Shown: positions 1 through 64,000, counted from the stretch's first letter. The stretch is 64,000 bases of DNA from Paludibacteraceae bacterium (GCA_051878345.1 JBJEJX010000074.1:13389-77388); one strand, 5' to 3'. Numbers and translations: made by a program. The notes: generated by a model from the letters alone, not told the origin.

Positions 1-548
1 TCAATCATCATATTTTCCGCCGGTTGAGTCTCGCCTTCGGTGTATGTCAACTTCACATTTCGTATCTGAAACTGACCTTTTTGATTACCTTCAGGGTTTA
101 CCATAAACCCTACTGCCACTATCTCCTCATCCCCATACTCATAATCTACCGTTGTCCATAACGGAGTACTCGGTAGCATACTTTGGGTAGTCCACTCGGT
201 AGGAGTGCCGCCAATGCTCGGCGAAGAAGCCCAACGGGTACCTTTCGCATCTTTCAAATAAATATGCAGAGTCGTCCAATTGGTATTTTGTAAATCACCT
301 ATCAAATCAAACGACAGATTTGTTACCTCGGACAGATAGTCCACACCGAACTCCAAACCGCCGTTAGGCCACGCCACACCGGTATTGAAGTCGTATTCTA
401 CCGTCAACTCGCCGGATGCGTTCACCGTGCCCGCGACCGGATACGAATTGTTGATTTGCTGACCTGTGGTAAGATCCACGTTCACAACAGCAGCATTCAT
501 TACACTGACTGCAAAAACCGTAATTGCACAAAGGGAAAGTTTTCTCAT
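1..548 (-). CDS. Secreted hypothetical protein, 3' end cut by window edge
   Basis: Own minus-strand translation from ATG at 548-546 (MRKLSLCAITVFAVSVMNAAVVNVDL...), open to position 1. Absent from the ORF track because no stop lies in the window. A -7 box (TATCTTTG, revcomp) sits at 602-609. Confidence 0.6.
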   Translation of the reverse strand, partial: MRKLSLCAITVFAVSVMNAAVVNVDLTTGQQINNSYPVAGTVNASGELTVEYDFNTGVAWPNGGLEFGVDYLSEVTNLSFDLIGDLQNTNWTTLHIYLKDAKGTRWASSPSIGGTPTEWTTQSMLPSTPLWTTVDYEYGDEEIVAVGFMVNPEGNQKGQFQIRNVKLTYTEGETQPAENMMI

Positions 549-834
549 AATGGTTGTTGTTTTTAGAGTTGATTATTTCGTTTTTTTGAAGAACTTTGCG
601 GCAAAGATACTGCTATTTCAACATACAGGCACGCCAAATAAATATGTTATTAAACATAGTTTTGAAAGGTTTCTCGTAATATGCTGATTTAATGATAATT
701 GTATAGTATTTCCATGCAAAAAATAACATTTCGAAACGTTACGAAACTATTTTTTTATAAAAACGATTGTTTTTCGCTTTTGCATATCATATTTTTTTCG
801 TAATTTTGCACACCGATCTAAACCCTATAAAATC

Positions 835-1644
835 ATGAATGAGATGTTTCTTGACATTGTCAACACCGAAAAAACTTACACTGCCAAAGAGCGCAGAGCG
901 TTGATTCTCAAACTGATAAATGGGAACGATGAGGTATCCGTCAATGACCTTAGTCAGGTATTCCATACCTCTACCGTTACCATTCGCAAGGACTTGACCA
1001 TCTTGCAACAGCGCAACCTCCTCAATCGTACCAGAGGAGGCGCTATCCGCAAGCCCGTGGAGAACCTGAACGAAGACAACAACATCGCCCAAAAGCGCAT
1101 GTTCAACGCGAGAGAAAAGGAGTGCATAGGTAAAGCAGCCGCCAAACTCATACGGAATGGCGACCATATCATGCTCGACTCGGGCACTACTACTCTCGAG
1201 ATAGCCAAAAACTTGGATAATTTCTACGACCTCACTATTATCACCAATTCAGTGAATATCGCGGAGGTATGTCTCCGATACAACCGTTTCACCGTGATAG
1301 TCTTGGGCGGACACCTGCGTATCAACAGCCACTCCACCGTCGGACCGCTGGCACTCAATACACTAAGCCATTTCAGCAACTACAAGTTGTTCCTCGGTGT
1401 GGACTCTTTCTCGCTGGAATCGGGTATCTCTACCCCCAACTTGGAAGAAGCCATGCTCAATCAGGCAATGATGGCTCAAGCCAGCCAGACAATTGCGGTG
1501 TTCGATGCTTCTAAGTTCAACAAACGCAGTTTCTGCCACATCGCGCAGGTACAGGAGATAAACACTATCATCACCGACAAGAGTATCCCCTCCCCCATAG
1601 CCACCCAACTCCGCGCACAATCCATCCAACTGATTGTGGTGTAA
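835..1644 (+). CDS. DeoR family transcriptional regulator
   Basis: 269-aa ORF with an N-terminal HTH (VSVNDLSQVFHTSTVTIRKDL) and a DeoR-type C-terminal sensor domain (MLDSGTTT). TAATTTTG -7 box at 801-808. Confidence 0.85.
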   Translation: MNEMFLDIVNTEKTYTAKERRALILKLINGNDEVSVNDLSQVFHTSTVTIRKDLTILQQRNLLNRTRGGAIRKPVENLNEDNNIAQKRMFNAREKECIGKAAAKLIRNGDHIMLDSGTTTLEIAKNLDNFYDLTIITNSVNIAEVCLRYNRFTVIVLGGHLRINSHSTVGPLALNTLSHFSNYKLFLGVDSFSLESGISTPNLEEAMLNQAMMAQASQTIAVFDASKFNKRSFCHIAQVQEINTIITDKSIPSPIATQLRAQSIQLIVV

Positions 1645-1849
1645 ACCAACAATGCAATACAAACTTATTGACAAAATATGCCGGATTGGTCATGTTTTAT
1701 CAACAAGTTGTTTTTACGCTAGCAACATCAAAGAGAAAATACTTAGTATCTTTTCGTTGCCGATGGTATTTGCGGAAACAATGCCTACAAAAACAACGTG
1801 AGCCCCGATGCATCGGGGCTCACTATCATTTGTGTTTACTAAAACCTGT

Positions 1850-3454
1850 TTAGAGTTGGGGACCTGCGGCTACGAGTGCTTTGCCTGCCTCGTTGCCTTC
1901 GTATTTCGCGAAGTTCTTGATGAAGCGGCCTGCCAAGTCTTTTGCCTTCTCCTCCCACTGTGCAGCATCTGCATAGGTGTCGCGGGGGTCGAGAATAGCG
2001 GGGTCAACGCCGGGGAGAGCCGTCGGTACTTCGAAGTTGAAGTAAGGAATGGTCTTGGTGGGCGCGGTGAGGATGTCGCCGCCGAGGATAGCATCAATGA
2101 TACCGCGGGTATCACGAATGGAGATACGCTTGCCCGTACCGTTCCAACCCGTGTTCACGAGGTATGCCTTCGCACCCGATTTCTCCATCTTCTTCACGAG
2201 TTCCTCAGCATACTTGGTAGGATGCAGTTCGAGGAATGCCTGTCCGAAGCAAGCGGAGAAGGTAGGCGTAGGCTCGGTGATACCGCGCTCCGTACCTGCC
2301 AACTTGGCGGTGAAGCCGGAGAGGAAGTAGTACTTGGTCTGCTCGGGAGTCAGGATGCTGACAGGAGGCAGCACGCCGAAAGCATCAGCAGAAAGGAAGA
2401 TAACGTTCTTGGCAGCGGGACCTGCGGACACGGGGCGGACAATCTTCTCAATGTGGTTGATAGGATACGAAACGCGGGTGTTCTCGGTCGTGCTCTTGTC
2501 TGCAAAGTCGATGGTGCCGTCCTCGGCTACGGTTACGTTCTCAAGAAGTGCGTTGCGACGGATAGCGTTGTAGATATCGGGCTCGCTCTCTTTGTCGAGG
2601 TTGATAACCTTGGCATAGCAGCCGCCCTCGAAGTTGAAGACGCCGTTGTCGTCCCATCCGTGCTCGTCATCACCGATGAGCAGACGCTTCGGGTCGGTGG
2701 AGAGAGTGGTCTTGCCGGTACCGGAGAGACCGAAGAAGATAGCGGTGTTCTCGCCGTTCATGTCGGTGTTGGCCGAGCAGTGCATGGAAGCGATGCCTTG
2801 GAGAGGGAGATAGTAGTTCATCATGGAGAACATACCTTTCTTCATTTCGCCGCCGTACCATGTGTTGATGATTACTTGCTCGCGGCTGGTGGTGTTGAAT
2901 GCCACGCAGGTCTCGGAGTTGAGTCCCAGTTCTTTGTAGTTCTCTACTTTGGCTTTGGAAGCGTTGTAGATAACGAAGTTCGGCTCAAAGTTCTCCAACT
3001 CCTCAGCGGTGGGTTGGATAAACATGTTTGCCACGAAGTGTGCCTGCCATGCTACCTCCACGATGAAACGAACCGCCATGCGGGTGTCTTTGTTGGCACC
3101 GCAGAAAGCGTCCACCACGAAGAGGCGCTTGTTGCTGAGTTCCTTCTTCGCAATGTCCTTTACGGTAGCCCATACCTCTTCGGACATGGGGTGGTTGTCG
3201 TTCTTGTAAGCGTCGGTAGTCCACCATACGTTGTCGTGGCTCTGTGCGTCATCCACGATGTATTTGTCCTTGGGCGAGCGACCTGTATATACACCGGTCA
3301 TTACGTTTACGGCACCAAGTTCAGTGAGTTGCCCTTTGTCAAAGCCGGTCAAACCTTCTTTAGTCTCTTCTGCGAAGAGAACTTCGTAGGAGGGGTTGTG
3401 CAGAATCTCGGTGGTACCGGTGATTCCGTACTGGGTTAAATCAAGATTTTTCAT
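1850..3454 (-). CDS. pckA: Phosphoenolpyruvate carboxykinase (ATP)
   Basis: 534-aa ORF with the P-loop [11 protein letters not shown] and the full-length pattern typical of ATP-dependent PEPCK. Confidence 0.95.
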
Positions 3455-3631
3455 AATTGTGTTTATTATTTAATTTATAATGTTAGACCTTTTGCGCCCT
3501 ATTTTAGCGGGTACAAAATTAGTATATTTTTTTGAAACGGGCAAATTTTTAGGGAAAAACCTTTTTTTTGCCACATTAAGTTGCCAAAAAACAGGAAAAT
3601 ATGCTGCAAAACATATTTTTTTGCAAAATTA

Positions 3632-3663
3632 TTTGGTGGTATCAAAAAAAAGCAGTACTTTTG
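3632..3663 (+). promoter_or_regulatory. Bacteroidota sigma-A type promoter (-33 TTTG, -7 TACTTTTG)
   Basis: TTTG at 3632-3635 and TACTTTTG at 3656-3663, 20 nt apart, upstream of the tsaC-like gene. Confidence 0.6.
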
Positions 3664-3815
3664 CACCGTGTTTTTCATGGTATTAGATTTAAGGTTAAGT
3701 AAAGATTGGGTTGTCGTGATGACAATCCTTCTTTTTTTATGGTTGAGTGTGTAGCGTTTGGAGGTTTCCGGAGTTTCCGAAAACGAACGTCCTGCTCTCA
3801 ACGGAAAATGGTATA

Positions 3816-4439
3816 ATGATTGGTCGTTACGAGAAATCTGATTTGGAAGCGGCTGTGCGCGTACTGCGGGCAGGCGGTGTGGTTGTGTACCCTACCGACA
3901 CGGTATGGGGTATCGGTTGTGATGCCACCAACGAAGAGGCGGTGAAGAAGGTGTATGCACTGAAACGGAGGGAAGACAGCAAGTCGATGCTCGTATTGCT
4001 GGATGCGCCGGGGAAACTGCAAGGATATGTGGCGGAAGTGCCGGACATAGCATGGGATTTGTTGGATTGTACGATGGAGGAAAAATCGCTCGACGCTCAA
4101 CCCTCAACGCTCAACTCACAACGCCCGCTGACCATTATTTACCCGGGTGCGAAGAACCTTGCCAAGAACCTGATAGCCGCAGACGGCAGCGTGGGTATTC
4201 GGATAACACAAGAGCCTTTCTCGAAAGCCCTCTGCGAGCGGCTGCGGCGGCCTGTCGTCTCTACCTCCGCCAATATCAGCGGCGAGCCTGCCGCCAAGAC
4301 TTTTCGGCAGATTTCCGAAGAAGTGTTGCGGCAAGCCGATTATGTGTGCCTGTTCCGCAGGGATGATGAGGAAGAGAAACAACCGAGCAGCATTATCAAA
4401 TTGGGATTGCACAACGAGATACAAATCATTCGCCCATGA
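3816..4439 (+). CDS. tsaC: L-threonylcarbamoyladenylate synthase (YrdC/Sua5 family)
   Basis: Motif VVVYPTDTVWGIGCDA. Start moved to ATG 3816 (MIGRYEKSD), which lies downstream of the promoter. Contains an in-frame CTCAAC repeat at 4093-4125. Confidence 0.8.
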   Translation: MIGRYEKSDLEAAVRVLRAGGVVVYPTDTVWGIGCDATNEEAVKKVYALKRREDSKSMLVLLDAPGKLQGYVAEVPDIAWDLLDCTMEEKSLDAQPSTLNSQRPLTIIYPGAKNLAKNLIAADGSVGIRITQEPFSKALCERLRRPVVSTSANISGEPAAKTFRQISEEVLRQADYVCLFRRDDEEEKQPSSIIKLGLHNEIQIIRP

Positions 4440-5704
4440 TAGCCCACCGCAAACAACAACTGATGTACATTTTTGCCGACCTCCTGTCTGCGGAGGCGGT
4501 GTGGCTGTTGTTCGCATTGTTTCGCAAACTGGTAAACGACGGAGTGGTCTTTGGCGTGGACACCATACTGATACCGATATTCAACTTCTATCCCCCGCTT
4601 ATCATTTATCCCCTTGTCTGCGTAGCCATTCATTACCTGTCGGGATATTATCTGCGCCCGTTCCGCAAGAGTGCCGTTCGGGAATTTGTCGTTACGTTCT
4701 GGAGCGCGGTATTCATATCATTGCTTTTCTTCTTTCTTATCATTATAGACGACGAAGTAACAAACTACGAGCGTTACTTGATTTCGTTGGCGGTGCTGTT
4801 TGTCCTGCAGTTCACGATTAGTTATCTGCCGCGTTGCCTTATTACCTACCTTACTCGCCGCAACGGTACTTACCGCACCCGCACTATCCACACCATTGCC
4901 GAAGCCAATCGTGTACGGAAGGGCACCGTGGAAGAAGTTATTATCGACCTGCCGAAGAATAGTTCCGAAAATACGCTGTACAGCATTATCAACAGACTTT
5001 ATCCTCTCGGTGTGGAGATTTCCGTTATTCCGCGGGTATACGACATGCTGACGGGTGCCGCCCGTATCGTGGAGATAGGCGGACAACCGTTGGTGCGCAT
5101 AACGGAGCATAAGATGAGCGATGCCGAACTGTGCATTAAGCGGGCAACGGATGTGGTTGTTTCGCTTTGCGTACTAGTACTCCTTTCGCCCTTGTATATC
5201 TTCCTGTATGTGCTGGTATATGCCACCTCCAAAGGCAAGGCCATTTATCGTCAGGAGCGTATAGGGTTGCATGGCATTCCCTTCCATATATTGAAGTTCC
5301 GCACGATGTGCGAAGATGCCGAGCAGGAAAAACCCATGCTGACCCATGACCACGACCCGCGTATTACCCGCGTAGGAGCCTTCCTGCGCAAATACCGGTT
5401 GGACGAGTTGCCGCAGATGTGGAATGTGCTGCGGGGTGATATGTCGTTGGTGGGACCGCGGCCCGAACGGGCATATTTCATACGGCAGATAGAGCAGAAA
5501 GCACCTTACTACTGCCTGCTCTACAAGATACGCCCGGGACTGACCAGTTGGGGACCTGTCAAAGTGGGCTATACCGATACGATTGACAAGATGGTGGATC
5601 GGCTGAACTACGACATTACATACATGGAGAATATGTCCCTCAGATTGGATTTGAAAATACTGTTTTTCACCATAGGAGTAATCATAGATGGCAAAGGAAA
5701 ATAA
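4436..5704 (+). CDS. Polyprenyl glycosylphosphotransferase (bacterial sugar transferase family)
   Basis: 422 aa with N-terminal TM helices and a C-terminal domain carrying KFRTM, DELPQ and GDMSLVGPRPE. ATGA overlap with the upstream gene. Confidence 0.85.
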   Translation: MIAHRKQQLMYIFADLLSAEAVWLLFALFRKLVNDGVVFGVDTILIPIFNFYPPLIIYPLVCVAIHYLSGYYLRPFRKSAVREFVVTFWSAVFISLLFFFLIIIDDEVTNYERYLISLAVLFVLQFTISYLPRCLITYLTRRNGTYRTRTIHTIAEANRVRKGTVEEVIIDLPKNSSENTLYSIINRLYPLGVEISVIPRVYDMLTGAARIVEIGGQPLVRITEHKMSDAELCIKRATDVVVSLCVLVLLSPLYIFLYVLVYATSKGKAIYRQERIGLHGIPFHILKFRTMCEDAEQEKPMLTHDHDPRITRVGAFLRKYRLDELPQMWNVLRGDMSLVGPRPERAYFIRQIEQKAPYYCLLYKIRPGLTSWGPVKVGYTDTIDKMVDRLNYDITYMENMSLRLDLKILFFTIGVIIDGKGK

Positions 5705-5909
5705 CAAAAAAACGACCACCCTAGTGGATAGCCGGCTCACCTACGACCAAGCAATGACGCGGGTGGAGACCATTGTGCAGCAGTTGGAGCAATCGGAGGC
5801 TGTCAGCCTCAGCGAGTACAAGCAACTGGCAGACGAAGCCCGCCGACTGCTTGCTTTTTGTCACAGCGAAGTTGAGAAAATCAGCAAAGAATTTACGGAC
5901 AACAACTGA
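5688..5909 (+). CDS. xseB: Exodeoxyribonuclease VII small subunit
   Basis: 73-aa helical protein (LTYDQAMTRVETIVQQLE) with size and pattern typical of XseB. Confidence 0.7.
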   Translation: MAKENNKKTTTLVDSRLTYDQAMTRVETIVQQLEQSEAVSLSEYKQLADEARRLLAFCHSEVEKISKEFTDNN

Positions 5910-5960
5910 CACACATTGTCCTCAAAAATTCTTGACTTCCTTGTGAAAAATCTTCTGTAT

Positions 5961-5996
5961 AAAAAATGTGCGGTTCGAAGACCGCACATTTTTTTC
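5961..5996. terminator. Bidirectional intrinsic terminator between xseB and nadA
   Basis: Stem aatgtgcggt / accgcacatt with loop tcgaag, flanked by an A-run and a T-run. Confidence 0.75.
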
Positions 5997-6921
5997 AACT
6001 CATTTCCAACATGCGTTGGATGGGTTTCAGGGCTTGAGCAGACAGTGTCTCATTCACTATTATTTCCGGCTGCTCATTTTGTAGGCAAGCGAGAAGTTTC
6101 TCCAATGTATTCATACGCATATACTCGCACTCGTTACAATGGCAACCCACGGTCTCTGCGGATTCCGGCGGCACGGGGATAAACTCCTTGTCGGGACAAG
6201 CCTTCTGCATTTCGTGCAGAATTCCGCTCTCTGTAACCACAATAAATCGCTTCTGCGGGCTCGAAATAGCAAAATCGAGCAATGCCTTGGTAGAACCTAT
6301 TTTGTCCGCCTGCGTCAAAATAACGGCTTTACATTCGGGGTGTGCCAGCACGGGTGCATTGGGATTTTCTTTCTTGAGCGCCAACAGCCCTTCTAGCGAG
6401 AATCGGCTATGCACGTGGCAGGCACCGTCCCATAGCAGCATTTGTCTGCCGGTGATACTGTTGATATAGTTTCCAAGGTTCTTGTCCGGTCCGAAGATTA
6501 TCTTCGCGTCCGCAGGCAGTTGCTCCACTATCTTACGCGCATTGGAAGAGGTAACCACCACATTAGTCAGGGCTTTCACCGCCGCCGTCGTATTCACGTA
6601 CGACACCACTATATGCTCCGGATGTTCTGCCTTGAACTTTGCCAAGTCCTCCGCCTTGCACGAATCGGCAAGGCTGCAACCCGCCGCCATATCTGGTATC
6701 AGCACTTTCTTGTCGGGGCAGAGTATCTTCATGGTCTCGCCCATAAAATGTACGCCGCACATTACGATAATGTCTGCGTCCACCGTAGTAGCCTTCTGCG
6801 CGAGCGCCAACGAGTCGCCTATGAAGTCAGCCACGTCTTGTATCTCAGGTCGGGTGTAGTAATGCGCCATGATAATTGCATTCTTCTCCCGGCAAAGTTG
6901 GCGGATATCGTCTTTTATCAT
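5995..6921 (-). CDS. nadA: Quinolinate synthase
   Basis: 308-aa ORF with a NadA-like pattern (IIMAHYY, VHFMGET, VVTSSN). Confidence 0.9.
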   Translation of the reverse strand: MIKDDIRQLCREKNAIIMAHYYTRPEIQDVADFIGDSLALAQKATTVDADIIVMCGVHFMGETMKILCPDKKVLIPDMAAGCSLADSCKAEDLAKFKAEHPEHIVVSYVNTTAAVKALTNVVVTSSNARKIVEQLPADAKIIFGPDKNLGNYINSITGRQMLLWDGACHVHSRFSLEGLLALKKENPNAPVLAHPECKAVILTQADKIGSTKALLDFAISSPQKRFIVVTESGILHEMQKACPDKEFIPVPPESAETVGCHCNECEYMRMNTLEKLLACLQNEQPEIIVNETLSAQALKPIQRMLEMS

Positions 6922-7113
6922 ATTATTATCTTTTTAATTAAAAATTTCTTTGATAGTATTACTGTGTTGAAACGGTTAATAACGATTGCAATCGATAGAA
7001 TATCAGTTGTTTTATGGGTCTTCTCAATGGTTGAATGAGAGTAGAATAAATTGAAAACTACTACTTTCTAAACGCCTTCGACAGGTTTTTGACACATATT
7101 GTAGAAAACTTGT

Positions 7114-8064
7114 TCAAAGCCACTTTTTCCATTTGAAATAGAGCAGGATAGCCACCGTGAAGACCACCATCAGCAGGATGGCAAACGGGTAACCCAAGTA
7201 CCAATGCAGTTCGGGCATGAAATCAAAGTTCATACCGTATAGGCTCGCTACCAGCGTCGGCGGCAGGAACACCACGTTCACCACGGTGAATATCTTGATA
7301 ATCTTGTTCTGTTCGATGTTTACCAAACCGAGGAAAGTATCTTGGAGGTAGTCCAATCGGTCGAATCCGAACCGCGTGTAGTCGAACAGCGAGTTTATAT
7401 CCTTGATAATCATGGTCAGTCGCGGTTGCAACTCGGCAGGGAAGAAATCGCATTTAAGGAAGTTGCTGATCACGCGCTGTTTGTCCATGATATTCTGTCG
7501 GATAATGGTAACCTTCTCCTGCAAGTCCTTGATTTGTATCAGCACGTCTTCATCCACACTTCCGTTGTGTCCGGTCAGTTTCTGAGAGAGGGTGGTAATC
7601 ATATCCGTTGCGTCCTCAATCATATCGGCGTCTTTCTCCACGCGCGTCTCCATAAGAGCCACCAGCACGTGATAGCCCGTCGGGAAATTACGGGTGTTCA
7701 CAAACATTTTCTTCACCGTCTCGTTGAACGATGCCAACTCCACGTCTCGGCTCGTAACCAATATGCTGTTTTTCAAGATGAAGTTCACGGGCTCCATTTC
7801 GTAGTTGGCAGTGAGGAAGTTGCTGTTGGCGACGATGGAATCGTCCGTCTGTATGTATCGCGAAGACATCTCAATCTCTTCCATTTCTTCATCCTCCTGA
7901 ATATCAATCTTCAGGAATCCTTCGAGCGTGTCCTCCGTCTTGTCGCTGACATCCAGCAGGTCAATCCAGATAATATCTTTCTTGTCCAATTCTTTCAGCG
8001 TGTTGATGGTCTTTGCCACCTTTATCTTCTCGCTGTCCTTATAGAATATCCTCAGTTCTGCCAT
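7114..8064 (-). CDS. corA: Magnesium/cobalt transporter CorA
   Basis: 316 aa with the YGMNF signature and two C-terminal TM helices. Confidence 0.9.
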   Translation of the reverse strand: MAELRIFYKDSEKIKVAKTINTLKELDKKDIIWIDLLDVSDKTEDTLEGFLKIDIQEDEEMEEIEMSSRYIQTDDSIVANSNFLTANYEMEPVNFILKNSILVTSRDVELASFNETVKKMFVNTRNFPTGYHVLVALMETRVEKDADMIEDATDMITTLSQKLTGHNGSVDEDVLIQIKDLQEKVTIIRQNIMDKQRVISNFLKCDFFPAELQPRLTMIIKDINSLFDYTRFGFDRLDYLQDTFLGLVNIEQNKIIKIFTVVNVVFLPPTLVASLYGMNFDFMPELHWYLGYPFAILLMVVFTVAILLYFKWKKWL

Positions 8065-8125
8065 GGTAATTGTAATTTATAAGTGAAAAGTTTTTAGTTT
8101 CAATTCAAGTTTGTCAAGTCTGATG

Positions 8126-8908
8126 TTACTTGCAATCGGCGACTTGAAACTTCTCTACCATATTCGTTAAATCCGCAAACTCCGCCACGCTCAGTTGCTC
8201 CGGTCGTTTGGTGAAGACGGGGTCTTCCAGTATGGGATTACCTTTCCCCACCAGCGCTTGCAACGAGTTGCGCATTTGTTTTCGCCGTTGGTTGAATGCG
8301 GTCTTCACTATCTGCTTGAACAGCATTTCGTTGCAGTCGAGTTGCCGCCTGTGGTTGCGCGTCATGCGGATAACGGCGGACTTCACTTTCGGCGGAGGGT
8401 TGAACACGTGTTCGTCCACCGTAAACAGATACTCTATATCATAGTACGCTTGCAGCAGCACCGACAGTATGCCGTAGGCTTTGTTGCCCGGCTTCGATGC
8501 CAACCGCTCCGCCACCTCTTTCTGTATCATGCCGGAGCAGACGGGGATACGGTCTTTGTTCTCCAATATCTTGAAGAATATCTGACTCGAGATGTTGTAC
8601 GGATAGTTGCCTATCACGCTGAACTCTCCTTCGGGGAACACCGTCTCCAAGTCCAATTTCAGAAAATCGCCCTCTATAAGGTGCAGTTCGGGGTACCACT
8701 CTCTGAGATAAACCACGCTCTCGCGGTCTATCTCTATGGCAGTCAAATCAATATCGGGATTTTTGAGTAAGAACTGCGTGAGCACTCCCATACCCGGTCC
8801 TATCTCCAGAACTCTTCCGGAGGATACGGTCTCAGCAATTCGTTGGGCGACACTCAGGTCCTTCAAGAAGTGCTGACCCAAAAACTTCTTGGCGCGTACT
8901 TGTTGCAT
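8126..8908 (-). CDS. rsmA: 16S rRNA (adenine1518/1519-N6)-dimethyltransferase
   Basis: 260 aa with KKFLGQHFL and the SAM motif EIGPGMGVLT. Confidence 0.9.
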   Translation of the reverse strand: MQQVRAKKFLGQHFLKDLSVAQRIAETVSSGRVLEIGPGMGVLTQFLLKNPDIDLTAIEIDRESVVYLREWYPELHLIEGDFLKLDLETVFPEGEFSVIGNYPYNISSQIFFKILENKDRIPVCSGMIQKEVAERLASKPGNKAYGILSVLLQAYYDIEYLFTVDEHVFNPPPKVKSAVIRMTRNHRRQLDCNEMLFKQIVKTAFNQRRKQMRNSLQALVGKGNPILEDPVFTKRPEQLSVAEFADLTNMVEKFQVADCK

Positions 8909-9041
8909 TCTCTTGGTGATAATCGTCCATAACTCTTAACGCTTAACTTTTTTCGCTCTACGCTTGCATATATCCGAAAATTATAGTAATTTTGCAAGCG
9001 GTTTCATTTCAGGCTGCAAAATTACCACTTTTTTTTCAGAA

Positions 9042-9530
9042 ATGCAAGCATTAGCGCGATTTATTACAAAAATTATTGATTTTTTCTATCTTCCTTTCCG
9101 CAAGTTTATCCCGGAACAGTTGTTTCGTTATGCCGTTTGCGGCGGGGGAAACATGGTGTTGGACTGGGTGCTGTATTTCCTTGTTTACAACTACGGAGTG
9201 GGACACGACTTGCAGTATTTCACGGTTTGCGGCTATGAAATGTGCATGACGCCGCATATCCTCACGCTTTGCATTGTCTTCCCTGTCACTTTGCTCACGG
9301 GCTTTTGGCTCAATAAGTATGTTACCTTCACCCAGTCTTCATTGCGCGGTTGGAGTCAGTTCGGACGCTATATCCTCATTGTCGCGATAAACCTGTTGGT
9401 GAACTATTTCGGCTTGAAACTCTGTGTGGAACTCTTGGGTTGGTATCCCACGCCGAGCAAGATGTTTATCACTTGTATCACGGTGGTTATCAGTTTTGTA
9501 GGACAAAAATACTATTCGTTTCGGAAATGA
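9042..9530 (+). CDS. GtrA family membrane protein
   Basis: Start moved to ATG 9042 (MQALARFITK). FRYAVCGGGNMVLDW is typical of GtrA, and about four TM helices are present. Confidence 0.75.
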   Translation: MQALARFITKIIDFFYLPFRKFIPEQLFRYAVCGGGNMVLDWVLYFLVYNYGVGHDLQYFTVCGYEMCMTPHILTLCIVFPVTLLTGFWLNKYVTFTQSSLRGWSQFGRYILIVAINLLVNYFGLKLCVELLGWYPTPSKMFITCITVVISFVGQKYYSFRK

Positions 9531-10429
9531 GAAAAGATGTTACCTATTCATGGCTTGCTATCTTGTTGGTAGGCATGGTTGCGGCGTTGTGTGGCGCCGT
9601 GCAGCGGCTCACCATGCCGCAGGTGCTTTGCAAGGAATACACTTTCGAGAAAACGGCATACCTCGTGGACGGACAGGAAAACAACCTCTCGTTCTCCATC
9701 CGCTATGCCTATCCCGTGGCTGTCAATGCGGGTATCTCTCTGTCTGCTGACACGCAGGCGTCCGATGTGCTTGCCAAACTGCAACGCGCGGTGTGCCAGA
9801 CCGTCTTGGGCGATGCGTTCCTCGATATGCGCCCGCAGCAGGCGATAGAGGCGTATGCCGCCATGAAGCATACCGAGTATATCCAAAACAACCTCCCGCT
9901 CCTACAAGAGTGGGCTATCGACCACGAGGACGAACCCCTCGGCGAGACCCTTTTCAACGAAGAACTTGTCATTTCCGCCGCACCGATAGGCAACCTCACC
10001 GACAACTCTCAACCCTCAACTCCCAACCCTCAACTCTCAACCCCTACCGCCTCCCTTTGGAGTTACGCCATAGATGTTTACGAGTATTCCGGCGGAGCGC
10101 ATGGCAACCACTATCTGCTCATTCAGAATTACGACTTGCAGACAGGCGCCGCGGTGAACGAGTCAGAGTTCTTTGCGGACGACTATTACGAACCGTTGCA
10201 GCGCCTCTTGCTCGATGCGCTCATTGCCCAAACGGACAATGCGGATAGCAAGAAAGACCTGCGCCGATTGGGCTATAGTGTGGCGGATGTGGTGCCCAAT
10301 GAGAATTTCTATGTAACCTCGGAAGGTATCACCTATGTGTATAATCCTTACGAGATAGCCCCTTACGCCATGGGTTGTATCCGTATCTTCCTCCCGTGGG
10401 ACTCCGTCCGCCACTTGCTCAGAGACTAA
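9527..10429 (+). CDS. DUF3298/DUF4163-like membrane-anchored protein
   Basis: Start at ATG 9527 (MRKDVTYSWLAILLVG...), in ATGA overlap with the GtrA stop. YEYSGGAHGNH is a DUF3298 hallmark. In-frame CTCAAC repeat at 10007-10045. Confidence 0.7.
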   Translation: MRKDVTYSWLAILLVGMVAALCGAVQRLTMPQVLCKEYTFEKTAYLVDGQENNLSFSIRYAYPVAVNAGISLSADTQASDVLAKLQRAVCQTVLGDAFLDMRPQQAIEAYAAMKHTEYIQNNLPLLQEWAIDHEDEPLGETLFNEELVISAAPIGNLTDNSQPSTPNPQLSTPTASLWSYAIDVYEYSGGAHGNHYLLIQNYDLQTGAAVNESEFFADDYYEPLQRLLLDALIAQTDNADSKKDLRRLGYSVADVVPNENFYVTSEGITYVYNPYEIAPYAMGCIRIFLPWDSVRHLLRD

Positions 10430-10466
10430 CTAAATCTCCTGCAAATCCGGAAGTAACAAAATGAGT

Positions 10467-10658
10467 CTGCCTGCCAATTCCGATAAAGCGCAGCCCACTG
10501 GGGACGCAGGCGTCCCGCAACCGGGGTCCCCGCAAGCAACGCGCAGTGGGGTGCTCTCTGCGGTCGTTTTGGAACAAAACGGAAGATTTAGCATTGCTTC
10601 TTGCCGTTCATAAACCAACAAGAGGCTGTCTAACAAGTCAAGTTAGGCAGCCTCTTGT
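10467..10658 (+). repeat. GC-rich ~190-nt element with terminal 17-bp hairpin, copy 1 (candidate structured RNA / 3' UTR element)
   Basis: Near-identical to 13738-13929 and shares core blocks with 53000-53166. Starts about 40 nt after a stop codon. Confidence 0.7.
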
Positions 10659-10667
10659 ATTTCATAC

Positions 10668-10832
10668 TGCCCACTAATCACTGCCCACTAATCACTAATC
10701 ACTAATCACTAACCACTAACCACTAACCACTAATCACTAATCACTAACTACTAACCACTAACCACTAATCACTAACCACTAACCACTAACTACTAATCAC
10801 TAACCACTAACCACTAACCACTAACCACTACC
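10668..10832. repeat. CACTAAY heptamer tandem array (about 22 units)
   Basis: Direct reading shows cactaat/cactaac units repeated without interruption. Confidence 0.9.
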
Positions 10833-10871
10833 CCCTTATCTGCAGCAGAAAGAATAAAAAAGTAAGTTTTA

Positions 10872-10903
10872 TTTGCACAATTCAGAAAAAAGCAGTATCT
10901 TTG
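10872..10903 (+). promoter_or_regulatory. Promoter (-33 TTTG, -7 TATCTTTG) with a ~570-nt leader to the LRR gene
   Basis: TTTG at 10872-10875 and TATCTTTG at 10896-10903. No credible ORF lies before 11473. Confidence 0.6.
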
Positions 10904-11330
10904 CCCCTGAAACTGAGCAATCGGTTTCAGGTGTTCTTTCCCGTTTGTCCGGAGGTTACAAAGGACAACGGTGTACATATTGATAAAAGCGTTTGTTGAC
11001 GCTTTGCGTTTGATCAACAGAAAACTTCGCAACTTTTCGGATTTAAGGTCAAAATCAAAGTGAGCAATAGATGCTTACAGATATGGTTTTACCATATCGC
11101 ATCGGCGTTTGCAGGTGCGTTATGTTGCCATATCAGCGTAGGCTTCTTGTTGTTTATTTGACCTTAAAGGCAATGCGAAGGCCTCTGTTGATGAATAACC
11201 AACATGAGGTCTGCGCTTTTTGTATGTGTATGGTGTGCCGCCTTGGCAATTAGCGACCTGTCATCCATCAATCTCGAAAACGACTCGAAGAAAAGACAAA
11301 ACATTATGCAAATCAATATACACACCGATC

Positions 11331-11425
11331 AAGCCCCAACGGGGCGACATAAAACAGCGTAGGGTGAAACCCTACGAAAACGACACCCCCTCAAAAGCAA
11401 GCCCTATAAGGGCGACATAACTCAA
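11331..11425 (+). repeat. Triple-hairpin element, copy A
   Basis: aagccccaacggggc, cgtagggtgaaaccctacg and agccctataagggc hairpins with GACATAA linkers. Matches the reverse complement of 23186-23283. Confidence 0.75.
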
Positions 11426-11472
11426 CACGGGAACACCGAAAATAACAAATAACCAACAAAATAACTAACAAT

Positions 11473-13593
11473 ATGAAACGATTATCCATTCTTTTGCTGT
11501 TGGCGCTATGCACCGCAGCCACCGCTTTCGCCTACGACTTCCAATCCGGCGACCTCTACTACAACATCACGAGCGACACCACCGTGGAAGTGAGTACCGC
11601 CAACTACCAAGGTCTAACCTCCGCCACCATCCCCGCAACCATTACCTACAACGGCACTACCTACTCCGTAACAAGCATTGGAGACAAGGCGTTCCTCGAT
11701 TGCTCCTCCCTCACCTCCGTCACCATCCCCAACTCTGTAACAAGCATTGGGAACTATGCTTTCAAAAATTGCTCAGAGCTAACAGAGTTTACTATTCCTG
11801 AAAATGTCAAGTATATTGGGAATCGAGTCTTTGAAGGATGTTCGGGTATTACTTCCATTATATGGAACGCAAGGAATTGCCAAGATAGGTGGAAAAATGT
11901 TTATTATTATTCAGACCTTTTGTTTTATGGAATATATCCGCAAATTACTTCATTTACTTTTGGCGAGACGGTTGACTCTATTCCAAGTTATCTATGTTAT
12001 GGAATGTCGAGTCTCTCTAACATCACTATACCAGAAAACATCAAGTATATAAGCGGAAGTGTATTCGAATACTGCACAGGACTGACTGTGGTAGAGTGGA
12101 ATGCCGTCCATTGCTCCAATGATGTAGGAGATGGTAGCGGAAGAATATGGCTTATTTTCAAGAATGCCAATGCTCATATCACCTCTTTCACCATAGGGGA
12201 GAAAGTAGAGGTCATACCGGGTACGCTTTGCGATGGTCTATCCGAACTAACTTCCATCTCTATCCCCAATGGTGTAAAAACAATTGGAAGTCATGCTTTC
12301 CGCGATTGCACAGGCTTGACCTCCATCAGCATTCCGAAAAATGTATCTTCTATATATGGAGCAGCCTTCCAAGGTTGTACAAACATCACCTCTATCGCTA
12401 TTCCGAAAAATGTGCGATTGATATCCCCTTATACTTTTGCAGATTGTGTGAACCTGTCTTCCATCGAAATGCCCAACGATATAGATACAATCGGGCGTTA
12501 TGCTTTTTCGGGTTGTAGGAGTTTAACTGATTTTAGCCTGCCAACAGCCACAACAACGATAGGCACAGGTTGCTTCTATAACTGCTCGAGTCTTACCTCA
12601 TTGCTACTTCCCGAGAGTGTAACCACGGTGAATGACTCGGCTTTCTATGGTTGCTCTGGTTTAACCAAATTAGTCTGCCAATCACATGTTGAGAACGCCG
12701 GCAAACAAACGATTATCGGATGTATTTCTTTGGATACGATATCCATCTTTGCACAAGCCTTTGATGTAACGGAAAGTAACTGGCCATACATGCCCAAAAA
12801 CATCCGCTATATCAAAGTAACAGGCGGGGAACTGACAGACAACGCTTTCAATGTGATACTGCGTAACTATAAAGTTTTGAGTACCTTAGACCTTGCTGCT
12901 GTTACCAATACCACTATCTCAGACGAGGCTTTCAAAGGCTGCTACAACTTGCAGACCTTGCCACTGCCTGCTGAACTGACCGCTATTCCTTACATGGCAG
13001 TAGCCGAATGTGTTAACCTGCAATCCGTCACTATCCCCGCCACCGTTACCGATATAGCGCAGCGTGCCTTCGAGAACTGTCGCAGCCTGTCCGCCGTAAC
13101 CTTTGAGGACGGTATCGCGTTGGAGCGCATTGGCGGCTGGGCATTCTACAACTGCCACGACTTGCAGTCTATCGCTATCCCCGAAGGCGTTACGGAGATA
13201 GGCAATGCCGCTTTCTACGGCTGCAACTATCTGCAAGACCTTGCTCTGCCGAGCACATTGCGCAAGATAGGCGACAACACTTTCGCCCTCTGCTCCAAAC
13301 TGCAGAAGATGCATGTGGGGGCTATGGTGCCGCCTGCGGTGGAAAGCAAGACTTTCCTTGATGTGTTGCGGACTATTCCCGTGATAGTGCCCGACGAGGC
13401 GGTGGAGGACTACAAAGCCGCAACTGTTTGGCAGGAGTTCAACATTGTAGGCGAATCCAATGCCCCGATGAGCATTGAGAACACCCGCAGCCACGGCACA
13501 CAAGGCGTGCAGAAACTCCTCCGCAACGGAAGGGTGCTTATCCTCCGCAACGGCGTAACCTACGACATGATGGGTCAGACGCAGGAAAAATAA
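11473..13593 (+). CDS. BspA-type leucine-rich repeat surface protein
   Basis: 706 aa with a signal peptide (MKRLSILLLLALCTAATAFA) and many IP..V..IG..AF..C..LTS repeats. Its C-terminal tail LLRNGRVLILRNGVTYDMMGQ is shared with 53187..56444. Confidence 0.85.
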   Translation: MKRLSILLLLALCTAATAFAYDFQSGDLYYNITSDTTVEVSTANYQGLTSATIPATITYNGTTYSVTSIGDKAFLDCSSLTSVTIPNSVTSIGNYAFKNCSELTEFTIPENVKYIGNRVFEGCSGITSIIWNARNCQDRWKNVYYYSDLLFYGIYPQITSFTFGETVDSIPSYLCYGMSSLSNITIPENIKYISGSVFEYCTGLTVVEWNAVHCSNDVGDGSGRIWLIFKNANAHITSFTIGEKVEVIPGTLCDGLSELTSISIPNGVKTIGSHAFRDCTGLTSISIPKNVSSIYGAAFQGCTNITSIAIPKNVRLISPYTFADCVNLSSIEMPNDIDTIGRYAFSGCRSLTDFSLPTATTTIGTGCFYNCSSLTSLLLPESVTTVNDSAFYGCSGLTKLVCQSHVENAGKQTIIGCISLDTISIFAQAFDVTESNWPYMPKNIRYIKVTGGELTDNAFNVILRNYKVLSTLDLAAVTNTTISDEAFKGCYNLQTLPLPAELTAIPYMAVAECVNLQSVTIPATVTDIAQRAFENCRSLSAVTFEDGIALERIGGWAFYNCHDLQSIAIPEGVTEIGNAAFYGCNYLQDLALPSTLRKIGDNTFALCSKLQKMHVGAMVPPAVESKTFLDVLRTIPVIVPDEAVEDYKAATVWQEFNIVGESNAPMSIENTRSHGTQGVQKLLRNGRVLILRNGVTYDMMGQTQEK

Positions 13594-13737
13594 GCCCGCA
13601 GACCGCCTGAAACCGAAGCACCCTCAGGGGAGGGAGAGACCGAAGACTTCCTTCTCTCCTCCTCTGAGGAATCAACGAACAGAACAAAGCAGCATATCAA
13701 TCGTAGATAATTCACAGGTGATTCATAGATGATTCGG

Positions 13738-13929
13738 CTGCCTGCCAATTCTGACGAAGCGCAGCCTACTGGGGACGCAGGCGTCCCGCAACCGGGGTCC
13801 CCGCAAGCAACGCGCAGTGGGGTGCTCTCTGCGGTCGTTTTGGAACAAAACGGGAGATTTTGCATTGGTTCTTGCCGTTCATAAACAAACAAGAGGCTGT
13901 CTAACAAGTCAAGTTAGACAGCCTCTTGT
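13738..13929 (+). repeat. GC-rich ~190-nt element with terminal hairpin, copy 2
   Basis: Aligns with 10467-10658 with only a few substitutions. Lies downstream of the LRR gene stop. Confidence 0.7.
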
Positions 13930-13936
13930 TATTTAT

Positions 13937-14003
13937 CCTAATCACTAACCACTAATCACTAACCACTAATCACTAACCACTGCCCACTAACCACTACTCA
14001 CTC
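13937..14003. repeat. CACTAAY heptamer array (short copy)
   Basis: Direct reading. Overlaps the stop region of the convergent gene 13994..15574. Confidence 0.85.
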
Positions 14004-15574
14004 CCCCCAATCCCCCTCTGCCGTGCGAGGGTGAGCAGATACTCTTTTGCGGCGTCATACTCATTGGGAATCACGCCGTCGAGGATGGCGTCTTTGATAG
14101 CCGTCTTTAGTTCCCCCACGGTGGAGCAGGGCGGCAGGTTCAGCAGTTGCATGATTTCCTCTCCCCGCACGGGCGGTTGGAAGTTGCGGATACGGTCGCG
14201 CTCCTCTAACTCCACCATTTTCTGCCGCACGAGTTGGTAGTTCCGATGAAACCGCGCCACTTTGTCGGCGTTCCGCGAAGTGATGTCGGCATTGCAGAGG
14301 AGCATTAGGTCTTCAATGTCGTCCCCCGCCTCGAAGAGCAGGCGGCGCACCGCTGAGTCGGTAACGGTGTCTTCGATGAGGTTGATAGGACGCATGTGGA
14401 GGTCCACCATCTTGATGACATAGTCCATCTTCTCGTTCTGCGGCAGTTTCATCTGCCGGAAGATACGCGGAATCATGCGGGCGCCGAGGTAGTTATGGTT
14501 GCGGAATGTCCACCCCGCCTGCGGGTCGTAGGCTTTGGATCGCGGCTTGCCGATGTCGTGCAGCAGCGCAGCCCACCGCAGCCACAGTTTGTCGGAACTC
14601 TCGGCGAGGTTGTCCAGCACTTGCAGCGTGTGATAGAACACGTCTTTGTGCCCCTTGCCGTTCTTCACCTCCACGCCTTTCAATGCTGCCAGTTCCGGGA
14701 AGACAAGCGGCAGCAGCCCCGTCTTATCCAGCAGCAGCCAGCCCGCGGAGGGCTTGCGCGAGAGCATTATCTTGTTCAGTTCATCGGCGATACGCTCGCG
14801 GGTGATGATACGAATCCGCTCGCGGTTGCGGGCGATGGCGTCGAAGGTGTCGGGATGCAGCGTGAAGCCCAGTTGCGTGGCGAAGCGTATCGCCCTCATC
14901 ATGCGCAGAGGGTCGTCGGAGAAGGTGATGTCGGGGTCGAGCGGCGTGCGGATAATCATGTCCTGCATGTCCTGTATGCCGTTGAAGGGGTCGAGCAGGG
15001 TGCCGTAGCGCCCGCCGTTGATACAGATGGCGAGGGCGTTGATGGTGAAGTCGCGGCGGTTCTGGTCTTCTTCGAGGGTGCCGTCTTCCACGATGGGGTT
15101 GCGCGAGTCGTGGCGGTAACTCTCCCTGCGCGCACCCACAAACTCCAACTCTGTCTCGCCGCGTTTCACCTGCGCCGTGCCGTAGGTGCGGAAGACCGAG
15201 AGGTGCGCCCCCTTGCCGAGACGCTTGGCAACGGCCTGCGCCAGTTCGATACCGATGGAGGGCTTGGACCCTCCAAACTCGGGACCCTCCCCATCCCTCC
15301 CTACGAGGGAGGGGGAAAGATTGCCATTTATAGACGAAGGTAATCTATTCTCTCCCTCCCTTTGTAGGGAGGGGCGGGGTGGGTCGCTTACCCTCCCCCT
15401 TTGCAGGGGGAGTTGGAGGGGGTCCTTGGTCTTCACCACCACGATGTCAATATCGGTGGAAGGGCGGTGCAGTATCAAGTCGCGCACCCAGCCGCCTATC
15501 ACGTAGCAGTCCAACTGCAAACGGTCTGCCTCCTCGCCTACCAGATGAAGAATGGGGTTATCTAACGATTGCAT
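13994..15574 (-). CDS. tRNA nucleotidyltransferase / poly(A) polymerase family protein with HD domain (CCA-adding type)
   Basis: Start moved to ATG 15574 (MQSLDNPILHLVGEEA). Motifs seen are GGWVRD, DIDIVV, RRDFTINAL and the HD-region HDIGKP. Carries a ~50-aa in-frame repeat insertion. Confidence 0.8.
   Translation of the reverse strand: MQSLDNPILHLVGEEADRLQLDCYVIGGWVRDLILHRPSTDIDIVVVKTKDPLQLPLQRGRVSDPPRPSLQREGENRLPSSINGNLSPSLVGRDGEGPEFGGSKPSIGIELAQAVAKRLGKGAHLSVFRTYGTAQVKRGETELEFVGARRESYRHDSRNPIVEDGTLEEDQNRRDFTINALAICINGGRYGTLLDPFNGIQDMQDMIIRTPLDPDITFSDDPLRMMRAIRFATQLGFTLHPDTFDAIARNRERIRIITRERIADELNKIMLSRKPSAGWLLLDKTGLLPLVFPELAALKGVEVKNGKGHKDVFYHTLQVLDNLAESSDKLWLRWAALLHDIGKPRSKAYDPQAGWTFRNHNYLGARMIPRIFRQMKLPQNEKMDYVIKMVDLHMRPINLIEDTVTDSAVRRLLFEAGDDIEDLMLLCNADITSRNADKVARFHRNYQLVRQKMVELEERDRIRNFQPPVRGEEIMQLLNLPPCSTVGELKTAIKDAILDGVIPNEYDAAKEYLLTLARQRGIGGSE
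15266..15425. repeat. Composite GGGAGGG-palindrome element inside a coding region
   Basis: ccctccctacgagggaggg, tccctccctttgtagggagggg and ccctccccctttgcaggggg hairpins with an AT-rich spacer. Same architecture as the intergenic copies at 48129-48240 and 52524-52631. Confidence 0.85.
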
Positions 15575-15583
15575 AGTTTCTTT

Positions 15584-15765
15584 GGATGAAGGACAAAGGA
15601 TAAAAGACGAAAAAAACGAGATGGTTTCGACCACGCGGTTTCGGACACGAGGGTTCCGGTCTTTCATTCCGTGTCCTGTATCTTTCATTCTAACAGACAG
15701 AGGTTGGTCTTTTATCCTTATTATCTTTTAGTAATCGTGGCGAACGGTCTTTTGTCCTTAAATCC
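15584..15765. repeat. Low-complexity inverted arms (GGACAAAGG / CCTTTGTCC family)
   Basis: ggatgaaggacaaaggataaaagacg faces gtcttttatcc and gtcttttgtcc. Shares cctgtatctttca with 27914-28055. Confidence 0.7.
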
Positions 15766-15806
15766 GGTGCAAAAGTACTGAAAAAAAACGAAAAAACCAA
15801 ATTTTA

Positions 15807-15838
15807 TTTGCGTATTCCAAAAAAAAGCAGTACCTTTG
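15807..15838 (+). promoter_or_regulatory. Promoter of rpsP (-33 TTTG, -7 TACCTTTG)
   Basis: TTTG at 15807-15810 and TACCTTTG at 15831-15838. Confidence 0.7.
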
Positions 15839-15925
15839 TGCGCTTTTTCGGGTAAAAAGCACTAACGATTTATTAACTCGGGCAGGCAACTCGTGCAGTT
15901 GTAGCCCATAAAAACAAAAGTCTAA

Positions 15926-16471
15926 ATGGCAACAAAGATTCGTTTGGCTCGTCATGGTCACAAAGACTACGCTTTCTACCACATTGTAGTAGCAGACAGC
16001 CGCTCGCCGCGTGACGGCAAAATTATCGAGCGTCTCGGTTCGTACAACCCCAACACCAACCCCAGTGCAGTCATTCTCAATTTCGACCGCGCGTTGTATT
16101 GGTTGGGCGTAGGTGCACAACCTACCGACACCGTTCGCAACATTCTCTCCGGAGAGGGCGTATTGCTGATGAAGCACCTCAATGGTGGTGTGGCAAAGGG
16201 CGCATTCTCGCAGGAGGAGGCTCAAAAGCGTTTCGACGCTTGGAAAGCACAGAAAGACGCTAAGAACGGCAAGATTTCGCAGGCTGAGGCTGACAAGAAA
16301 GTCGCTGCTGCAAAGGCTCTGCTCGCACAAGAGGTGGAGACCAATGCCAAGAAAGCCGCTGCTGTGGCTGAGAAGCGTGCCGCCGCTGCTGCCGCTTTGG
16401 CTGCTGCTGCGCAGGAAGCCGCTCAAGAGGCTGCTGCCGCTGAGGCTGAGGCACAAGAGACCGCAGAGTAA
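15926..16471 (+). CDS. rpsP: 30S ribosomal protein S16 with Ala/Glu/Lys-rich C-terminal extension
   Basis: N-terminus [31 protein letters not shown] is canonical S16. Confidence 0.95.
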
Positions 16472-16503
16472 TCGGTTTTTTCGGCAACACACAAGCCCGA
16501 ACG

Positions 16504-16541
16504 AGACTGTCCGACCAATATGTCGGACAGTCTTTTGTTTT
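16504..16541 (+). terminator. Intrinsic terminator after rpsP
   Basis: 12-bp stem agactgtccgac / gtcggacagtct followed by tttgtttt. Confidence 0.85.
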
Positions 16542-16559
16542 ATCGGAACTTTCTCAACT

Positions 16560-16955
16560 GCCCCTTGATTGTCTGTCCTTTGTCCCTCACCCTTTGTCCC
16601 TCGCCCTTTGTCCTTCGCCCTTTATCCTTTGTCCCTCCCCCGCCTCCCTCCTGCCTCGTCCCCTGCCTCCCGCCTATCCCTTGCCTACCTCTCGCCCGTC
16701 CCTCGCCAATCTTCCGCCTGTCTCTCGTCTGCCTCGTCCCTGCTACCTTCCCCCGCCCTTTTTCGGTCAAATCCCACCTTATCCTTTCCGCTACCTTTCC
16801 GCTACCCTTGCGCTACCTTCGCGCTACCTTTAGGCAACCTTCTGCCCGCCCGTAGAGTCACCGCACATTACGGCTCTACCGACCTGCGACCGACCCGCGA
16901 CAGACCCGCGACAGACCCGCGATAGACCCGCGATAGACCCGCGACAAAAAATCGG
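16560..16955. repeat. Composite simple-repeat block (CCTTTGTCC units, CGCTACCYTT 10-mers, GACCCGCGAYA 11-mers)
   Basis: Direct reading. The right half matches 36772-36903 and, inverted, 56869-57237. Confidence 0.85.
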
Positions 16956-17053
16956 CTGCGTTCGGGGAGCCTGAGGTTCGGACATACGATGGCGGCAAGC
17001 GATGCAATAGAAAACCTCCTTATCCCGTTTTTTATCAAAAAAAAGAGTTTTTG

Positions 17054-17085
17054 TTTGTGTATGTGGGAAAAATGTTGTACCTTTG
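17054..17085 (+). promoter_or_regulatory. Promoter of topA (-33 TTTG, -7 TACCTTTG)
   Basis: TTTG at 17054-17057 and TACCTTTG at 17078-17085. Confidence 0.6.
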
Positions 17086-17147
17086 CCCGCGGTTTCGGCC
17101 AAAACTACGCAAACAACGCATTCAACGAAAACTACGCAACGCAATAT

Positions 17148-19475
17148 ATGAGCAAGAACTTGGTTATAGTAGAGTCTCCTGCGAAAGCAAAGACCATAGA
17201 GAAATTCTTGGGCAAGGACTATCATGTACTGTCCTCGCAGGGACATATCCGCGATATTGAGCCGCTGGGTAAGAACAGCATGGGGATTGATTTTGCAAAC
17301 GGGTACGCACCCAACTATGTGATTGACCCTAAGAAACACCACCTCGTGGACACCCTCAAAGCAGAGGTGAAGAAAGCCGACACTGTATGGCTCGCGAGCG
17401 ATGAAGACCGCGAGGGGGAAGCCATTGCATGGCACCTGAAAGAGGTGCTCGGGCTCGACAAAAAGGATACCAAACGCATTGTCTTCCACGAGATTACCAA
17501 GCAGGCCATTCAGCGAGCCATTGAGCAGCCGCGCGATATAGACTACAACCTCGTGAACGCCCAGCAGGCACGCCGCGTGCTGGACAGGATTGTGGGTTTC
17601 GAGTTGTCGCCCGTACTGTGGAAAAAGGTTACGACGGGCTTGTCGGCAGGGCGCGTACAGTCGGTGGCAGTGCGCCTGATAGTCGAGCGTGAGCGCGAGA
17701 TAGCGCAGTTCAAGAGCACGGCGCAGTACCGCGTGACGGCGGAGTTCCTCCCCGCCGGGGGACAGGGAACGCCGTTGCGGGCGGAGTTGAACCACCGTTT
17801 CAACACTTTGGAGGACGCGCGTTCTTTCTTGGAAGCATGTGCGCAGGCGCAGTACCGCGTGCGCGATGTGCAGAAAAAGAGCGGCAAACGCAGTCCCGCA
17901 CCGCCGTTCACCACCTCCACATTGCAGCAGGAGGCGGCGCGTAAGTTGAAGTTCCCCGTGTCGAAGACCATGCGCTTGGCGCAGTCGCTCTACGAGGCGG
18001 GACACATTACTTATATGCGTACCGACTCGGTGAACCTCAGCAGTCTGGCGCTCGCCACGAGCAAGCAGGAGGTGCTCGCGGAGTACGGCGAGGCGTATCA
18101 GAAAACGCGCCAGTACCACACCTCCAGCAAGGGAGCGCAAGAGGCGCACGAGGCGATTCGCCCCAGTTATATGGACAAGCGCAAGGCGGGTGCCACCGCG
18201 GATGAGCAACGGCTCTACGAACTGATATGGAAGCGCACCATTGCCTCGCAGATGGCGGATGCCGAGGTAGAGACTACCCGTGTGGAGGTAAGCATTCTCT
18301 CTCCCTCTGCGGGAGAGTCGGAGCGGGTATTCGTTGCCACGGGCGAAGTCATTACCTTCGACGGTTTTATGCGTGCCTACATACAGGGCAACGATGAGCA
18401 GGAGGAGACGGCACAGACCTTGCCGCGCGTGGCGGCGGGGGAAACCTTGCAGGCACAGGAGATGACCGCGCAGCAGACTTTCACCAAGCCTCCCTATCGC
18501 TACACCGAAGCAACGCTTGTGAAGAAGATGGAGGAACTGGGTATCGGGCGCCCCTCCACCTATGCCACTATTATTGAGACCATTCAGTCGCGCAAGTATG
18601 TGGAGAAAGGCAATGTGGAAGGAAAGAAACGCAATCTGACGATACTGACGCTGCGGCACGGAACCGTCACCGAGAAGACCAAGCAGGAGATGGCGGGCGC
18701 TGACAACCAGAAACTATTGCCGACCGATTTGGGCTGTATCACCAACGACTTCCTCGTGGCGCAGTTCCCCGAGATTCTGAGTTACGACTTCACCGCCAAC
18801 GAAGAAGCCAACTTCGACAAGATAGCCGAGGGTGACGCCGACTGGGTGAAGACGGTGGATACCTTCTATAAGGCTTTCCACCCGATGTTGGCATCCGTCC
18901 CCGCGGGCAAGATTGCGGGACGCGAGTTGGGCAAAGACCCCGAGACGGGCGAACCCGTAGTGGCGAAGATAAGCAAGATGGGACCCTGCATACAGATTGG
19001 TAGTGTGGAGTCGGACAAGGTGCGTTTTGCTTCGCTACGGAAAGGGCAGTCTATTTTCACCATTACGCTGGACGAGGCGTTGGACCTCTTCCACACTGCG
19101 CTCCCCTACACTTTGGGCGAGTTGGACGGCGAGGAAGTGGTGGTCGGCGAAGGCAAGTTCGGTCCTTATATCCGCCACAAAGGCGCGTTTGTCAGCATAC
19201 CCAAGGGCATGGACCCTCTCACTATCACGCTGGACGATGCGCAGACGCTGATTGCCAAGAAAGCGCAGGCGCAGGAACCTATACATGTGTACGGCGGGAT
19301 AGAGGTGCTGAACGGACGCTTTGGTCCCTATATCAAGGCGGACGGCAACAACTATAAGATTCCTAAAGGACAGGACGCACAATCACTTACCGAGGAGGAC
19401 TGCCGCGAGATTATCGCCAATTCCGCACCTACAGGCGGCGGAAAACGTGCTTTTTCGAGAAAAAAAGCAAAATAA
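17148..19475 (+). CDS. topA: DNA topoisomerase I
   Basis: Start moved to ATG 17148 (MSKNLVIVESPAKAKTIEKFLG), which opens the Toprim domain. The active-site region ITYMRTDS is present. Confidence 0.95.
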   Translation: MSKNLVIVESPAKAKTIEKFLGKDYHVLSSQGHIRDIEPLGKNSMGIDFANGYAPNYVIDPKKHHLVDTLKAEVKKADTVWLASDEDREGEAIAWHLKEVLGLDKKDTKRIVFHEITKQAIQRAIEQPRDIDYNLVNAQQARRVLDRIVGFELSPVLWKKVTTGLSAGRVQSVAVRLIVEREREIAQFKSTAQYRVTAEFLPAGGQGTPLRAELNHRFNTLEDARSFLEACAQAQYRVRDVQKKSGKRSPAPPFTTSTLQQEAARKLKFPVSKTMRLAQSLYEAGHITYMRTDSVNLSSLALATSKQEVLAEYGEAYQKTRQYHTSSKGAQEAHEAIRPSYMDKRKAGATADEQRLYELIWKRTIASQMADAEVETTRVEVSILSPSAGESERVFVATGEVITFDGFMRAYIQGNDEQEETAQTLPRVAAGETLQAQEMTAQQTFTKPPYRYTEATLVKKMEELGIGRPSTYATIIETIQSRKYVEKGNVEGKKRNLTILTLRHGTVTEKTKQEMAGADNQKLLPTDLGCITNDFLVAQFPEILSYDFTANEEANFDKIAEGDADWVKTVDTFYKAFHPMLASVPAGKIAGRELGKDPETGEPVVAKISKMGPCIQIGSVESDKVRFASLRKGQSIFTITLDEALDLFHTALPYTLGELDGEEVVVGEGKFGPYIRHKGAFVSIPKGMDPLTITLDDAQTLIAKKAQAQEPIHVYGGIEVLNGRFGPYIKADGNNYKIPKGQDAQSLTEEDCREIIANSAPTGGGKRAFSRKKAK

Positions 19476-19507
19476 TTTGCATATTTAAAAAAAAAGCAGT
19501 ACCTTTG
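19476..19507 (+). promoter_or_regulatory. Promoter upstream of tRNA-Pro (-33 TTTG, -7 TACCTTTG)
   Basis: TTTG at 19476-19479 and TACCTTTG at 19500-19507, leaving a ~155-nt leader before the tRNA. Confidence 0.6.
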
Positions 19508-19539
19508 CACCCGCTTTTTAGGCGTAGTTGTCGTATTGG

Positions 19540-21270
19540 TTATCTTTTGTTGAGCGTTGTTATGTTCATTGTTTGTGCACAGGATATGTGTGCGGAACGT
19601 AGAAATGACGAACAATAATCGGTGGGTATGAAATGAAGAACGGCAACTGACGAATACAAAGTGCGAGAAGTAGCGCAGTTGGTAGCGCACCACGTTCGGG
19701 ACGTGGGGGTCGGGCGTTCGAGTCGCCTCTTCTCGACATACGGCGATTCCGAGAAATCGGAGTCGCTTTTTTCATTACTATCACCACTGTATTTCGCTGA
19801 TAATCTTGAAGATACACGAAATACCTCATTTACTACAGGTGTTCGATAATTCATATTTTTTTTATTATAGAACACTCCTTCTGGGAATATCAGCTCTTGC
19901 AATTTCTGTCGACCATGAAAATCTAACTCTTTCCAGCAATCTTCTAATCTACAAGCCATTAGCTCTGCAAACTCAGCCATCTTCTTGGTGTTCGATAGTG
20001 ATTCCTCCACTTCCTCCAGTTGTAATTGAATTTTGTTCTTCTCATCCGTCAATTTTTTTATTGCGATATTATATGTGTTTTGGTTAATATCGCCGATGGC
20101 AAACCTATATTCTACATTTTCTATTTGCGTTTCTATTTCTGTTAGATTCCTTTTGACTAAAGCACTATTTTGGGCTTTGGCACTATAATACTGTGTCATC
20201 TCATTATTGATAATCTCATTAACAATTGGAAATAATTCAATCTTGATTTGATACTGTGCTAATAATGTTTCATAATTTTCATGTAATTCCTTGGCGGATA
20301 TGTTTGCACAGCACCCCTTGGTATTACATTTGTAGTAATAATACGTTTTGTTTTGTCTGGAACGTGTATAACCAGTTAATGCCCCTCCGCAATCTTCACA
20401 AAATACATGCCTCTTCAGGGGGAAGGGTATTGTTTCTTTAGCCTGCGTATAGCCTATATGAGCTGCTGAATTTACTTGCTCAAAAGTAAGTTTATCAATA
20501 ATAGCCTCATGATTTCCTTGGATAATAGCCCCATCGCCCAACCTGGGATGAACTATCAATCCACAATAGAAAGGATTTTTTAAGATTTTGTTCAAATGTT
20601 TTGCTGTAACAGTTAATCCTATTGAATGTAATTTATTAACAATTTCCACTTCCCTTATTCCTTGCGCGCGCCAAATCCATGCTTTTTTTAAGATTTCGCC
20701 TTCTGGAGTAATACTAATCGTTGTAACTCCACCTATTTTTTTTCTTTCATAACCTAATGGAAGTTGAAACGGCCAGTTCCCTCTTTCTAATTGTGCTTGC
20801 TGTCCTTGCCTAATCTTATCGGTTCGCATAGCATTATCAAAATTCCCGAGTAGTAAAGAAAGATTCTCAACAAAGTCCCCAACTGAAGAATCTGGATCCG
20901 AGGCTTGAGTTGCCGAAATTACATATATTCCGTTTGCTTTCAATTTAGTTTTTGTTACAATTGCTTCGTTTGCACGGCTAAACCTATCAAAGGAATATAC
21001 AAGTATTATATTTACTTCTTTGTCTTTCAACGCCAATTGAATCATCTCTTTGTATAATTCACCTTCCGTCTTACCGCTTTCGTGCTGTCCCCCACAATAA
21101 TACTTAATATAAATACCATTATCAGCGGCATATTGTTCACAACGCTCCTTTTGAGTATTAAGAGAGCAATTCTCCTTTTCTTGTCTCTCACTAGATACTC
21201 GTGTCCAAACTATAGCCACTTTTCTAACTAATTTGCTGTATTGTATAGTTTCTCTTCTAACTTTGCTCAT
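19540..21270 (-). CDS. Large serine recombinase (native C-terminus probably near 19775; ORF runs on through host DNA)
   Basis: Resolvase catalytic N-terminus (VAIVWTRVSSERQ, SFDRFSR), recombinase domain, Cys-rich zinc ribbon (CEDCGG...YYKCNTKGC) and coiled coil. The last ~75 codons are antisense to the tRNA-Pro terminator, the tRNA and its leader. Confidence 0.85.
   Translation of the reverse strand: MSKVRRETIQYSKLVRKVAIVWTRVSSERQEKENCSLNTQKERCEQYAADNGIYIKYYCGGQHESGKTEGELYKEMIQLALKDKEVNIILVYSFDRFSRANEAIVTKTKLKANGIYVISATQASDPDSSVGDFVENLSLLLGNFDNAMRTDKIRQGQQAQLERGNWPFQLPLGYERKKIGGVTTISITPEGEILKKAWIWRAQGIREVEIVNKLHSIGLTVTAKHLNKILKNPFYCGLIVHPRLGDGAIIQGNHEAIIDKLTFEQVNSAAHIGYTQAKETIPFPLKRHVFCEDCGGALTGYTRSRQNKTYYYYKCNTKGCCANISAKELHENYETLLAQYQIKIELFPIVNEIINNEMTQYYSAKAQNSALVKRNLTEIETQIENVEYRFAIGDINQNTYNIAIKKLTDEKNKIQLQLEEVEESLSNTKKMAEFAELMACRLEDCWKELDFHGRQKLQELIFPEGVFYNKKNMNYRTPVVNEVFRVSSRLSAKYSGDSNEKSDSDFSESPYVEKRRLERPTPTSRTWCATNCATSRTLYSSVAVLHFIPTDYCSSFLRSAHISCAQTMNITTLNKR
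19664..19736 (+). tRNA. tRNA-Pro (anticodon CGG)
   Basis: Hand-folded cloverleaf. Acceptor CGAGAAG/CTTCTCG, D arm GCGC-AGTTGGTA-GCGC, anticodon arm CCACG-TTCGGGA-CGTGG, T arm GGGCG-TTCGAGT-CGCCT, discriminator A. Total 73 nt. Confidence 0.85.
19743..19772 (+). terminator. Intrinsic terminator after tRNA-Pro
   Basis: gcgattccga-gaaa-tcggagtcgc followed by tttttt. Confidence 0.7.
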
Positions 21271-21629
21271 GTTTACCTATCTTTTTTTGCCATAGATCAC
21301 AGACAATTATAGCATACAGATACAAAGAACTTAATACCCTTTGTTGCTCATCAGAATCTGTGATACCTGCTTTTAATAATAGATTGTTATACTTCTTATT
21401 ATCCAACATACAACACGACCATTATTTTCGTGCTGTGGGTTAGAAAACTGGTAGCAATGTTCATATAATATATCCTCATAGTAATACTGTTATTTGTGAG
21501 CAAATATAGGACTTTTATTTGAAATAAGAAATAGCTATGAATAATTTTTTTGAACAATAATGAAAATAAATAGGATATTTGTAATTGTTATCCGTTTTTT
21601 TTAGAACAGCAAAACAAATTTCTGCCTAA

Positions 21630-22280
21630 TCAGATTCTTTCAAAGATTTTTTTGACACGTTGAACTGTAGAAATTCCTTTACCAGTAATTTTTGCAACAT
21701 CACGTATTGACATACCTTTTTTAAGATAGCCAATAATATCCTCATGCTTCCGTATCACTTCCTCTCTACTCATTGTTGAACCCTTTCGCCTCCCGACAAC
21801 TTTCTCACCCTGATGTTGAGCTCTAAAATTATCATATCCGCTTTTTAATCTAAATTGAATACTCTCCCGCTCTATTTGTGCGCATGTAGATAGAGTAGCC
21901 AGCATGATGGGAGCAAAGACACTTGGCTTACCCTCGTCATCAAGCAATAAAAAATGTTCTTTTTGTAGGTATAGATTAATTTTATAATCCACAAACGCTT
22001 TCACAGTTTGGAGGACGTCAAAAGCGGAATGTCCTATTCTGCTTAATTCTGAACAAAGACAAATGTCTATGTTATTTTCTATGGCATACTCCATCGCTGT
22101 TCTCAGCACAACTCGATCTTGATTTTGTTTCCCGCCAGAAATATACTCTTCAAAAACACTCCTCACTTCATAGCCCATACTCATGGCATAGTGTTGCAAA
22201 TCCAACACCTGTCTATCTGTAGATTGTCGATTTCTCTCAATAGAGGACGAAACTCTTGCATAAATAATAGCCGTTTTCAT
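21630..22280 (-). CDS. Small serine recombinase (resolvase/invertase family) with C-terminal HTH
   Basis: 216 aa with the MKTAIIYARVSSS catalytic-Ser motif and the C-terminal HTH MSIRDVAKITGKGISTVQRV. Confidence 0.85.
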   Translation of the reverse strand: MKTAIIYARVSSSIERNRQSTDRQVLDLQHYAMSMGYEVRSVFEEYISGGKQNQDRVVLRTAMEYAIENNIDICLCSELSRIGHSAFDVLQTVKAFVDYKINLYLQKEHFLLLDDEGKPSVFAPIMLATLSTCAQIERESIQFRLKSGYDNFRAQHQGEKVVGRRKGSTMSREEVIRKHEDIIGYLKKGMSIRDVAKITGKGISTVQRVKKIFERI

Positions 22281-22683
22281 AATATGTTTTTATGTTCAAA
22301 TAATCCAACGAGTACAACTAAAACAGTATATTCTTATGTCCAATCAAGATTTTTTGAATACACATTTTTCTTGAATACACTTGCTTCTTACCAACGATAC
22401 AAAGTTACAAAAAATTATTGACATATGCAACTGGATATGTTTTAGAATCAATCTTTTTAAGTTATTTTTTCATCTTTCTTCGAAAATACAGGCATACACG
22501 AAAACAGGTGATAATTTTCAAAATAACGTCATAAAGAAAAAGAAACTCTTTTGAGTCTCTCGGATGGCTTCTATTACTTATTTGTTGAATTAGCACTCCT
22601 ATCTTGTAGGAATGGTCAGCAAACGATTCATGTAGTGAGAGTTTGTGAAAAGGCCTAATTGGAACTACCAAATTGCCATATTT

Positions 22684-23139
22684 TTAACATTCAGCCTTCT
22701 CTTTTCTTAACTTCATAAAAAACATAATAGCTATTATCAGCGCCATACACAGCGGCAGGGAGAGGAATACGGAGAAGTACCATAGTATGTCCACCCATAG
22801 CTTGGCATGGTTCACCTTGACGAGCCCGTCGGCGTTTATGTAGCGGTATTCGTTGATAGTCAGGGGATAGCCGTAGTTGTTGACCATCGCATTGTCGTAG
22901 ATTCTTACGGACTTGCCTGTTGTATCGGTGTATATGCCCGACTCAGGGAACTCGGTCTCCGCCCACGCTGAGTCGGAGGTAGTGAGCATCTTCCAGTCGC
23001 GCTGTAGGTGGGCATACTGTTCTTCCCAAGGGCTCGTAGCAAAACGATGGTACTGCGCATCGTAGTAGGAGCAACTCGTGAACAATGCGATTATCATCCC
23101 AACTTGAAGGGACACCAGAAAAAAAATCATTCTTTTCAT
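22684..23139 (-). CDS. Hypothetical lipoprotein with C-terminal TM helix
   Basis: 151 aa with signal peptide and lipobox (IIALFTSC) and a hydrophobic C-terminal segment. Confidence 0.55.
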   Translation of the reverse strand: MKRMIFFLVSLQVGMIIALFTSCSYYDAQYHRFATSPWEEQYAHLQRDWKMLTTSDSAWAETEFPESGIYTDTTGKSVRIYDNAMVNNYGYPLTINEYRYINADGLVKVNHAKLWVDILWYFSVFLSLPLCMALIIAIMFFMKLRKEKAEC

Positions 23140-23185
23140 ACGCTATTTTAAGGCAATGATATACAAGTTGACCAACAATTCAAAA

Positions 23186-23283
23186 TTGAGTTATGTCGCC
23201 CCGTTGGGGCTTACTTTAGGGGGGGGACTTCCCCACGTAGGGACGAGTCCCTACGCTGTTTTATGTCGCCCCTTCGGGGCTTT
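23186..23283 (-). repeat. Triple-hairpin element, copy B
   Basis: gccccgttggggc, cgtagggacgagtccctacg and gccccttcggggc hairpins. The reverse complement aligns with 11331-11425. Confidence 0.75.
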
Positions 23284-23880
23284 CGTTCTCTTCCATATCC
23301 TCTCGCGCAAAAGACAAAGTATTTTCCGTAGGGTCGGAGGGTGGCAGGTGATATGTAGTTTCTTGGATGCCGTTGTGGACTCACCTATCACGTTCAGCGT
23401 GAAAGTCTTATTGCGCCAAATACGAACGGATAGGCTTGTTTCACCATGCAGTTGGCTTTTCGAGATGCCATGGATGGCACATTCGCCGTTTTTTGTTTTC
23501 CACGAAAGACGGATGATATCTCCCCACTCCACTTCCGTTTTATCTGCCTCAAATGAGTAGATATACGCATCGTTGTTACCCAAGCGATAGGTATATTTTC
23601 GGTATCCGGCGGATGAACAGAAATAGAGCACAATATCTTCCTGACCGCCCCCGATAGGTATCTCCTTTTGCTTATTGGTTGTGAGATAAAATGTTCTTTC
23701 TCCACATACCGCAAATGCTGAGCGTATATTGGTACCATTCCAACGGAGAATAGCATTCGTTTTCGGCGCACCGTTCAGGTTTTCCCATGCTATGGACACG
23801 ACAGGCCATGTTGCACCACAAACCTCACATATCGCAGATGCATCATTGTTTGTTGATTCACAATGTTTACATGTCCACAT
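23251..23880 (-). CDS. Zinc-ribbon protein with beta-rich C-terminal repeats
   Basis: 209 aa with C4-x2-C7-x10-C18-x2-C21 at the N-terminus. Starts 11 nt downstream of the kinase gene. Its 3' end overlaps repeat copy B. Confidence 0.6.
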   Translation of the reverse strand: MWTCKHCESTNNDASAICEVCGATWPVVSIAWENLNGAPKTNAILRWNGTNIRSAFAVCGERTFYLTTNKQKEIPIGGGQEDIVLYFCSSAGYRKYTYRLGNNDAYIYSFEADKTEVEWGDIIRLSWKTKNGECAIHGISKSQLHGETSLSVRIWRNKTFTLNVIGESTTASKKLHITCHPPTLRKILCLLRERIWKRTKAPKGRHKTA

Positions 23881-23891
23881 TGCTTTCGCAT

Positions 23892-25124
23892 TTATTTGAT
23901 GAGAGTTCCTTTTAATTTCGGTTTTACAGATGCTTCAGCGGCAGAAGCCGAAGATGATTTTACCTTTAGTGAATGCTTATCCGGCTCTACGTGTTCTGGC
24001 TTATCCAGCGGCTTATCTATTTCTGACTCTTTCGATGAAGTAAGTACTGCATCAGAAGCATCTTTACGCAACTTTAAGACCAGCGACTTTGGCAATTTCA
24101 AGCGTGGAAACACAACCGGCAGTGATTTGTTTCCTTTGGGCTTGCGTTCTTCTTCTGTCATGGTAGCATAGTCAGGACGAGGGCATCGAGCGTCTTGCTT
24201 AGCGGGAACAGGCACTCTGGAGATGTCTATCTTCTTCAGTTCATTAAACACTTGCAGAATATTCGGTCGATGATTCGGATCCTTCTCAAGCATAGATACC
24301 AAAAGAGATTTTACGCCTCTTGTTATATTCTCGCTATAAGGGATTCCGACCGATTCTCCGGCATTGGTTGCCGCATAGGTATATATGTACTTGGATTTGT
24401 CGAATAAGGGTCTCTCGCCGCTGAGATATTCGCAGAAGATGATGCCGAGTGAATAAATATCCGCTTTTGTGGTTAACACACTGCCGGGGAGCTGTTCCTC
24501 TTCATCGGATATATAGTCAAATACTTCGGGTGCGTAATACTCAGGAGTGCCGACAACAGCCTGTCGGTCGGCAGGAGGAGCGGCTTCGAAATAGGAGTCA
24601 TCGAAATCAATCAGTTTGGTGGTATAAATACCTGATGCTGTTTTCTTGATGAGTATATTCTCCGGTTTCAAATCTCCGTGTACAATGTGGTTATTGTGAA
24701 GAATACGGAGGCTGGAAGCAAGGCTCCTCAAGATGATAATAATTTCTTTGAAAGACAGTTTCGCCACTTCTTTCGGGTTCATGGTAGTGGTGTCCACCCA
24801 CTCACTAATCTTGTAGTAGGAAGTATCATGGAGCATCAGTTCTTTCGCGCAGACAAGGTTGCTTCCCTCGGAGCATGCCGCATTGGTAATCCTCATTATG
24901 TTGCGTTGATGCGCTTCGAACTCAACGCACATATTCCGCTTATATGCTTTTGTTTTCTCACTTCCCGGGCTATCCGCAGTCGGATATTTGGGAGAGAGAA
25001 ACTCTTTTATGAACCAACGTTTCCCGTCTTTGGTTGCCGAAGTTATTCTGCTCCGTCCTCCGGCGACCCGAAAATCTGCTTCGAGCAAGTAGCGTCCAAG
25101 ATATTTTCCTTTTCCAAGTGTCAT
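23892..25124 (-). CDS. Ser/Thr protein kinase (Hanks type) with low-complexity C-terminal tail
   Basis: 410 aa with WFIKEF (Lys), HGDLKPENIL, IDFDDS and GTPEYYAPE. Confidence 0.85.
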   Translation of the reverse strand: MTLGKGKYLGRYLLEADFRVAGGRSRITSATKDGKRWFIKEFLSPKYPTADSPGSEKTKAYKRNMCVEFEAHQRNIMRITNAACSEGSNLVCAKELMLHDTSYYKISEWVDTTTMNPKEVAKLSFKEIIIILRSLASSLRILHNNHIVHGDLKPENILIKKTASGIYTTKLIDFDDSYFEAAPPADRQAVVGTPEYYAPEVFDYISDEEEQLPGSVLTTKADIYSLGIIFCEYLSGERPLFDKSKYIYTYAATNAGESVGIPYSENITRGVKSLLVSMLEKDPNHRPNILQVFNELKKIDISRVPVPAKQDARCPRPDYATMTEEERKPKGNKSLPVVFPRLKLPKSLVLKLRKDASDAVLTSSKESEIDKPLDKPEHVEPDKHSLKVKSSSASAAEASVKPKLKGTLIK

Positions 25125-25156
25125 ACCAAGTAGGAATTTATAGTTTTATCGGTTTG

Positions 25157-26185
25157 TCAGTTCTCTGAGCCAAGCAGCAGTTCTGCCCCTTCCTTATAGG
25201 CATTCCATATCGTATCCATTGCTTTGGGGAGTTCGTTCATCTGCGATTGATAGAGCTCGTATGGTCGGATAAACGCTTTCATTAGACATTGATGCCGTTT
25301 TACGAGTGCTTTTTTCCAATCCTCGAACGATAATCCAATCATGGTGATGGCGAAGGAGTAGTCATCGCCTGATATATCCAACAGCATGTTATCCATATGG
25401 TTTACCCAATCGTGTACATTGTCGGACATATACAACGTGTCGAGCAGCAGTTTTTCGAAATGCATCGGTGTCATCACATACCCGAAACATCCGTCTCTGC
25501 ATGATATGAGAATCACCGGCGCATCGGACAAGAATTGTAACTTGCTGATATAAAACGAGTCGCTTTGAGAAATAGCATTGCTCAAAGGCGGGTCGTTATG
25601 CAAATTGAATAAGGCATCTCCTCCCCCTCTGACATGGTCTTGCGAGGCTTGCAACAGCCCTTCTTCGCGTAAAATATAGTTACGCGAATCACCAGCCCAG
25701 TAACTATAGATATCTATGCCGCCTTTGCTCGTAGCCCACGACATCATCGCCATGGTGGTGGGCAAGATTTTGGACATCGTGGATCGGAGTTTTGACGGAA
25801 CGATATGTAGGTCTTCTTTGATATTCTCCATCGCAGCCTTAATGGTATTCTCTAAGGAGGTTGTATCAAAGTTCATGCCGTTACCACTATTCTCTTCCGC
25901 GAACGCCAACGTAGTTTCCCTAACGAGACGGGAGGCAATATATGCGTCTGTATGTATTTCTCCTGCTGGCAATGTTCTTATGGCACTTCCGGCGCCCCCC
26001 ATTCCGTCAAACGTAGCCAAAACGCCACAGGAGAAATCCGAAGAGAGCCATAGGATCGGATCGGCATCTTCTCCGGCATTTTCTTTTCGGGCATGATTTT
26101 TCGAGTCCGAGAGCACCTTGGTTACATCCGACATTGATAGTCCCGACCTGTCGGGACGACAAACAGAATAAGCAGATAGTATCAT
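25157..26185 (-). CDS. PP2C-family protein phosphatase-like protein
   Basis: 342 aa with FDGMGGAGSA, YWAGDSRNYILRE, QDH and SCRDGCFGY. The start may instead be the internal Met at 26134. Confidence 0.7.
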   Translation of the reverse strand: MILSAYSVCRPDRSGLSMSDVTKVLSDSKNHARKENAGEDADPILWLSSDFSCGVLATFDGMGGAGSAIRTLPAGEIHTDAYIASRLVRETTLAFAEENSGNGMNFDTTSLENTIKAAMENIKEDLHIVPSKLRSTMSKILPTTMAMMSWATSKGGIDIYSYWAGDSRNYILREEGLLQASQDHVRGGGDALFNLHNDPPLSNAISQSDSFYISKLQFLSDAPVILISCRDGCFGYVMTPMHFEKLLLDTLYMSDNVHDWVNHMDNMLLDISGDDYSFAITMIGLSFEDWKKALVKRHQCLMKAFIRPYELYQSQMNELPKAMDTIWNAYKEGAELLLGSEN

Positions 26186-26200
26186 GTCTCAGCATCCCCA

Positions 26201-26926
26201 TTAAATAGAGTTCATAATTGCATCCAAGATTTGGGTGTAGTCCGTATCGGACAATCCATCTCCTGCTTTAGCGGGCCAGTGGGTTACCTCGTTCCATGTG
26301 GAGGAAATAGTTGACCAAACTTCACATTCGGGTGCAAACAGACACAGTCGCTTGGAACTTTTCGGCATAAGTGCGCCTTGAGGCGCATCCCACATATCGG
26401 TGAGCTCGTCCATATCTTTCGGCATTTCGGACGGGTATTTTGCTCCGGCGAACTCACGTCCTTCCTCAAACGTTAGTGGAGTCACATCGGTGAAGAGCAC
26501 AATAATGTGTCGCCGTTTGTTTCCTCCCATGTCCCAATCGGAACGCATGGCTTCAGTCAATGCTTCCAATCCGTTTTCACGCCAACCTTGCGAAGAAGAC
26601 ATTGAGCCTCCCTTAGCATCCAGATGGTCCACATACGCTTTGAGCTGCCCTTCTTCGTTTTCCATTTGTTCTTCATTGCTCAGAACAAAGAACTCAGATT
26701 TTTTTAACGCATCTTGATTATCGTATTCAAAATTTTTGAAACTGATAACTCGAATACGCAGTTGGCTCACCGATTTCCCTTTCTCGTTAGCCACACGAAC
26801 TAAGTCGGGATAGAAACGGAGGATGTTTTCCTTAACCGTACTAAGGAGCGAACCCATAGAACCTGTGGTGTCCACCACAAAAACAATGTCAACGTGGTAC
26901 TTAAGACCAAAATTATTTTCTGCCAT
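26201..26926 (-). CDS. von Willebrand factor A domain protein (TerY-like)
   Basis: 241 aa. MIDAS-like VDIVFVVDTTGSMGS with a later LFTD strand. Confidence 0.75.
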   Translation of the reverse strand: MAENNFGLKYHVDIVFVVDTTGSMGSLLSTVKENILRFYPDLVRVANEKGKSVSQLRIRVISFKNFEYDNQDALKKSEFFVLSNEEQMENEEGQLKAYVDHLDAKGGSMSSSQGWRENGLEALTEAMRSDWDMGGNKRRHIIVLFTDVTPLTFEEGREFAGAKYPSEMPKDMDELTDMWDAPQGALMPKSSKRLCLFAPECEVWSTISSTWNEVTHWPAKAGDGLSDTDYTQILDAIMNSI

Positions 26927-26945
26927 ATTAGTAAAAATTTAAGTA

Positions 26946-27167
26946 TTATAAATCTATCCATTCATCCTCTGCTGACTCAGCAGAGTGTGTTTTCGGCTGA
27001 TGCTTTGCCGCAGCAGGTGGTATCTCATCCGTTGTTTCAATGGGTGTTTCGGCTGCTGCTCTGCCGGCAAAATAGGCATTGTATTCCCGAACGAAACTAT
27101 CGGGAAACATCTCGCGGTCTATCTCTTCATCAGTTACGTACCTAAGGTCCTTATAGTCTTCTTCCAT
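26946..27167 (-). CDS. Small acidic hypothetical protein
   Basis: 73-aa ORF packed between operon genes, overlapping the upstream ORF by 17 nt. No recognisable motif. Confidence 0.45.
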   Translation of the reverse strand: MEEDYKDLRYVTDEEIDREMFPDSFVREYNAYFAGRAAAETPIETTDEIPPAAAKHQPKTHSAESAEDEWIDL

Positions 27168-27903
27168 AACACTTCAGCAAGCAAATGTTAATACGTTCCT
27201 GCCACGAGCACTCAAATGAGAATCCACGCTTCTCAAGGCGGTAGGCAATTTCTTTACTTATAGTATCTAACTCCGGCAGACTCCATGCGCCTGATTCGGT
27301 GTTTTTATTCCGAAAGTGTTCCGAATATACATCCCACATCAACAAACGCAGACATCCAAACTCTTCCAACATCTCTTTCTGACGATCATAGTCATATTCG
27401 CGGAGATTGGTAAAGCAATATGCATACATGGCATCGAAACTTACCGCAGCATCCAGCATCACATCTCTTCTCTTTGTTCGAATCCGCTTGTTGACCTTTA
27501 TCTTGGTGAGATAGCGAGCCATTAACTCATTAAGTTCTAAGTCATGCGCTTGAATCATCTGACCCCAATAGCAATCCGGCAGTTGCTCAAATACCGCTTT
27601 CTTATAGGCGGACTTATCCGGATAGAACTCAGCAAAATATGCAAGCTGCTGTTTCTCCAATAGCAACATCGACTGCACCTGCTCCCTATCGAATAGGGTA
27701 ATTTCCGACATCACACGCAAACCTGATTTATTCTCTGCATAGTATTCGAAATGGATGGGTAACTTATTCCACCATAGGTCTGCTATCTCTGCCCAAACGG
27801 CTCTCATCAGCGCCTCATCTTCGGGGTGCTTTGGTAACCACTCTTGGGTTACCCAGTTATCTTCGAATGTACCTAAAATTGATATATCCATATCTTGTTT
27901 CAT
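27151..27903 (-). CDS. Hypothetical protein (first gene of the vWA-PP2C-kinase operon)
   Basis: 250-aa ORF that appears helical. No motif recognised. Confidence 0.6.
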   Translation of the reverse strand: MKQDMDISILGTFEDNWVTQEWLPKHPEDEALMRAVWAEIADLWWNKLPIHFEYYAENKSGLRVMSEITLFDREQVQSMLLLEKQQLAYFAEFYPDKSAYKKAVFEQLPDCYWGQMIQAHDLELNELMARYLTKIKVNKRIRTKRRDVMLDAAVSFDAMYAYCFTNLREYDYDRQKEMLEEFGCLRLLMWDVYSEHFRNKNTESGAWSLPELDTISKEIAYRLEKRGFSFECSWQERINICLLKCYGRRL

Positions 27904-27913
27904 AATAGTTTAT

Positions 27914-28055
27914 TGGATTAAGGATAAAGGACAATTTCTTTGAACAAAGGATTAAGGACATAGGATTAAAGACGAAATAGTTTTGACTCTGAAAACTCAT
28001 AGACGAAGGCAATAAGTCTTTCATCCTTCATCCTGTATCTTTCAAATCCTTAATC
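27914..28055. repeat. Low-complexity inverted arms (GGATTAAGGA / TCCTTAATCC family) inside the island
   Basis: ggattaaggataaaggac...ggattaaagacg faces gtctttcatccttcatcctgtatctttcaaatccttaatc. Related to 15584-15765. Confidence 0.7.
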
Positions 28056-28060
28056 AAAAT

Positions 28061-28297
28061 TTAGCATCCGGGGTACCAGCAATAGCCTCCGTCGTCCGAA
28101 TGTTGCATGCCTGACGATGTCTGAGCGATAATGCGGTTGCCCCGTACCATCAAGTCGTAGAAGTGGTCAGTGTACGATGTGTGTCGCGTCTGCCAATTGT
28201 AATAATTGCAGGAATTCAAGGTACCTGCCTCCAAGATTCGATCATTGTTCGAATCAATACGGATAATTTCCTCTCCGTACTGAACCATACTCGACAT
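28061..28297 (-). CDS. Small hypothetical protein with one Asp-box-like motif
   Basis: 78-aa ORF. SDDGGYCW fits the SxDxGxxW Asp-box pattern. A -7 box lies about 210 nt upstream. Confidence 0.4.
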   Translation of the reverse strand: MSSMVQYGEEIIRIDSNNDRILEAGTLNSCNYYNWQTRHTSYTDHFYDLMVRGNRIIAQTSSGMQHSDDGGYCWYPGC

Positions 28298-28508
28298 AAA
28301 GCAAATAATAGTTTATTAAAAATACACATAAAGGGAGTTCCATCTTCTGCCGACACATCGTAACTGCGACCAACTCTGTGTCATTAGAAAAAAGAACTTC
28401 CCTGTTATTCTTTTCGCTTAATAACTCCTTTTGCTCATCGACGTCGCAGGTCTCACAAAAGAAAGCACCCGCTTTCGTTCAGAAATCGTTCCTGTTCGAA
28501 AGCGAGTG

Positions 28509-28516
28509 CAAAGGTA
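28509..28516 (-). promoter_or_regulatory. Candidate -7 box (TACCTTTG on minus strand) inside the island
   Basis: The plus strand reads caaaggta within gcaaaggtactgc, the same context as the chromosomal promoters. No well-spaced -33 element is seen. Confidence 0.45.
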
Positions 28517-28600
28517 CTGCGTTTGCTCAAAGTTGGCAAGTGAGAGTTATGGGAAAGTTTGAAGACGACTCCCTGTTAAGAGAGGTTTTGAGGTCTCCAA

Positions 28601-29758
28601 TTATTTATACAAGATAGCGAAAAGTCTATCAAATTCTTTCTTGGAGATTTTTCCGGACTCCCACGCTTCGGAGATGCTTGGGTAGTCGGGTTGGGCTTGG
28701 AGCATTTTAGGATAATACCTACCATAGAATGCCATAAAATCTGTTTCAATGGTTTGTGTTTCCGCGGGATATAGTTCTTGGAAATGAAGATGCGATTGAT
28801 TCAAACTATCGCAATACGCAGAGGATATCCTGCCGACAAATTCACTATACGGATAGGGTGGGTTTTGAACGCACGTACAATACTTTTCGTATAAACGCAC
28901 ATACTCCTTGTGGGCATCTGCAGCATTAAATCCCTGCTGTTCGGTTGCAGTTTGAGGAGCAGGAATAGTCCAACAGAATATCCATACCAAGATTGCACCC
29001 AACAACAAGAGACAACTTATTATTGCTCGCCAAGCAGTAAGTGTTATTGCTTTGCGCAGTGCTGCAACCGTCTCGTATCTACGGTGTGGATTGGTTTGCC
29101 GGCATTTCCTTACTACCCGTCGGTATCTATGCGGAAATAGCAGTTGTATGATTTCCCCCAAAGCATAGATGTCGGCAGTAGGTGTTAGGCGGACGCTTTC
29201 CCCTGATTTCTGCTCTGGTGCGGCATATTGGGAAGTGTAGCCGATATTGGTGGCAACATACTCATCCTTATCTGCCATACCCAAGTCGATCAACCGAACA
29301 TGTCCATCGGTGGTAACAAGGATGTTTTGGGGCTTAATATCTGCGTGGATAATCTGTTTAGAGTGGAGATAATCTATCGCATCCAGCAGTTCATTCAGTA
29401 CCTTTTTGCGTTCAGTTATCGACCGATGGGGTAACCATTTGTCGATAGGTTGTCCATCCACATATTCCATGACAATAACCCAGCCTAAGTCCGAATAATG
29501 TTCCATCCGCCACACTCGCAAGATATGCGGGTTCTCGAGTTGCTGAAGTAGGTGATACTCTCGTTGTAGTTGGCTGAGCAACACTCCTTGATACGGATGA
29601 GAGGGCTGGATGGCTTTGAGAATTAGGCGTTGTCCGTTTTGGTGGGCGCAATAGATACGATGATGTTCCGTCTCGAACATCAGGGTGCATTGATTGACAG
29701 GGGCTGACTCCACTGAAGAAAAGTCCCTTGAGAATCCGGATGTAGTTTCTTCGCTCAT
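28601..29758 (-). CDS. Membrane-anchored Ser/Thr protein kinase with C-terminal extracytoplasmic domain
   Basis: 385 aa with LILKAI (Lys), HADIKPQNIL, IDLGMAD and YAAPE, one TM helix (IISCLLLLGAILVWIFCW) and then about 120 aa. Confidence 0.8.
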   Translation of the reverse strand: MSEETTSGFSRDFSSVESAPVNQCTLMFETEHHRIYCAHQNGQRLILKAIQPSHPYQGVLLSQLQREYHLLQQLENPHILRVWRMEHYSDLGWVIVMEYVDGQPIDKWLPHRSITERKKVLNELLDAIDYLHSKQIIHADIKPQNILVTTDGHVRLIDLGMADKDEYVATNIGYTSQYAAPEQKSGESVRLTPTADIYALGEIIQLLFPHRYRRVVRKCRQTNPHRRYETVAALRKAITLTAWRAIISCLLLLGAILVWIFCWTIPAPQTATEQQGFNAADAHKEYVRLYEKYCTCVQNPPYPYSEFVGRISSAYCDSLNQSHLHFQELYPAETQTIETDFMAFYGRYYPKMLQAQPDYPSISEAWESGKISKKEFDRLFAILYK

Positions 29759-30381
29759 TTGATTTTCACTTCACTAAGACCGTTACCCCGTCCTATCACA
29801 TACTCTCCCAAGTTTTGACCATGACGGGTTAGGTTGGTTAAAATAGCAGGTACCCCCACAATCATTTGTGAGCAATCAAACTCGTCTTCTGCCAATAGCA
29901 TGGTAGAGTGCGTTACCTGCTCAATACAAAAATGTTGATTGCCATCATATCTGACCTGCATTATTCTATTGGGTTGCCATACAATAAGCACTATCTGACC
30001 CACTGGTAGCGTTCTCATATCCACTCCGGCACAAGTGGCGACCCACCCCGAGTCTGCTTTTTCGTTGTTTGTTTGGTCAACAAAAATATCCCAATCAGGA
30101 TACCCTACATAACGACACAGAATATCCAACGACGAACGGTATATCGTTTGGGAATTGGTATGCCGCACTCCCCAAATACGGCGGATGGTATCAGCATTGA
30201 GTGCATTCTTGAGTTCTTCTTCGGCAAATAACTGTATCCGAAGTGTGGAATTCATATGCCCGTACTTCTTTTCAACAGCCATCCGCAGACGCGCAATAGC
30301 AGGGTGGGTATCTGGAATTTTTGATGGCATAACGGTTAGTTTTTGTATGGGGATATTCAAATTTCCAAGTCTCGACGGCAA
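29755..30381 (-). CDS. Hypothetical protein, possible N-terminal HTH, translationally coupled to the kinase
   Basis: 208-aa ORF whose stop overlaps the kinase start (ATGA). The segment TIRRIWGVRHTNSQTIYRSSLDILCRYVGYPDW resembles an XRE-like HTH, but weakly. The start codon is uncertain. Confidence 0.5.
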   Translation of the reverse strand: MPSRLGNLNIPIQKLTVMPSKIPDTHPAIARLRMAVEKKYGHMNSTLRIQLFAEEELKNALNADTIRRIWGVRHTNSQTIYRSSLDILCRYVGYPDWDIFVDQTNNEKADSGWVATCAGVDMRTLPVGQIVLIVWQPNRIMQVRYDGNQHFCIEQVTHSTMLLAEDEFDCSQMIVGVPAILTNLTRHGQNLGEYVIGRGNGLSEVKIK

Positions 30382-30440
30382 AATTACAACTATTTTTCGA
30401 TATAGCCAAAATTCATGTGTTTATTTGCGAATTTTTTCTT

Positions 30441-31196
30441 TTAATACTCTATAAGGGTGCACGCTTCAGGGATCTTGCCGACTAACGCTAATGCCTTCGG
30501 TGCTCTGATGGTACATTGGCAACCTTCGAAAGCCCTATCTCCAATGCTTATTACACCATTGGGGATGGTAATGGAGGTAAGAGAAGAGCAATCTTCGAAA
30601 GCCCTATCTCCAATGCTTGTTACGCTATTGGGAATAGTGATGGAGGTAAGAGCGGAGCAACCTTCGAAAGCCCTATCTCCAATGCTTGTTACACCATTGG
30701 GGATGGTAATGGAGGTAAGAGAAGAGCAATCTTCGAAAGCCCTATCTCCAATGTTTGTTACGCTATTGGGAATAATGATGGAAATAAGGGCGGAGCAACC
30801 AGAGAAAGCATAGTCGCCTATTTTGACAACACCATTCGGAATTATAAAGGCATCCCCGTGGTTAAGATGCTTACAACCACAAAAAGCATCATCGGGGATA
30901 ACTCTTAATGACGAAGGACTCTTAAACTCAATGCAAATTTCATTGCAACTATTTGCATCTATTCCCTCAAACTCTTCTAACGAACTTGGGAACTTAAAAG
31001 TCGTCCAATCAGGTATTTCGCAAAAATCAGATTTACGTATTGATTTGACCCCTTCCGGAATAATATAATCACTCTCAAACTGCCCATCAAAACTATCTGA
31101 CGTTACATGAGTTATTGGGCGCAAAGCCATCTTAAAATAGTCGCACTCATTAGGTGTCCATAGATACTTACCACTCTCTATTGTATCTATATCCAT
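30441..31196 (-). CDS. BspA-type LRR protein without signal peptide; frame stays open upstream to about 31486 with no ATG
   Basis: 251 aa from the first ATG, with near-identical 23-aa repeats (IPN.VTSIGDRAFE.CS.LTSIT). My translation shows the frame continuing ...IGYDKNAPINFRHIRVIKIYEDADDFEYKF... upstream. Confidence 0.7.
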   Translation of the reverse strand: MDIDTIESGKYLWTPNECDYFKMALRPITHVTSDSFDGQFESDYIIPEGVKSIRKSDFCEIPDWTTFKFPSSLEEFEGIDANSCNEICIEFKSPSSLRVIPDDAFCGCKHLNHGDAFIIPNGVVKIGDYAFSGCSALISIIIPNSVTNIGDRAFEDCSSLTSITIPNGVTSIGDRAFEGCSALTSITIPNSVTSIGDRAFEDCSSLTSITIPNGVISIGDRAFEGCQCTIRAPKALALVGKIPEACTLIEY

Positions 31197-31387
31197 AAAA
31201 TGCCATTTATAAGCATCTTTAAGTCTGTATATTCGGACTATTCCATTGGAAACGACTACTCTATGGGCTATGAACGGGTATTCAGAAAAATCATAATCAA
31301 AATCCTCTACACTGGTGAATTCGTAGGAAATTCTATCCGACCAAATTTCTACTGCTACTTCTAATGGATAGTATGTACATGCTCCGT

Positions 31388-32644
31388 TTATATAATAATA
31401 ATCAAATTTGTACTCAAAGTCATCCGCATCTTCATATATCTTAATAACTCGAATATGCCTAAAATTAATTGGAGCATTTTTATCGTACCCAATGTGGCGG
31501 CGGCACCTCCTAAGCCTGCAAGCGAGCCCACGTTCTTGCCTGTGTACATATCGCTCGCCAAGGTCTGGATATTATTCATCGTGAATTGGAAACCGAAGAG
31601 AATAATCGCCATGCAACATACAGCAACCATCGCTTCTTGCACAAAAGCTACATAAATAAGAGCCGGCAAGGTGATACAAGCACCTATTAGAATGGAGGTC
31701 TTCCGTGCAAAATTGATGCTTTTTCCGCTACTTACCAAATGGCTTGACACCCATCCGCCTGCTATAGAGCCGAGCGCGGCGCCTACATATGGTATCCACA
31801 TGTGGGCAGCCAACGCCTTTAGGTCCATTTGGTATTTCTGCCCAAGATAAATAGGTAACCATGTAACGAACATCCACCATACAGGATCTAGAAAGAATCG
31901 TGCTAAAATGACGGCATAACTCTTCGGCTTCACCAACAACTGCCCCCAGCTCAAACCCTTGTCCTGCTTGATGGTAGTCTCCGGCTGACCGCTTGTGATG
32001 TACTCGCGCTCCGCATCCGTAATCATTGGATGTTCTTTCGGACCTTTCTTGTTCAATACCAACCAGGGAATAACCCATAAAGGTGCAAGCAAACCAATAA
32101 TGACAAATGTTAGTTTCCAACCTACTGCTGTGCAGATAAGCGCAATCAAGATAGGAGCCAATATAGCACCGACCGATGCTCCGGCATTGAATAAGCCTTG
32201 TGCCATGGCACGCTCTTTCTGTGGGAACCACTCGGCATTGCTCTTCACCGTACCGGGCCATGGACCGGCTACGCCAAGTCCTAATCCGGCACGAAAACCG
32301 CATATTGACTTTACGCCCCCCGCCAAACTCATCAGCGCATCGGAGATACCCCATACGAGTGCGGATACGGTGAAACCTTTGCGAGTTCCAATCTTGTCAT
32401 ATAGTTTGCCCGAGAGCATCTGCGAGATACCATAAGCTACCATGAAGAACATGTTGATATAGGCAAACAGTTCTTTGCTGCGGCTGTTGAACTCCGCTTC
32501 GCTCAGTCCTTCGGCATCAATCAGCCCAAGATCGCGCACAATCTCCGCCCACATGATACCAAGGGTATTGCGGTCAAGGTAGTTGATAATCGTAACAATA
32601 ACGATTAACGAAAGCACCCACCATCTTAATCCTCTGATTTTCAT
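31388..32644 (-). CDS. MFS transporter (hexuronate/ExuT-like), C-terminal end apparently replaced at the island junction
   Basis: About eleven TM helices are recognisable. The last ~33 codons (KMLQLILGIFELLRYMKMRMTLSTNLIIII) are encoded by AT-rich island DNA. Confidence 0.7.
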   Translation of the reverse strand: MKIRGLRWWVLSLIVIVTIINYLDRNTLGIMWAEIVRDLGLIDAEGLSEAEFNSRSKELFAYINMFFMVAYGISQMLSGKLYDKIGTRKGFTVSALVWGISDALMSLAGGVKSICGFRAGLGLGVAGPWPGTVKSNAEWFPQKERAMAQGLFNAGASVGAILAPILIALICTAVGWKLTFVIIGLLAPLWVIPWLVLNKKGPKEHPMITDAEREYITSGQPETTIKQDKGLSWGQLLVKPKSYAVILARFFLDPVWWMFVTWLPIYLGQKYQMDLKALAAHMWIPYVGAALGSIAGGWVSSHLVSSGKSINFARKTSILIGACITLPALIYVAFVQEAMVAVCCMAIILFGFQFTMNNIQTLASDMYTGKNVGSLAGLGGAAATLGTIKMLQLILGIFELLRYMKMRMTLSTNLIIII

Positions 32645-32650
32645 AGCCCG

Positions 32651-32992
32651 CTATTTTAAAAAGTCTGCACGCATAGGCGAGAACGTGTCTATCAATATGC
32701 CCTCCTCCAAACATACACACCCATGCAATTCATCGGGGGCAACATAGTAAGCATCGCCTGCCTCAAGAATCTTCTTTTCCTCTCCTATTTGTAGCTCAAA
32801 TTTCCCGCTTGCCACGTATGTTGCCTGCGAGTGGTAATGCTCATGAGACGTGCCTACGGCACCCTTCTCGAAACACACTTTGACCAACATCAGTTGACCA
32901 TCATACGCCATCACCTGACGACGAATACCGGGAGCAGGATTCTCCCATTGTACATCTTTCTCATAAACAAAACTTTGGCTGCAAGTTTTCAT
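32651..32992 (-). CDS. Cupin domain protein (KdgF-like size and context)
   Basis: 113 aa with the cupin motifs GTSHEHYH and GDAYYVAPDELHG. Adjacent to the lyase and the uronate-type MFS gene. Confidence 0.7.
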   Translation of the reverse strand: MKTCSQSFVYEKDVQWENPAPGIRRQVMAYDGQLMLVKVCFEKGAVGTSHEHYHSQATYVASGKFELQIGEEKKILEAGDAYYVAPDELHGCVCLEEGILIDTFSPMRADFLK

Positions 32993-33010
32993 AATTTGTT
33001 AGATTTTATG

Positions 33011-35191
33011 TTAATAAATAAGGTGGTAATTGCCTGTCCAACGATACGTGTTACCGCCAATGTTTAGGGAGTGCTTTTGAGTGTTTGATTGATTTTGGTA
33101 TGCTATTATCAGCAACATTGGAGACACCTGTTGGCGGAATTGAAAGCGCACAGCGGTATATTGCTCATCGTCGTAGAGCAGTTCTATTTGCTGCACTTGG
33201 CTATATGCATTCTTGGTGAGTTCTAAATTCAAATCATATACTCCGTGAGGTTCCAATACGCTGACAAACGTGTAACTCTCTTGCGCGGGTTGGCGGAGAA
33301 TCACCGCGGGTTCATTACGCAGGTTCATATCGGGGTCATTGGCTCCCGAACGTGTAAGGTACACTTCTCCGTGATTCAACAGTGAACTGACGCTGTAGAA
33401 ACGGTCATCAAGCAGCCATGTAAACTGCACCAAACCGTTTACATCCTCGTTCTTCTGCTCAAGCCAAAGGTGTTCATATCCGAACTGCGTCCCCATGGGA
33501 ACCAACATTTGACTTTCTCTTTTGCAAGGGAACGAACTCCATATCAGTTGACCATTATAGTGAAAAGGCAGGTCGTATGTGTGGGGCTCGCTTGCATGTG
33601 CACGCATGATATCGATTGTTATAGGGAAATCCAAGTTAGGATTCTCTACGAGCGCAATAGTCCTGTCTATTCCGATTCTTTCGGGTAGATAAGCATTATT
33701 GTCAGTGGCGGACACTATCTGTATACTGTCAGTAAACTGTGCAAAGTTGATACGACTGGCATAACGCATGGAAGTGTTGTAGTCTGCATGGAAATGGGAG
33801 GTTTCATCTGCCACCAGCGTATTGTGAGCTACGGTTTGCATGGCATAGGTGTCATTTTCGTGGGTGTATCTTCCACCTGATTTCGACTCGATATTCAAGA
33901 AGCGGGCAGCACCGTAATCGGTCAGAATTTCATGGTGGTTGTCATACATGGCAACGGTCAATTTGTCATAATGCCCGTGGGATAGCCCGTGAGACGTAGC
34001 TTTCAGCGTAAGTAACATGTTTTTATCGGTACGGCTGCGCATGAGTGCTACGCCGCCTTTGTCGCCATATTCTCCGTCACACAGTAGCATGGAGTGGTAC
34101 TCAAACGGTTTGCTTTTACCTTCAGCCACAGCGATGGCAGTGGAGATTCCGGCTGCCGATAAAGTATAGGTCGTTTGTTGGGCGGCTATATCCAACAGCT
34201 CCGGACTGCGGCTGACGTAGTAGGCGATATTCAGGGCACATACTATCTCCTGTGTAGAGAACGTTTTCTCCAAAGCATCGTTCATACGTAAGATAGTGCC
34301 GTCATAAGATTGTTCTATCAGTCCGTTCATTGCTTTCAGCAGAATCCCGTCCCTACGCTCGAATATCGCCAATTCGGGTTGACAAAGTTCAATGGCTTGA
34401 CCAAAGAGCATAAATGGCCAGATAGCATACCGCAGATAGTAAGCTCCCTCTGTAAAATAGCCGTCAGGCGAGAATAGTTTTTCCAATTGTAGCAGGAATC
34501 CGCCTTTTCCGTCTTTCTCACTCCCGTACAAAGCACGGTCTATGAGGTCTTGATTACCCATGACATAGCCTATCATACCCACAGCGGCATTTGCCCATGT
34601 GGCATGGTTGTGCATGCGGTTGAACGTCTTGTAGTTGGCAGGGGTTCCTTGCTCAATGAAGCGGGCAATCGGTAAAAACAAATTCTTCTCCACAAAAGCC
34701 CTCTCTTTGGCGGACATATAGTCGTATACACAATCGTATGCCATCGCTGTGTGCACTAACCACACCGATTCATTCAGCGTCTGCCAAAACAAACGTCCTG
34801 GTACAGGAGAACCTACATAGGGGTGTTGACCCAGCGTGGGGTATAATTGGGCATACTCGTGCAACATTTGACATACAAAATCGGCATATTTCTGTTCCCC
34901 GCTCACTTGGTAAACAATGCCCGCATAGTACATGGCATAGTAGTTCTTCTTGTGTTGCTCATGCGTATAGCCTCCGGCAGCGTCTTTGGGTACAGGAACA
35001 TCAATCCCGCTTTCCAATGCGGCATCTGCTTCTGCTAAGGCGTAAGCATACGATTGGTCGAAACGTTCGTACTTCCCCAACGATTCGCGTATCATCCGTA
35101 CACCGTCTGGACTAAGAGAGATACAGGGGTGCCCTGCTCGAACGCCGAGAGAAAGTACTAAAAAGAAGAAAAGCAAATTCGTCTTACGCAT
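33011..35191 (-). CDS. Heparinase II/III-like / alginate-lyase-like polysaccharide lyase
   Basis: Start moved to ATG 35191 (MRKTNLLFFFLVLSLGVRAG, a signal peptide). SHGLSHGHYDKL is typical of the heparinase II/III domain. Confidence 0.75.
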   Translation of the reverse strand: MRKTNLLFFFLVLSLGVRAGHPCISLSPDGVRMIRESLGKYERFDQSYAYALAEADAALESGIDVPVPKDAAGGYTHEQHKKNYYAMYYAGIVYQVSGEQKYADFVCQMLHEYAQLYPTLGQHPYVGSPVPGRLFWQTLNESVWLVHTAMAYDCVYDYMSAKERAFVEKNLFLPIARFIEQGTPANYKTFNRMHNHATWANAAVGMIGYVMGNQDLIDRALYGSEKDGKGGFLLQLEKLFSPDGYFTEGAYYLRYAIWPFMLFGQAIELCQPELAIFERRDGILLKAMNGLIEQSYDGTILRMNDALEKTFSTQEIVCALNIAYYVSRSPELLDIAAQQTTYTLSAAGISTAIAVAEGKSKPFEYHSMLLCDGEYGDKGGVALMRSRTDKNMLLTLKATSHGLSHGHYDKLTVAMYDNHHEILTDYGAARFLNIESKSGGRYTHENDTYAMQTVAHNTLVADETSHFHADYNTSMRYASRINFAQFTDSIQIVSATDNNAYLPERIGIDRTIALVENPNLDFPITIDIMRAHASEPHTYDLPFHYNGQLIWSSFPCKRESQMLVPMGTQFGYEHLWLEQKNEDVNGLVQFTWLLDDRFYSVSSLLNHGEVYLTRSGANDPDMNLRNEPAVILRQPAQESYTFVSVLEPHGVYDLNLELTKNAYSQVQQIELLYDDEQYTAVRFQFRQQVSPMLLIIAYQNQSNTQKHSLNIGGNTYRWTGNYHLIY

Positions 35192-35339
35192 GACTTGTAT
35201 ATAGATTTTAAGGTGTACAACGTACTCTGAAGGATTGAGTATAGCAAAACAAATTTGGTCAACCAATTTGTTTTTCGTGCAAAGATACAAAAAATAAATT
35301 GGTTGACCAAATTATTTGTAGAAAAAAAGTCTTTTTTTA

Positions 35340-36047
35340 TTATTTTCTCAATTTCTGGGCGTAGTTGAGCATACCGGAAAGGTGTTGTTGCATTAGTTCT
35401 GCGGCATCCGAACTCCGACGTTCGCGAATGAGGCGTACTAATTCGCAATGTTGTAGATAAGCGGTTTTGTCTAATGTATCGCACACATTCTCACTATGAA
35501 AGATATCTGTTATTTCGGGTGTGATAATTAGCATCATAGAATTTAGTACCGAGTTGTGTGCCCCACGGGCAATACAGCGGTGCAATTGGAAATCAGTTGC
35601 GTTTATTTCGTTAGGCTGTTGTCTATCGTAAGCCTGCTTGTAGTTTTCCAATGCTTCCTCTATTTCTTGCATCTCTTCAGCGGTATGGCGCTCCGCGCAG
35701 AAACGAGCGGAGTTGACTTCCAATAGCACACGCATCTCTGCCAATGCGGCAAAATCAGGTTTGTGAAGACGGAGCACGTCTGTTAACAATCCGTCTATGG
35801 CGGATATATCCAACCCTACAATCACACTTCCGCTTTGTGGGCGGGTTCTAATAATGCCATAGGTTTCCAATTTACTCAATGCTTCGCGCACATGTATCCT
35901 GCCTACTCCAAACCGTTCCGCCATCTTACGCTCTGCAGGCAACCGCATACCGGGTTGTAACACACCGGACTGCAAATCATCACGAATAGAGCGAATAATC
36001 ATCTCGTCGGGACGCATCGACTCTTCTTCTACCACTATATTATCCAT
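35340..36047 (-). CDS. GntR family transcriptional regulator (FadR-type C-terminal domain)
   Basis: 235 aa. LPAERKMAERFGVGRIHVREALSKLETYGII is a GntR winged helix. Confidence 0.85.
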   Translation of the reverse strand: MDNIVVEEESMRPDEMIIRSIRDDLQSGVLQPGMRLPAERKMAERFGVGRIHVREALSKLETYGIIRTRPQSGSVIVGLDISAIDGLLTDVLRLHKPDFAALAEMRVLLEVNSARFCAERHTAEEMQEIEEALENYKQAYDRQQPNEINATDFQLHRCIARGAHNSVLNSMMLIITPEITDIFHSENVCDTLDKTAYLQHCELVRLIRERRSSDAAELMQQHLSGMLNYAQKLRK

Positions 36048-36299
36048 CTTGCTCTATGTATAACCAACTATTGTCTATTTTTTTTAATGTGCTTTTTAAT
36101 ATCTTTTCTCACTTCGGTCCGCAAAGGTACAAAAAAAAAAGAATATATACAAATTTTTTGGCAATAATGTTAGGAAATAAAATGACGAATATCCCTTGTG
36201 TAGTGTCTGCTGGCAAGTATAATTCTGTGTGCAAAGTTCGTCAAATTTATTGAAAAAGCAAAATTTAAGATGTTTTCAAGTTCAATTTTTCTCTTGCCC

Positions 36300-36640
36300 C
36301 ATTGTTTAACTTTTTCTGCATTGCCATAATTTTCTGTAGCGAGAAATGGTCAAAGTTGGGTGTTTTTGTGATGTACCGTCGTATCTGAGTTTACTGGTAT
36401 TTTCAATATATCCTTTCTACCACGAAGAGTAGGCATCCGCAAAATATACAATCATATCTTTTTTGCCTTTCATGTACAACCCTTCGATAATCAATTGATG
36501 TGCCGCAAACTCACCTCCATTATCCGTAATGGTTGCTTTTACGCTCTGTCTATGCCGCATCAGCTGTCTCAAAACCGCCTTTGCAATGAAACATCGCTCA
36601 TCTGATGAAGAGGCTGGTTGTCCTTTATAATCATTTGTTC
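36300..36640 (-). pseudogene. IS30-family transposase fragment
   Basis: Own translation gives ...ITDNGGEFAAHQLI...VYFADAYSSW*KGYIENTSKL, with an in-frame TAG at 36417-36419 inside the SWQKG..EN.N motif. Only about 110 codons remain, and the ORF track has no entry of 60 aa or more here. Confidence 0.65.
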
Positions 36641-36771
36641 AATACGCCATCACAAGATACCATCTTTACGGTGCTTAAGTAAGACATATATGGTATATAT
36701 ACATTTACGATTGTTACATTTCTCTTTGGTAACATTGAAAACATATTGATTATCTTCTGAAGCAGACCAGG

Positions 36772-36903
36772 TTTCCTTTCCGCTACCCTTGCGCTACCTT
36801 TCCGCTACCCTCGCGCTACCCTTAGGCTGTCTTCCACCGACCCGCGACAGACCCGCGACAGACCCGCGACAGACCCGCGAAAGACCCGCGAAAATCCGCG
36901 GGC
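36772..36903. repeat. CGCTACCYTT 10-mers plus GACCCGCGAYA 11-mers (copy 2 of composite repeat)
   Basis: Direct reading. Matches 16783-16955. Confidence 0.85.
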
Positions 36904-37113
36904 AAGACACCCGCCCCCTCGGTGGTGCCCCGTATGCCGCTTTTGGCAAGGGCACCCTTTGGAAAACCGTTGCTCCTTTGTAGGCAGAAGCCACTGCGAA
37001 ATAATGCGCGACGAAAAGTCCCGCAATCATAGCCGATTGATTATGCAACCTCCAAAGCAACACCCGCCGCACGCAGGGTTATGCGTGCGGCGGGTAATCG
37101 GTACCGCGGAGGG

Positions 37114-38829
37114 TCAGGTGGTGTGCATATCCACAACCACCATTTGTATGGTGGTGGATCCGTTGTAAGTGTTGGGTTCTATGTGGTAGCACATATCCGC
37201 ACTGCCGCCGTTCTGCAGGTGGAGCGCTTTGTCGCCCTGTCCGAAAGCAATGCCCGTGATGGCTGCCGTGCGGTCGGTAATGTCCAGCCGCAGGTGCTCG
37301 CCCGCCTTGCCGACACGGCGCGTGCCGTGATTGTTGATCAAGCCGCGCGTGAGGAAGACGGGACGGGGATTGCCCGGACCGAAAGGTTCCAGACAGGAAA
37401 GGATATTGAAGAACTGCGGAGTGATGTCTTCCAGCGCTATCTCCGCTTCCACACGGACAACGGGCTGCATCTGCTCCGCCGTGATATGGGCGGCTACATA
37501 CTCCTCGAAACGCCTCTTGAACTCCGGCAAGTCGCGCTCTTGCATGCTCAATCCCGCGGCGAACTTATGCCCTCCGAAATTGGTCAGGAGGTCGCGGCAG
37601 GAGTCTATCGCCGAGTATATGTCGAAGGTACTCACCGAACGCGCCGAGCCGGAGATGATACCGTTCTCGCCTGCCGTGAGGACAATGGTGGGACGGTAAT
37701 AGGTTTCGGTCAGGCGCGAGGCGGCTATGCCCACCACACCCTTGTGCCACGCGGGCGAATAGACGACGGTGGTGTGCTTCTGCTCGTTGTCAGGGTCTTG
37801 GCGGAGCATGGCGAGTGCTTCCTCAGTGGTGCGGGTATCGTAGTCCTTGCGCTCGGTATTGTAGGTGTTGACCTCCTCGGCACGGCAGCGGGCGAAAGCC
37901 TCATCATCGGTTATCAGCAGTTCCACCGCCGCCTTGCCCGAATGGATTCTGCCGCAAGCGTTGATACGGGGACCTATTTTGAATACAAGATCGGAGATAT
38001 TGATTCCCTTTTCGCCTATGCCTGCCACCTGCATGATGGCGCGGATACCCACCGAAGGGTGAGCGTTCATCTGCCGCAAACCGTAGAAAGCGAGTACGCG
38101 GTTCTCGCCCGTAACGGGCACTATATCCGAGGCAATCGCCATGGCGGTCAGCGGCAGGAGCGGGTAAATCTCCTCCATGGCTATCCCTGCCCGCAGGGCA
38201 TACGCCTGCACCAACTTGAATCCCACGCCGCAACCGCTCAACTCCTTGAAAGGATAGCCGCAGTCGGCGCGCTTCATGTTGAGCACCGCCACCGCGCGGG
38301 GCAACTCATCACCGGGAGTATGGTGGTCGCAGACAATGAAGTCGATATGGCGTTCGGCGGCATAATCCACCTTGTCCACCGCCTTAATGCCGCAGTCGAG
38401 CGCGACAATCAGTGTGCAACCCTCCGCCTCGGCGGTGTCGATACCCTGAAAAGAGATACCGTAACCCTCTTTGTAGCGGTCGGGAATGTAGTAAATGAGG
38501 TTGTCGGTCTGCGTGCGCAGGAAGGTGTACATCAGCGCCACGGCGGTGGTACCGTCCACATCATAATCACCATAGACCATGATACGCTCGCGCTTCGCTA
38601 TCGCGCGCCGCAGGCGCTCCACCGCCTGCTCCATATCCTGCATAAGGAAAGGGTCGTGCAACGCTTTGAGCGAGGGGCGTACAAACGCCCGCGCCTCATC
38701 GCCTGTGGTTATGCCGCGCGCCGCCAACAGACGCGCCGACGCCTCGCTGATACGCAGTTCGCGGGTCAACAGCCTGCAGGCGGCGTTCTGTTGGTCGCTG
38801 AGGGAGGATATTTGCCAATGTGCAGTCAT
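37114..38829 (-). CDS. recJ: Single-stranded-DNA-specific exonuclease RecJ
   Basis: Start moved to ATG 38829 (MTAHWQISS). DHH motifs are present (YGDYDVDGTT, DCG, DHH in VCDHHTP) along with the DHHA1 motif GGH. Confidence 0.9.
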   Translation of the reverse strand: MTAHWQISSLSDQQNAACRLLTRELRISEASARLLAARGITTGDEARAFVRPSLKALHDPFLMQDMEQAVERLRRAIAKRERIMVYGDYDVDGTTAVALMYTFLRTQTDNLIYYIPDRYKEGYGISFQGIDTAEAEGCTLIVALDCGIKAVDKVDYAAERHIDFIVCDHHTPGDELPRAVAVLNMKRADCGYPFKELSGCGVGFKLVQAYALRAGIAMEEIYPLLPLTAMAIASDIVPVTGENRVLAFYGLRQMNAHPSVGIRAIMQVAGIGEKGINISDLVFKIGPRINACGRIHSGKAAVELLITDDEAFARCRAEEVNTYNTERKDYDTRTTEEALAMLRQDPDNEQKHTTVVYSPAWHKGVVGIAASRLTETYYRPTIVLTAGENGIISGSARSVSTFDIYSAIDSCRDLLTNFGGHKFAAGLSMQERDLPEFKRRFEEYVAAHITAEQMQPVVRVEAEIALEDITPQFFNILSCLEPFGPGNPRPVFLTRGLINNHGTRRVGKAGEHLRLDITDRTAAITGIAFGQGDKALHLQNGGSADMCYHIEPNTYNGSTTIQMVVVDMHTT

Positions 38830-38831
38830 AT

Positions 38832-38930
38832 AAGGAGCAAGGAGCAAAGAACAGGGAACAAAGACCGATTGGTTTCTCATACCGTCCGCTTTGTAATGAC
38901 TCTCGGTTCTTGGCTCACGGTTCTCGGTTC
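38832..38930. repeat. Low-complexity inverted arms (GGAGCAAAGAAC / GGTTCTTGGCTC family)
   Basis: Direct reading. Related to 63555-63663. Confidence 0.65.
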
Positions 38931-38933
38931 ATT

Positions 38934-39728
38934 TTAGGGTCTTTTATCGGTGAAGCCAAACTCGTCTGCGTCTTTCCAAAGCGGGAGTATGTCTCGGAAA
39001 TGCCATAGTTTCTGCATGTCGAAATCCGCTATCTGCGTCCCCGATTCATCGTCGGCGAAGTGCACAACGGGTTGCAGACGCGTGTCGTAGGCAACGGAGT
39101 GCCCGTTGTAGTGCAACCCCATCCCGTCATCTCCCACGGGGTTCACCGCGGCTATATAACACTGATTCTCTATCGCACGCGCGGGCACCAGCACGTCCCA
39201 GTATTGTATTCGTATGGACGGCCAGTTAGCCATCACCAACAGAATGTCGTACTCGTTGTCCCGTCGGCTCCGTGTCCAGACGGGGAAACGCAGGTCATAG
39301 CATACCAAGAGGCGGAACCGCGCTCCGCGGTAGGTGATTACCCTGTCGTCTTTCTCCAACGCTCCCGCCGTGAAGAACTCCGCCTCGCCGCCGTGGGCGT
39401 AGAGGTGGCGCTTGTCCACGAATATGGGCGACTCCGTCGGACGAAGGAAGAACGCGCGGTTATAGAGCCGCCCGCCGTCCTCACAGATGAACGAACCCGC
39501 GACAGCCAAATGGTAACGGTCGGCGCAGCGTTGCAGGCGCCGTATCGTCTCGCCGCGGACGCTCTCCGCCAAGTCGGGGCGGTCGGTGCAGAAACCCGTG
39601 CTGAACATCTCAGGCAGCAAGGCTACATCGGCGTTTCCTGCCAATGTAGCCAAGCGTTCTTCTGTCAAGAGCAGATTGGTCTCTTTGTCTGCCCAAGCAA
39701 TAGGGTATTGCAGTAGTGCTACTTTCAT
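38934..39728 (-). CDS. Carbon-nitrogen hydrolase family amidohydrolase
   Basis: Start at ATG 39728 (MKVALLQYPIAW). E-K-C triad context: PEMFSTGF, DKRHL and LVCYDLRFP. Confidence 0.8.
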   Translation of the reverse strand: MKVALLQYPIAWADKETNLLLTEERLATLAGNADVALLPEMFSTGFCTDRPDLAESVRGETIRRLQRCADRYHLAVAGSFICEDGGRLYNRAFFLRPTESPIFVDKRHLYAHGGEAEFFTAGALEKDDRVITYRGARFRLLVCYDLRFPVWTRSRRDNEYDILLVMANWPSIRIQYWDVLVPARAIENQCYIAAVNPVGDDGMGLHYNGHSVAYDTRLQPVVHFADDESGTQIADFDMQKLWHFRDILPLWKDADEFGFTDKRP

Positions 39729-39826
39729 ACGACTATGAACCATGAATGTCTGAACTACGGGCGCATTGGGACGGAGCACCGACGCCTATGCCCCTCATTC
39801 TCCATTCATAATTCCGAATTAGAGCA

Positions 39827-40792
39827 TCACTTTGCAGCGGGTTTGGCGATGGTCTCGCGCATAGCGGTGTCGGCTTGGATGTTCTGCATACGGTAGTAGT
39901 CCATGATGCCGAGGTTGCCGTTGCGGAACGCCTCCGCCATCGCTTGGGGCACGAGAGCCTCCGCTTCTATCACGCGGGCACGCGCCTCCTGCGCTTTGGC
40001 TTTCATCTCCTGCTCGCTGGCGATAGCCATTGCACGACGCTCCTCGGCTTTGGCTTGGGCGATGTTCTTGTCTGCCTGCGCTTGATCCATCTGCAACTGT
40101 GCACCGATGTTCTTGCCTACATCGATATCCGCAATATCAATACTCAGTATCTCGAATGCCGTACCCTCGTCCAAGCCCTTGCTCAGCACCAGTTTGGAGA
40201 TACTATCGGGATTTTCCAGCACTTGCTTGTGGCTCTCTGCCGAACCAATCGAACTGACGATACCTTCGCCTACGCGCGCCAGGACGGTGTCCTCACCGGC
40301 ACCACCCACCAACTGACGGATGTTCGCACGCACCGTTACGCGTGCCTTCGCAATCAACTGAATACCGTCTTTCGCCACTGCGGTTACGGGCGGAGTGTCA
40401 ATCACCTTCGGGTTCACCGACATCTGCACCGCCTCAAACACGTCGCGTCCCGCCAAGTCGATAGCCGTAGCCATCTGGAAGGGCAACTCCATGCTCGCTT
40501 TGTTGGCGGACACCAGCGCATGCACCACGCGCTCTATATGCCCTCCGGCGAGGTAATGCGCCTCCAAACCGTCGCGCTTCACGTCCTGTAACCCCGCTTT
40601 GTGCGCCTCAATGAGGCAGTTCACAATCTTCGTGGGCGGCACCTTACGAATGCGCATCAGGAACAACTGCACCAAAGAGATGCGTACACCGCTCACCTGT
40701 GCGTTTATCCACAACATAAACGGCACATAGTAGAAAAAGATAATCAAAAAGATGCCGAGAATAACCAGCAAAACAATTGTTAAGATATCCAT
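39827..40792 (-). CDS. floA: Flotillin-like protein FloA (UPF0365 family)
   Basis: 321 aa with an N-terminal TM helix and an SPFH-like body. The pattern [29 protein letters not shown] is typical of the family. Confidence 0.85.
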
Positions 40793-40937
40793 AATTATTT
40801 AGAAATTAGTTTGTTATTTCATGTCAAGCACTGCGTGTTAGGCCTTTCATGTTAAATGCGAAACGCCAACAGGAACAGACCAACACGGAGTGACTAACAG
40901 GCACCGATTAACACAGGTGTCAAACGGGAACTCCGTC

Positions 40938-41294
40938 TTACTCCTCCATCTCCTTGGCGGCTTTCTCCAAGTTCTTGATTTTCTTCCCCGGTTTCGCAAG
41001 GGGCACCTGAGCGTCTATCTTCGTGTCAAGCCCCATCTTCTCCAAGGCTCTGCTTTTCACGAACCAGAATATAGCGAGCGCAGCCAGGAGCAAAGAGGCT
41101 CCGAGGGTGATATGTCCCGCCAGCGAACTGATAAGGCTGTACGCCACCCAGACCGCGCCGCCAAGACAAGCAAACCCGGCTATGCCCCCTATGCCGAACC
41201 CCGGCAACAGAAACATCTCCACCAATAGCAGTCCTACACCTGCCAATACCAGTATAACAACCAATGCGATATACATAATAAAATCCCCTTTCAA
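40938..41294 (-). CDS. Small membrane protein upstream of floA (NfeD-like TM region only)
   Basis: 118-aa ORF with two or three TM helices and a charged tail. No OB-fold-like C-terminus is evident. The start may be ATG 41276. Confidence 0.5.
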   Translation of the reverse strand: MKGDFIMYIALVVILVLAGVGLLLVEMFLLPGFGIGGIAGFACLGGAVWVAYSLISSLAGHITLGASLLLAALAIFWFVKSRALEKMGLDTKIDAQVPLAKPGKKIKNLEKAAKEMEE

Positions 41295-41375
41295 CTCCCC
41301 TCAGGGGAGGGCTTTTTAGTTAAACAGTAACAGTATTCATCAACTCCCTTCCTTTGCAGAGAGGGACGGGATGGG
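41295..41375. repeat. GGGAGGG-type palindromes (ctcccctcaggggaggg; ctcccttcctttgcagagagggacggg)
   Basis: Direct reading. Fills the entire spacer between two genes. Confidence 0.8.
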
Positions 41376-42059
41376 TCAAAATTGCTTCACCACTTCCGGC
41401 ACGCCTTCGGAGGCTTTCTTGCGGATGTGCGTTACGCGGTCGCGGTAGATACCGAACTCCGGCATGCCGGGGTCTATCACGTATATGGGTGCCTGCCTCG
41501 GCACATACTCCAAGAGCGAAGCCGCAGGATAGACGTTCAGGCTCGTCCCGACAACTATCATCACCTCCGCCTGCGACGCTATCTCACACGCCCGCGGGAA
41601 GTTGGGCACTCCCTCGCCAAAGAACACGATATAGGGGCGCAGCAGACTGCCGTCGGGATGCCTGCCGCCGTAGTGTTGCTCCCAGCCCTGCAAGTCCACC
41701 GTAGCGGTCTCGTCAATGTCCGACCTGAGTTTCCGTATCTCGCCGTGCAGGTGCAGCACATCATGCGCGCCGGCACGCTCGTGCAGGTCGTCAATGTTCT
41801 GCGTGATGATTTGCGTCTCGGGGTATCTCGCCTGCAATTCGGCTATCGCCATGTGGGCGGCATTCGGCTGTGCGGCTAAGGTATCGCGGCGACGGGCGTT
41901 GTAGAAATCCACGCACAACTGCGGGTTGCGCAGCCATGCCTCGTGCGTGCACACATCCTCCACGCGGTACCGCTCCCACAGTCCGTCCGCATCGCGGAAC
42001 GTGCCCAAGCCGCTCTCTGCGCTCACTCCCGCACCCGTAAACACTACTATTCGTTTCAT
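41376..42059 (-). CDS. cobB: NAD-dependent protein deacylase (sirtuin, CobB type)
   Basis: 227 aa with GAGVSAESGLGTFR, QNIDDLHERAG and HG. Confidence 0.9.
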   Translation of the reverse strand: MKRIVVFTGAGVSAESGLGTFRDADGLWERYRVEDVCTHEAWLRNPQLCVDFYNARRRDTLAAQPNAAHMAIAELQARYPETQIITQNIDDLHERAGAHDVLHLHGEIRKLRSDIDETATVDLQGWEQHYGGRHPDGSLLRPYIVFFGEGVPNFPRACEIASQAEVMIVVGTSLNVYPAASLLEYVPRQAPIYVIDPGMPEFGIYRDRVTHIRKKASEGVPEVVKQF

Positions 42060-42284
42060 ATTCCCATGCGCTCAGTTTGCGCCGCAAAGGTAGTACTTTT
42101 TTTTTACATACACAAATCTTTCCGCAAAAAAAGTAAAAATCCTTGTCTCACTCTTCCGTCTGCCGCCATCGCCGTCCCAAGACTATGCCGGGACTTTATC
42201 AAGATCGGATGATGCCATGCGTTGACTACCCGCACGAACCAACCATGGGAAGAGACAGCGCAAAGGAAGCACACACCCCTTGCT

Positions 42285-42352
42285 ATCCTACGTATATCCT
42301 ACGTATATCCTACGTGTATCTTACGTATATCCTGCGTGTTAGTATGCGTAGG
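42285..42352. repeat. TACGTATATCC 11-bp tandem repeat (about 5 units)
   Basis: Direct reading. Confidence 0.8.
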
Positions 42353-42517
42353 GACTGTGTGTTCAAACGGATTACGGTATTCGTCGAAACAAGCAAATTC
42401 AGTACTCCAAGCCGTCTTTGACCCATGACTTTCGTTGCCGATTCGTAGCGCCCTTTTTACTTTTTTAAGAAACAATAGCCCGTAAATTGCCTAAAACACC
42501 TAAAAAATGCAGAAAAA

Positions 42518-42549
42518 TTTGCATATTCCAAAAAAATATGGTACTTTTG
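42518..42549 (+). promoter_or_regulatory. Promoter (-33 TTTG, -7 TACTTTTG)
   Basis: TTTG at 42518-42521 and TACTTTTG at 42542-42549. ATG follows at 42574. Confidence 0.65.
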
Positions 42550-42573
42550 CACCCGCATTTTAATAAAACATCT

Positions 42574-43704
42574 ATGGCTATAGAAATCCGCGAAGTCAAC
42601 ACCAAGCGCCAACTTCGGCAGTTCATCGAGTTTGCCAACGACCTTTACAAGGATTGTCCCCACTATTGTCCGCCGCTATTCTTCGATGAGATGAATACCT
42701 TTGACGACGAGAAGAATCCCGCACTGCAAGTATGTGAGAAACAGTTGTTTATGGCATTCCGAGACGACAAGCCCGTGGGGCGTATCGCCGCTATCATCAA
42801 CCGCAAAGCCAACGAGAAATGGCAGCACGAGCACGTGCGCTTTGGCTGGATGGACTTCATAGATGATTTGGAGGTGAGCCGTGCACTGCTGGACAAAGTG
42901 GCGGAATGGGGACGTGAGCGAGGCATGAAGCAGATAAACGGTCCTGTCGGCTTTACCGATTTCGACCATGAGGGTCTCCTTATAGAAGGCTACGACTACC
43001 TCGCACCGATGGCGTCGCTCTACAACTTCCCTTACTATGTGCGCCACATGGATGCCTACGGGTTAGTGAAAGAGGCGGACTGGATAGAGTTTCAGGTGTT
43101 CCCTCCCAAAGAGGTGCCCGAGCGTCTGCAACGGATTGCCAACATCGTTATGGAGCGCACGCACGTGCGCGTGGACAAGGTGCAGAGCACCAAAGAGTTG
43201 ACAGAGAAATACGGCATCGAGTACATGGACGTGATAGACGCCGCCTACCAGAAACTCTACAACTTCCAGCCCATGACCAAGAAGCAGAAAGAGTACTACC
43301 GCGACATGTACTTCCCTGCTATCAACTTCGATTTCGTAACGCTGGTGGTGAACGACAAGGATGAGATAGTGGGTGTGGGCGTAGGTATGCCCGACATCTC
43401 CAAAGCGCTGCGCAAGTGCGGCGGACATCTCTTCCCGACAGGATGGTATCATGTGCTCAAAGCGCTGAAGACAAAGCACATAGAAGTGTTCGACCTTCTG
43501 CTGATAGCCGTCCGCCCCGACTACCAGGACAAGGGTATCAACGCCCTTTTCTTCGTGGATCAGATACCGTATATGAACAAATACGGCGTGAAGTACGCAG
43601 AGACCACTTCTATTCTGGAAACCAACTGGAAGAACCAAGCCAACTGGACACAGTTTGAGCACAAGCAACACAAACGCCGTCGCGCATATATCAAAGATAT
43701 CTGA
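42574..43704 (+). CDS. GNAT-like N-acetyltransferase family protein
   Basis: Start moved to ATG 42574 (MAIEIREVNTKRQLRQFIEF). The pattern is recalled from conserved Bacteroidota proteins annotated as GNAT and was not verified. Confidence 0.55.
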   Translation: MAIEIREVNTKRQLRQFIEFANDLYKDCPHYCPPLFFDEMNTFDDEKNPALQVCEKQLFMAFRDDKPVGRIAAIINRKANEKWQHEHVRFGWMDFIDDLEVSRALLDKVAEWGRERGMKQINGPVGFTDFDHEGLLIEGYDYLAPMASLYNFPYYVRHMDAYGLVKEADWIEFQVFPPKEVPERLQRIANIVMERTHVRVDKVQSTKELTEKYGIEYMDVIDAAYQKLYNFQPMTKKQKEYYRDMYFPAINFDFVTLVVNDKDEIVGVGVGMPDISKALRKCGGHLFPTGWYHVLKALKTKHIEVFDLLLIAVRPDYQDKGINALFFVDQIPYMNKYGVKYAETTSILETNWKNQANWTQFEHKQHKRRRAYIKDI

Positions 43705-43779
43705 TTGGCACGCTTTTTGTAGCAACAACACGCGGGCAACCCCGCCTGCCAAACACCAAACACTAAACTTTCAACTGAC

Positions 43780-44475
43780 ATGGAAACAGCCATTAACCCA
43801 AATACTATCTATTGGATACTATTCATCGGGATAGCATTGTTGTCGTGGATAGTGTCCGCGACGCTGAATAGCAAGTTCAAACGATATTCCAAGGTACCTA
43901 TCGCCCTCACGGGCAAGCAGGTGGCAGAGAAGATGCTGCGCGACCACGGGCTGACGGATGTGCAGGTAACATGTATCCCCGGACGCTTGACCGACCACTA
44001 CAACCCCACGGACAAGACTGTCAACCTGTCAGAGTCGGTATATAACAACGCCTCCGTGGCAGCCGCAGCCGTAGCCGCCCACGAGTGCGGACATGCCGTG
44101 CAACACGCCACCGCCTATGCACCTTTGCGGATGCGGTCGGCACTTGTGCCTGCGGTGAGTTTTGCGAACAAATGGGTGATGTGGGTACTGCTCGCAGGTA
44201 TGGTCTTGATAAACGTCTTCCCCGGGCTGATGATTATCGGTATCTGCCTCTTTGCGCTCACCACGCTTTTCTCGTTCATCACACTCCCCGTGGAGATTAA
44301 CGCGAGCCAGCGGGCTGTCAACTGGTTGCAGGAAGCAGGTATCACCGACCGTGAGACCACCCCTCTCGCCACCAGCGCTCTGCGATCGGCTGCTTACACC
44401 TATGTGGTAGCCGCCCTCTCTTCCCTTGCCACATTGATATACTATATCCTGATAGCTGTAGGCAAGAAAAATTAA
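43780..44475 (+). CDS. Putative neutral zinc metallopeptidase (membrane, Zn_peptidase_2-like)
   Basis: 231 aa with HECGHAVQH and flanking TM helices. Confidence 0.8.
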   Translation: METAINPNTIYWILFIGIALLSWIVSATLNSKFKRYSKVPIALTGKQVAEKMLRDHGLTDVQVTCIPGRLTDHYNPTDKTVNLSESVYNNASVAAAAVAAHECGHAVQHATAYAPLRMRSALVPAVSFANKWVMWVLLAGMVLINVFPGLMIIGICLFALTTLFSFITLPVEINASQRAVNWLQEAGITDRETTPLATSALRSAAYTYVVAALSSLATLIYYILIAVGKKN

Positions 44476-44600
44476 CTTGTGTTCTAACATGTACTGATAC
44501 AAAACCAAATTGGCAAAATATGTTTTGCCAGTTTGAGAGGAGGAGTCGCGAAGCATAAAACGGGGACAGCCCGTTTCTGCCGCGAAGCGCACTCCGACGA

Positions 44601-44674
44601 GGCTCCGTAGCTTAGTTGAATAGAGCGTCAGATTCCGGTTCTGAAGGTCCTGGGTTTGAGTCCCAGCGGGGTCA
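44601..44674 (+). tRNA. tRNA-Arg (anticodon CCG)
   Basis: Hand-folded cloverleaf. Acceptor GGCTCCG/CGGGGTC (two G-U pairs), D arm GCTT-AGTTGAATA-GAGC, anticodon arm TCAGA-TTCCGGT-TCTGA, T arm CTGGG-TTTGAGT-CCCAG. Total 74 nt. Confidence 0.8.
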
Positions 44675-44680
44675 CATAGA

Positions 44681-44730
44681 AAAAGACAGCACAAAAGTGG
44701 TTCTATCCGCTATTTGTGCTGTCTTTTTTT
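44681..44730. terminator. Bidirectional terminator between tRNA-Arg and mrdA
   Basis: aaaagacagcacaaa / tttgtgctgtctttt stem with an A-run and a T-run. Confidence 0.75.
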
Positions 44731-44743
44731 ATGCCATTCTTCT

Positions 44744-46570
44744 TTACTGCGGCATCAAAACGGTTTCACGAATGCGCTTGCGCAAGTCTTTACGCACCAC
44801 GCTGCCGTTGAGGTACTGCTCCATCATCATGCTCGCCACGGGTGCTGCCCACGTGGCACCGAAGCCTGCATTCTCCACCACTACCGCCACGGCTATCTGC
44901 GGGTTCTCCAACGGTGCAAAGCCAATGAAGATAGCATGGTCTTTGCCGTGCGGGTTCTGCACGGTGCCCGTCTTGCCCGCACTCTCCACGCCCGGCACTT
45001 TGTACCAGCGCCCTGTGCCGTTCGTCATCACACGGTGCATACCCTCTTGCACCACGCCGAAATAACAACTGTCAATGGGTGTTTGGTGGCGGCGCAGACG
45101 CATGGAGTCGGCTTTGTTCAGGTGCGGCGTGATGAAATAGCCCTTGTTGGCAATCATTGCCGCCTGGTTCGCCAACTGCAACGGCGTTACCAGCACCTCG
45201 CCCTGTCCGATACTGAGCGAGCGGACAGTAATGGCTTTCCAACCTTTCTTGCCGTAGTACTTATCGTAGAACTGTGTGGTCGGAATGCTGCCCGACGACT
45301 GATAGCCCACATCCGAATCCTCGAAGCGTTGCCCGAAGCCGAACGAGAGCATGTCCTCGCGCCACTGTTCGTAGTTGTGGCGGAAATTCTCGTTCTCCTC
45401 GCCGTAGCCGCCGCGCTGCAACATGTCGCGGAAGGCGCACCAGAAATAGGGGTTGCAACTCTGCTCTATCGCCTCTTCCAGCGAGACGGGGCTGCCGTGG
45501 TGGTGCGTACACTTGATAGGCGTGGAGCCGGGACCGCTGCAAGGGTACTGCGTCCGCGCGGTGATACCTTTCTCCTGCAAGCAGACCAGCGCCTGCACGG
45601 TCTTGAAGGTGGAGCCCGGAGGATAAGTGGCTTGCGTGGCGCGGTTCAGCAGGGGCTTGGAGGCATCGTTGAGCAAGGCGTTGTAGTTGGCGTTGCGCTC
45701 TCTGCCGACCAGCACCTGCGGGTCCCATGCGGGAGACGACACCAGCGCCAGTATCTCGCCCGTCTGCGGCTCTATCGCCACCGCGCTGCCCACCTTATTC
45801 GCCAGCAACTCCTCCGCCAACAGTTGCAACCGTATGTCGAGGGTTATCGTCAGGTCTTTCCCTGCCTGTGCGGGACGGTCCAACTCCCCGTCGTGGTACG
45901 AGCCCTGCAAGCGTCCTTTCGAGTCACGCATCAACACCTCCATGCCTTTCTCCCCGCGCAACGCCAACTCGTAGGTCTGCTCCAGTCCGTCGCGTCCCGA
46001 ATAGTCGCCGCGGCTGTAATAGGAGTCTTTGTCCAAATCGCTCTGGCTCACCTCGCCCACGCTGCCGAGCACATGCGCCGCTGCGTTGTAGGTATAGTCG
46101 CGCAGGGTGCGCTTGCGTATCTGCACGCCGGGGAAACGGAAGAGCGACTCTTGCAGCGTGGCTACATCTTCTTTTTTCAGTTGGCTCAGGAACACCTGCG
46201 GCGTGTAACTCGAATAACCGCGGTTCTTCTTGCGGTTCTTTATGTCGGCTATACGGCTGTCAAACTCTTCGCGGTCTATCGCCAAAGTCTTGCAGAAAGC
46301 CGTGGTGTCGAACTGCTTGCCCATCTCGCGCATAATCATCGTAACCTCGTAAATGGGCTGGTTGAAGACCAACAACTCGCCGTTGCGGTCGTATATCAAG
46401 CCGCGGGAAGGATAGATAGTCTGCCGCACCAAGGCGTTGCTGTCCGCCTTGTCGCCACTCGTAGAATCAATGATTTGCAGGAAAAACAAGCGTATGATAT
46501 ACACCAACACCACACCAACGGCTATCCCGCTGATAACATACCGCCGCTTATAGTTGTTGTCGTTAATCAT
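44744..46570 (-). CDS. mrdA: Penicillin-binding protein 2 (elongasome transpeptidase)
   Basis: 608 aa with STFK, SGN-like and KTGT motifs. Located in the mreBCD-mrdA cluster. Confidence 0.9.
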   Translation of the reverse strand: MINDNNYKRRYVISGIAVGVVLVYIIRLFFLQIIDSTSGDKADSNALVRQTIYPSRGLIYDRNGELLVFNQPIYEVTMIMREMGKQFDTTAFCKTLAIDREEFDSRIADIKNRKKNRGYSSYTPQVFLSQLKKEDVATLQESLFRFPGVQIRKRTLRDYTYNAAAHVLGSVGEVSQSDLDKDSYYSRGDYSGRDGLEQTYELALRGEKGMEVLMRDSKGRLQGSYHDGELDRPAQAGKDLTITLDIRLQLLAEELLANKVGSAVAIEPQTGEILALVSSPAWDPQVLVGRERNANYNALLNDASKPLLNRATQATYPPGSTFKTVQALVCLQEKGITARTQYPCSGPGSTPIKCTHHHGSPVSLEEAIEQSCNPYFWCAFRDMLQRGGYGEENENFRHNYEQWREDMLSFGFGQRFEDSDVGYQSSGSIPTTQFYDKYYGKKGWKAITVRSLSIGQGEVLVTPLQLANQAAMIANKGYFITPHLNKADSMRLRRHQTPIDSCYFGVVQEGMHRVMTNGTGRWYKVPGVESAGKTGTVQNPHGKDHAIFIGFAPLENPQIAVAVVVENAGFGATWAAPVASMMMEQYLNGSVVRKDLRKRIRETVLMPQ

Positions 46571-46655
46571 GATTGTCGGATGAAGGACCGCTCGCTGTGT
46601 TCGCTGAAAGCCTTGATTACTCTCGACTACGCCAAACTAATGCGTCTTTGTTCCC

Positions 46656-47153
46656 TTATCGTTTATTTATCAATGCCGCGCACCCCAATATCAGTACCAA
46701 ACTGACTATGCTGCTGACAAGGATTGTCAAGAGTGTGTGCCACCATAGTTGCAGCGTCCATGCCGTCAGGAAGAAGACCATCAGATGGTGCGCCACTACC
46801 AGTATGGAGGCATATTTGATGAACGGAGCGACACCCATCGTCTGCATGCCGATCACATCGGTCAGTCGGTCAATGTCGTTCACCCACAGCGGGATGAGAT
46901 GCCGCCGGGCATACATCAGCATGATACACGCCGCGGTATGCACTCCCAGCGAGTTACAGAACACATCCATCAGCAGTCCGACCGCCGCCCCTATCAGCAT
47001 ATCCGCCCAGCGGGGCAGCGTGATAGGCATCATCAGCAGCGGCAGGATATAGATAAACGGATGGCACACGCCGCCCAACTGCAACTGGTTAATCAGCAGC
47101 ACTTGCAGCACCATCGCCACCAACCATTGTCCTATTTGTCGTAACCAAAGCAT
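46656..47153 (-). CDS. mreD: Rod shape-determining protein MreD
   Basis: Start moved to ATG 47153 (MLWLRQIGQW). Polytopic membrane protein lying between mreC and mrdA. Confidence 0.75.
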   Translation of the reverse strand: MLWLRQIGQWLVAMVLQVLLINQLQLGGVCHPFIYILPLLMMPITLPRWADMLIGAAVGLLMDVFCNSLGVHTAACIMLMYARRHLIPLWVNDIDRLTDVIGMQTMGVAPFIKYASILVVAHHLMVFFLTAWTLQLWWHTLLTILVSSIVSLVLILGCAALINKR

Positions 47154-47229
47154 GTTTTTATCGGAGCAAAGAACAAAGACACATTCGTTTTGTATAATCA
47201 AGTACTCTTCATTCTTGGTGCCCTGTTCA

Positions 47230-48111
47230 TTATATCTTCAATCCGTTTATCTCTTCCACATCCTCATTATCAATCACTTCTATGTAGCGCAGTCGGCGGA
47301 AATCCGTTGCCAGCCGCACACGCACGGTGTAGTATGATGCGCCCTCTTCCAGTCGGCACTCTTCCACCACGCCCACGGGCACCCCTGCGGGGAAACTGGT
47401 GCTCAAGCCGCTCGTTACTATCGTGTCGCCTATGTTCACCTCCAAATGGGTAGCCACGTCCGCCAACTCGGCAAAGCGCGTGTCGCGACCGTCCCACTGC
47501 AGCGTACCGATATAATCGTTTTTCAGGAATCGGCAACTCAAATGCGTCTCTATGTTGATAAGCGGCAGCACCACCGAGTAGTGTTTGCCCACGGTTGCCA
47601 CGATACCTACCGCCCCTTCATCGTTGCGCACACCCATGCCCTCATATACGCCGTCTTCTTCCCCGCGGTTGACGGTCAGGTAGTTGCGCATGCCGTTCAT
47701 CGTCATCTGCACCACTTTACCCTCGCGATACACTATCGGCTCGCGACCCGCAAGACCTTCTGAATCCCCCTTAAAGGGGGACTTGCTGTCCGCTGACAGT
47801 ACCTCCGTGCTATCCATGCCCTCGCCGACAGCCAGACCACTGACCACTGACCACTGATTGCTGTTCTCCGCCCGGCTCCTCAGTATCGCGTTCTCGGCTG
47901 CCAAGCGGTCGTTCACCCCTTTCAGCCCGAAATAGCCCGTAACCTCCGACACCATCTCATACTGCCATGCCACCAGCCTGTTGGCGGTGCTCAGCACACT
48001 GCTGCGGGGGTAGGCATTGCACCACACCACCAGCAAAAACGCGGCAACTTCCAGCAGGATGAACAGCAGGAAGTTGCCATAGCGCAGTATGAATTTGAGC
48101 AAAGTTTGCAT
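47230..48111 (-). CDS. mreC: Rod shape-determining protein MreC
   Basis: Start moved to ATG 48111 (MQTLLKFILRYGNF). TM helix, coiled coil and beta domains, in the expected position. In-frame repeats at 47765-47857. Confidence 0.85.
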   Translation of the reverse strand: MQTLLKFILRYGNFLLFILLEVAAFLLVVWCNAYPRSSVLSTANRLVAWQYEMVSEVTGYFGLKGVNDRLAAENAILRSRAENSNQWSVVSGLAVGEGMDSTEVLSADSKSPFKGDSEGLAGREPIVYREGKVVQMTMNGMRNYLTVNRGEEDGVYEGMGVRNDEGAVGIVATVGKHYSVVLPLINIETHLSCRFLKNDYIGTLQWDGRDTRFAELADVATHLEVNIGDTIVTSGLSTSFPAGVPVGVVEECRLEEGASYYTVRVRLATDFRRLRYIEVIDNEDVEEINGLKI

Positions 48112-48128
48112 AAGAAGGAAAGATGGAA

Positions 48129-48240
48129 CCCACCCCAACCCTCCCTACGAAGGGAGGGAGTAGGAGAATTACATTTGTCTATAGATTCTAATTTTTCTCC
48201 CTCCCTCTGTAGGGAGGGACGGGGTGGGTCCTGGGGTCCT
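48129..48240. repeat. Composite GGGAGGG-palindrome element between mreB and mreC
   Basis: ccctccctacgaagggaggga, an AT-rich spacer, then tccctccctctgtagggagggacggggtggg. Confidence 0.85.
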
Positions 48241-48247
48241 GAAGGTC

Positions 48248-49267
48248 TTATCTAATCAAGAATCCGAAGTTATTCACATTCTTCAGGGCGATACCCGTGC
48301 CGCGTGCCACGGAGAGCAACGGCTCGTCTGCCACGTGGAAAGGAATGGTAATCTTATCCGTCAGGCGCTTTGCCAGTCCGCGGAGCAGCGCACCGCCACC
48401 CGCAAGGTAGATACCCTTGTTCACAATGTCGGCATACAACTCAGGCGGCGTAGCCTCCAGCGCTTGCAGCACGGCGCTCTCTATCTTCGAGATACTCTTC
48501 TCCAAGCAGTGCGCCACCTCCTGGTAACTTACCGGCACCGACATAGGCAATGCCGTTACCTTGTTCGGACCCACCACGATATAGTCCTCCGGCGCGTCCT
48601 CCAACTCCGGCAGCGCGGCGCCCACGTTTATCTTGATACGCTCCGCCGTCGGCTCGTCAATCTTGAGGTTGTGCATACGGCTCATGTACTCGATTATGTC
48701 TTGGTTGAAATCGTCGCCCGCCACCTTAATGGACTTGTTCGCCACGATACCGCCCAGCGAGATAACGGCAATCTCCGTCGTACCACCGCCTATGTCCACT
48801 ATCATGCACCCTTCGGGACTCTCCACATCGATACCGATACCTATCGCCGCCGCCATCGGCTCGTAGAGCATATACACATCGCGTCCGCCGGCGTGCTCTG
48901 AACTGTCGCGCACGGCGCGTATCTCCACCTCCGTGCAGCCCGACGGGATACCTACCACCATGCGAATGCTCGGCGTGAACAGCAGGCTCTGCTTGGGTAT
49001 CATCTTTATCATGCCGCGTATCATCATCTCGCACGCTTGGAAGTCGGCTATCACGCCTTCTTTGAGCGGGCGAATGGTCTTCACCATCATGCCGCCGCGA
49101 CCTATCATCTGCTGTGCTTTCCTGCCCACGGCGAGACACTTGTTGTCCGCCATACTAATCGCCACCACCGACGGCTCGTTCACCACCACCTTGTCGTTGC
49201 ACATAATCAGCGTGTTCGCGGTGCCTAAATCAATCGCAATCTCTTGCGTAAACGAAAAAAGTCCCAT
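48248..49267 (-). CDS. mreB: Rod shape-determining protein MreB
   Basis: 339 aa with the actin-fold motifs IAIDLGTANT and VDIGGGTTE. Confidence 0.95.
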   Translation of the reverse strand: MGLFSFTQEIAIDLGTANTLIMCNDKVVVNEPSVVAISMADNKCLAVGRKAQQMIGRGGMMVKTIRPLKEGVIADFQACEMMIRGMIKMIPKQSLLFTPSIRMVVGIPSGCTEVEIRAVRDSSEHAGGRDVYMLYEPMAAAIGIGIDVESPEGCMIVDIGGGTTEIAVISLGGIVANKSIKVAGDDFNQDIIEYMSRMHNLKIDEPTAERIKINVGAALPELEDAPEDYIVVGPNKVTALPMSVPVSYQEVAHCLEKSISKIESAVLQALEATPPELYADIVNKGIYLAGGGALLRGLAKRLTDKITIPFHVADEPLLSVARGTGIALKNVNNFGFLIR

Positions 49268-49419
49268 GTCTTATTTATAGAGTTGAAAGAAATTTTCACT
49301 TTGAGGGCGCAAAGTTACAACTTTTTTTCCATATATGCAAGCATTATCGCAAAAACTTTTTCCCTCTTTTTCCAAATCCCCCGCGGAGAAATTCACCCTA
49401 ACCTGCGCTCAAAACGCAG

Positions 49420-49456
49420 TTTGCAACCGAGTTGCACGAAAAAAGCAGTACCTTTG
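49420..49456 (+). promoter_or_regulatory. Promoter (-7 TACCTTTG) of the CDF gene
   Basis: TACCTTTG at 49449-49456 and TTTG at 49420-49423. The spacing is somewhat long. Confidence 0.55.
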
Positions 49457-49483
49457 CACCCGAAATCGAAAAACTATACACTC

Positions 49484-50113
49484 ATGGCACATCGGCACCA
49501 ACATACTTCTTCGGTCGGGATTCTCGGACTCTGCATAGGTGTGAACCTGGTATTTGTGGCGGCAGAGGCGGTCGTCGGCTGGTACGGCAACTCGTCGGGT
49601 CTGCTCTCCGACGCGGGGCACAACCTGAGCGATGTGCTGGGACTGATACTGTCGCTCGTGGCTATCCTGCTTGCCCGCCGCGGCAACCCGAACAGCCGTC
49701 GGGTCTCTCTGCGCGTTACGCTGGCGAACGGGCTCCTGCTGCTCCTGACCATCGGACTGATAGTGGCGGACTGCGTGGAGCAGATACTGTACCCCAAGGA
49801 GGTGAACAGCACCGCCATCATCCTGACCGCGGGCATAGGTATCGTGATTAACGGACTGACGGCATGGTGGCTCACCCGCAGCGGAGAGGAAGACCTGAAT
49901 ATCCGCGCCGCATTCCTGCATGCAGCCACCGACACACTGGTCTCCGTGGGCGTGGTGGCGGCAGGCGTAGCCATCCGCTTCACGGGCTGGACGCTCCTCG
50001 ACCCGATAGTGAGCCTTGTCATCTCCGTGGTGATATTGGTGCCTACCGTGCGGCTGCTGCGGGATACGATACGGACTATGAAACAAGACAACAATGAATC
50101 CATAGAGCCTTGA
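49484..50113 (+). CDS. Cation diffusion facilitator transporter, membrane domain only
   Basis: Start moved to ATG 49484 (MAHRHQHTSS). Six TM helices with the HNLSD and HAATD motifs. It ends about 25 aa after TM6, so there is no cytoplasmic C-terminal domain. Confidence 0.75.
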   Translation: MAHRHQHTSSVGILGLCIGVNLVFVAAEAVVGWYGNSSGLLSDAGHNLSDVLGLILSLVAILLARRGNPNSRRVSLRVTLANGLLLLLTIGLIVADCVEQILYPKEVNSTAIILTAGIGIVINGLTAWWLTRSGEEDLNIRAAFLHAATDTLVSVGVVAAGVAIRFTGWTLLDPIVSLVISVVILVPTVRLLRDTIRTMKQDNNESIEP

Positions 50114-50177
50114 AACAGAGGCGCAAAACATGGATACACCCATAACTATTCTTAAATTAAATGACCACCAACCACTT

Positions 50178-52523
50178 ATGAAACCGAACTTAACATTCCT
50201 TATAGCCTTGCTTCTTCTGCCCCTTGCCGCTTTGGCAAAGCCTGTCAGCGGCGTAGTAACGGACGACAGAGGCGAACCGCTGATAGGCGCGAATGTCTAT
50301 TGGGCGGGTACCGGCACGGGTGTCGCCACCGACATAGACGGGGCGTTCTCGCTGCCTGTCGTCAGCAGCACGAACCTGCTGGTTACCAGTTATATGGGTT
50401 ACCACAACGACACCACCAAAGTGCACGGCGGCGAGCAACTGACCATCGTCCTCGTGTCTGACCTTGTGCTGGACGAGGTAACCATCACGGAGCGCAAAAT
50501 GGCGGTGCTCCGCTCGCGCACCGCTGCCTTCGACACGCAGACGCTGACGGGCGATGAACTATGCAAAGCCGCCTGCTGCAACCTGTCGGAGAGTTTCGAG
50601 ACCAGTGCGTCGGTGGATGTGGCATACGCCGATGCCGCCACGGGAGCGAAGCAGATACGCCTGCTCGGACTGAGCGGCACCTATGTGCAACTGCTCACGG
50701 AAAACACCCCTAATGTGCGCGGACTGGCGCAGTCGTTCGGCATGGAGTATATCCCCGGCGCGTGGATGGAAGCCATACAGGTGAGCAAAGGCACATCCTC
50801 CGTCATCAACGGCTACGAGGCGATAGCGGGGCAGATAAACGTGGAGTTCCTCAAGCCGCAGAAGCAAGACCCTATTGCCGTGAACCTATACCTTAACACC
50901 GAACTCATGGCGGAGATAAACGCCACAGGCGGCTGGGACATCAACGACAAAGTCTCCACGGGCGTGCTGTTGAACGCCAAAGACATGGAGTTGGAAATGG
51001 ACCACAACCACGACGGCTTTGCGGACATGCCCCGCAACCGCAACCTCAACCTGCTCAACCGCTGGTATATCAAGTCGGGCGACTACACGGGGCAAGTGCT
51101 CGTCCGCACCCTCTACGACCAACGCCTCGGCGGGACGCTGTCTTCTCTCAACGCTCAACTCTCAACGCTCAACGCTGCGCAATCTTATCCTATCGACCTG
51201 CGCACGCGGCGGATAGACGGCTTTGTGAAGAACGGCTATGTGTTCGACCAGGAGACGGGCATGTCTGTCGGCGTCATCGCATCCGCATCCTACCATAGCC
51301 AAAGCAACCGCTACGGCTCGCGCCTGTGGGACGCCAACCAGACCAACGCCTACCTGAACGCCATCTTCCAGACCTCGTTTGAAGACCCCGAATTGGACCC
51401 CTTCGACTACCACGAGCACAAACTCTCCGCCGGTATATCCGTCAACTACGACCGCTACGATGAGCGGTACAACGGGATTTTTGGCGGCATGAACGCCCCG
51501 TTGGGTATGCTCCTGAACGAACTCACGCCGGGTATGTTCGCCGAGTACACCTATTCCTACAAAGACAAGGTTACGCTCCTTGTGGGTCTGCGGGAGGACT
51601 ACTCCACCCGCTACGGCTTCTTCACCACGCCGCGTATGAACCTGCGCTATGCGCCCTTCGAGTGGTGGACGCTGCGCGGAAGCGTGGGCTTGGGTTACCG
51701 CTCGCCCAACATCGTTGCCGACAATGCCGCCTACCTGCCTTCCAACCGGGTCTATACAATGGACAAGAGCCTGAAGCAGGAACGCTCGCTCAACACGGGT
51801 CTCACCACCACTTTCTATATCCCCGTCGGCAAGCGTGAACTGACGCTCTCCGCCGAGTACTACTACACCCGCTTCCTCGACGGCGTGATAGCCGACATCG
51901 ACCAATACCTGCACGGCGTGCGGCTGTTCAACATAAGCGACATCCCCGGCGCCGAATCCTACTCGCACAACTATCAGATAGAGGCGAACATGGAGATACT
52001 GCGCGGCTGGACCATGACGGCAGCCTTCCGCTATACGGATGTGAAGCAGAGCACCTTTCTGCCCACGGGCGAACTGGTCCTAATGGACAAGGCGCTGCAA
52101 AATCAGTTCAAGGCGGTGCTCACCACCAGTTACCAAACGCCGCTGAAGACATGGCAGTTCGACTTCACGGCGCAGTTCAACGGTCCCGGTCGTATGCCCA
52201 CGGGCTTCACCATACCCGAAGGCAGCAAACAGTACTATACGGCTCCCTCCCTTGTAGGGAGGGATGGGGAGGGTCCTATCTATCACAAGTGGTATCCACA
52301 GTTGCTCGGACAGATTACCAAGTACTGGCGCACCTGCTCGCTCTATCTCGGCGCGGAGAACATGACCAACTTCACCCAAGACAGCCCGCTCAAAGGCGAC
52401 CGGTACGAGAACAGCACCCATGTGAACCCCTACTCGTCCGACTTTGACGCCTCCATGGTATGGGCACCCATCAACGGATGGAAAATCTACCTCGGCTTCC
52501 GCTGGAACTTGGAAAGAGAATGA
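50178..52523 (+). CDS. TonB-dependent receptor with carboxypeptidase-regulatory-like N-terminal domain
   Basis: Start at ATG 50178 (MKPNLTFLIALLLLPLAALA). GVVTDDRGEPLIGANV, a plug domain and a beta-barrel ending ...LGFRWNLERE. Two in-frame repeat insertions. Confidence 0.85.
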   Translation: MKPNLTFLIALLLLPLAALAKPVSGVVTDDRGEPLIGANVYWAGTGTGVATDIDGAFSLPVVSSTNLLVTSYMGYHNDTTKVHGGEQLTIVLVSDLVLDEVTITERKMAVLRSRTAAFDTQTLTGDELCKAACCNLSESFETSASVDVAYADAATGAKQIRLLGLSGTYVQLLTENTPNVRGLAQSFGMEYIPGAWMEAIQVSKGTSSVINGYEAIAGQINVEFLKPQKQDPIAVNLYLNTELMAEINATGGWDINDKVSTGVLLNAKDMELEMDHNHDGFADMPRNRNLNLLNRWYIKSGDYTGQVLVRTLYDQRLGGTLSSLNAQLSTLNAAQSYPIDLRTRRIDGFVKNGYVFDQETGMSVGVIASASYHSQSNRYGSRLWDANQTNAYLNAIFQTSFEDPELDPFDYHEHKLSAGISVNYDRYDERYNGIFGGMNAPLGMLLNELTPGMFAEYTYSYKDKVTLLVGLREDYSTRYGFFTTPRMNLRYAPFEWWTLRGSVGLGYRSPNIVADNAAYLPSNRVYTMDKSLKQERSLNTGLTTTFYIPVGKRELTLSAEYYYTRFLDGVIADIDQYLHGVRLFNISDIPGAESYSHNYQIEANMEILRGWTMTAAFRYTDVKQSTFLPTGELVLMDKALQNQFKAVLTTSYQTPLKTWQFDFTAQFNGPGRMPTGFTIPEGSKQYYTAPSLVGRDGEGPIYHKWYPQLLGQITKYWRTCSLYLGAENMTNFTQDSPLKGDRYENSTHVNPYSSDFDASMVWAPINGWKIYLGFRWNLERE

Positions 52524-52631
52524 CCCAACCCTACCCTCCCTGCAAAGGGAGGGAGAAAATATAATTACTTATTGTTTAACTAAAACTAATTAACCTTCTC
52601 TCCCCCTTTGTAGGGGGAGTTGGAGGGGGTC
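52524..52631. repeat. Composite GGGAGGG-palindrome element
   Basis: ccctccctgcaaagggaggga, an AT-rich spacer, then ctccccctttgtagggggagttggaggggg. Confidence 0.85.
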
Positions 52632-52639
52632 CGTTTCTT

Positions 52640-52993
52640 ATGAAAAAGTATCTCATTCTCCTCTTGGCACTCTTGCCAATGGCGGCTATCCAAGCCAAGC
52701 CGAACAAACAAACCGTCGTCCTCTACTGCGACCTGCATTGCCAGGGCTGCTGCGACAAGATTATGAAGAATATCGCTTTCGAGAAGGGAGTGAAAGATAT
52801 CCGGTTCGATATGGAGCAGCAGGCGGTTACCGTCACTTTCGATGCCAATAAGACCGATGTCCCCACCTTGCAGAAAGCCTTTGCCAAGATAGGCAAACCC
52901 GCCACCACCCGCAAGCCCGAACCGCAAAAGCCCGAAGACCACGACCACCGCAAGGACGCCCGCCAAGCCGGACACGAAGGGCATAAGCACTAA
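52640..52993 (+). CDS. Secreted heavy-metal-associated (HMA) domain protein with His-rich tail
   Basis: 117 aa with a signal peptide, CDLHCQGCCDKI (CxxC) and the tail HDHRKDARQAGHEGHKH. Confidence 0.8.
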   Translation: MKKYLILLLALLPMAAIQAKPNKQTVVLYCDLHCQGCCDKIMKNIAFEKGVKDIRFDMEQQAVTVTFDANKTDVPTLQKAFAKIGKPATTRKPEPQKPEDHDHRKDARQAGHEGHKH

Positions 52994-52999
52994 GCATCG

Positions 53000-53166
53000 G
53001 CTCCGCAGGCGTCCCGCCTGCGGACTCCCCGCGAGCAACGCGCAGCGGACTGCTCTCTGCGGGCGGTGTGGAACAAACCGAAAAGTCTTGCGCTGGTCCT
53101 AACTCCTTGCTAACAGTTAACATACAAAGGGGGTGTCTAACTTGACTCGTTAGACACCCTCTTTGT
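53000..53166 (+). repeat. GC-rich element with terminal hairpin, divergent copy 3
   Basis: Shares CGCAGGCGTCCCGC, CCCCGCGAGCAACGCGCAG, GCTCTCTGCGG and GGAACAAA with copies 1 and 2. Terminal hairpin at 53125-53166. Confidence 0.6.
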
Positions 53167-53186
53167 CGGTATACAGAATGGTCTGT

Positions 53187-56100
53187 TTATTGAATCGTCT
53201 CGCCCAAAACGGTGTAGGTCTTGTCGCCGCGGAGGATGAGCACTTGTCCGTTGCGAACCACCTTACGCAAGCCCTTTGCCTCGTCGGCTGCAGTGTTGAG
53301 ATTGCCCGTAGGAGCATCGTACTCCGTCATGTTGAAGAACTCGCTCCAGTACTCATCGGCTTGGTATAGCCCGATGGTGCCACGAGGCACAAAGACGGGT
53401 GTCTCACGGTCAACGTCCTCAAAGGTCTTTGCCTCGATGGTCGGCGGCACGAGGGCGTTGACATACATCATTTGCATCCTCTCGCAACCTGCGAAGCCGT
53501 TGTCAGCAATCTTCTTCATGGTAGAGGGGATGACCAGTTCGTTGAGGTATGTGCAACCGTAGAAAGCAGCCAAACCTACTTCTTCCACGCCTTCGGGCAA
53601 AGTGAGATTGCGTAGGCTGTGGCAGTTGTAGAACGCCCAGTCGCCAATAGTCTCTACCTTGTTGCCCGCGAAGGTTACGCTCGTCATCGAACGGCAATCC
53701 TCGAAAGCACTCACGCCGATATAGGTTACTCCCGCGGGGATAGTGATAGCGGACAGATAGCGGCAACTGCGTAAAGCGTTATCGTCTATTACCTCCAAAT
53801 CATTTGGCAAGATATAGGTTCGAAGTACATCCGAGTGGTATGTGATGGCTATCCGAGACATATCGGTATTGCTTGCAGCCGACAAGTCCACATACGGGCA
53901 GGTAGAGTAACTCATAGATGCCTCACCATTAGTGATAATCAAGGTGTCTTGTATATCTAACTCACTGACAAATCCGGCAGGCACTTTTAAGTAGCGAACT
54001 TTCTTTCCAGCCATAGCCCAGCCATCTACTTTGGCTGTATTTCCAAGATACTCAATGCGGTCCATGGAACCTCCAAATCCTCTGAAGCAACCATAACCCA
54101 TAAATCCGACGGACGCAGGAATGATAAGTTCTTTCACAAGATATGTGGGATAGTTGTAATCAATTGTTGTGAAAGCGTTCTCTGCAATAGTCGTAATGCC
54201 ATCCGCGAATTGGATTCTACATAAAGTATCTATGCGCTCACGGTAAGTATCCGATTTCCATGCAGGATAGGTCTCCAAGTCCATGGCTCCTGTACCTGTA
54301 ATGGAAAGTTCTTTGGTAGTCTTGTCCCATGTCCAATAGAGGTCTGTACCACATTTGCCGCCGAAGTCTCCTGCTGCGAAAGTGGCGTAGAGCGTGGTGT
54401 CGGAGATGAGTCGGAAAGTGCGCTCGGGACGTCCATTGCCGTCTGACCACTCAACGAAATGGTAACCCTCATTTGGAGTAGCGGTAATCGTTACGTAGTC
54501 GCCGGTATTGTATGCGCCACCACCGCTAACCGTACCCATGGAAGCACACGCAGCAGTTGGTGCGACTACAACTGAGGCAGGAACGATTTCGGCGAACAAT
54601 GCTACCACGATGGTATCGGAATAAATATCCATACTCAGATAGGTGTCAGTCTCTCCGTTGCTCCAACCTACAAAATAGTAACCATCATAAGGATAGGCTC
54701 TGCGGCTGATGTAGTTGTCACAGTCGTATATTTTTCCCTCAAAACCGCCATTAGATAAATAGCCGCCTTCGCCTGCGGTAATGCTTATTTCGTATGATTT
54801 TGCATCAAACAGCGATTCTATCACGGTGTCAGAAGTTATGGTAATAATGCGGTCATATTTCTCCGTATTGCCATCGCTCCAACCGAGCCAATTGCCGCAA
54901 CTACCGTTTTCACTAATTATGACCTGCATACCTTCCAGTACGTTCTTTGTGGTATTCCCCCAAAAATCGTATGTATAAACAGAATTGCTATTATAGTCCA
55001 CATATTGAATATCCCCTTCTATGGAATACCCTTTTAGTACTACTTTGTGGAAAGGAACGGCAGTAAAATCAGCAGTGAGTTTTGTGTCTTCGGTAAGTGC
55101 GAGGGTGCGAGGATTCTCTGTGTTACCATCACTCCATTGGGAGAACTTGTAGTAATAAGTATTGTTAGATGCTGCGTAAATAGTAGCGATATTATTGTCG
55201 CAATCGGAGTACAATACATATGCATATCCTCCCGGTGTTGCAGACAAATCCAATGGATAAGACAATCCGTATAGGTTCATATACTGCCATATATCTGCCT
55301 CATTGTAGGCACTTAGTGCGGAGCAAAGAACACATATTTTTGCATCGGACTTAAACGTATTACTTTTTATGGTTGGAGGTGTCATACTTTTTAGATACAC
55401 TTGTTTACAACTGCTGAAAGCATATTCACCAATTTCGGTAACGGTAGAAGGAATGGTGACAGAGGTTAGGTCAGAGCAATTGTCGAAAGCACAAGAGTTA
55501 ATAGTTGTTACCCCCTCGGGGATGTTTACATACCTAAGAGCAGGGCAATCGGCAAAAGAGTATGCTTCAATCCTTGTGAGATTAGAAGGGATGGTCACAG
55601 AATCCATATTACAACCGACAAAAGCCCGCTGCCCAATTGATGTGATGCTTTCTGGAAGGACTAAATTCGTTAACCATGTACAGCCATAGAATGTAGCTAC
55701 TCCTATGCTGTCCACACCATTGGGAATGCTAATAGTATGGAGTGAGGTATTATTGCAAAATGCATAGTTCCCAATCTTAATTACATTAGCAGGGATAGTC
55801 GCATCCGTAACTAATACATCGTTGATATACAAATTCTTAGAACGTACAGCAGGGTTTGCGTAAGAATCTGCAAAACGAATAGCACACCACCCGGCTAAAT
55901 CACCTGTGTAGTTTGTTTTTACCAAACGGTTACCGTAAAACGACTCATATCCAAAGGCATCTTCGCCTATTTCGGTTACACCACTACCGATAGTAACGGA
56001 AGTTATCGCATTGTTGTAATAAAAAGCAGAACTACCAATGCTTGTTACACTGTTGGGTATGGTAATTGTGTATAAGGGGCAATCACTAAATGCAGAATTA

Positions 56101-56444
56101 CCAATTGTTGTCACCGTGTTAGGAATTGTTACAGAAGTTAGGTTTGTACAATTCCAAAACGCACAAGTACCAATAGAGGTTAGTCCCTCTGGTAAAGAGA
56201 GCGAAGTGATGTTGCTTCGTACAAAAGACCACGGTGCTACAATCAAAGGTTCTTCCTCATCATCTGGGTTCCAATAACCATCTCTAACATAGTCCGTCAT
56301 CGCTCCTGTGCCTTCAATGGTGAGGGCTTGGGTCTCGGTGTCATAAGACCATGTGAGGTTGTCGCCGCAGGTGCCGCTTACGACATTTGCGTGCAGGGCT
56401 ATGCTACATAGCACCATACACAGAAAAAGAGTTAGTTTTCTCAT
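53187..56444 (-). CDS. Large BspA-type LRR surface protein with Listeria-Bacteroides-type repeats
   Basis: 1085 aa with a signal peptide and LRR_5-like repeats at both ends. Central repeats follow the G(Y/W).F.(G/E)WSDGN pattern. The C-terminal tail is VVRNGQVLILRGDKTYTVLGE. Confidence 0.85.
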   Translation of the reverse strand: MRKLTLFLCMVLCSIALHANVVSGTCGDNLTWSYDTETQALTIEGTGAMTDYVRDGYWNPDDEEEPLIVAPWSFVRSNITSLSLPEGLTSIGTCAFWNCTNLTSVTIPNTVTTIGNSAFSDCPLYTITIPNSVTSIGSSAFYYNNAITSVTIGSGVTEIGEDAFGYESFYGNRLVKTNYTGDLAGWCAIRFADSYANPAVRSKNLYINDVLVTDATIPANVIKIGNYAFCNNTSLHTISIPNGVDSIGVATFYGCTWLTNLVLPESITSIGQRAFVGCNMDSVTIPSNLTRIEAYSFADCPALRYVNIPEGVTTINSCAFDNCSDLTSVTIPSTVTEIGEYAFSSCKQVYLKSMTPPTIKSNTFKSDAKICVLCSALSAYNEADIWQYMNLYGLSYPLDLSATPGGYAYVLYSDCDNNIATIYAASNNTYYYKFSQWSDGNTENPRTLALTEDTKLTADFTAVPFHKVVLKGYSIEGDIQYVDYNSNSVYTYDFWGNTTKNVLEGMQVIISENGSCGNWLGWSDGNTEKYDRIITITSDTVIESLFDAKSYEISITAGEGGYLSNGGFEGKIYDCDNYISRRAYPYDGYYFVGWSNGETDTYLSMDIYSDTIVVALFAEIVPASVVVAPTAACASMGTVSGGGAYNTGDYVTITATPNEGYHFVEWSDGNGRPERTFRLISDTTLYATFAAGDFGGKCGTDLYWTWDKTTKELSITGTGAMDLETYPAWKSDTYRERIDTLCRIQFADGITTIAENAFTTIDYNYPTYLVKELIIPASVGFMGYGCFRGFGGSMDRIEYLGNTAKVDGWAMAGKKVRYLKVPAGFVSELDIQDTLIITNGEASMSYSTCPYVDLSAASNTDMSRIAITYHSDVLRTYILPNDLEVIDDNALRSCRYLSAITIPAGVTYIGVSAFEDCRSMTSVTFAGNKVETIGDWAFYNCHSLRNLTLPEGVEEVGLAAFYGCTYLNELVIPSTMKKIADNGFAGCERMQMMYVNALVPPTIEAKTFEDVDRETPVFVPRGTIGLYQADEYWSEFFNMTEYDAPTGNLNTAADEAKGLRKVVRNGQVLILRGDKTYTVLGETIQ

Positions 56445-56779
56445 AAATGTTTAACTTTTGATTTGATAATATATATTGTATTGTTTTGGTTTTGTGCGTG
56501 AGGTGGGCTTATTCTTACTCTCTGATGAGTGGCGTTCTACTACAAAGGTATATACACAAAAAAAGCGTGAACTTTCGTTTCGCTTCATTTGATTCTTTGA
56601 GGTTCTGGACTACCTTATGTATTCAAATTTACGCACAGAAAACTCACGCCAACACGTGAGCGTGCATAAACCTGTGCTTGAATACATAAAATTCTTGAAA
56701 GTGTCCAGTTTTCAAAGAATCAAGTGAGGCTTATAACGCTTTTACTAAAATATGTACTCCCACTAATCAACTGCGGATG

Positions 56780-56812
56780 CAAAGGTACTGCTTTTTTACG
56801 AAATATGCAAGG
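56780..56812 (-). promoter_or_regulatory. Promoter (-7 TACCTTTG on minus strand) with a ~335-nt structured leader
   Basis: The plus strand reads caaaggta at 56780-56787 in the context gcaaaggtactgctttttt. Confidence 0.6.
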
Positions 56813-56868
56813 GCATTGGGAGAAAAAATGTGTTTTTGTGCCACAAAACATGTTTTCCCGCGCGCAGA

Positions 56869-57237
56869 TTTTTCGCGAGTCTATCGCGGGTCTATCGGAA
56901 CATTACCGCAGGTCTGTCGCAGGTCGGTCGCAGGTCGTCTCCTGCCGCAGAACCGTAACACATTAAGGCGCTACACTCACGACCGACCCGCGATAGACTC
57001 ACGACCGACCCGCGATAGACCCGCGAAAAGTGTGCTTGTTCGTAATGCAGAAAAGTGTATCGGTGAACCAGTGAACCAGCGAACCGGCAGTTTCCATAAA
57101 TACACCCGCGCGCGTACGCATATATGTTTTAGAAAAGTGCTGGTTCACTGGTTCACCGGTTCACCTCCCCTCCCTTTGCCCCGCCCCCGCAAGAGTAGCG
57201 CAAGGGTAGCGGAAAGGTAGCGCAAGGGTAGCGGAAA
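56869..57237. repeat. Composite repeat block, copy 3 (GACCCGCGATA units in both orientations, GGTGAACC inverted arms, CGCTACCCTT units inverted)
   Basis: Direct reading. Related to 16783-16955 and 36772-36903. Confidence 0.8.
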
Positions 57238-57411
57238 CTGACTTAGGGTTGAGGGTGGAATGTGGGTGGATTGAGGGAGGAATGTTGGAATGGGTGGGTA
57301 GGGAATGAGTGGGTAGGGAATGAGTGGGTAGAGAATGAGTGGGTGGGGAATGGAGCACGGGCTTTTTTTGTGGGAGGGGGGGCGGGAATGGGCGGGTGAG
57401 GGCGTTTGGGG

Positions 57412-58104
57412 TTAGAAGCGGTAGCCAATGCCTATGTAGCCTTTCTGCGGGAGGGCGTAGGAAACGGTGTGCGGATAGTTGAGTATGTCGCTAATGGCAC
57501 ACTGGTAGCCGAGGTTTATCTGCAACCCGAACCAAAACTCGTAACCCACCGTGATACCCAGCCCGGAATAGTTGTCCGCCAACACCATGTGCTCCTCACC
57601 CGTCAGTTCATCGGAGGAATAGATACGCTTGAACGGGTCGGTGTGTTCGGAGGACGAGTCGCCGTACATCAGCCCGCGGAAGACAAAGGTACTGAAAGGT
57701 CCTCCGCCGAACTGGACGGCTCCGCGCTTGCCGAACTCGTAGCGTCCGAGCAGATAGACGGGCATATTCATGCCGAAAATCCACAGGTCGTCCCGCGTGG
57801 CACCGTTGCGCAGGAGCATGTGCTCCGCGCCCAGCAGCAAGTTTACCTGCACCACCAAGTGCGGCGTGCAGTTGAAGTCAATGAACCCTCCTATCTCGCC
57901 CGACATACGCGGGGCGGCGGTGATAGGGGACGCCTGCGCGGCGACCACCTCGTGGAGCAACATGCCGCTCATGGTGGCACTCAGTTTGAAGCCGCCTGTT
58001 ACCACTTTGCGCACCTGCTCCGTGCTGTCGTTGGGAATGAACACACGCGCTTGGAGAGTCGCGGCGAGGAGCGTTGCCAACAGGGATAGCGTCAATCGTT
58101 TCAT
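57412..58104 (-). CDS. Outer-membrane beta-barrel protein (porin-family/OMP_b-brl-like)
   Basis: 230 aa with a signal peptide, alternating hydrophobic strands and the C-terminal GIGYRF. Confidence 0.7.
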   Translation of the reverse strand: MKRLTLSLLATLLAATLQARVFIPNDSTEQVRKVVTGGFKLSATMSGMLLHEVVAAQASPITAAPRMSGEIGGFIDFNCTPHLVVQVNLLLGAEHMLLRNGATRDDLWIFGMNMPVYLLGRYEFGKRGAVQFGGGPFSTFVFRGLMYGDSSSEHTDPFKRIYSSDELTGEEHMVLADNYSGLGITVGYEFWFGLQINLGYQCAISDILNYPHTVSYALPQKGYIGIGYRF

Positions 58105-58107
58105 GGG

Positions 58108-58215
58108 GTTGAGGGTTGAGAGTTGAGGGTTGAGAGTTGAGGGTTGAGAGTTATCGGAGTATTCGGAGTACTCAGAGTATTCTGAGTATTCTGAGTATTC
58201 AGAGTATTCTGATTA
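58108..58215. repeat. GTTGAG(R) array followed by a ~9-bp GAGTATTCT array
   Basis: Direct reading. The array begins 4 nt upstream of the OMP start codon. Confidence 0.85.
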
Positions 58216-58226
58216 TTCAGAGTCTC

Positions 58227-60870
58227 TTACAGCGAGAAGCGGAAAGTGAAGCGTATGCCGTTCTTCTTCCAGCCGCTCAGTCCGTCGTTGTAGTTGAGGC
58301 GGCGCACATAGTCCACACGCAGGAACTTGAAGATATTTTCCACACCCGCCGTGAGTTCCATGTAAGGCACCTTTCCCATCGGGCTGCAACCGTCCGGCAG
58401 CACATACAGCCCTTCGCCCGATATGAGGGGGTTGTTCTTCGCCGACAATCCGCCGTAAATGCCGCTGAACGAGACGACCTCGCGCAGTTTGAGTTTCTTC
58501 CACCCCGGTATGCGGTTGAATATCCATCCTTTCAGGTAGTAGGTCATGTACCACGCCACATAGTGGTCCATCGTGAACTCCATGGGTTTCATCATGTTGA
58601 AAGTGTTGGGCGTCATGAAGAGCGACTGGTTGCTGTTGGGGATAAAGAGTTTCGGGAACGGCACCTTGTTCCACACGATACCCGTCTGCACCATCAGGTC
58701 GATATGTCCGAAAGAGGAGAGCCAGAACCGTTTCTCGGCGGAAATCTCGGTGTAGTTGTACAGCCGGTTGAAGTCGAACACGCCTATTTGGTGTTTCAGC
58801 CGTATCACGGGTGCGTCTTTCGCGAGGTTGAAGACCGACTCTTTGCCCATGCGGTTTTTGTACATCGGCTGTCCGGGCGTGAAGCGCAACTCCGCCGTGA
58901 GGCTCAGGTCGTGGAACATCCGGACGGGCTGCGTGGTGCCGTCGGCGAGGATACGGTCAGCGGAGCGAGCCCGCCGCCTCGTTGTTCTGGTACTGCGCGC
59001 TGAGGTCTATCGCCAGCCTGTTCTCCCACTCCTTCTCATAGCGCAGGCACGCGGTATAGACATACTGCATCGCGGTGGGCACGGAGCCCGTGGGAATGGA
59101 CATAATGACATTGTCCCGGTCGAACTGCGCAAACGACTGCCCGGGCACCTCCATATCGTATTGGCTGCTCAGGTACAGCGCGTGGCGGAGCGACTCGTAG
59201 GGGTGGTACTCCTTCTCGTTGAAAGAGTAAATGAGCGTGGCGTTGTGCTTCACGCGCAGGTCGCTGCAGCCGAGTGCGACATAGCCGCTCAGGAACCAGT
59301 GTTTGTTCATGTTGGCGGTCGTCATGCCTCCCACGCGCAGGCGCACGCCCTCCACCTTGTTGTAACTAATCAGGTTCCAAATGGGTCCGAAGTCGAACTT
59401 GCTGTCCGCGAAGTCCTTGCTCGTGGGGATATACTCCGCCACGAACACATCTATCGTCCGCACAATGCCCTGAAACTTCTTCACGCCGCGCAACTCCTTA
59501 ATGAGCGAGTCCATAACTGACTCTTTCTGCGTGAGCGGCACGGGTCGGATATGCGTCCATTGCTGTTTGGTGTATTCCATCGCGCTGTCCAGCATCACCG
59601 ACTTGTCTTTCATGCCCGCAAAGAGCGAGTCGGGCACCTCCGCCGCGAAGTCGTAGCCGCTGAAGAGTCGGCGGTTGTGCGTGTAGAGTTGGCGCATCTT
59701 CTTGAAGAGGTAGAAACGCGAGTAGGTGTTTATCTCCTCTGGCGCCCACATCCCGTTCTCCAACTGCCGAAACGACTGCTCTATGCTCAAATCGCGCACG
59801 AAGTTCATGTTGATATGCGGCGGCACATTAATGCTGTATTTCTTCAGCGCGTAGGTCGAGTCGCACACCACATACAAATGCCCCGTGAAGCCGAAACTCT
59901 CCGAGTTGACGGGCACGAAGGCGAGGTCGATACAGCGCGTCCCCTCCACCGTCAGCGTGTCTTGGATATAGTAGTGGTAGAAGCCGACCGCCAGCGCAGA
60001 CGACAAGGGCGACACGAAGCGGTTGAGCATAATCTCTATGTCGTCCTCGAAGATATCCACGCGCGTGAACATCGCGTCAATGTTGCCGTCCAGTCCGTTC
60101 TTCGCCAGCATCTTCTCCACGCCCTGTATCCGCTTGGCTTTCACCACCTGCCGCTCCTGCCGGGGCTTGCGGCGGTAGTAGCGGTCGCTCAGCGTCTCGC
60201 GAATGGAAATGGTCAGCACGGGGTTGTTGTTGAACTGCGCCGTGTCCACATAGTGCTCGATAAAGTCGAAGTTGCGCCAGAACTTGTTTTTCTGAAAGTC
60301 GAAGTCGAACTGGTCAAGCGCCATTATCAACTTCTCGTACTCCTCCACTTTGTAGCGGTCGGCGGCTTCCAGACGGTTGTCTTTCTTGTGCGCAATCACA
60401 TTCTTCACCAGTTCCACGGCGGGGTTTCCCTTGCGCGTGTAGTGCTCACGCCGCTTGGGAGTGGGGGCGACCACCACCTCCTGCAACCCGTACACATCGG
60501 GCTCCAGCCGCAGGGTGTAGTTCTTCTGGAAATGTCCGGGGCGCAGGTTGACGAGCGCGGTCTTGTAGCCGACCATGGAGGCCTGCACCGTGGTCAGCCC
60601 CTGCGTGTTGCCCAGCGTGAAACGCCCCTCCAAGTCGGAGGTGGTACCTATCGAAGAACCGACGAACAACATCTGCACAAAAGGAATGGTGTCGCCCGTC
60701 TCCGCGTCCAGCGTAATGCCGGAGAACCCCGTCGTGCTCCCTCGTTCCGACGACGGCACGGGACGAGAAGTGCGGGGCACGCTGTCCTGCGTCTGCCCCG
60801 CACACACATTACACAACCCGTTCAGCACCCATATCGTAAAAAGCAAGGTAAAGGTCTTTCTGATCTTCAT
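58227..60870 (-). pseudogene. DUF5686-like / carboxypeptidase-regulatory-like outer membrane protein split by a frameshift
   Basis: Two ORFs (58957..60870 and 58227..58919) sit in adjacent frames. My translation shows the downstream frame open from about 59000 (..DRILADGTTQPVRMFHDL..). The summed length of about 870 aa fits a single protein. Confidence 0.7.
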
Positions 60871-61041
60871 AGTAACAAGCCTTCGGTTGTTATTCCGTTT
60901 CGGCTGCAAAGGTACTGCCTTTCCGCCGCCCCCGCAATATCATTTCTTCCCAAAAACATGGCAAAACCGAACAAAACCGCCACCAAAGCCCCGCCGCCGG
61001 ACAATCGCCCGACGGCGAAGCGGTCTTTGTCGCTCGGCGTG

Positions 61042-61209
61042 TTACCACCATCCTACCGATTTGGTGAACAGCAGGAAGCCCAGCAGGGCGGCAACCGGCG
61101 TGATAATGACATAGTGGTACCAGGCATAGTGCCAGCAACCACCCATGCAAAAGAAGAATACGGTTGCGGCTAACCATAAAAGCCACAGGATAATCCATTT
61201 CGTGTACAT
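61042..61209 (-). CDS. Possible 55-aa two-TM membrane peptide
   Basis: Own translation gives MYTKWIILWLLWLAATVFFFCMGGCWHYAWYHYVIITPVAALLGFLLFTKSVGWW. It lies 41 nt downstream of the preceding gene and is below the ORF-track size cutoff. Confidence 0.35.
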   Translation of the reverse strand: MYTKWIILWLLWLAATVFFFCMGGCWHYAWYHYVIITPVAALLGFLLFTKSVGWW

Positions 61210-61250
61210 AGTCGTTGCGTTTTTATTATCACAAGGTTAATCGCCGGTGC

Positions 61251-62405
61251 TTACAGGGTATCGAACTTCTCGCCCGTCAGTTTGGCGTCCGAGTACAACT
61301 CCCGCGGCAGCACATTCGGGTAGGCATGCCACTGGCGAATCGACATCGTCCCGCGTCCGTTGTGGAGCGTCTGCCGCGTGCCGTCGTTGTGCAGCCACTC
61401 GCCCTCCACGCGGTCGAACATCAGCGTGGCAACGGGGTTGTCGGGCACTTGGAAGGTTACGCCCCATGTCGTCGCGTTCGCCACATGCGCTTTCACATGC
61501 AGCACGCCGCCTTCCGTGGCGATATAGATATGGTAGTTCTCGGGGAAGAAGCCGTCCAACTCGCGGAAGAACACCCAGTCGGAGTGGCGGATATTCATCA
61601 CATCGCCGTCGTGGTAGCCGCCGCGCAACTTGCCGTTGGAGGCGTAGTGTTTCTGCGTCAGCAGGTCGAAGACGGAGAAGTCTTTCATGCCCGCCCGCAT
61701 GTCGTAGAGCGAGCAGTGCACCTCGTCGAAAGCCACCCATCCCCAGTCTTCCCATGCGCCTAACTCGGCAGCCGAGGAGTCCACCGCCACATAGCGTTCG
61801 CGGATACCCTGACCCTTCACCGCGATGGCGTTCGCCTCTGCGCCGAGCCGAATCCAACCTTCCACATTGCCTGCCCAGTTGTAGCCGTAGGTAATGCTGT
61901 GTTGCGTCAGCGCGGACGGCACCGTCTTGCCGTACCAGAGCGGACGCCCCTCGGGACGGTGCCACAGGTCTGCCTGATAAGCGTTCTCCTTGCTGTGCAA
62001 CTCAAGGTGCCAACTATGGTCGGCGTAGCAGGTAACACGATACGACGAACCGCAGGTAACAATCACTCGGTCAGACAGTTGCTCTATCTGCAACGACCCT
62101 TTCGGCTCGCGGTACATCTGCTCGTAGTGGGTCTGATTCGAGAAGTCCGCCACCCGATAAATGGAACTCTCCAACTGACGAATGTTGCCTGTCCCCTTCG
62201 TCCAGTTCAGGTTCACCACATCCAACTGCTCCTGTGCCAGCGAGAGAATGGATCCGCCCACGAAATAGCGCTCCCCGTCCTCGCCCGTCAGAGAGAATTG
62301 GTGCAACCAATCCAAGAATCCGCTTCGCACTTGTTCTTCCACGCCGCTGCGCGCCTCGTCGGCAAGTGTTACCTCCAAGTGTTTCTCTTCTGCCAATGTT
62401 TTCAT
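61251..62405 (-). CDS. Hypothetical protein
   Basis: Start moved to ATG 62405 (MKTLAEEKHLEV). 384 aa, no motif recognised. A -7-like box (TATTTTTG, revcomp) lies near 62472-62479. Confidence 0.6.
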   Translation of the reverse strand: MKTLAEEKHLEVTLADEARSGVEEQVRSGFLDWLHQFSLTGEDGERYFVGGSILSLAQEQLDVVNLNWTKGTGNIRQLESSIYRVADFSNQTHYEQMYREPKGSLQIEQLSDRVIVTCGSSYRVTCYADHSWHLELHSKENAYQADLWHRPEGRPLWYGKTVPSALTQHSITYGYNWAGNVEGWIRLGAEANAIAVKGQGIRERYVAVDSSAAELGAWEDWGWVAFDEVHCSLYDMRAGMKDFSVFDLLTQKHYASNGKLRGGYHDGDVMNIRHSDWVFFRELDGFFPENYHIYIATEGGVLHVKAHVANATTWGVTFQVPDNPVATLMFDRVEGEWLHNDGTRQTLHNGRGTMSIRQWHAYPNVLPRELYSDAKLTGEKFDTL

Positions 62406-62656
62406 AACAGTGAAAGTTTTTTGGTTAATAATATGAGGAGTATAGAAAAAATACCCTCGGAATTTCGAGGGCAAAAATACTGCTTTTCAAGAATACGGGA
62501 AATAGTAGAATAGGGAAAAGAGTAGGCAAAAAGGCGGAAAAGTGAAAGAACAGGTACGCAAAAGCGGGGAAATAGTAGGCAAAATGTCGCCTGAATTTTG
62601 CAAAAACAAATTATTATCCGTATCTTTGCACCGCAAACAACAAACGAAGCGCCGCA

Positions 62657-63552
62657 ATGGAAATCATTGACCACAACTTTATCATCCGCGAGGACTGCCC
62701 GCACATGGGACGCGACTTTGTGCTCTACCACGACGCCCATCCGCGGCGAAAACTCGGCAAAGCCTTCTCCCTGCAAAACTATGCGCTGGTTACCATCGTG
62801 GAAGCGGGGGAGTTGGATCTCAACATCAACGGTATCTTCACATGCCGCATTCGCGGCAAGGGATTGCTCTACCATCTCCCCGACCAAATCTTCACCCTCG
62901 AACACATGTCGGACGACTTCGCGGGCAGGTTATCATCATGTCCAACGATTTCATCTCACACTTGGGTTTGGAGGTGCAAATGGAGACCAGTTGGCACCTT
63001 ATGCAACAACCTTTCCTGCCGCTGAACAACCAGGCAATGGACGCCATCCTCAATGTGTACGAGATGTATGCCGCCATGCTGTTGCAGACCAACAACCCGC
63101 ACCGCTTCACCATCGTGCAGCACCTCACGAGGGCGTATTTCCTGAGTTTCGACTTCTACTACCACTCCCACTTTCCCGACACCATGTCGCGGAACCGCAA
63201 CCATGCCCTCACGCAGCAGTTCTTCAACCTCCTGCGGCAGCATGTCCACAAGGAGCATACCGTGCAGTACTATGCCGACCGCCTGCACATAACCCCCAAG
63301 TATCTGAGTGCCTGTATCAAACAGGCGACGGGGCAGAACGCCAAGCAGTGTATCGACAAATACCTCGTCAAATACGCGCAACATCTGCTCACCACCGAAA
63401 TGCGCCCCGCCAAGCCGGACACGCTCCCCGTGGCGCGCACCGTTGCCCAAGTGGCATACGAACTCGGCTTCTCAGACCCCGCCACCTTCAGCCGCTACTT
63501 CTACAACCAAACAGGCATCCGTCCCCGCGACTGGCGCGAACGCATACGCTAA
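62657..63552 (+). pseudogene. AraC family transcriptional regulator split by a frameshift near 62921-62930
   Basis: The N-terminal ORF 62657..63025 and the C-terminal ORF (..VIIMSNDFISHLG.. to the HTH YYADRLHITPKYLSACIKQ, VAYELGFSDPATFSRYF) overlap in different frames. Confidence 0.7.
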
Positions 63553-63554
63553 AG

Positions 63555-63663
63555 TAGAACAAGGAACCAAGAACCAGGAGCCAAGACTGATTACCTTTGA
63601 CTATACAAGTCTAATCGGTCTTGACTCCTGGTTCTTGGCTCTTGGTTCCTTGCTCCTGGCTCC
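63555..63663. repeat. Long imperfect palindrome of GGAACCAAGAACC-type low-complexity arms
   Basis: aacaaggaaccaagaaccaggagccaagactgatta faces taatcggtcttgactcctggttcttggctcttggttccttg, with an ~18-nt spacer. Confidence 0.8.
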
Positions 63664-63668
63664 GAAAA

Positions 63669-64000
63669 CTATATCGCGTCCACGAACTTCACCAGTGCCT
63701 CGCGGTCTTCTTTTGGGAGGTTATAGAACTGCACGGTGCTCTCGTAGGCGTCTGACTCGGCGGAGTAGCCGTGCCAGAGGATAGCCTCCACGGCGTTGCG
63801 GGCGCGGGTATCGTGGAGCCGTGCGGCGTAGTCATCGCCCGTAACTTTCTGGTGCAGTCCGCGTCCCCAGAGCGGCGTGGTGCGGCACCAGCCCGTGCGG
63901 ATGTCGTTCTCCATGCAGAGTTTATGCTGCACCATGTCGGTGTATGGCCAAATGGTCTGGTAGGGGTAGCGCGGCATGTCGCTGTTGCGGGTGAAGAAGC
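63669..64000 (-). CDS. Di-haem oxidoreductase-like protein (DUF1111-like), 5' end outside window
   Basis: The C-terminal RTTPLWGRGL ... AILWHG ... LPKEDREALVKFVDAI resembles DUF1111 proteins. The frame is open to the window edge. Confidence 0.55.
   Translation of the reverse strand, partial: FFTRNSDMPRYPYQTIWPYTDMVQHKLCMENDIRTGWCRTTPLWGRGLHQKVTGDDYAARLHDTRARNAVEAILWHGYSAESDAYESTVQFYNLPKEDREALVKFVDAI

Follow-up and report, generated by a model that had tools for sequence, protein, structure and literature searches.

A small two-domain protein and a single-pass membrane Ser/Thr kinase form a recurrent gene pair in gut Bacteroidales

A kinase and a small protein upstream of it

The window (the whole 64,000-nucleotide stretch of DNA that was analyzed, from a Paludibacteraceae bacterium) encodes a membrane kinase, a small protein that we refer to as F192, and an LRR ORF beside a truncated transporter gene (Table 1). 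The original prediction had described a kinase with characteristic motifs, one transmembrane (TM) helix and an ATGA overlap with the preceding gene, and ORF translation and hydropathy found all of these in place. The profile search with Pfam Pkinase (PF00069) gave 107.1 bits (cut-off 31.7) over residues 39-206. The motif HADIKPQN is at residues 138-145, and IDLGMAD and YAAPE are also present. The catalytic set is complete, comprising K48 (beta3), E67 (alphaC), H138/D140/K142/N145, D158-L-G160 (DxG), A180-P-E182 (APE) and R227 (the subdomain XI arginine). These columns are kept in 50-55 of the 55 partner kinases, the D-x-G glycine excepted (42 Gly, 12 Ser). By profile and catalytic residues, we assign the protein as a Hanks-type Ser/Thr kinase. 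The GxGxxG loop is missing: the sequence there reads FETEHHRIY, the Pfam alignment begins at profile position 21, and relatives retain S-x-x-G alone. Degenerate glycine-rich loops are common among active bacterial kinases. The missing loop makes activity less certain and leaves the Hanks membership unaffected; taken with the non-RD (HAD) character of this kinase, it suggests that activity and regulation may be atypical.

Table 1. Features of the locus, in window coordinates
Feature	Position	Strand	Basis or remark
Hanks-type Ser/Thr kinase, single-pass membrane, 385 aa	28601..29758	(-)	ORF and Pfam Pkinase
Kinase TM helix, residues 245-263	28970..29026	(-)	Kyte-Doolittle, 19-residue window, mean 2.61
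Kinase C-terminal domain, ~120 aa	28604..28969	(-)	No known family; outside the cytoplasm by predicted topology
F192, 191 aa, two-domain, unannotated family	29755..30333	(-)	Stop overlaps kinase ATG (ATGA)
Predicted Bacteroidetes-type promoter motif, TTTG-N20-TAATTTTG	30379..30410	(-)	LRR/F192 intergenic, ~45 nt upstream of ATG 30333
LRR_5 (BspA-type) ORF, 251 aa annotated from internal Met	30441..31196	(-)	Pfam LRR_5
In-frame LRR extension without start codon, up to junction	31197..31481	(-)	Open-frame test
MFS transporter gene, 3'-truncated	31388..32644	(-)	Native part 31481-32644; last 30 codons foreign DNA
TerY-P-like triad (context, outside the F192-kinase module)	23892..26926	(-)	Kinase 23892-25124; PP2C-like 25157-26185; vWA 26201-26926

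The predicted topology runs from a cytoplasmic N-terminal catalytic domain through the TM helix to an extracytoplasmic C-terminal domain. In nearly all partner kinases the helix lies ~105 residues past HxD, and the tails beyond it span 20-250 aa, many being just 20-40 aa. As had been anticipated, the ~120-aa C-terminal domain of the window kinase belongs to no recognized family; it gave no match in Pfam or in a word-indexed protein search. Its counterparts were found only in the kinases of loci L001-L005, with two copies in the 602-aa kinase of L082.

The ORF of F192 is open over 29755-30381, and its stop codon overlaps the kinase ATG at 29755-29758. The 208 aa originally proposed for it require a TTG start, while the ATG at 30333 gives 191 aa and the NCBI annotation has 201 aa. 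Homologues and the promoter motif point to ATG 30333 as the probable start, so the proposed reading frame stands and its length probably does not. The family comprises 851 clusters at 50% identity (E <= 1e-3), nearly all of 185-205 aa. Sequence searches with the window protein gave no match in Pfam, NCBIfam or PDB, nor did Pfam and NCBIfam searches with 60 family members. The AF2 model (pLDDT 93.3) shows a helical N-domain (~1-90), a flexible linker and a small beta-barrel C-domain (~104-191), with respective pI values of 8.7 (basic) and 6.05 for the two domains. Conserved Ser/Thr residues are at positions 29, 48, 67, 94 and 142, of which the linker Ser94 is conserved in 93% of family members. 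The near-invariant motifs T-L-x-R-x-W-G and T-L-D-x-L-x-x-Y-x-G resemble, in our interpretation, a recognition helix and the helix that follows it.

The possible XRE-like HTH proposed for this protein was examined at the levels of sequence and fold. The N-domain shares with XRE/Cro-type HTH proteins a basic character and five short helices, and the best Foldseek hits of its model (pLDDT 86) were 6h4c (Stl), 3b7h and 3r1f (EspR). The similarity to Stl, Lp1 protein 11 and EspR is non-significant (TM 0.41-0.44, E 2.5-5.2). It differs from XRE/Cro-type proteins in the profile searches: the window protein and 60 family members gave no HTH_3-type match in Pfam or NCBIfam, and hhalign against approximate sequences of four XRE proteins returned a probability of 0.2% and no match. 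The C-domain has as its best fold match a weak Sm/Lsm-like barrel (E = 0.019), which is equally compatible with the binding of RNA or of protein.

A pattern search with what we take to be the Bacteroides promoter consensus gave 17 matches in the window versus 1.1 expected, one of them between the LRR ORF and F192. The DNA around this motif is conserved in L079-L081, where the upstream gene differs. The same search found no motif for the LRR ORF itself. The F192-kinase module is intact and equipped with its own predicted promoter.

The truncated LRR gene

The LRR ORF shares with BspA-type proteins its LRR_5 repeats, which score far above the Pfam threshold (PF13306, E = 4.5e-47, 159.5 bits, cut-off 27.7); four of them are near-identical 23-residue units, seen as 69-nt tandem repeats in the DNA. 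It differs from them in having neither signal peptide nor N-terminus, and in its 251 aa; LRR proteins linked to the pair at other loci have 486-1375 aa. The original prediction had pointed out that this protein lacks the signal peptide present on both of its paralogs in the window. Indeed, it has no hydrophobic N-terminus, and the other two LRR_5 proteins (11473-13593 and 53187-56444) have signal peptides. However, the ORF is 5'-truncated, which accounts for the missing N-terminus. The LRR frame continues upstream over 31197-31481 for 95 codons with 0 stops and 0 ATG/GTG/TTG codons; the two remaining frames contain 8 and 14 stops. Such a frame stayed open in 0.03% of shuffles (P = 0.0003). This extension gave no Pfam match and no homologue.

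The truncation coincides with a rearrangement junction. The MFS gene of the window is 97% identical to intact 433-aa orthologues up to residue 388, where the identity stops, and the intact loci L074-L078 cease to match the window DNA exactly at 31481. In those loci the MFS gene is followed by an SDR gene and alginate-lyase genes. The LRR protein is a singleton cluster in a 15-billion-protein collection, and at the DNA level it matches the gene of the 643-aa LRR protein of L073 over its last ~30 codons alone. The LRR ORF is the remnant of a longer gene, left by a rearrangement and cut at the junction that also truncated MFS. The end at 31486 originally given for the region lies within 5 bases of this junction.

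Pairing of F192 with the kinase and their neighbors

We surveyed 73 Bacteroidales loci carrying F192 family members. A homologous kinase was present within the locus in 62 of these and a directly adjacent single-pass membrane kinase in 56; it was absent from 11, several of which are short contigs. The original prediction had coupled an unknown protein to a membrane kinase and proposed a neighborhood analysis of the homologues; this analysis finds them together, and not always apart. The adjacent kinase is downstream and co-directional in 23 loci (with genes overlapping by 1-26 nt in 16 of them), convergent in 23, divergent in seven and upstream co-directional in three. That adjacency survives inversions argues for functional coupling of the two. 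Their pairwise distances are correlated (r = 0.91, Mantel p = 0.001), as is expected for any two co-inherited genes, and both are under purifying selection, with dN/dS of 0.10-0.17 for F192 and, against L073 and L079, 0.12-0.13 for the kinase. A koala-gut contig has the same order of LRR, F192 and kinase, with identities of 61% (F192) and 51% (kinase). The DNA that L079-L081 share with the window at 94-95% identity, 30348-28330, is exactly F192 and the kinase. The pair is a previously undescribed one that recurs across gut Bacteroidales. This coupling is the main finding of our analysis, and it is more general than one window could reveal.

The tight adjacency of the two genes, with overlap in 16 loci, suggests production in fixed proportion and would fit a role of F192 in regulating or scaffolding the kinase, as activator, inhibitor or pseudosubstrate, rather than as a nucleic-acid-binding output. 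Small SH3/Sm-like barrels, of the kind in the C-domain, often serve protein-protein contacts, and no significant HTH signal was obtained. We consider this role distinctly unlikely, as the N-domain is basic, its top (weak) structural neighbors are HTH regulators, and the near-invariant motifs can be read as a recognition helix with its neighbor.

LRR_5 genes are over-represented directly upstream of F192, in 10 of 58 cases compared to 21 of 498 in other positions (Fisher p = 5.5e-4, uncorrected for shared ancestry), and the order LRR, F192, kinase is repeated in L001, L073 and L082-L084. L001 and L073 likewise have LRR proteins without a signal peptide, of 486 and 643 aa. These observations, together with the TerY-P-like triad alongside in the window, L073 and L001, are in line with a model that develops the original proposal, by which a signal-less LRR protein acts as a cytoplasmic sensor for the kinase, with F192 as adaptor, in the second unit of a TerY-P island. 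We find this very unlikely. The window copy is truncated and without a promoter motif. In L079-L081 a 734-aa MORN-like secreted protein replaces the LRR protein next to the closely related pair, and L073, whose 93% identity extends over a longer stretch, carries another LRR protein, of 643 aa, in this place. Between loci the LRR proteins are ~30% identical, versus 51-61% for F192 and the kinase; they diverge much more quickly than the pair and do not co-diverge with it. Eight of the 10 encoded immediately upstream carry lipoprotein signal peptides and are thus extracytoplasmic, and the 1054-aa protein of L082 has a signal or lipoprotein signal peptide as well. At most loci no LRR gene lies within four genes of F192, and with three LRR_5 genes in 64 kb of the window genome chance proximity is not rare. 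The original prediction had also allowed that the LRR gene might be a remnant with no conserved linkage to kinases. The former part applies to the window copy; the enrichment upstream of F192 speaks against the latter.

A further model gives the neighbors an extracytoplasmic role. Several lineages (among them L028, L030 and L061) have LRR lipoprotein genes that overlap F192 or lie a small gap away from it, in the same orientation; secreted OMP-like proteins are encoded beside the kinase in 35 loci; and the neighbors of the module are often cell-surface repeat proteins, namely MORN-like proteins, Mfa-like fimbrillins, LRR_5 or DUF285 lipoproteins and an OMP-like protein. In a split receptor-kinase, LRR lipoproteins or other surface repeat proteins would be ligand-binding co-receptors docking on the variable, extracytoplasmic kinase tail; the kinase would then signal to F192, and the window copy would have lost its co-receptor. 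The lipoprotein QseG, reported to control the sensor kinase QseE from the periplasm (PMC6075780), offers a precedent. We regard this arrangement as unlikely, if by no means negligible: many loci are without an LRR gene, many kinase tails have merely 20-40 aa, and the surface proteins can equally be read as regulated targets.

The neighboring triad, the proposed module and known systems

The TerY-P triad consists of a TerY-like vWA protein, a PP2C phosphatase and a Ser/Thr kinase (Anantharaman et al. 2012, via PMC10542128). The inventory of two kinases, one PP2C, one vWA and one LRR protein in the original prediction proved right, with the vWA and PP2C assignments resting on Pfam/NCBIfam scores below the curated cut-offs. 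Serine recombinases are found near the variable segment of the window. The F192-kinase pair shares with TerY-P the Hanks kinases and, in the window, the same variable segment, the triad lying 1.7 kb downstream. It differs in having no vWA or PP2C component. Its kinase is anchored in the membrane, carries an outer domain and has no fused zinc ribbon or OB fold. The triad is built on the other kinase (23892-25124), and the F192-linked one falls outside TerY-P. The triad is conserved together with the pair in L073, and L001 has a divergent version of it. A phmmer search with the window queries, which misses divergent members of the L001 type, found no resembling vWA or PP2C in 71 genome loci with F192. 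The linkage to TerY-P genes thus appears confined to the lineage of the window, L073 and L001.

TerY-P-like modules are reported as defense systems (Gao et al. 2020, via PMC10542128), and the variable segment sits beside such a triad and the recombinases. The PADLOC models PD-T4-6, mad6, MkoA and Stk2 match the window kinase (E = 1e-17 to 1e-31), which could point to an anti-phage abortive-infection or defense kinase module in a defense island with TerY-P. We judge this extremely unlikely. The matches span the generic catalytic residues ~36-205 alone, the NCBIfam MAD6 score of 74 bits falls below its cut-off of 460, and F192 and the LRR protein match no PADLOC defense model. Elsewhere the family is in ordinary chromosomal surroundings, beside surface-protein and housekeeping genes, and not near defense genes.

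We favor, with modest confidence, a dedicated two-gene transmembrane module, in which F192 is the likely substrate and output and its basic N-domain would bind nucleic acid. The lineage-variable outer tail of the kinase would receive an envelope or extracellular cue. The kinase would then phosphorylate F192, its cognate cytoplasmic partner, possibly at the linker Ser94 or at Thr48 or Thr67, and so alter its activity, which may be exerted through binding of the basic helical N-domain to nucleic acid. The adjoining surface repeat proteins are plausible as regulated targets or outer co-sensors.

Membrane Hanks kinases with a dedicated transcription regulator are known, as in PknH-EmbR of M. tuberculosis and PknT-EcfP of Vibrio. 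In Xanthomonas citri, PknS is reported to phosphorylate the sigma factor EcfK directly (PMC13147305). A membrane kinase adjacent to a small cytoplasmic partner, as in the PknS-EcfK and PknH-EmbR type, was found in 56 of the 73 loci. The likeness extends to the single-pass Ser/Thr kinase beside its presumed target, F192, and to a self-contained module near genes that it possibly controls. The difference is in the partner. F192 is no ECF sigma factor and is without OmpR/BTAD/FHA domains; it belongs instead to a Bacteroidales family of ~190 aa without a Pfam model, built of a helical domain and a beta-barrel.

The F192-kinase pair in the window and across Bacteroidales

In the window, which comes from a Paludibacteraceae metagenome-assembled genome, the stop codon of the F192 gene (a family of ~190-aa proteins) overlaps the start codon of the kinase gene in the sequence ATGA. 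The kinase displays the motifs HADIKPQN (residues 138-145), IDLGMAD and YAAPE and a single strongly hydrophobic helix (residues 245-263), TM topology and signal peptides being called here by a hydrophobicity heuristic. Its C-terminal 120 aa matched no Pfam family, and a word-indexed protein search with the C-terminal 150 aa returned no match, the kinase itself included. As the ORFs, the motifs and the NCBI product names ('leucine-rich repeat domain-containing protein', 'hypothetical protein' (201 aa) and 'serine/threonine protein kinase') all agree, the original prediction was accurate in its description of three ORFs, with the overlap, the kinase motifs, one TM helix and a family-less C-terminal domain. 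Because a kinase domain requires cytoplasmic ATP, the C-terminal part should be extracytoplasmic. This domain is common only to the closest relatives, at loci L001-L005; outside the island, the 602-aa kinase of locus L082, whose F192 relative is 43% identical, has two tandem copies of it after a proline-rich linker, and it is therefore a discrete module.

Features of the window and of related loci (window coordinates unless a locus is named)
Feature	Coordinates	Strand	Description
LRR ORF	30441-31196	-	251 aa; Pfam LRR_5 (BspA type), E = 4.5e-47
F192 ORF	29755-30381	-	208 aa from TTG start; 191 aa from ATG 30333
Kinase ORF	28601-29758	-	385 aa; Pfam Pkinase, 107 bits
Bacteroidetes-type promoter motif	30379-30410		TTTG-N20-TAATTTTG; just upstream of ATG 30333; pattern search
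MFS transporter gene	31388-32644		cut at codon 388 of 433
Tandem units in LRR gene	30519-30863		69-nt units
78-aa ORF	28061-28297		ends ...GGYCWYPGC; conserved in L073
Inverted match	28499-28539 vs 19477-19517		41 nt, 78% complementary, with -7-like box GTACCTTTGCA
Repeated 27-nt sequence	23191-23217, 23261-23287		with GCCCC-N4-GGGGC hairpins; at/beyond 3' end of 209-aa zinc-ribbon ORF
Serine recombinases and tRNA-Pro	19540-22280 (tRNA-Pro 19664-19737)		576 aa and 216 aa; GC 33-38%
Radical-SAM/SPASM group	L073 1383-3870; L001 5871-9000		with amidohydrolase_2 protein and several 70-80-aa ORFs
L082 kinase	10582-12390		602 aa
~330-aa secreted family, examples	L051 9132-10124; L048 7496-8530		adjoins partner kinase

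We scanned one genome per GTDB species, starting from a 4-sequence alignment, and obtained 71 F192 loci, essentially all in Bacteroidales (Paludibacteraceae, Barnesiella, Bacteroides, Prevotella, Rikenellaceae and Muribaculaceae). These loci, together with a koala-gut metagenome contig (L001) and the window, gave a set of 73, in which ORFs were called and then labelled with phmmer. A homologue of the window kinase catalytic domain was present in 62 of the 73 and was the immediate neighbour of F192 in 56. The adjacent kinases lay downstream on the same strand (23 loci), convergent (23), divergent (7) or upstream on the same strand (3), and the two genes overlapped by 1-26 nt at 16 of the 23 co-directional downstream loci. 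Adjacency that survives many rearrangements is a classic sign of a functional link, and its persistence across these orientations argues for such a link between F192 and the kinase. The proposal that a small protein is coupled to a membrane kinase thus holds up well, its homologues being neighbours far more often than apart.

The partner kinases share one architecture, in which a short catalytic domain is followed by a TM helix ~105 residues past the HxD motif and then by a lineage-variable tail 20-250 aa long. The catalytic Lys, the Glu, HxDxKxxN, the D-x-G Asp, PE and the late Arg are kept in 50-55 of 55 partner kinases; the exception is the D-x-G glycine (42 G, 12 S). Pairwise distances of F192 and kinase were strongly correlated (r = 0.91, Mantel p = 0.001), some correlation being expected of co-inherited neighbours. 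Comparison of the window with near-identical copies in other metagenomes gave low dN/dS values for F192 (0.10-0.17) and for the kinase (0.12-0.13), and both are therefore under purifying selection. In three further metagenome contigs (L079-L081), the block of 94-95% DNA identity to the window comprises exactly F192, the kinase and the intergenic DNA on either side (window 30348-28330). In the window, 17 matches were found to the Bacteroidetes promoter pattern TTTG-N17-23-TAnnTTTG, compared to 1.1 expected by shuffling. They lie mostly just upstream of genes or tRNAs (for example at 19476-19507 and 36122-36153), and the pattern serves well to mark transcription units in this genome. As one predicted motif sits between the LRR gene and F192, the pair can be transcribed independently of the LRR gene, for which the same search found no promoter motif of its own. 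We consider it highly probable that F192 and the kinase are functionally coupled. A literature search found no published description of the pair.

The LRR gene and the surrounding island

The original prediction placed a putative cytoplasmic LRR sensor beside the pair. Upstream of the LRR gene, the MFS transporter gene matches its intact 433-aa orthologues at 97% identity, but no further than residue 388, and the DNA homology to five intact MFS loci ends exactly at 31481. Downward from this point to the annotated LRR start (ATG 31196), the LRR frame runs for 95 codons with zero stops and zero ATG, GTG or TTG. Over the same stretch, 8 and 14 stops interrupt the other two frames, and the LRR frame stays open in just 0.03% of shuffles. 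Since the MFS homology ends where the start-less open LRR frame begins, both genes were cut at one junction and are not to be read as functional parts of the island. The annotated 251-aa LRR protein thus appears to begin at an internal Met, in a gene that is most probably a remnant. A protein search with the LRR N-terminal part and the start-less extension recovered the annotated ORF alone, Pfam gave nothing useful on the 94-aa extension, and the LRR ORF is a singleton in a 15-billion-protein collection; as no full-length homologue was found, truncation is argued from the open-frame statistics and the junction. The junction at 31481 might alternatively be a metagenome mis-assembly.

The MFS gene belongs to an alginate/uronate utilisation locus; its last 30 codons in the window are unrelated AT-rich DNA, and the SDR and alginate-lyase genes that follow it in intact loci were not found past the junction in the window. 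Within the LRR gene, alternate copies of the tandem units are 96% identical (effective period 138 nt), which suggests a very recent repeat expansion or gene conversion.

Other copies of the pair have different genes in the upstream slot. A metagenome contig that is 93% identical to window 30533-23261 (L073) carries a 643-aa LRR_5 gene with only the last ~30 codons in common with the window LRR, and in L079-L081 the slot encodes a MORN-like protein of 734 aa that bears a signal peptide. In L001, the upstream gene encodes a signal-less LRR_5 protein of 486 aa; identity to the window is ~30% for the LRR protein, 61% for F192 and 51% for the kinase. With its gene truncated and interchangeable, the cytoplasmic LRR sensor is unsupported for the window.

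Reading the LRR gene as a mere remnant captures its truncation but not its neighbourhood, in that LRR genes also occur near the pair elsewhere. In 27 of 73 loci an LRR_5 gene is found no more than four genes from F192, and in 10 it stands directly upstream and co-directional. This slot is enriched for LRR_5 (10/58, compared to 21/498 for the remaining slots up to six genes away; odds ratio 4.7, Fisher p = 5.5e-4), in a test that ignores shared ancestry and covers perhaps five independent lineages. Eight of the 10 upstream LRR proteins are lipoproteins with a signal peptide and a lipobox Cys. At L082-L084, the closest relatives outside the island, a DUF285/LRR protein of 1038-1054 aa precedes F192, and the 1054-aa protein of L082, the one whose N-terminus was read, has a signal peptide there. 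The 64-kb window itself contains three LRR_5 genes, which, like the lipoproteins among the upstream LRR proteins and the ~30% LRR identity to L001, weighs against a tight link. Mfa-like fimbrillins also recur as neighbours, as does a secreted OMP-like family of ~330 aa, which adjoins the partner kinase in 35 loci among L006-L066 and is absent from the window; Pfam gave nothing useful for it apart from a weak OMP beta-barrel match in one member. The theme shared by the neighbours is cell-surface proteins, not a cytoplasmic LRR, and the LRR-pair link exists but is looser and of another kind than first proposed.

The island had also been associated with TerY-P. The window, L073 and L001 do carry, besides the pair, a further kinase together with vWA and PP2C-like proteins. 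No such neighbours appeared in the 71 genome loci by phmmer with the window vWA and PP2C proteins, a search that would miss divergent homologues and that also missed the L001 triad, which Pfam detects. On this result, the association is seen only in the window/L073/L001 lineage. The pair is not a component of the TerY-P triad as defined in PMC10542128. PADLOC matches to PD-T4-6, Stk2, MAD6 and MkoA cover just the generic catalytic domain, and membership of a defence-kinase family was rejected for that reason.

The idea that the segment is simply a serine-recombinase island reaching from tRNA-Pro to 31481 was likewise rejected, on the gene order of L073. There the same genes stand beside tRNA-Pro without the two serine recombinases, and a radical-SAM cluster follows the LRR gene; as the layouts differ, the window arrangement is a rearranged or truncated version, or possibly an assembly mis-join. 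In the otherwise collinear L073, tRNA-Pro directly abuts a 151-aa gene, and the two recombinase genes resemble an independent ~3-kb insertion, the large ORF of which runs through the tRNA-Pro gene on the opposite strand. The radical-SAM/SPASM and amidohydrolase_2 genes, absent from the window, resemble a peptide-modification (RiPP-like) cluster. The copy of the inverted match at 28499-28539 separates the kinase stop from the 78-aa ORF and may give the downstream genes a transcript of their own, and the hairpin copies may be terminators.

The F192 family and a candidate signalling mechanism

A word-indexed search with F192 returned two proteins only, one identical and one 61% identical (koala-gut metagenome). 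A profile of these two, run exhaustively with HMMER against 1.84 billion cluster representatives, revealed 851 clusters at E <= 1e-3, of which 357 reached E <= 1e-10. Almost all are 185-205 aa long and match over their full length; the family is thus visible only by exhaustive HMMER. F192 matched no Pfam, NCBIfam or PADLOC model, a sequence search found no relative in the PDB, and all named members looked up are labelled 'hypothetical protein'. An AlphaFold2 model from a 60-sequence alignment (pLDDT 93.3) has a five-helix N-domain (~1-90) that a flexible linker joins to a small eight-stranded beta-barrel (~104-191). Against the PDB, Foldseek of the whole model gave nothing beyond weak Sm/Lsm-like matches to the barrel (E = 0.019). 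When the N-domain was modelled separately (pLDDT 86), it had no significant match; its top non-significant ones were the XRE-like Stl (6h4c), Lp1 protein 11 (3b7h) and EspR (3r1f), with TM 0.41-0.44 and E >= 2.5. As weak evidence against, hhalign found no match to a tiny hand-made template of four XRE proteins. The possible XRE-like HTH proposed from the sequence is a reasonable, unproven guess. Median pI is 8.7 for the N-domain, which is basic, and 6.05 for the mildly acidic barrel. Conserved residues include T48-L-x-R51-x-W53-G54, T67-L-D-x-L-x-x-Y-x-G76 and W118-x-P-x-R122, and Ser94, in the disordered linker, is kept in 93% of members.

We propose that the pair most likely forms a transmembrane signalling module, in which the variable outer tail of the kinase would sense an envelope or external cue and the cytoplasmic domain would act on F192 as its output. 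F192 would then be phosphorylated and bind DNA, with the neighbouring surface-protein genes as targets or co-sensor genes. That F192 is both substrate and transcription factor is a tentative model, to which we give slightly less than even chances. A bolder reading, which we regard as unlikely, is a split 'LRR receptor-kinase' pathway in Bacteroidales, with F192 as a new, kinase-dedicated output class. An extracytoplasmic LRR lipoprotein would capture the ligand and the single-pass Hanks kinase would transmit the signal through the membrane. Once phosphorylated on its conserved linker serine, F192 would switch expression of surface repeat proteins. If true, this would be a bacterial analogue, from separate polypeptides, of plant LRR receptor-kinase signalling.

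The cytoplasmic LRR sensor aside, the value lies in the F192-kinase pair with its undescribed partner family. To our knowledge, little work has addressed Ser/Thr kinase signalling in Bacteroidales, which are the dominant bacteria of the gut. One odd gene pair has become a defined, testable family of ~850 clusters of an unannotated ~190-aa protein, nearly always with a membrane kinase gene as neighbour and often close to genes for the surface repeat proteins through which adhesion and contact with the host take place. Should F192 be the kinase output, it would offer a handle on how Bacteroidales regulate their surface in response to outside cues, and the few known pairs of a kinase with its own regulator would gain a new type of partner. 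PknH-EmbR and PknS-EcfK are the nearest known parallels. In PknH-EmbR, a membrane Hanks kinase has a dedicated regulator; the same holds for PknS-EcfK, as described in PMC13147305.
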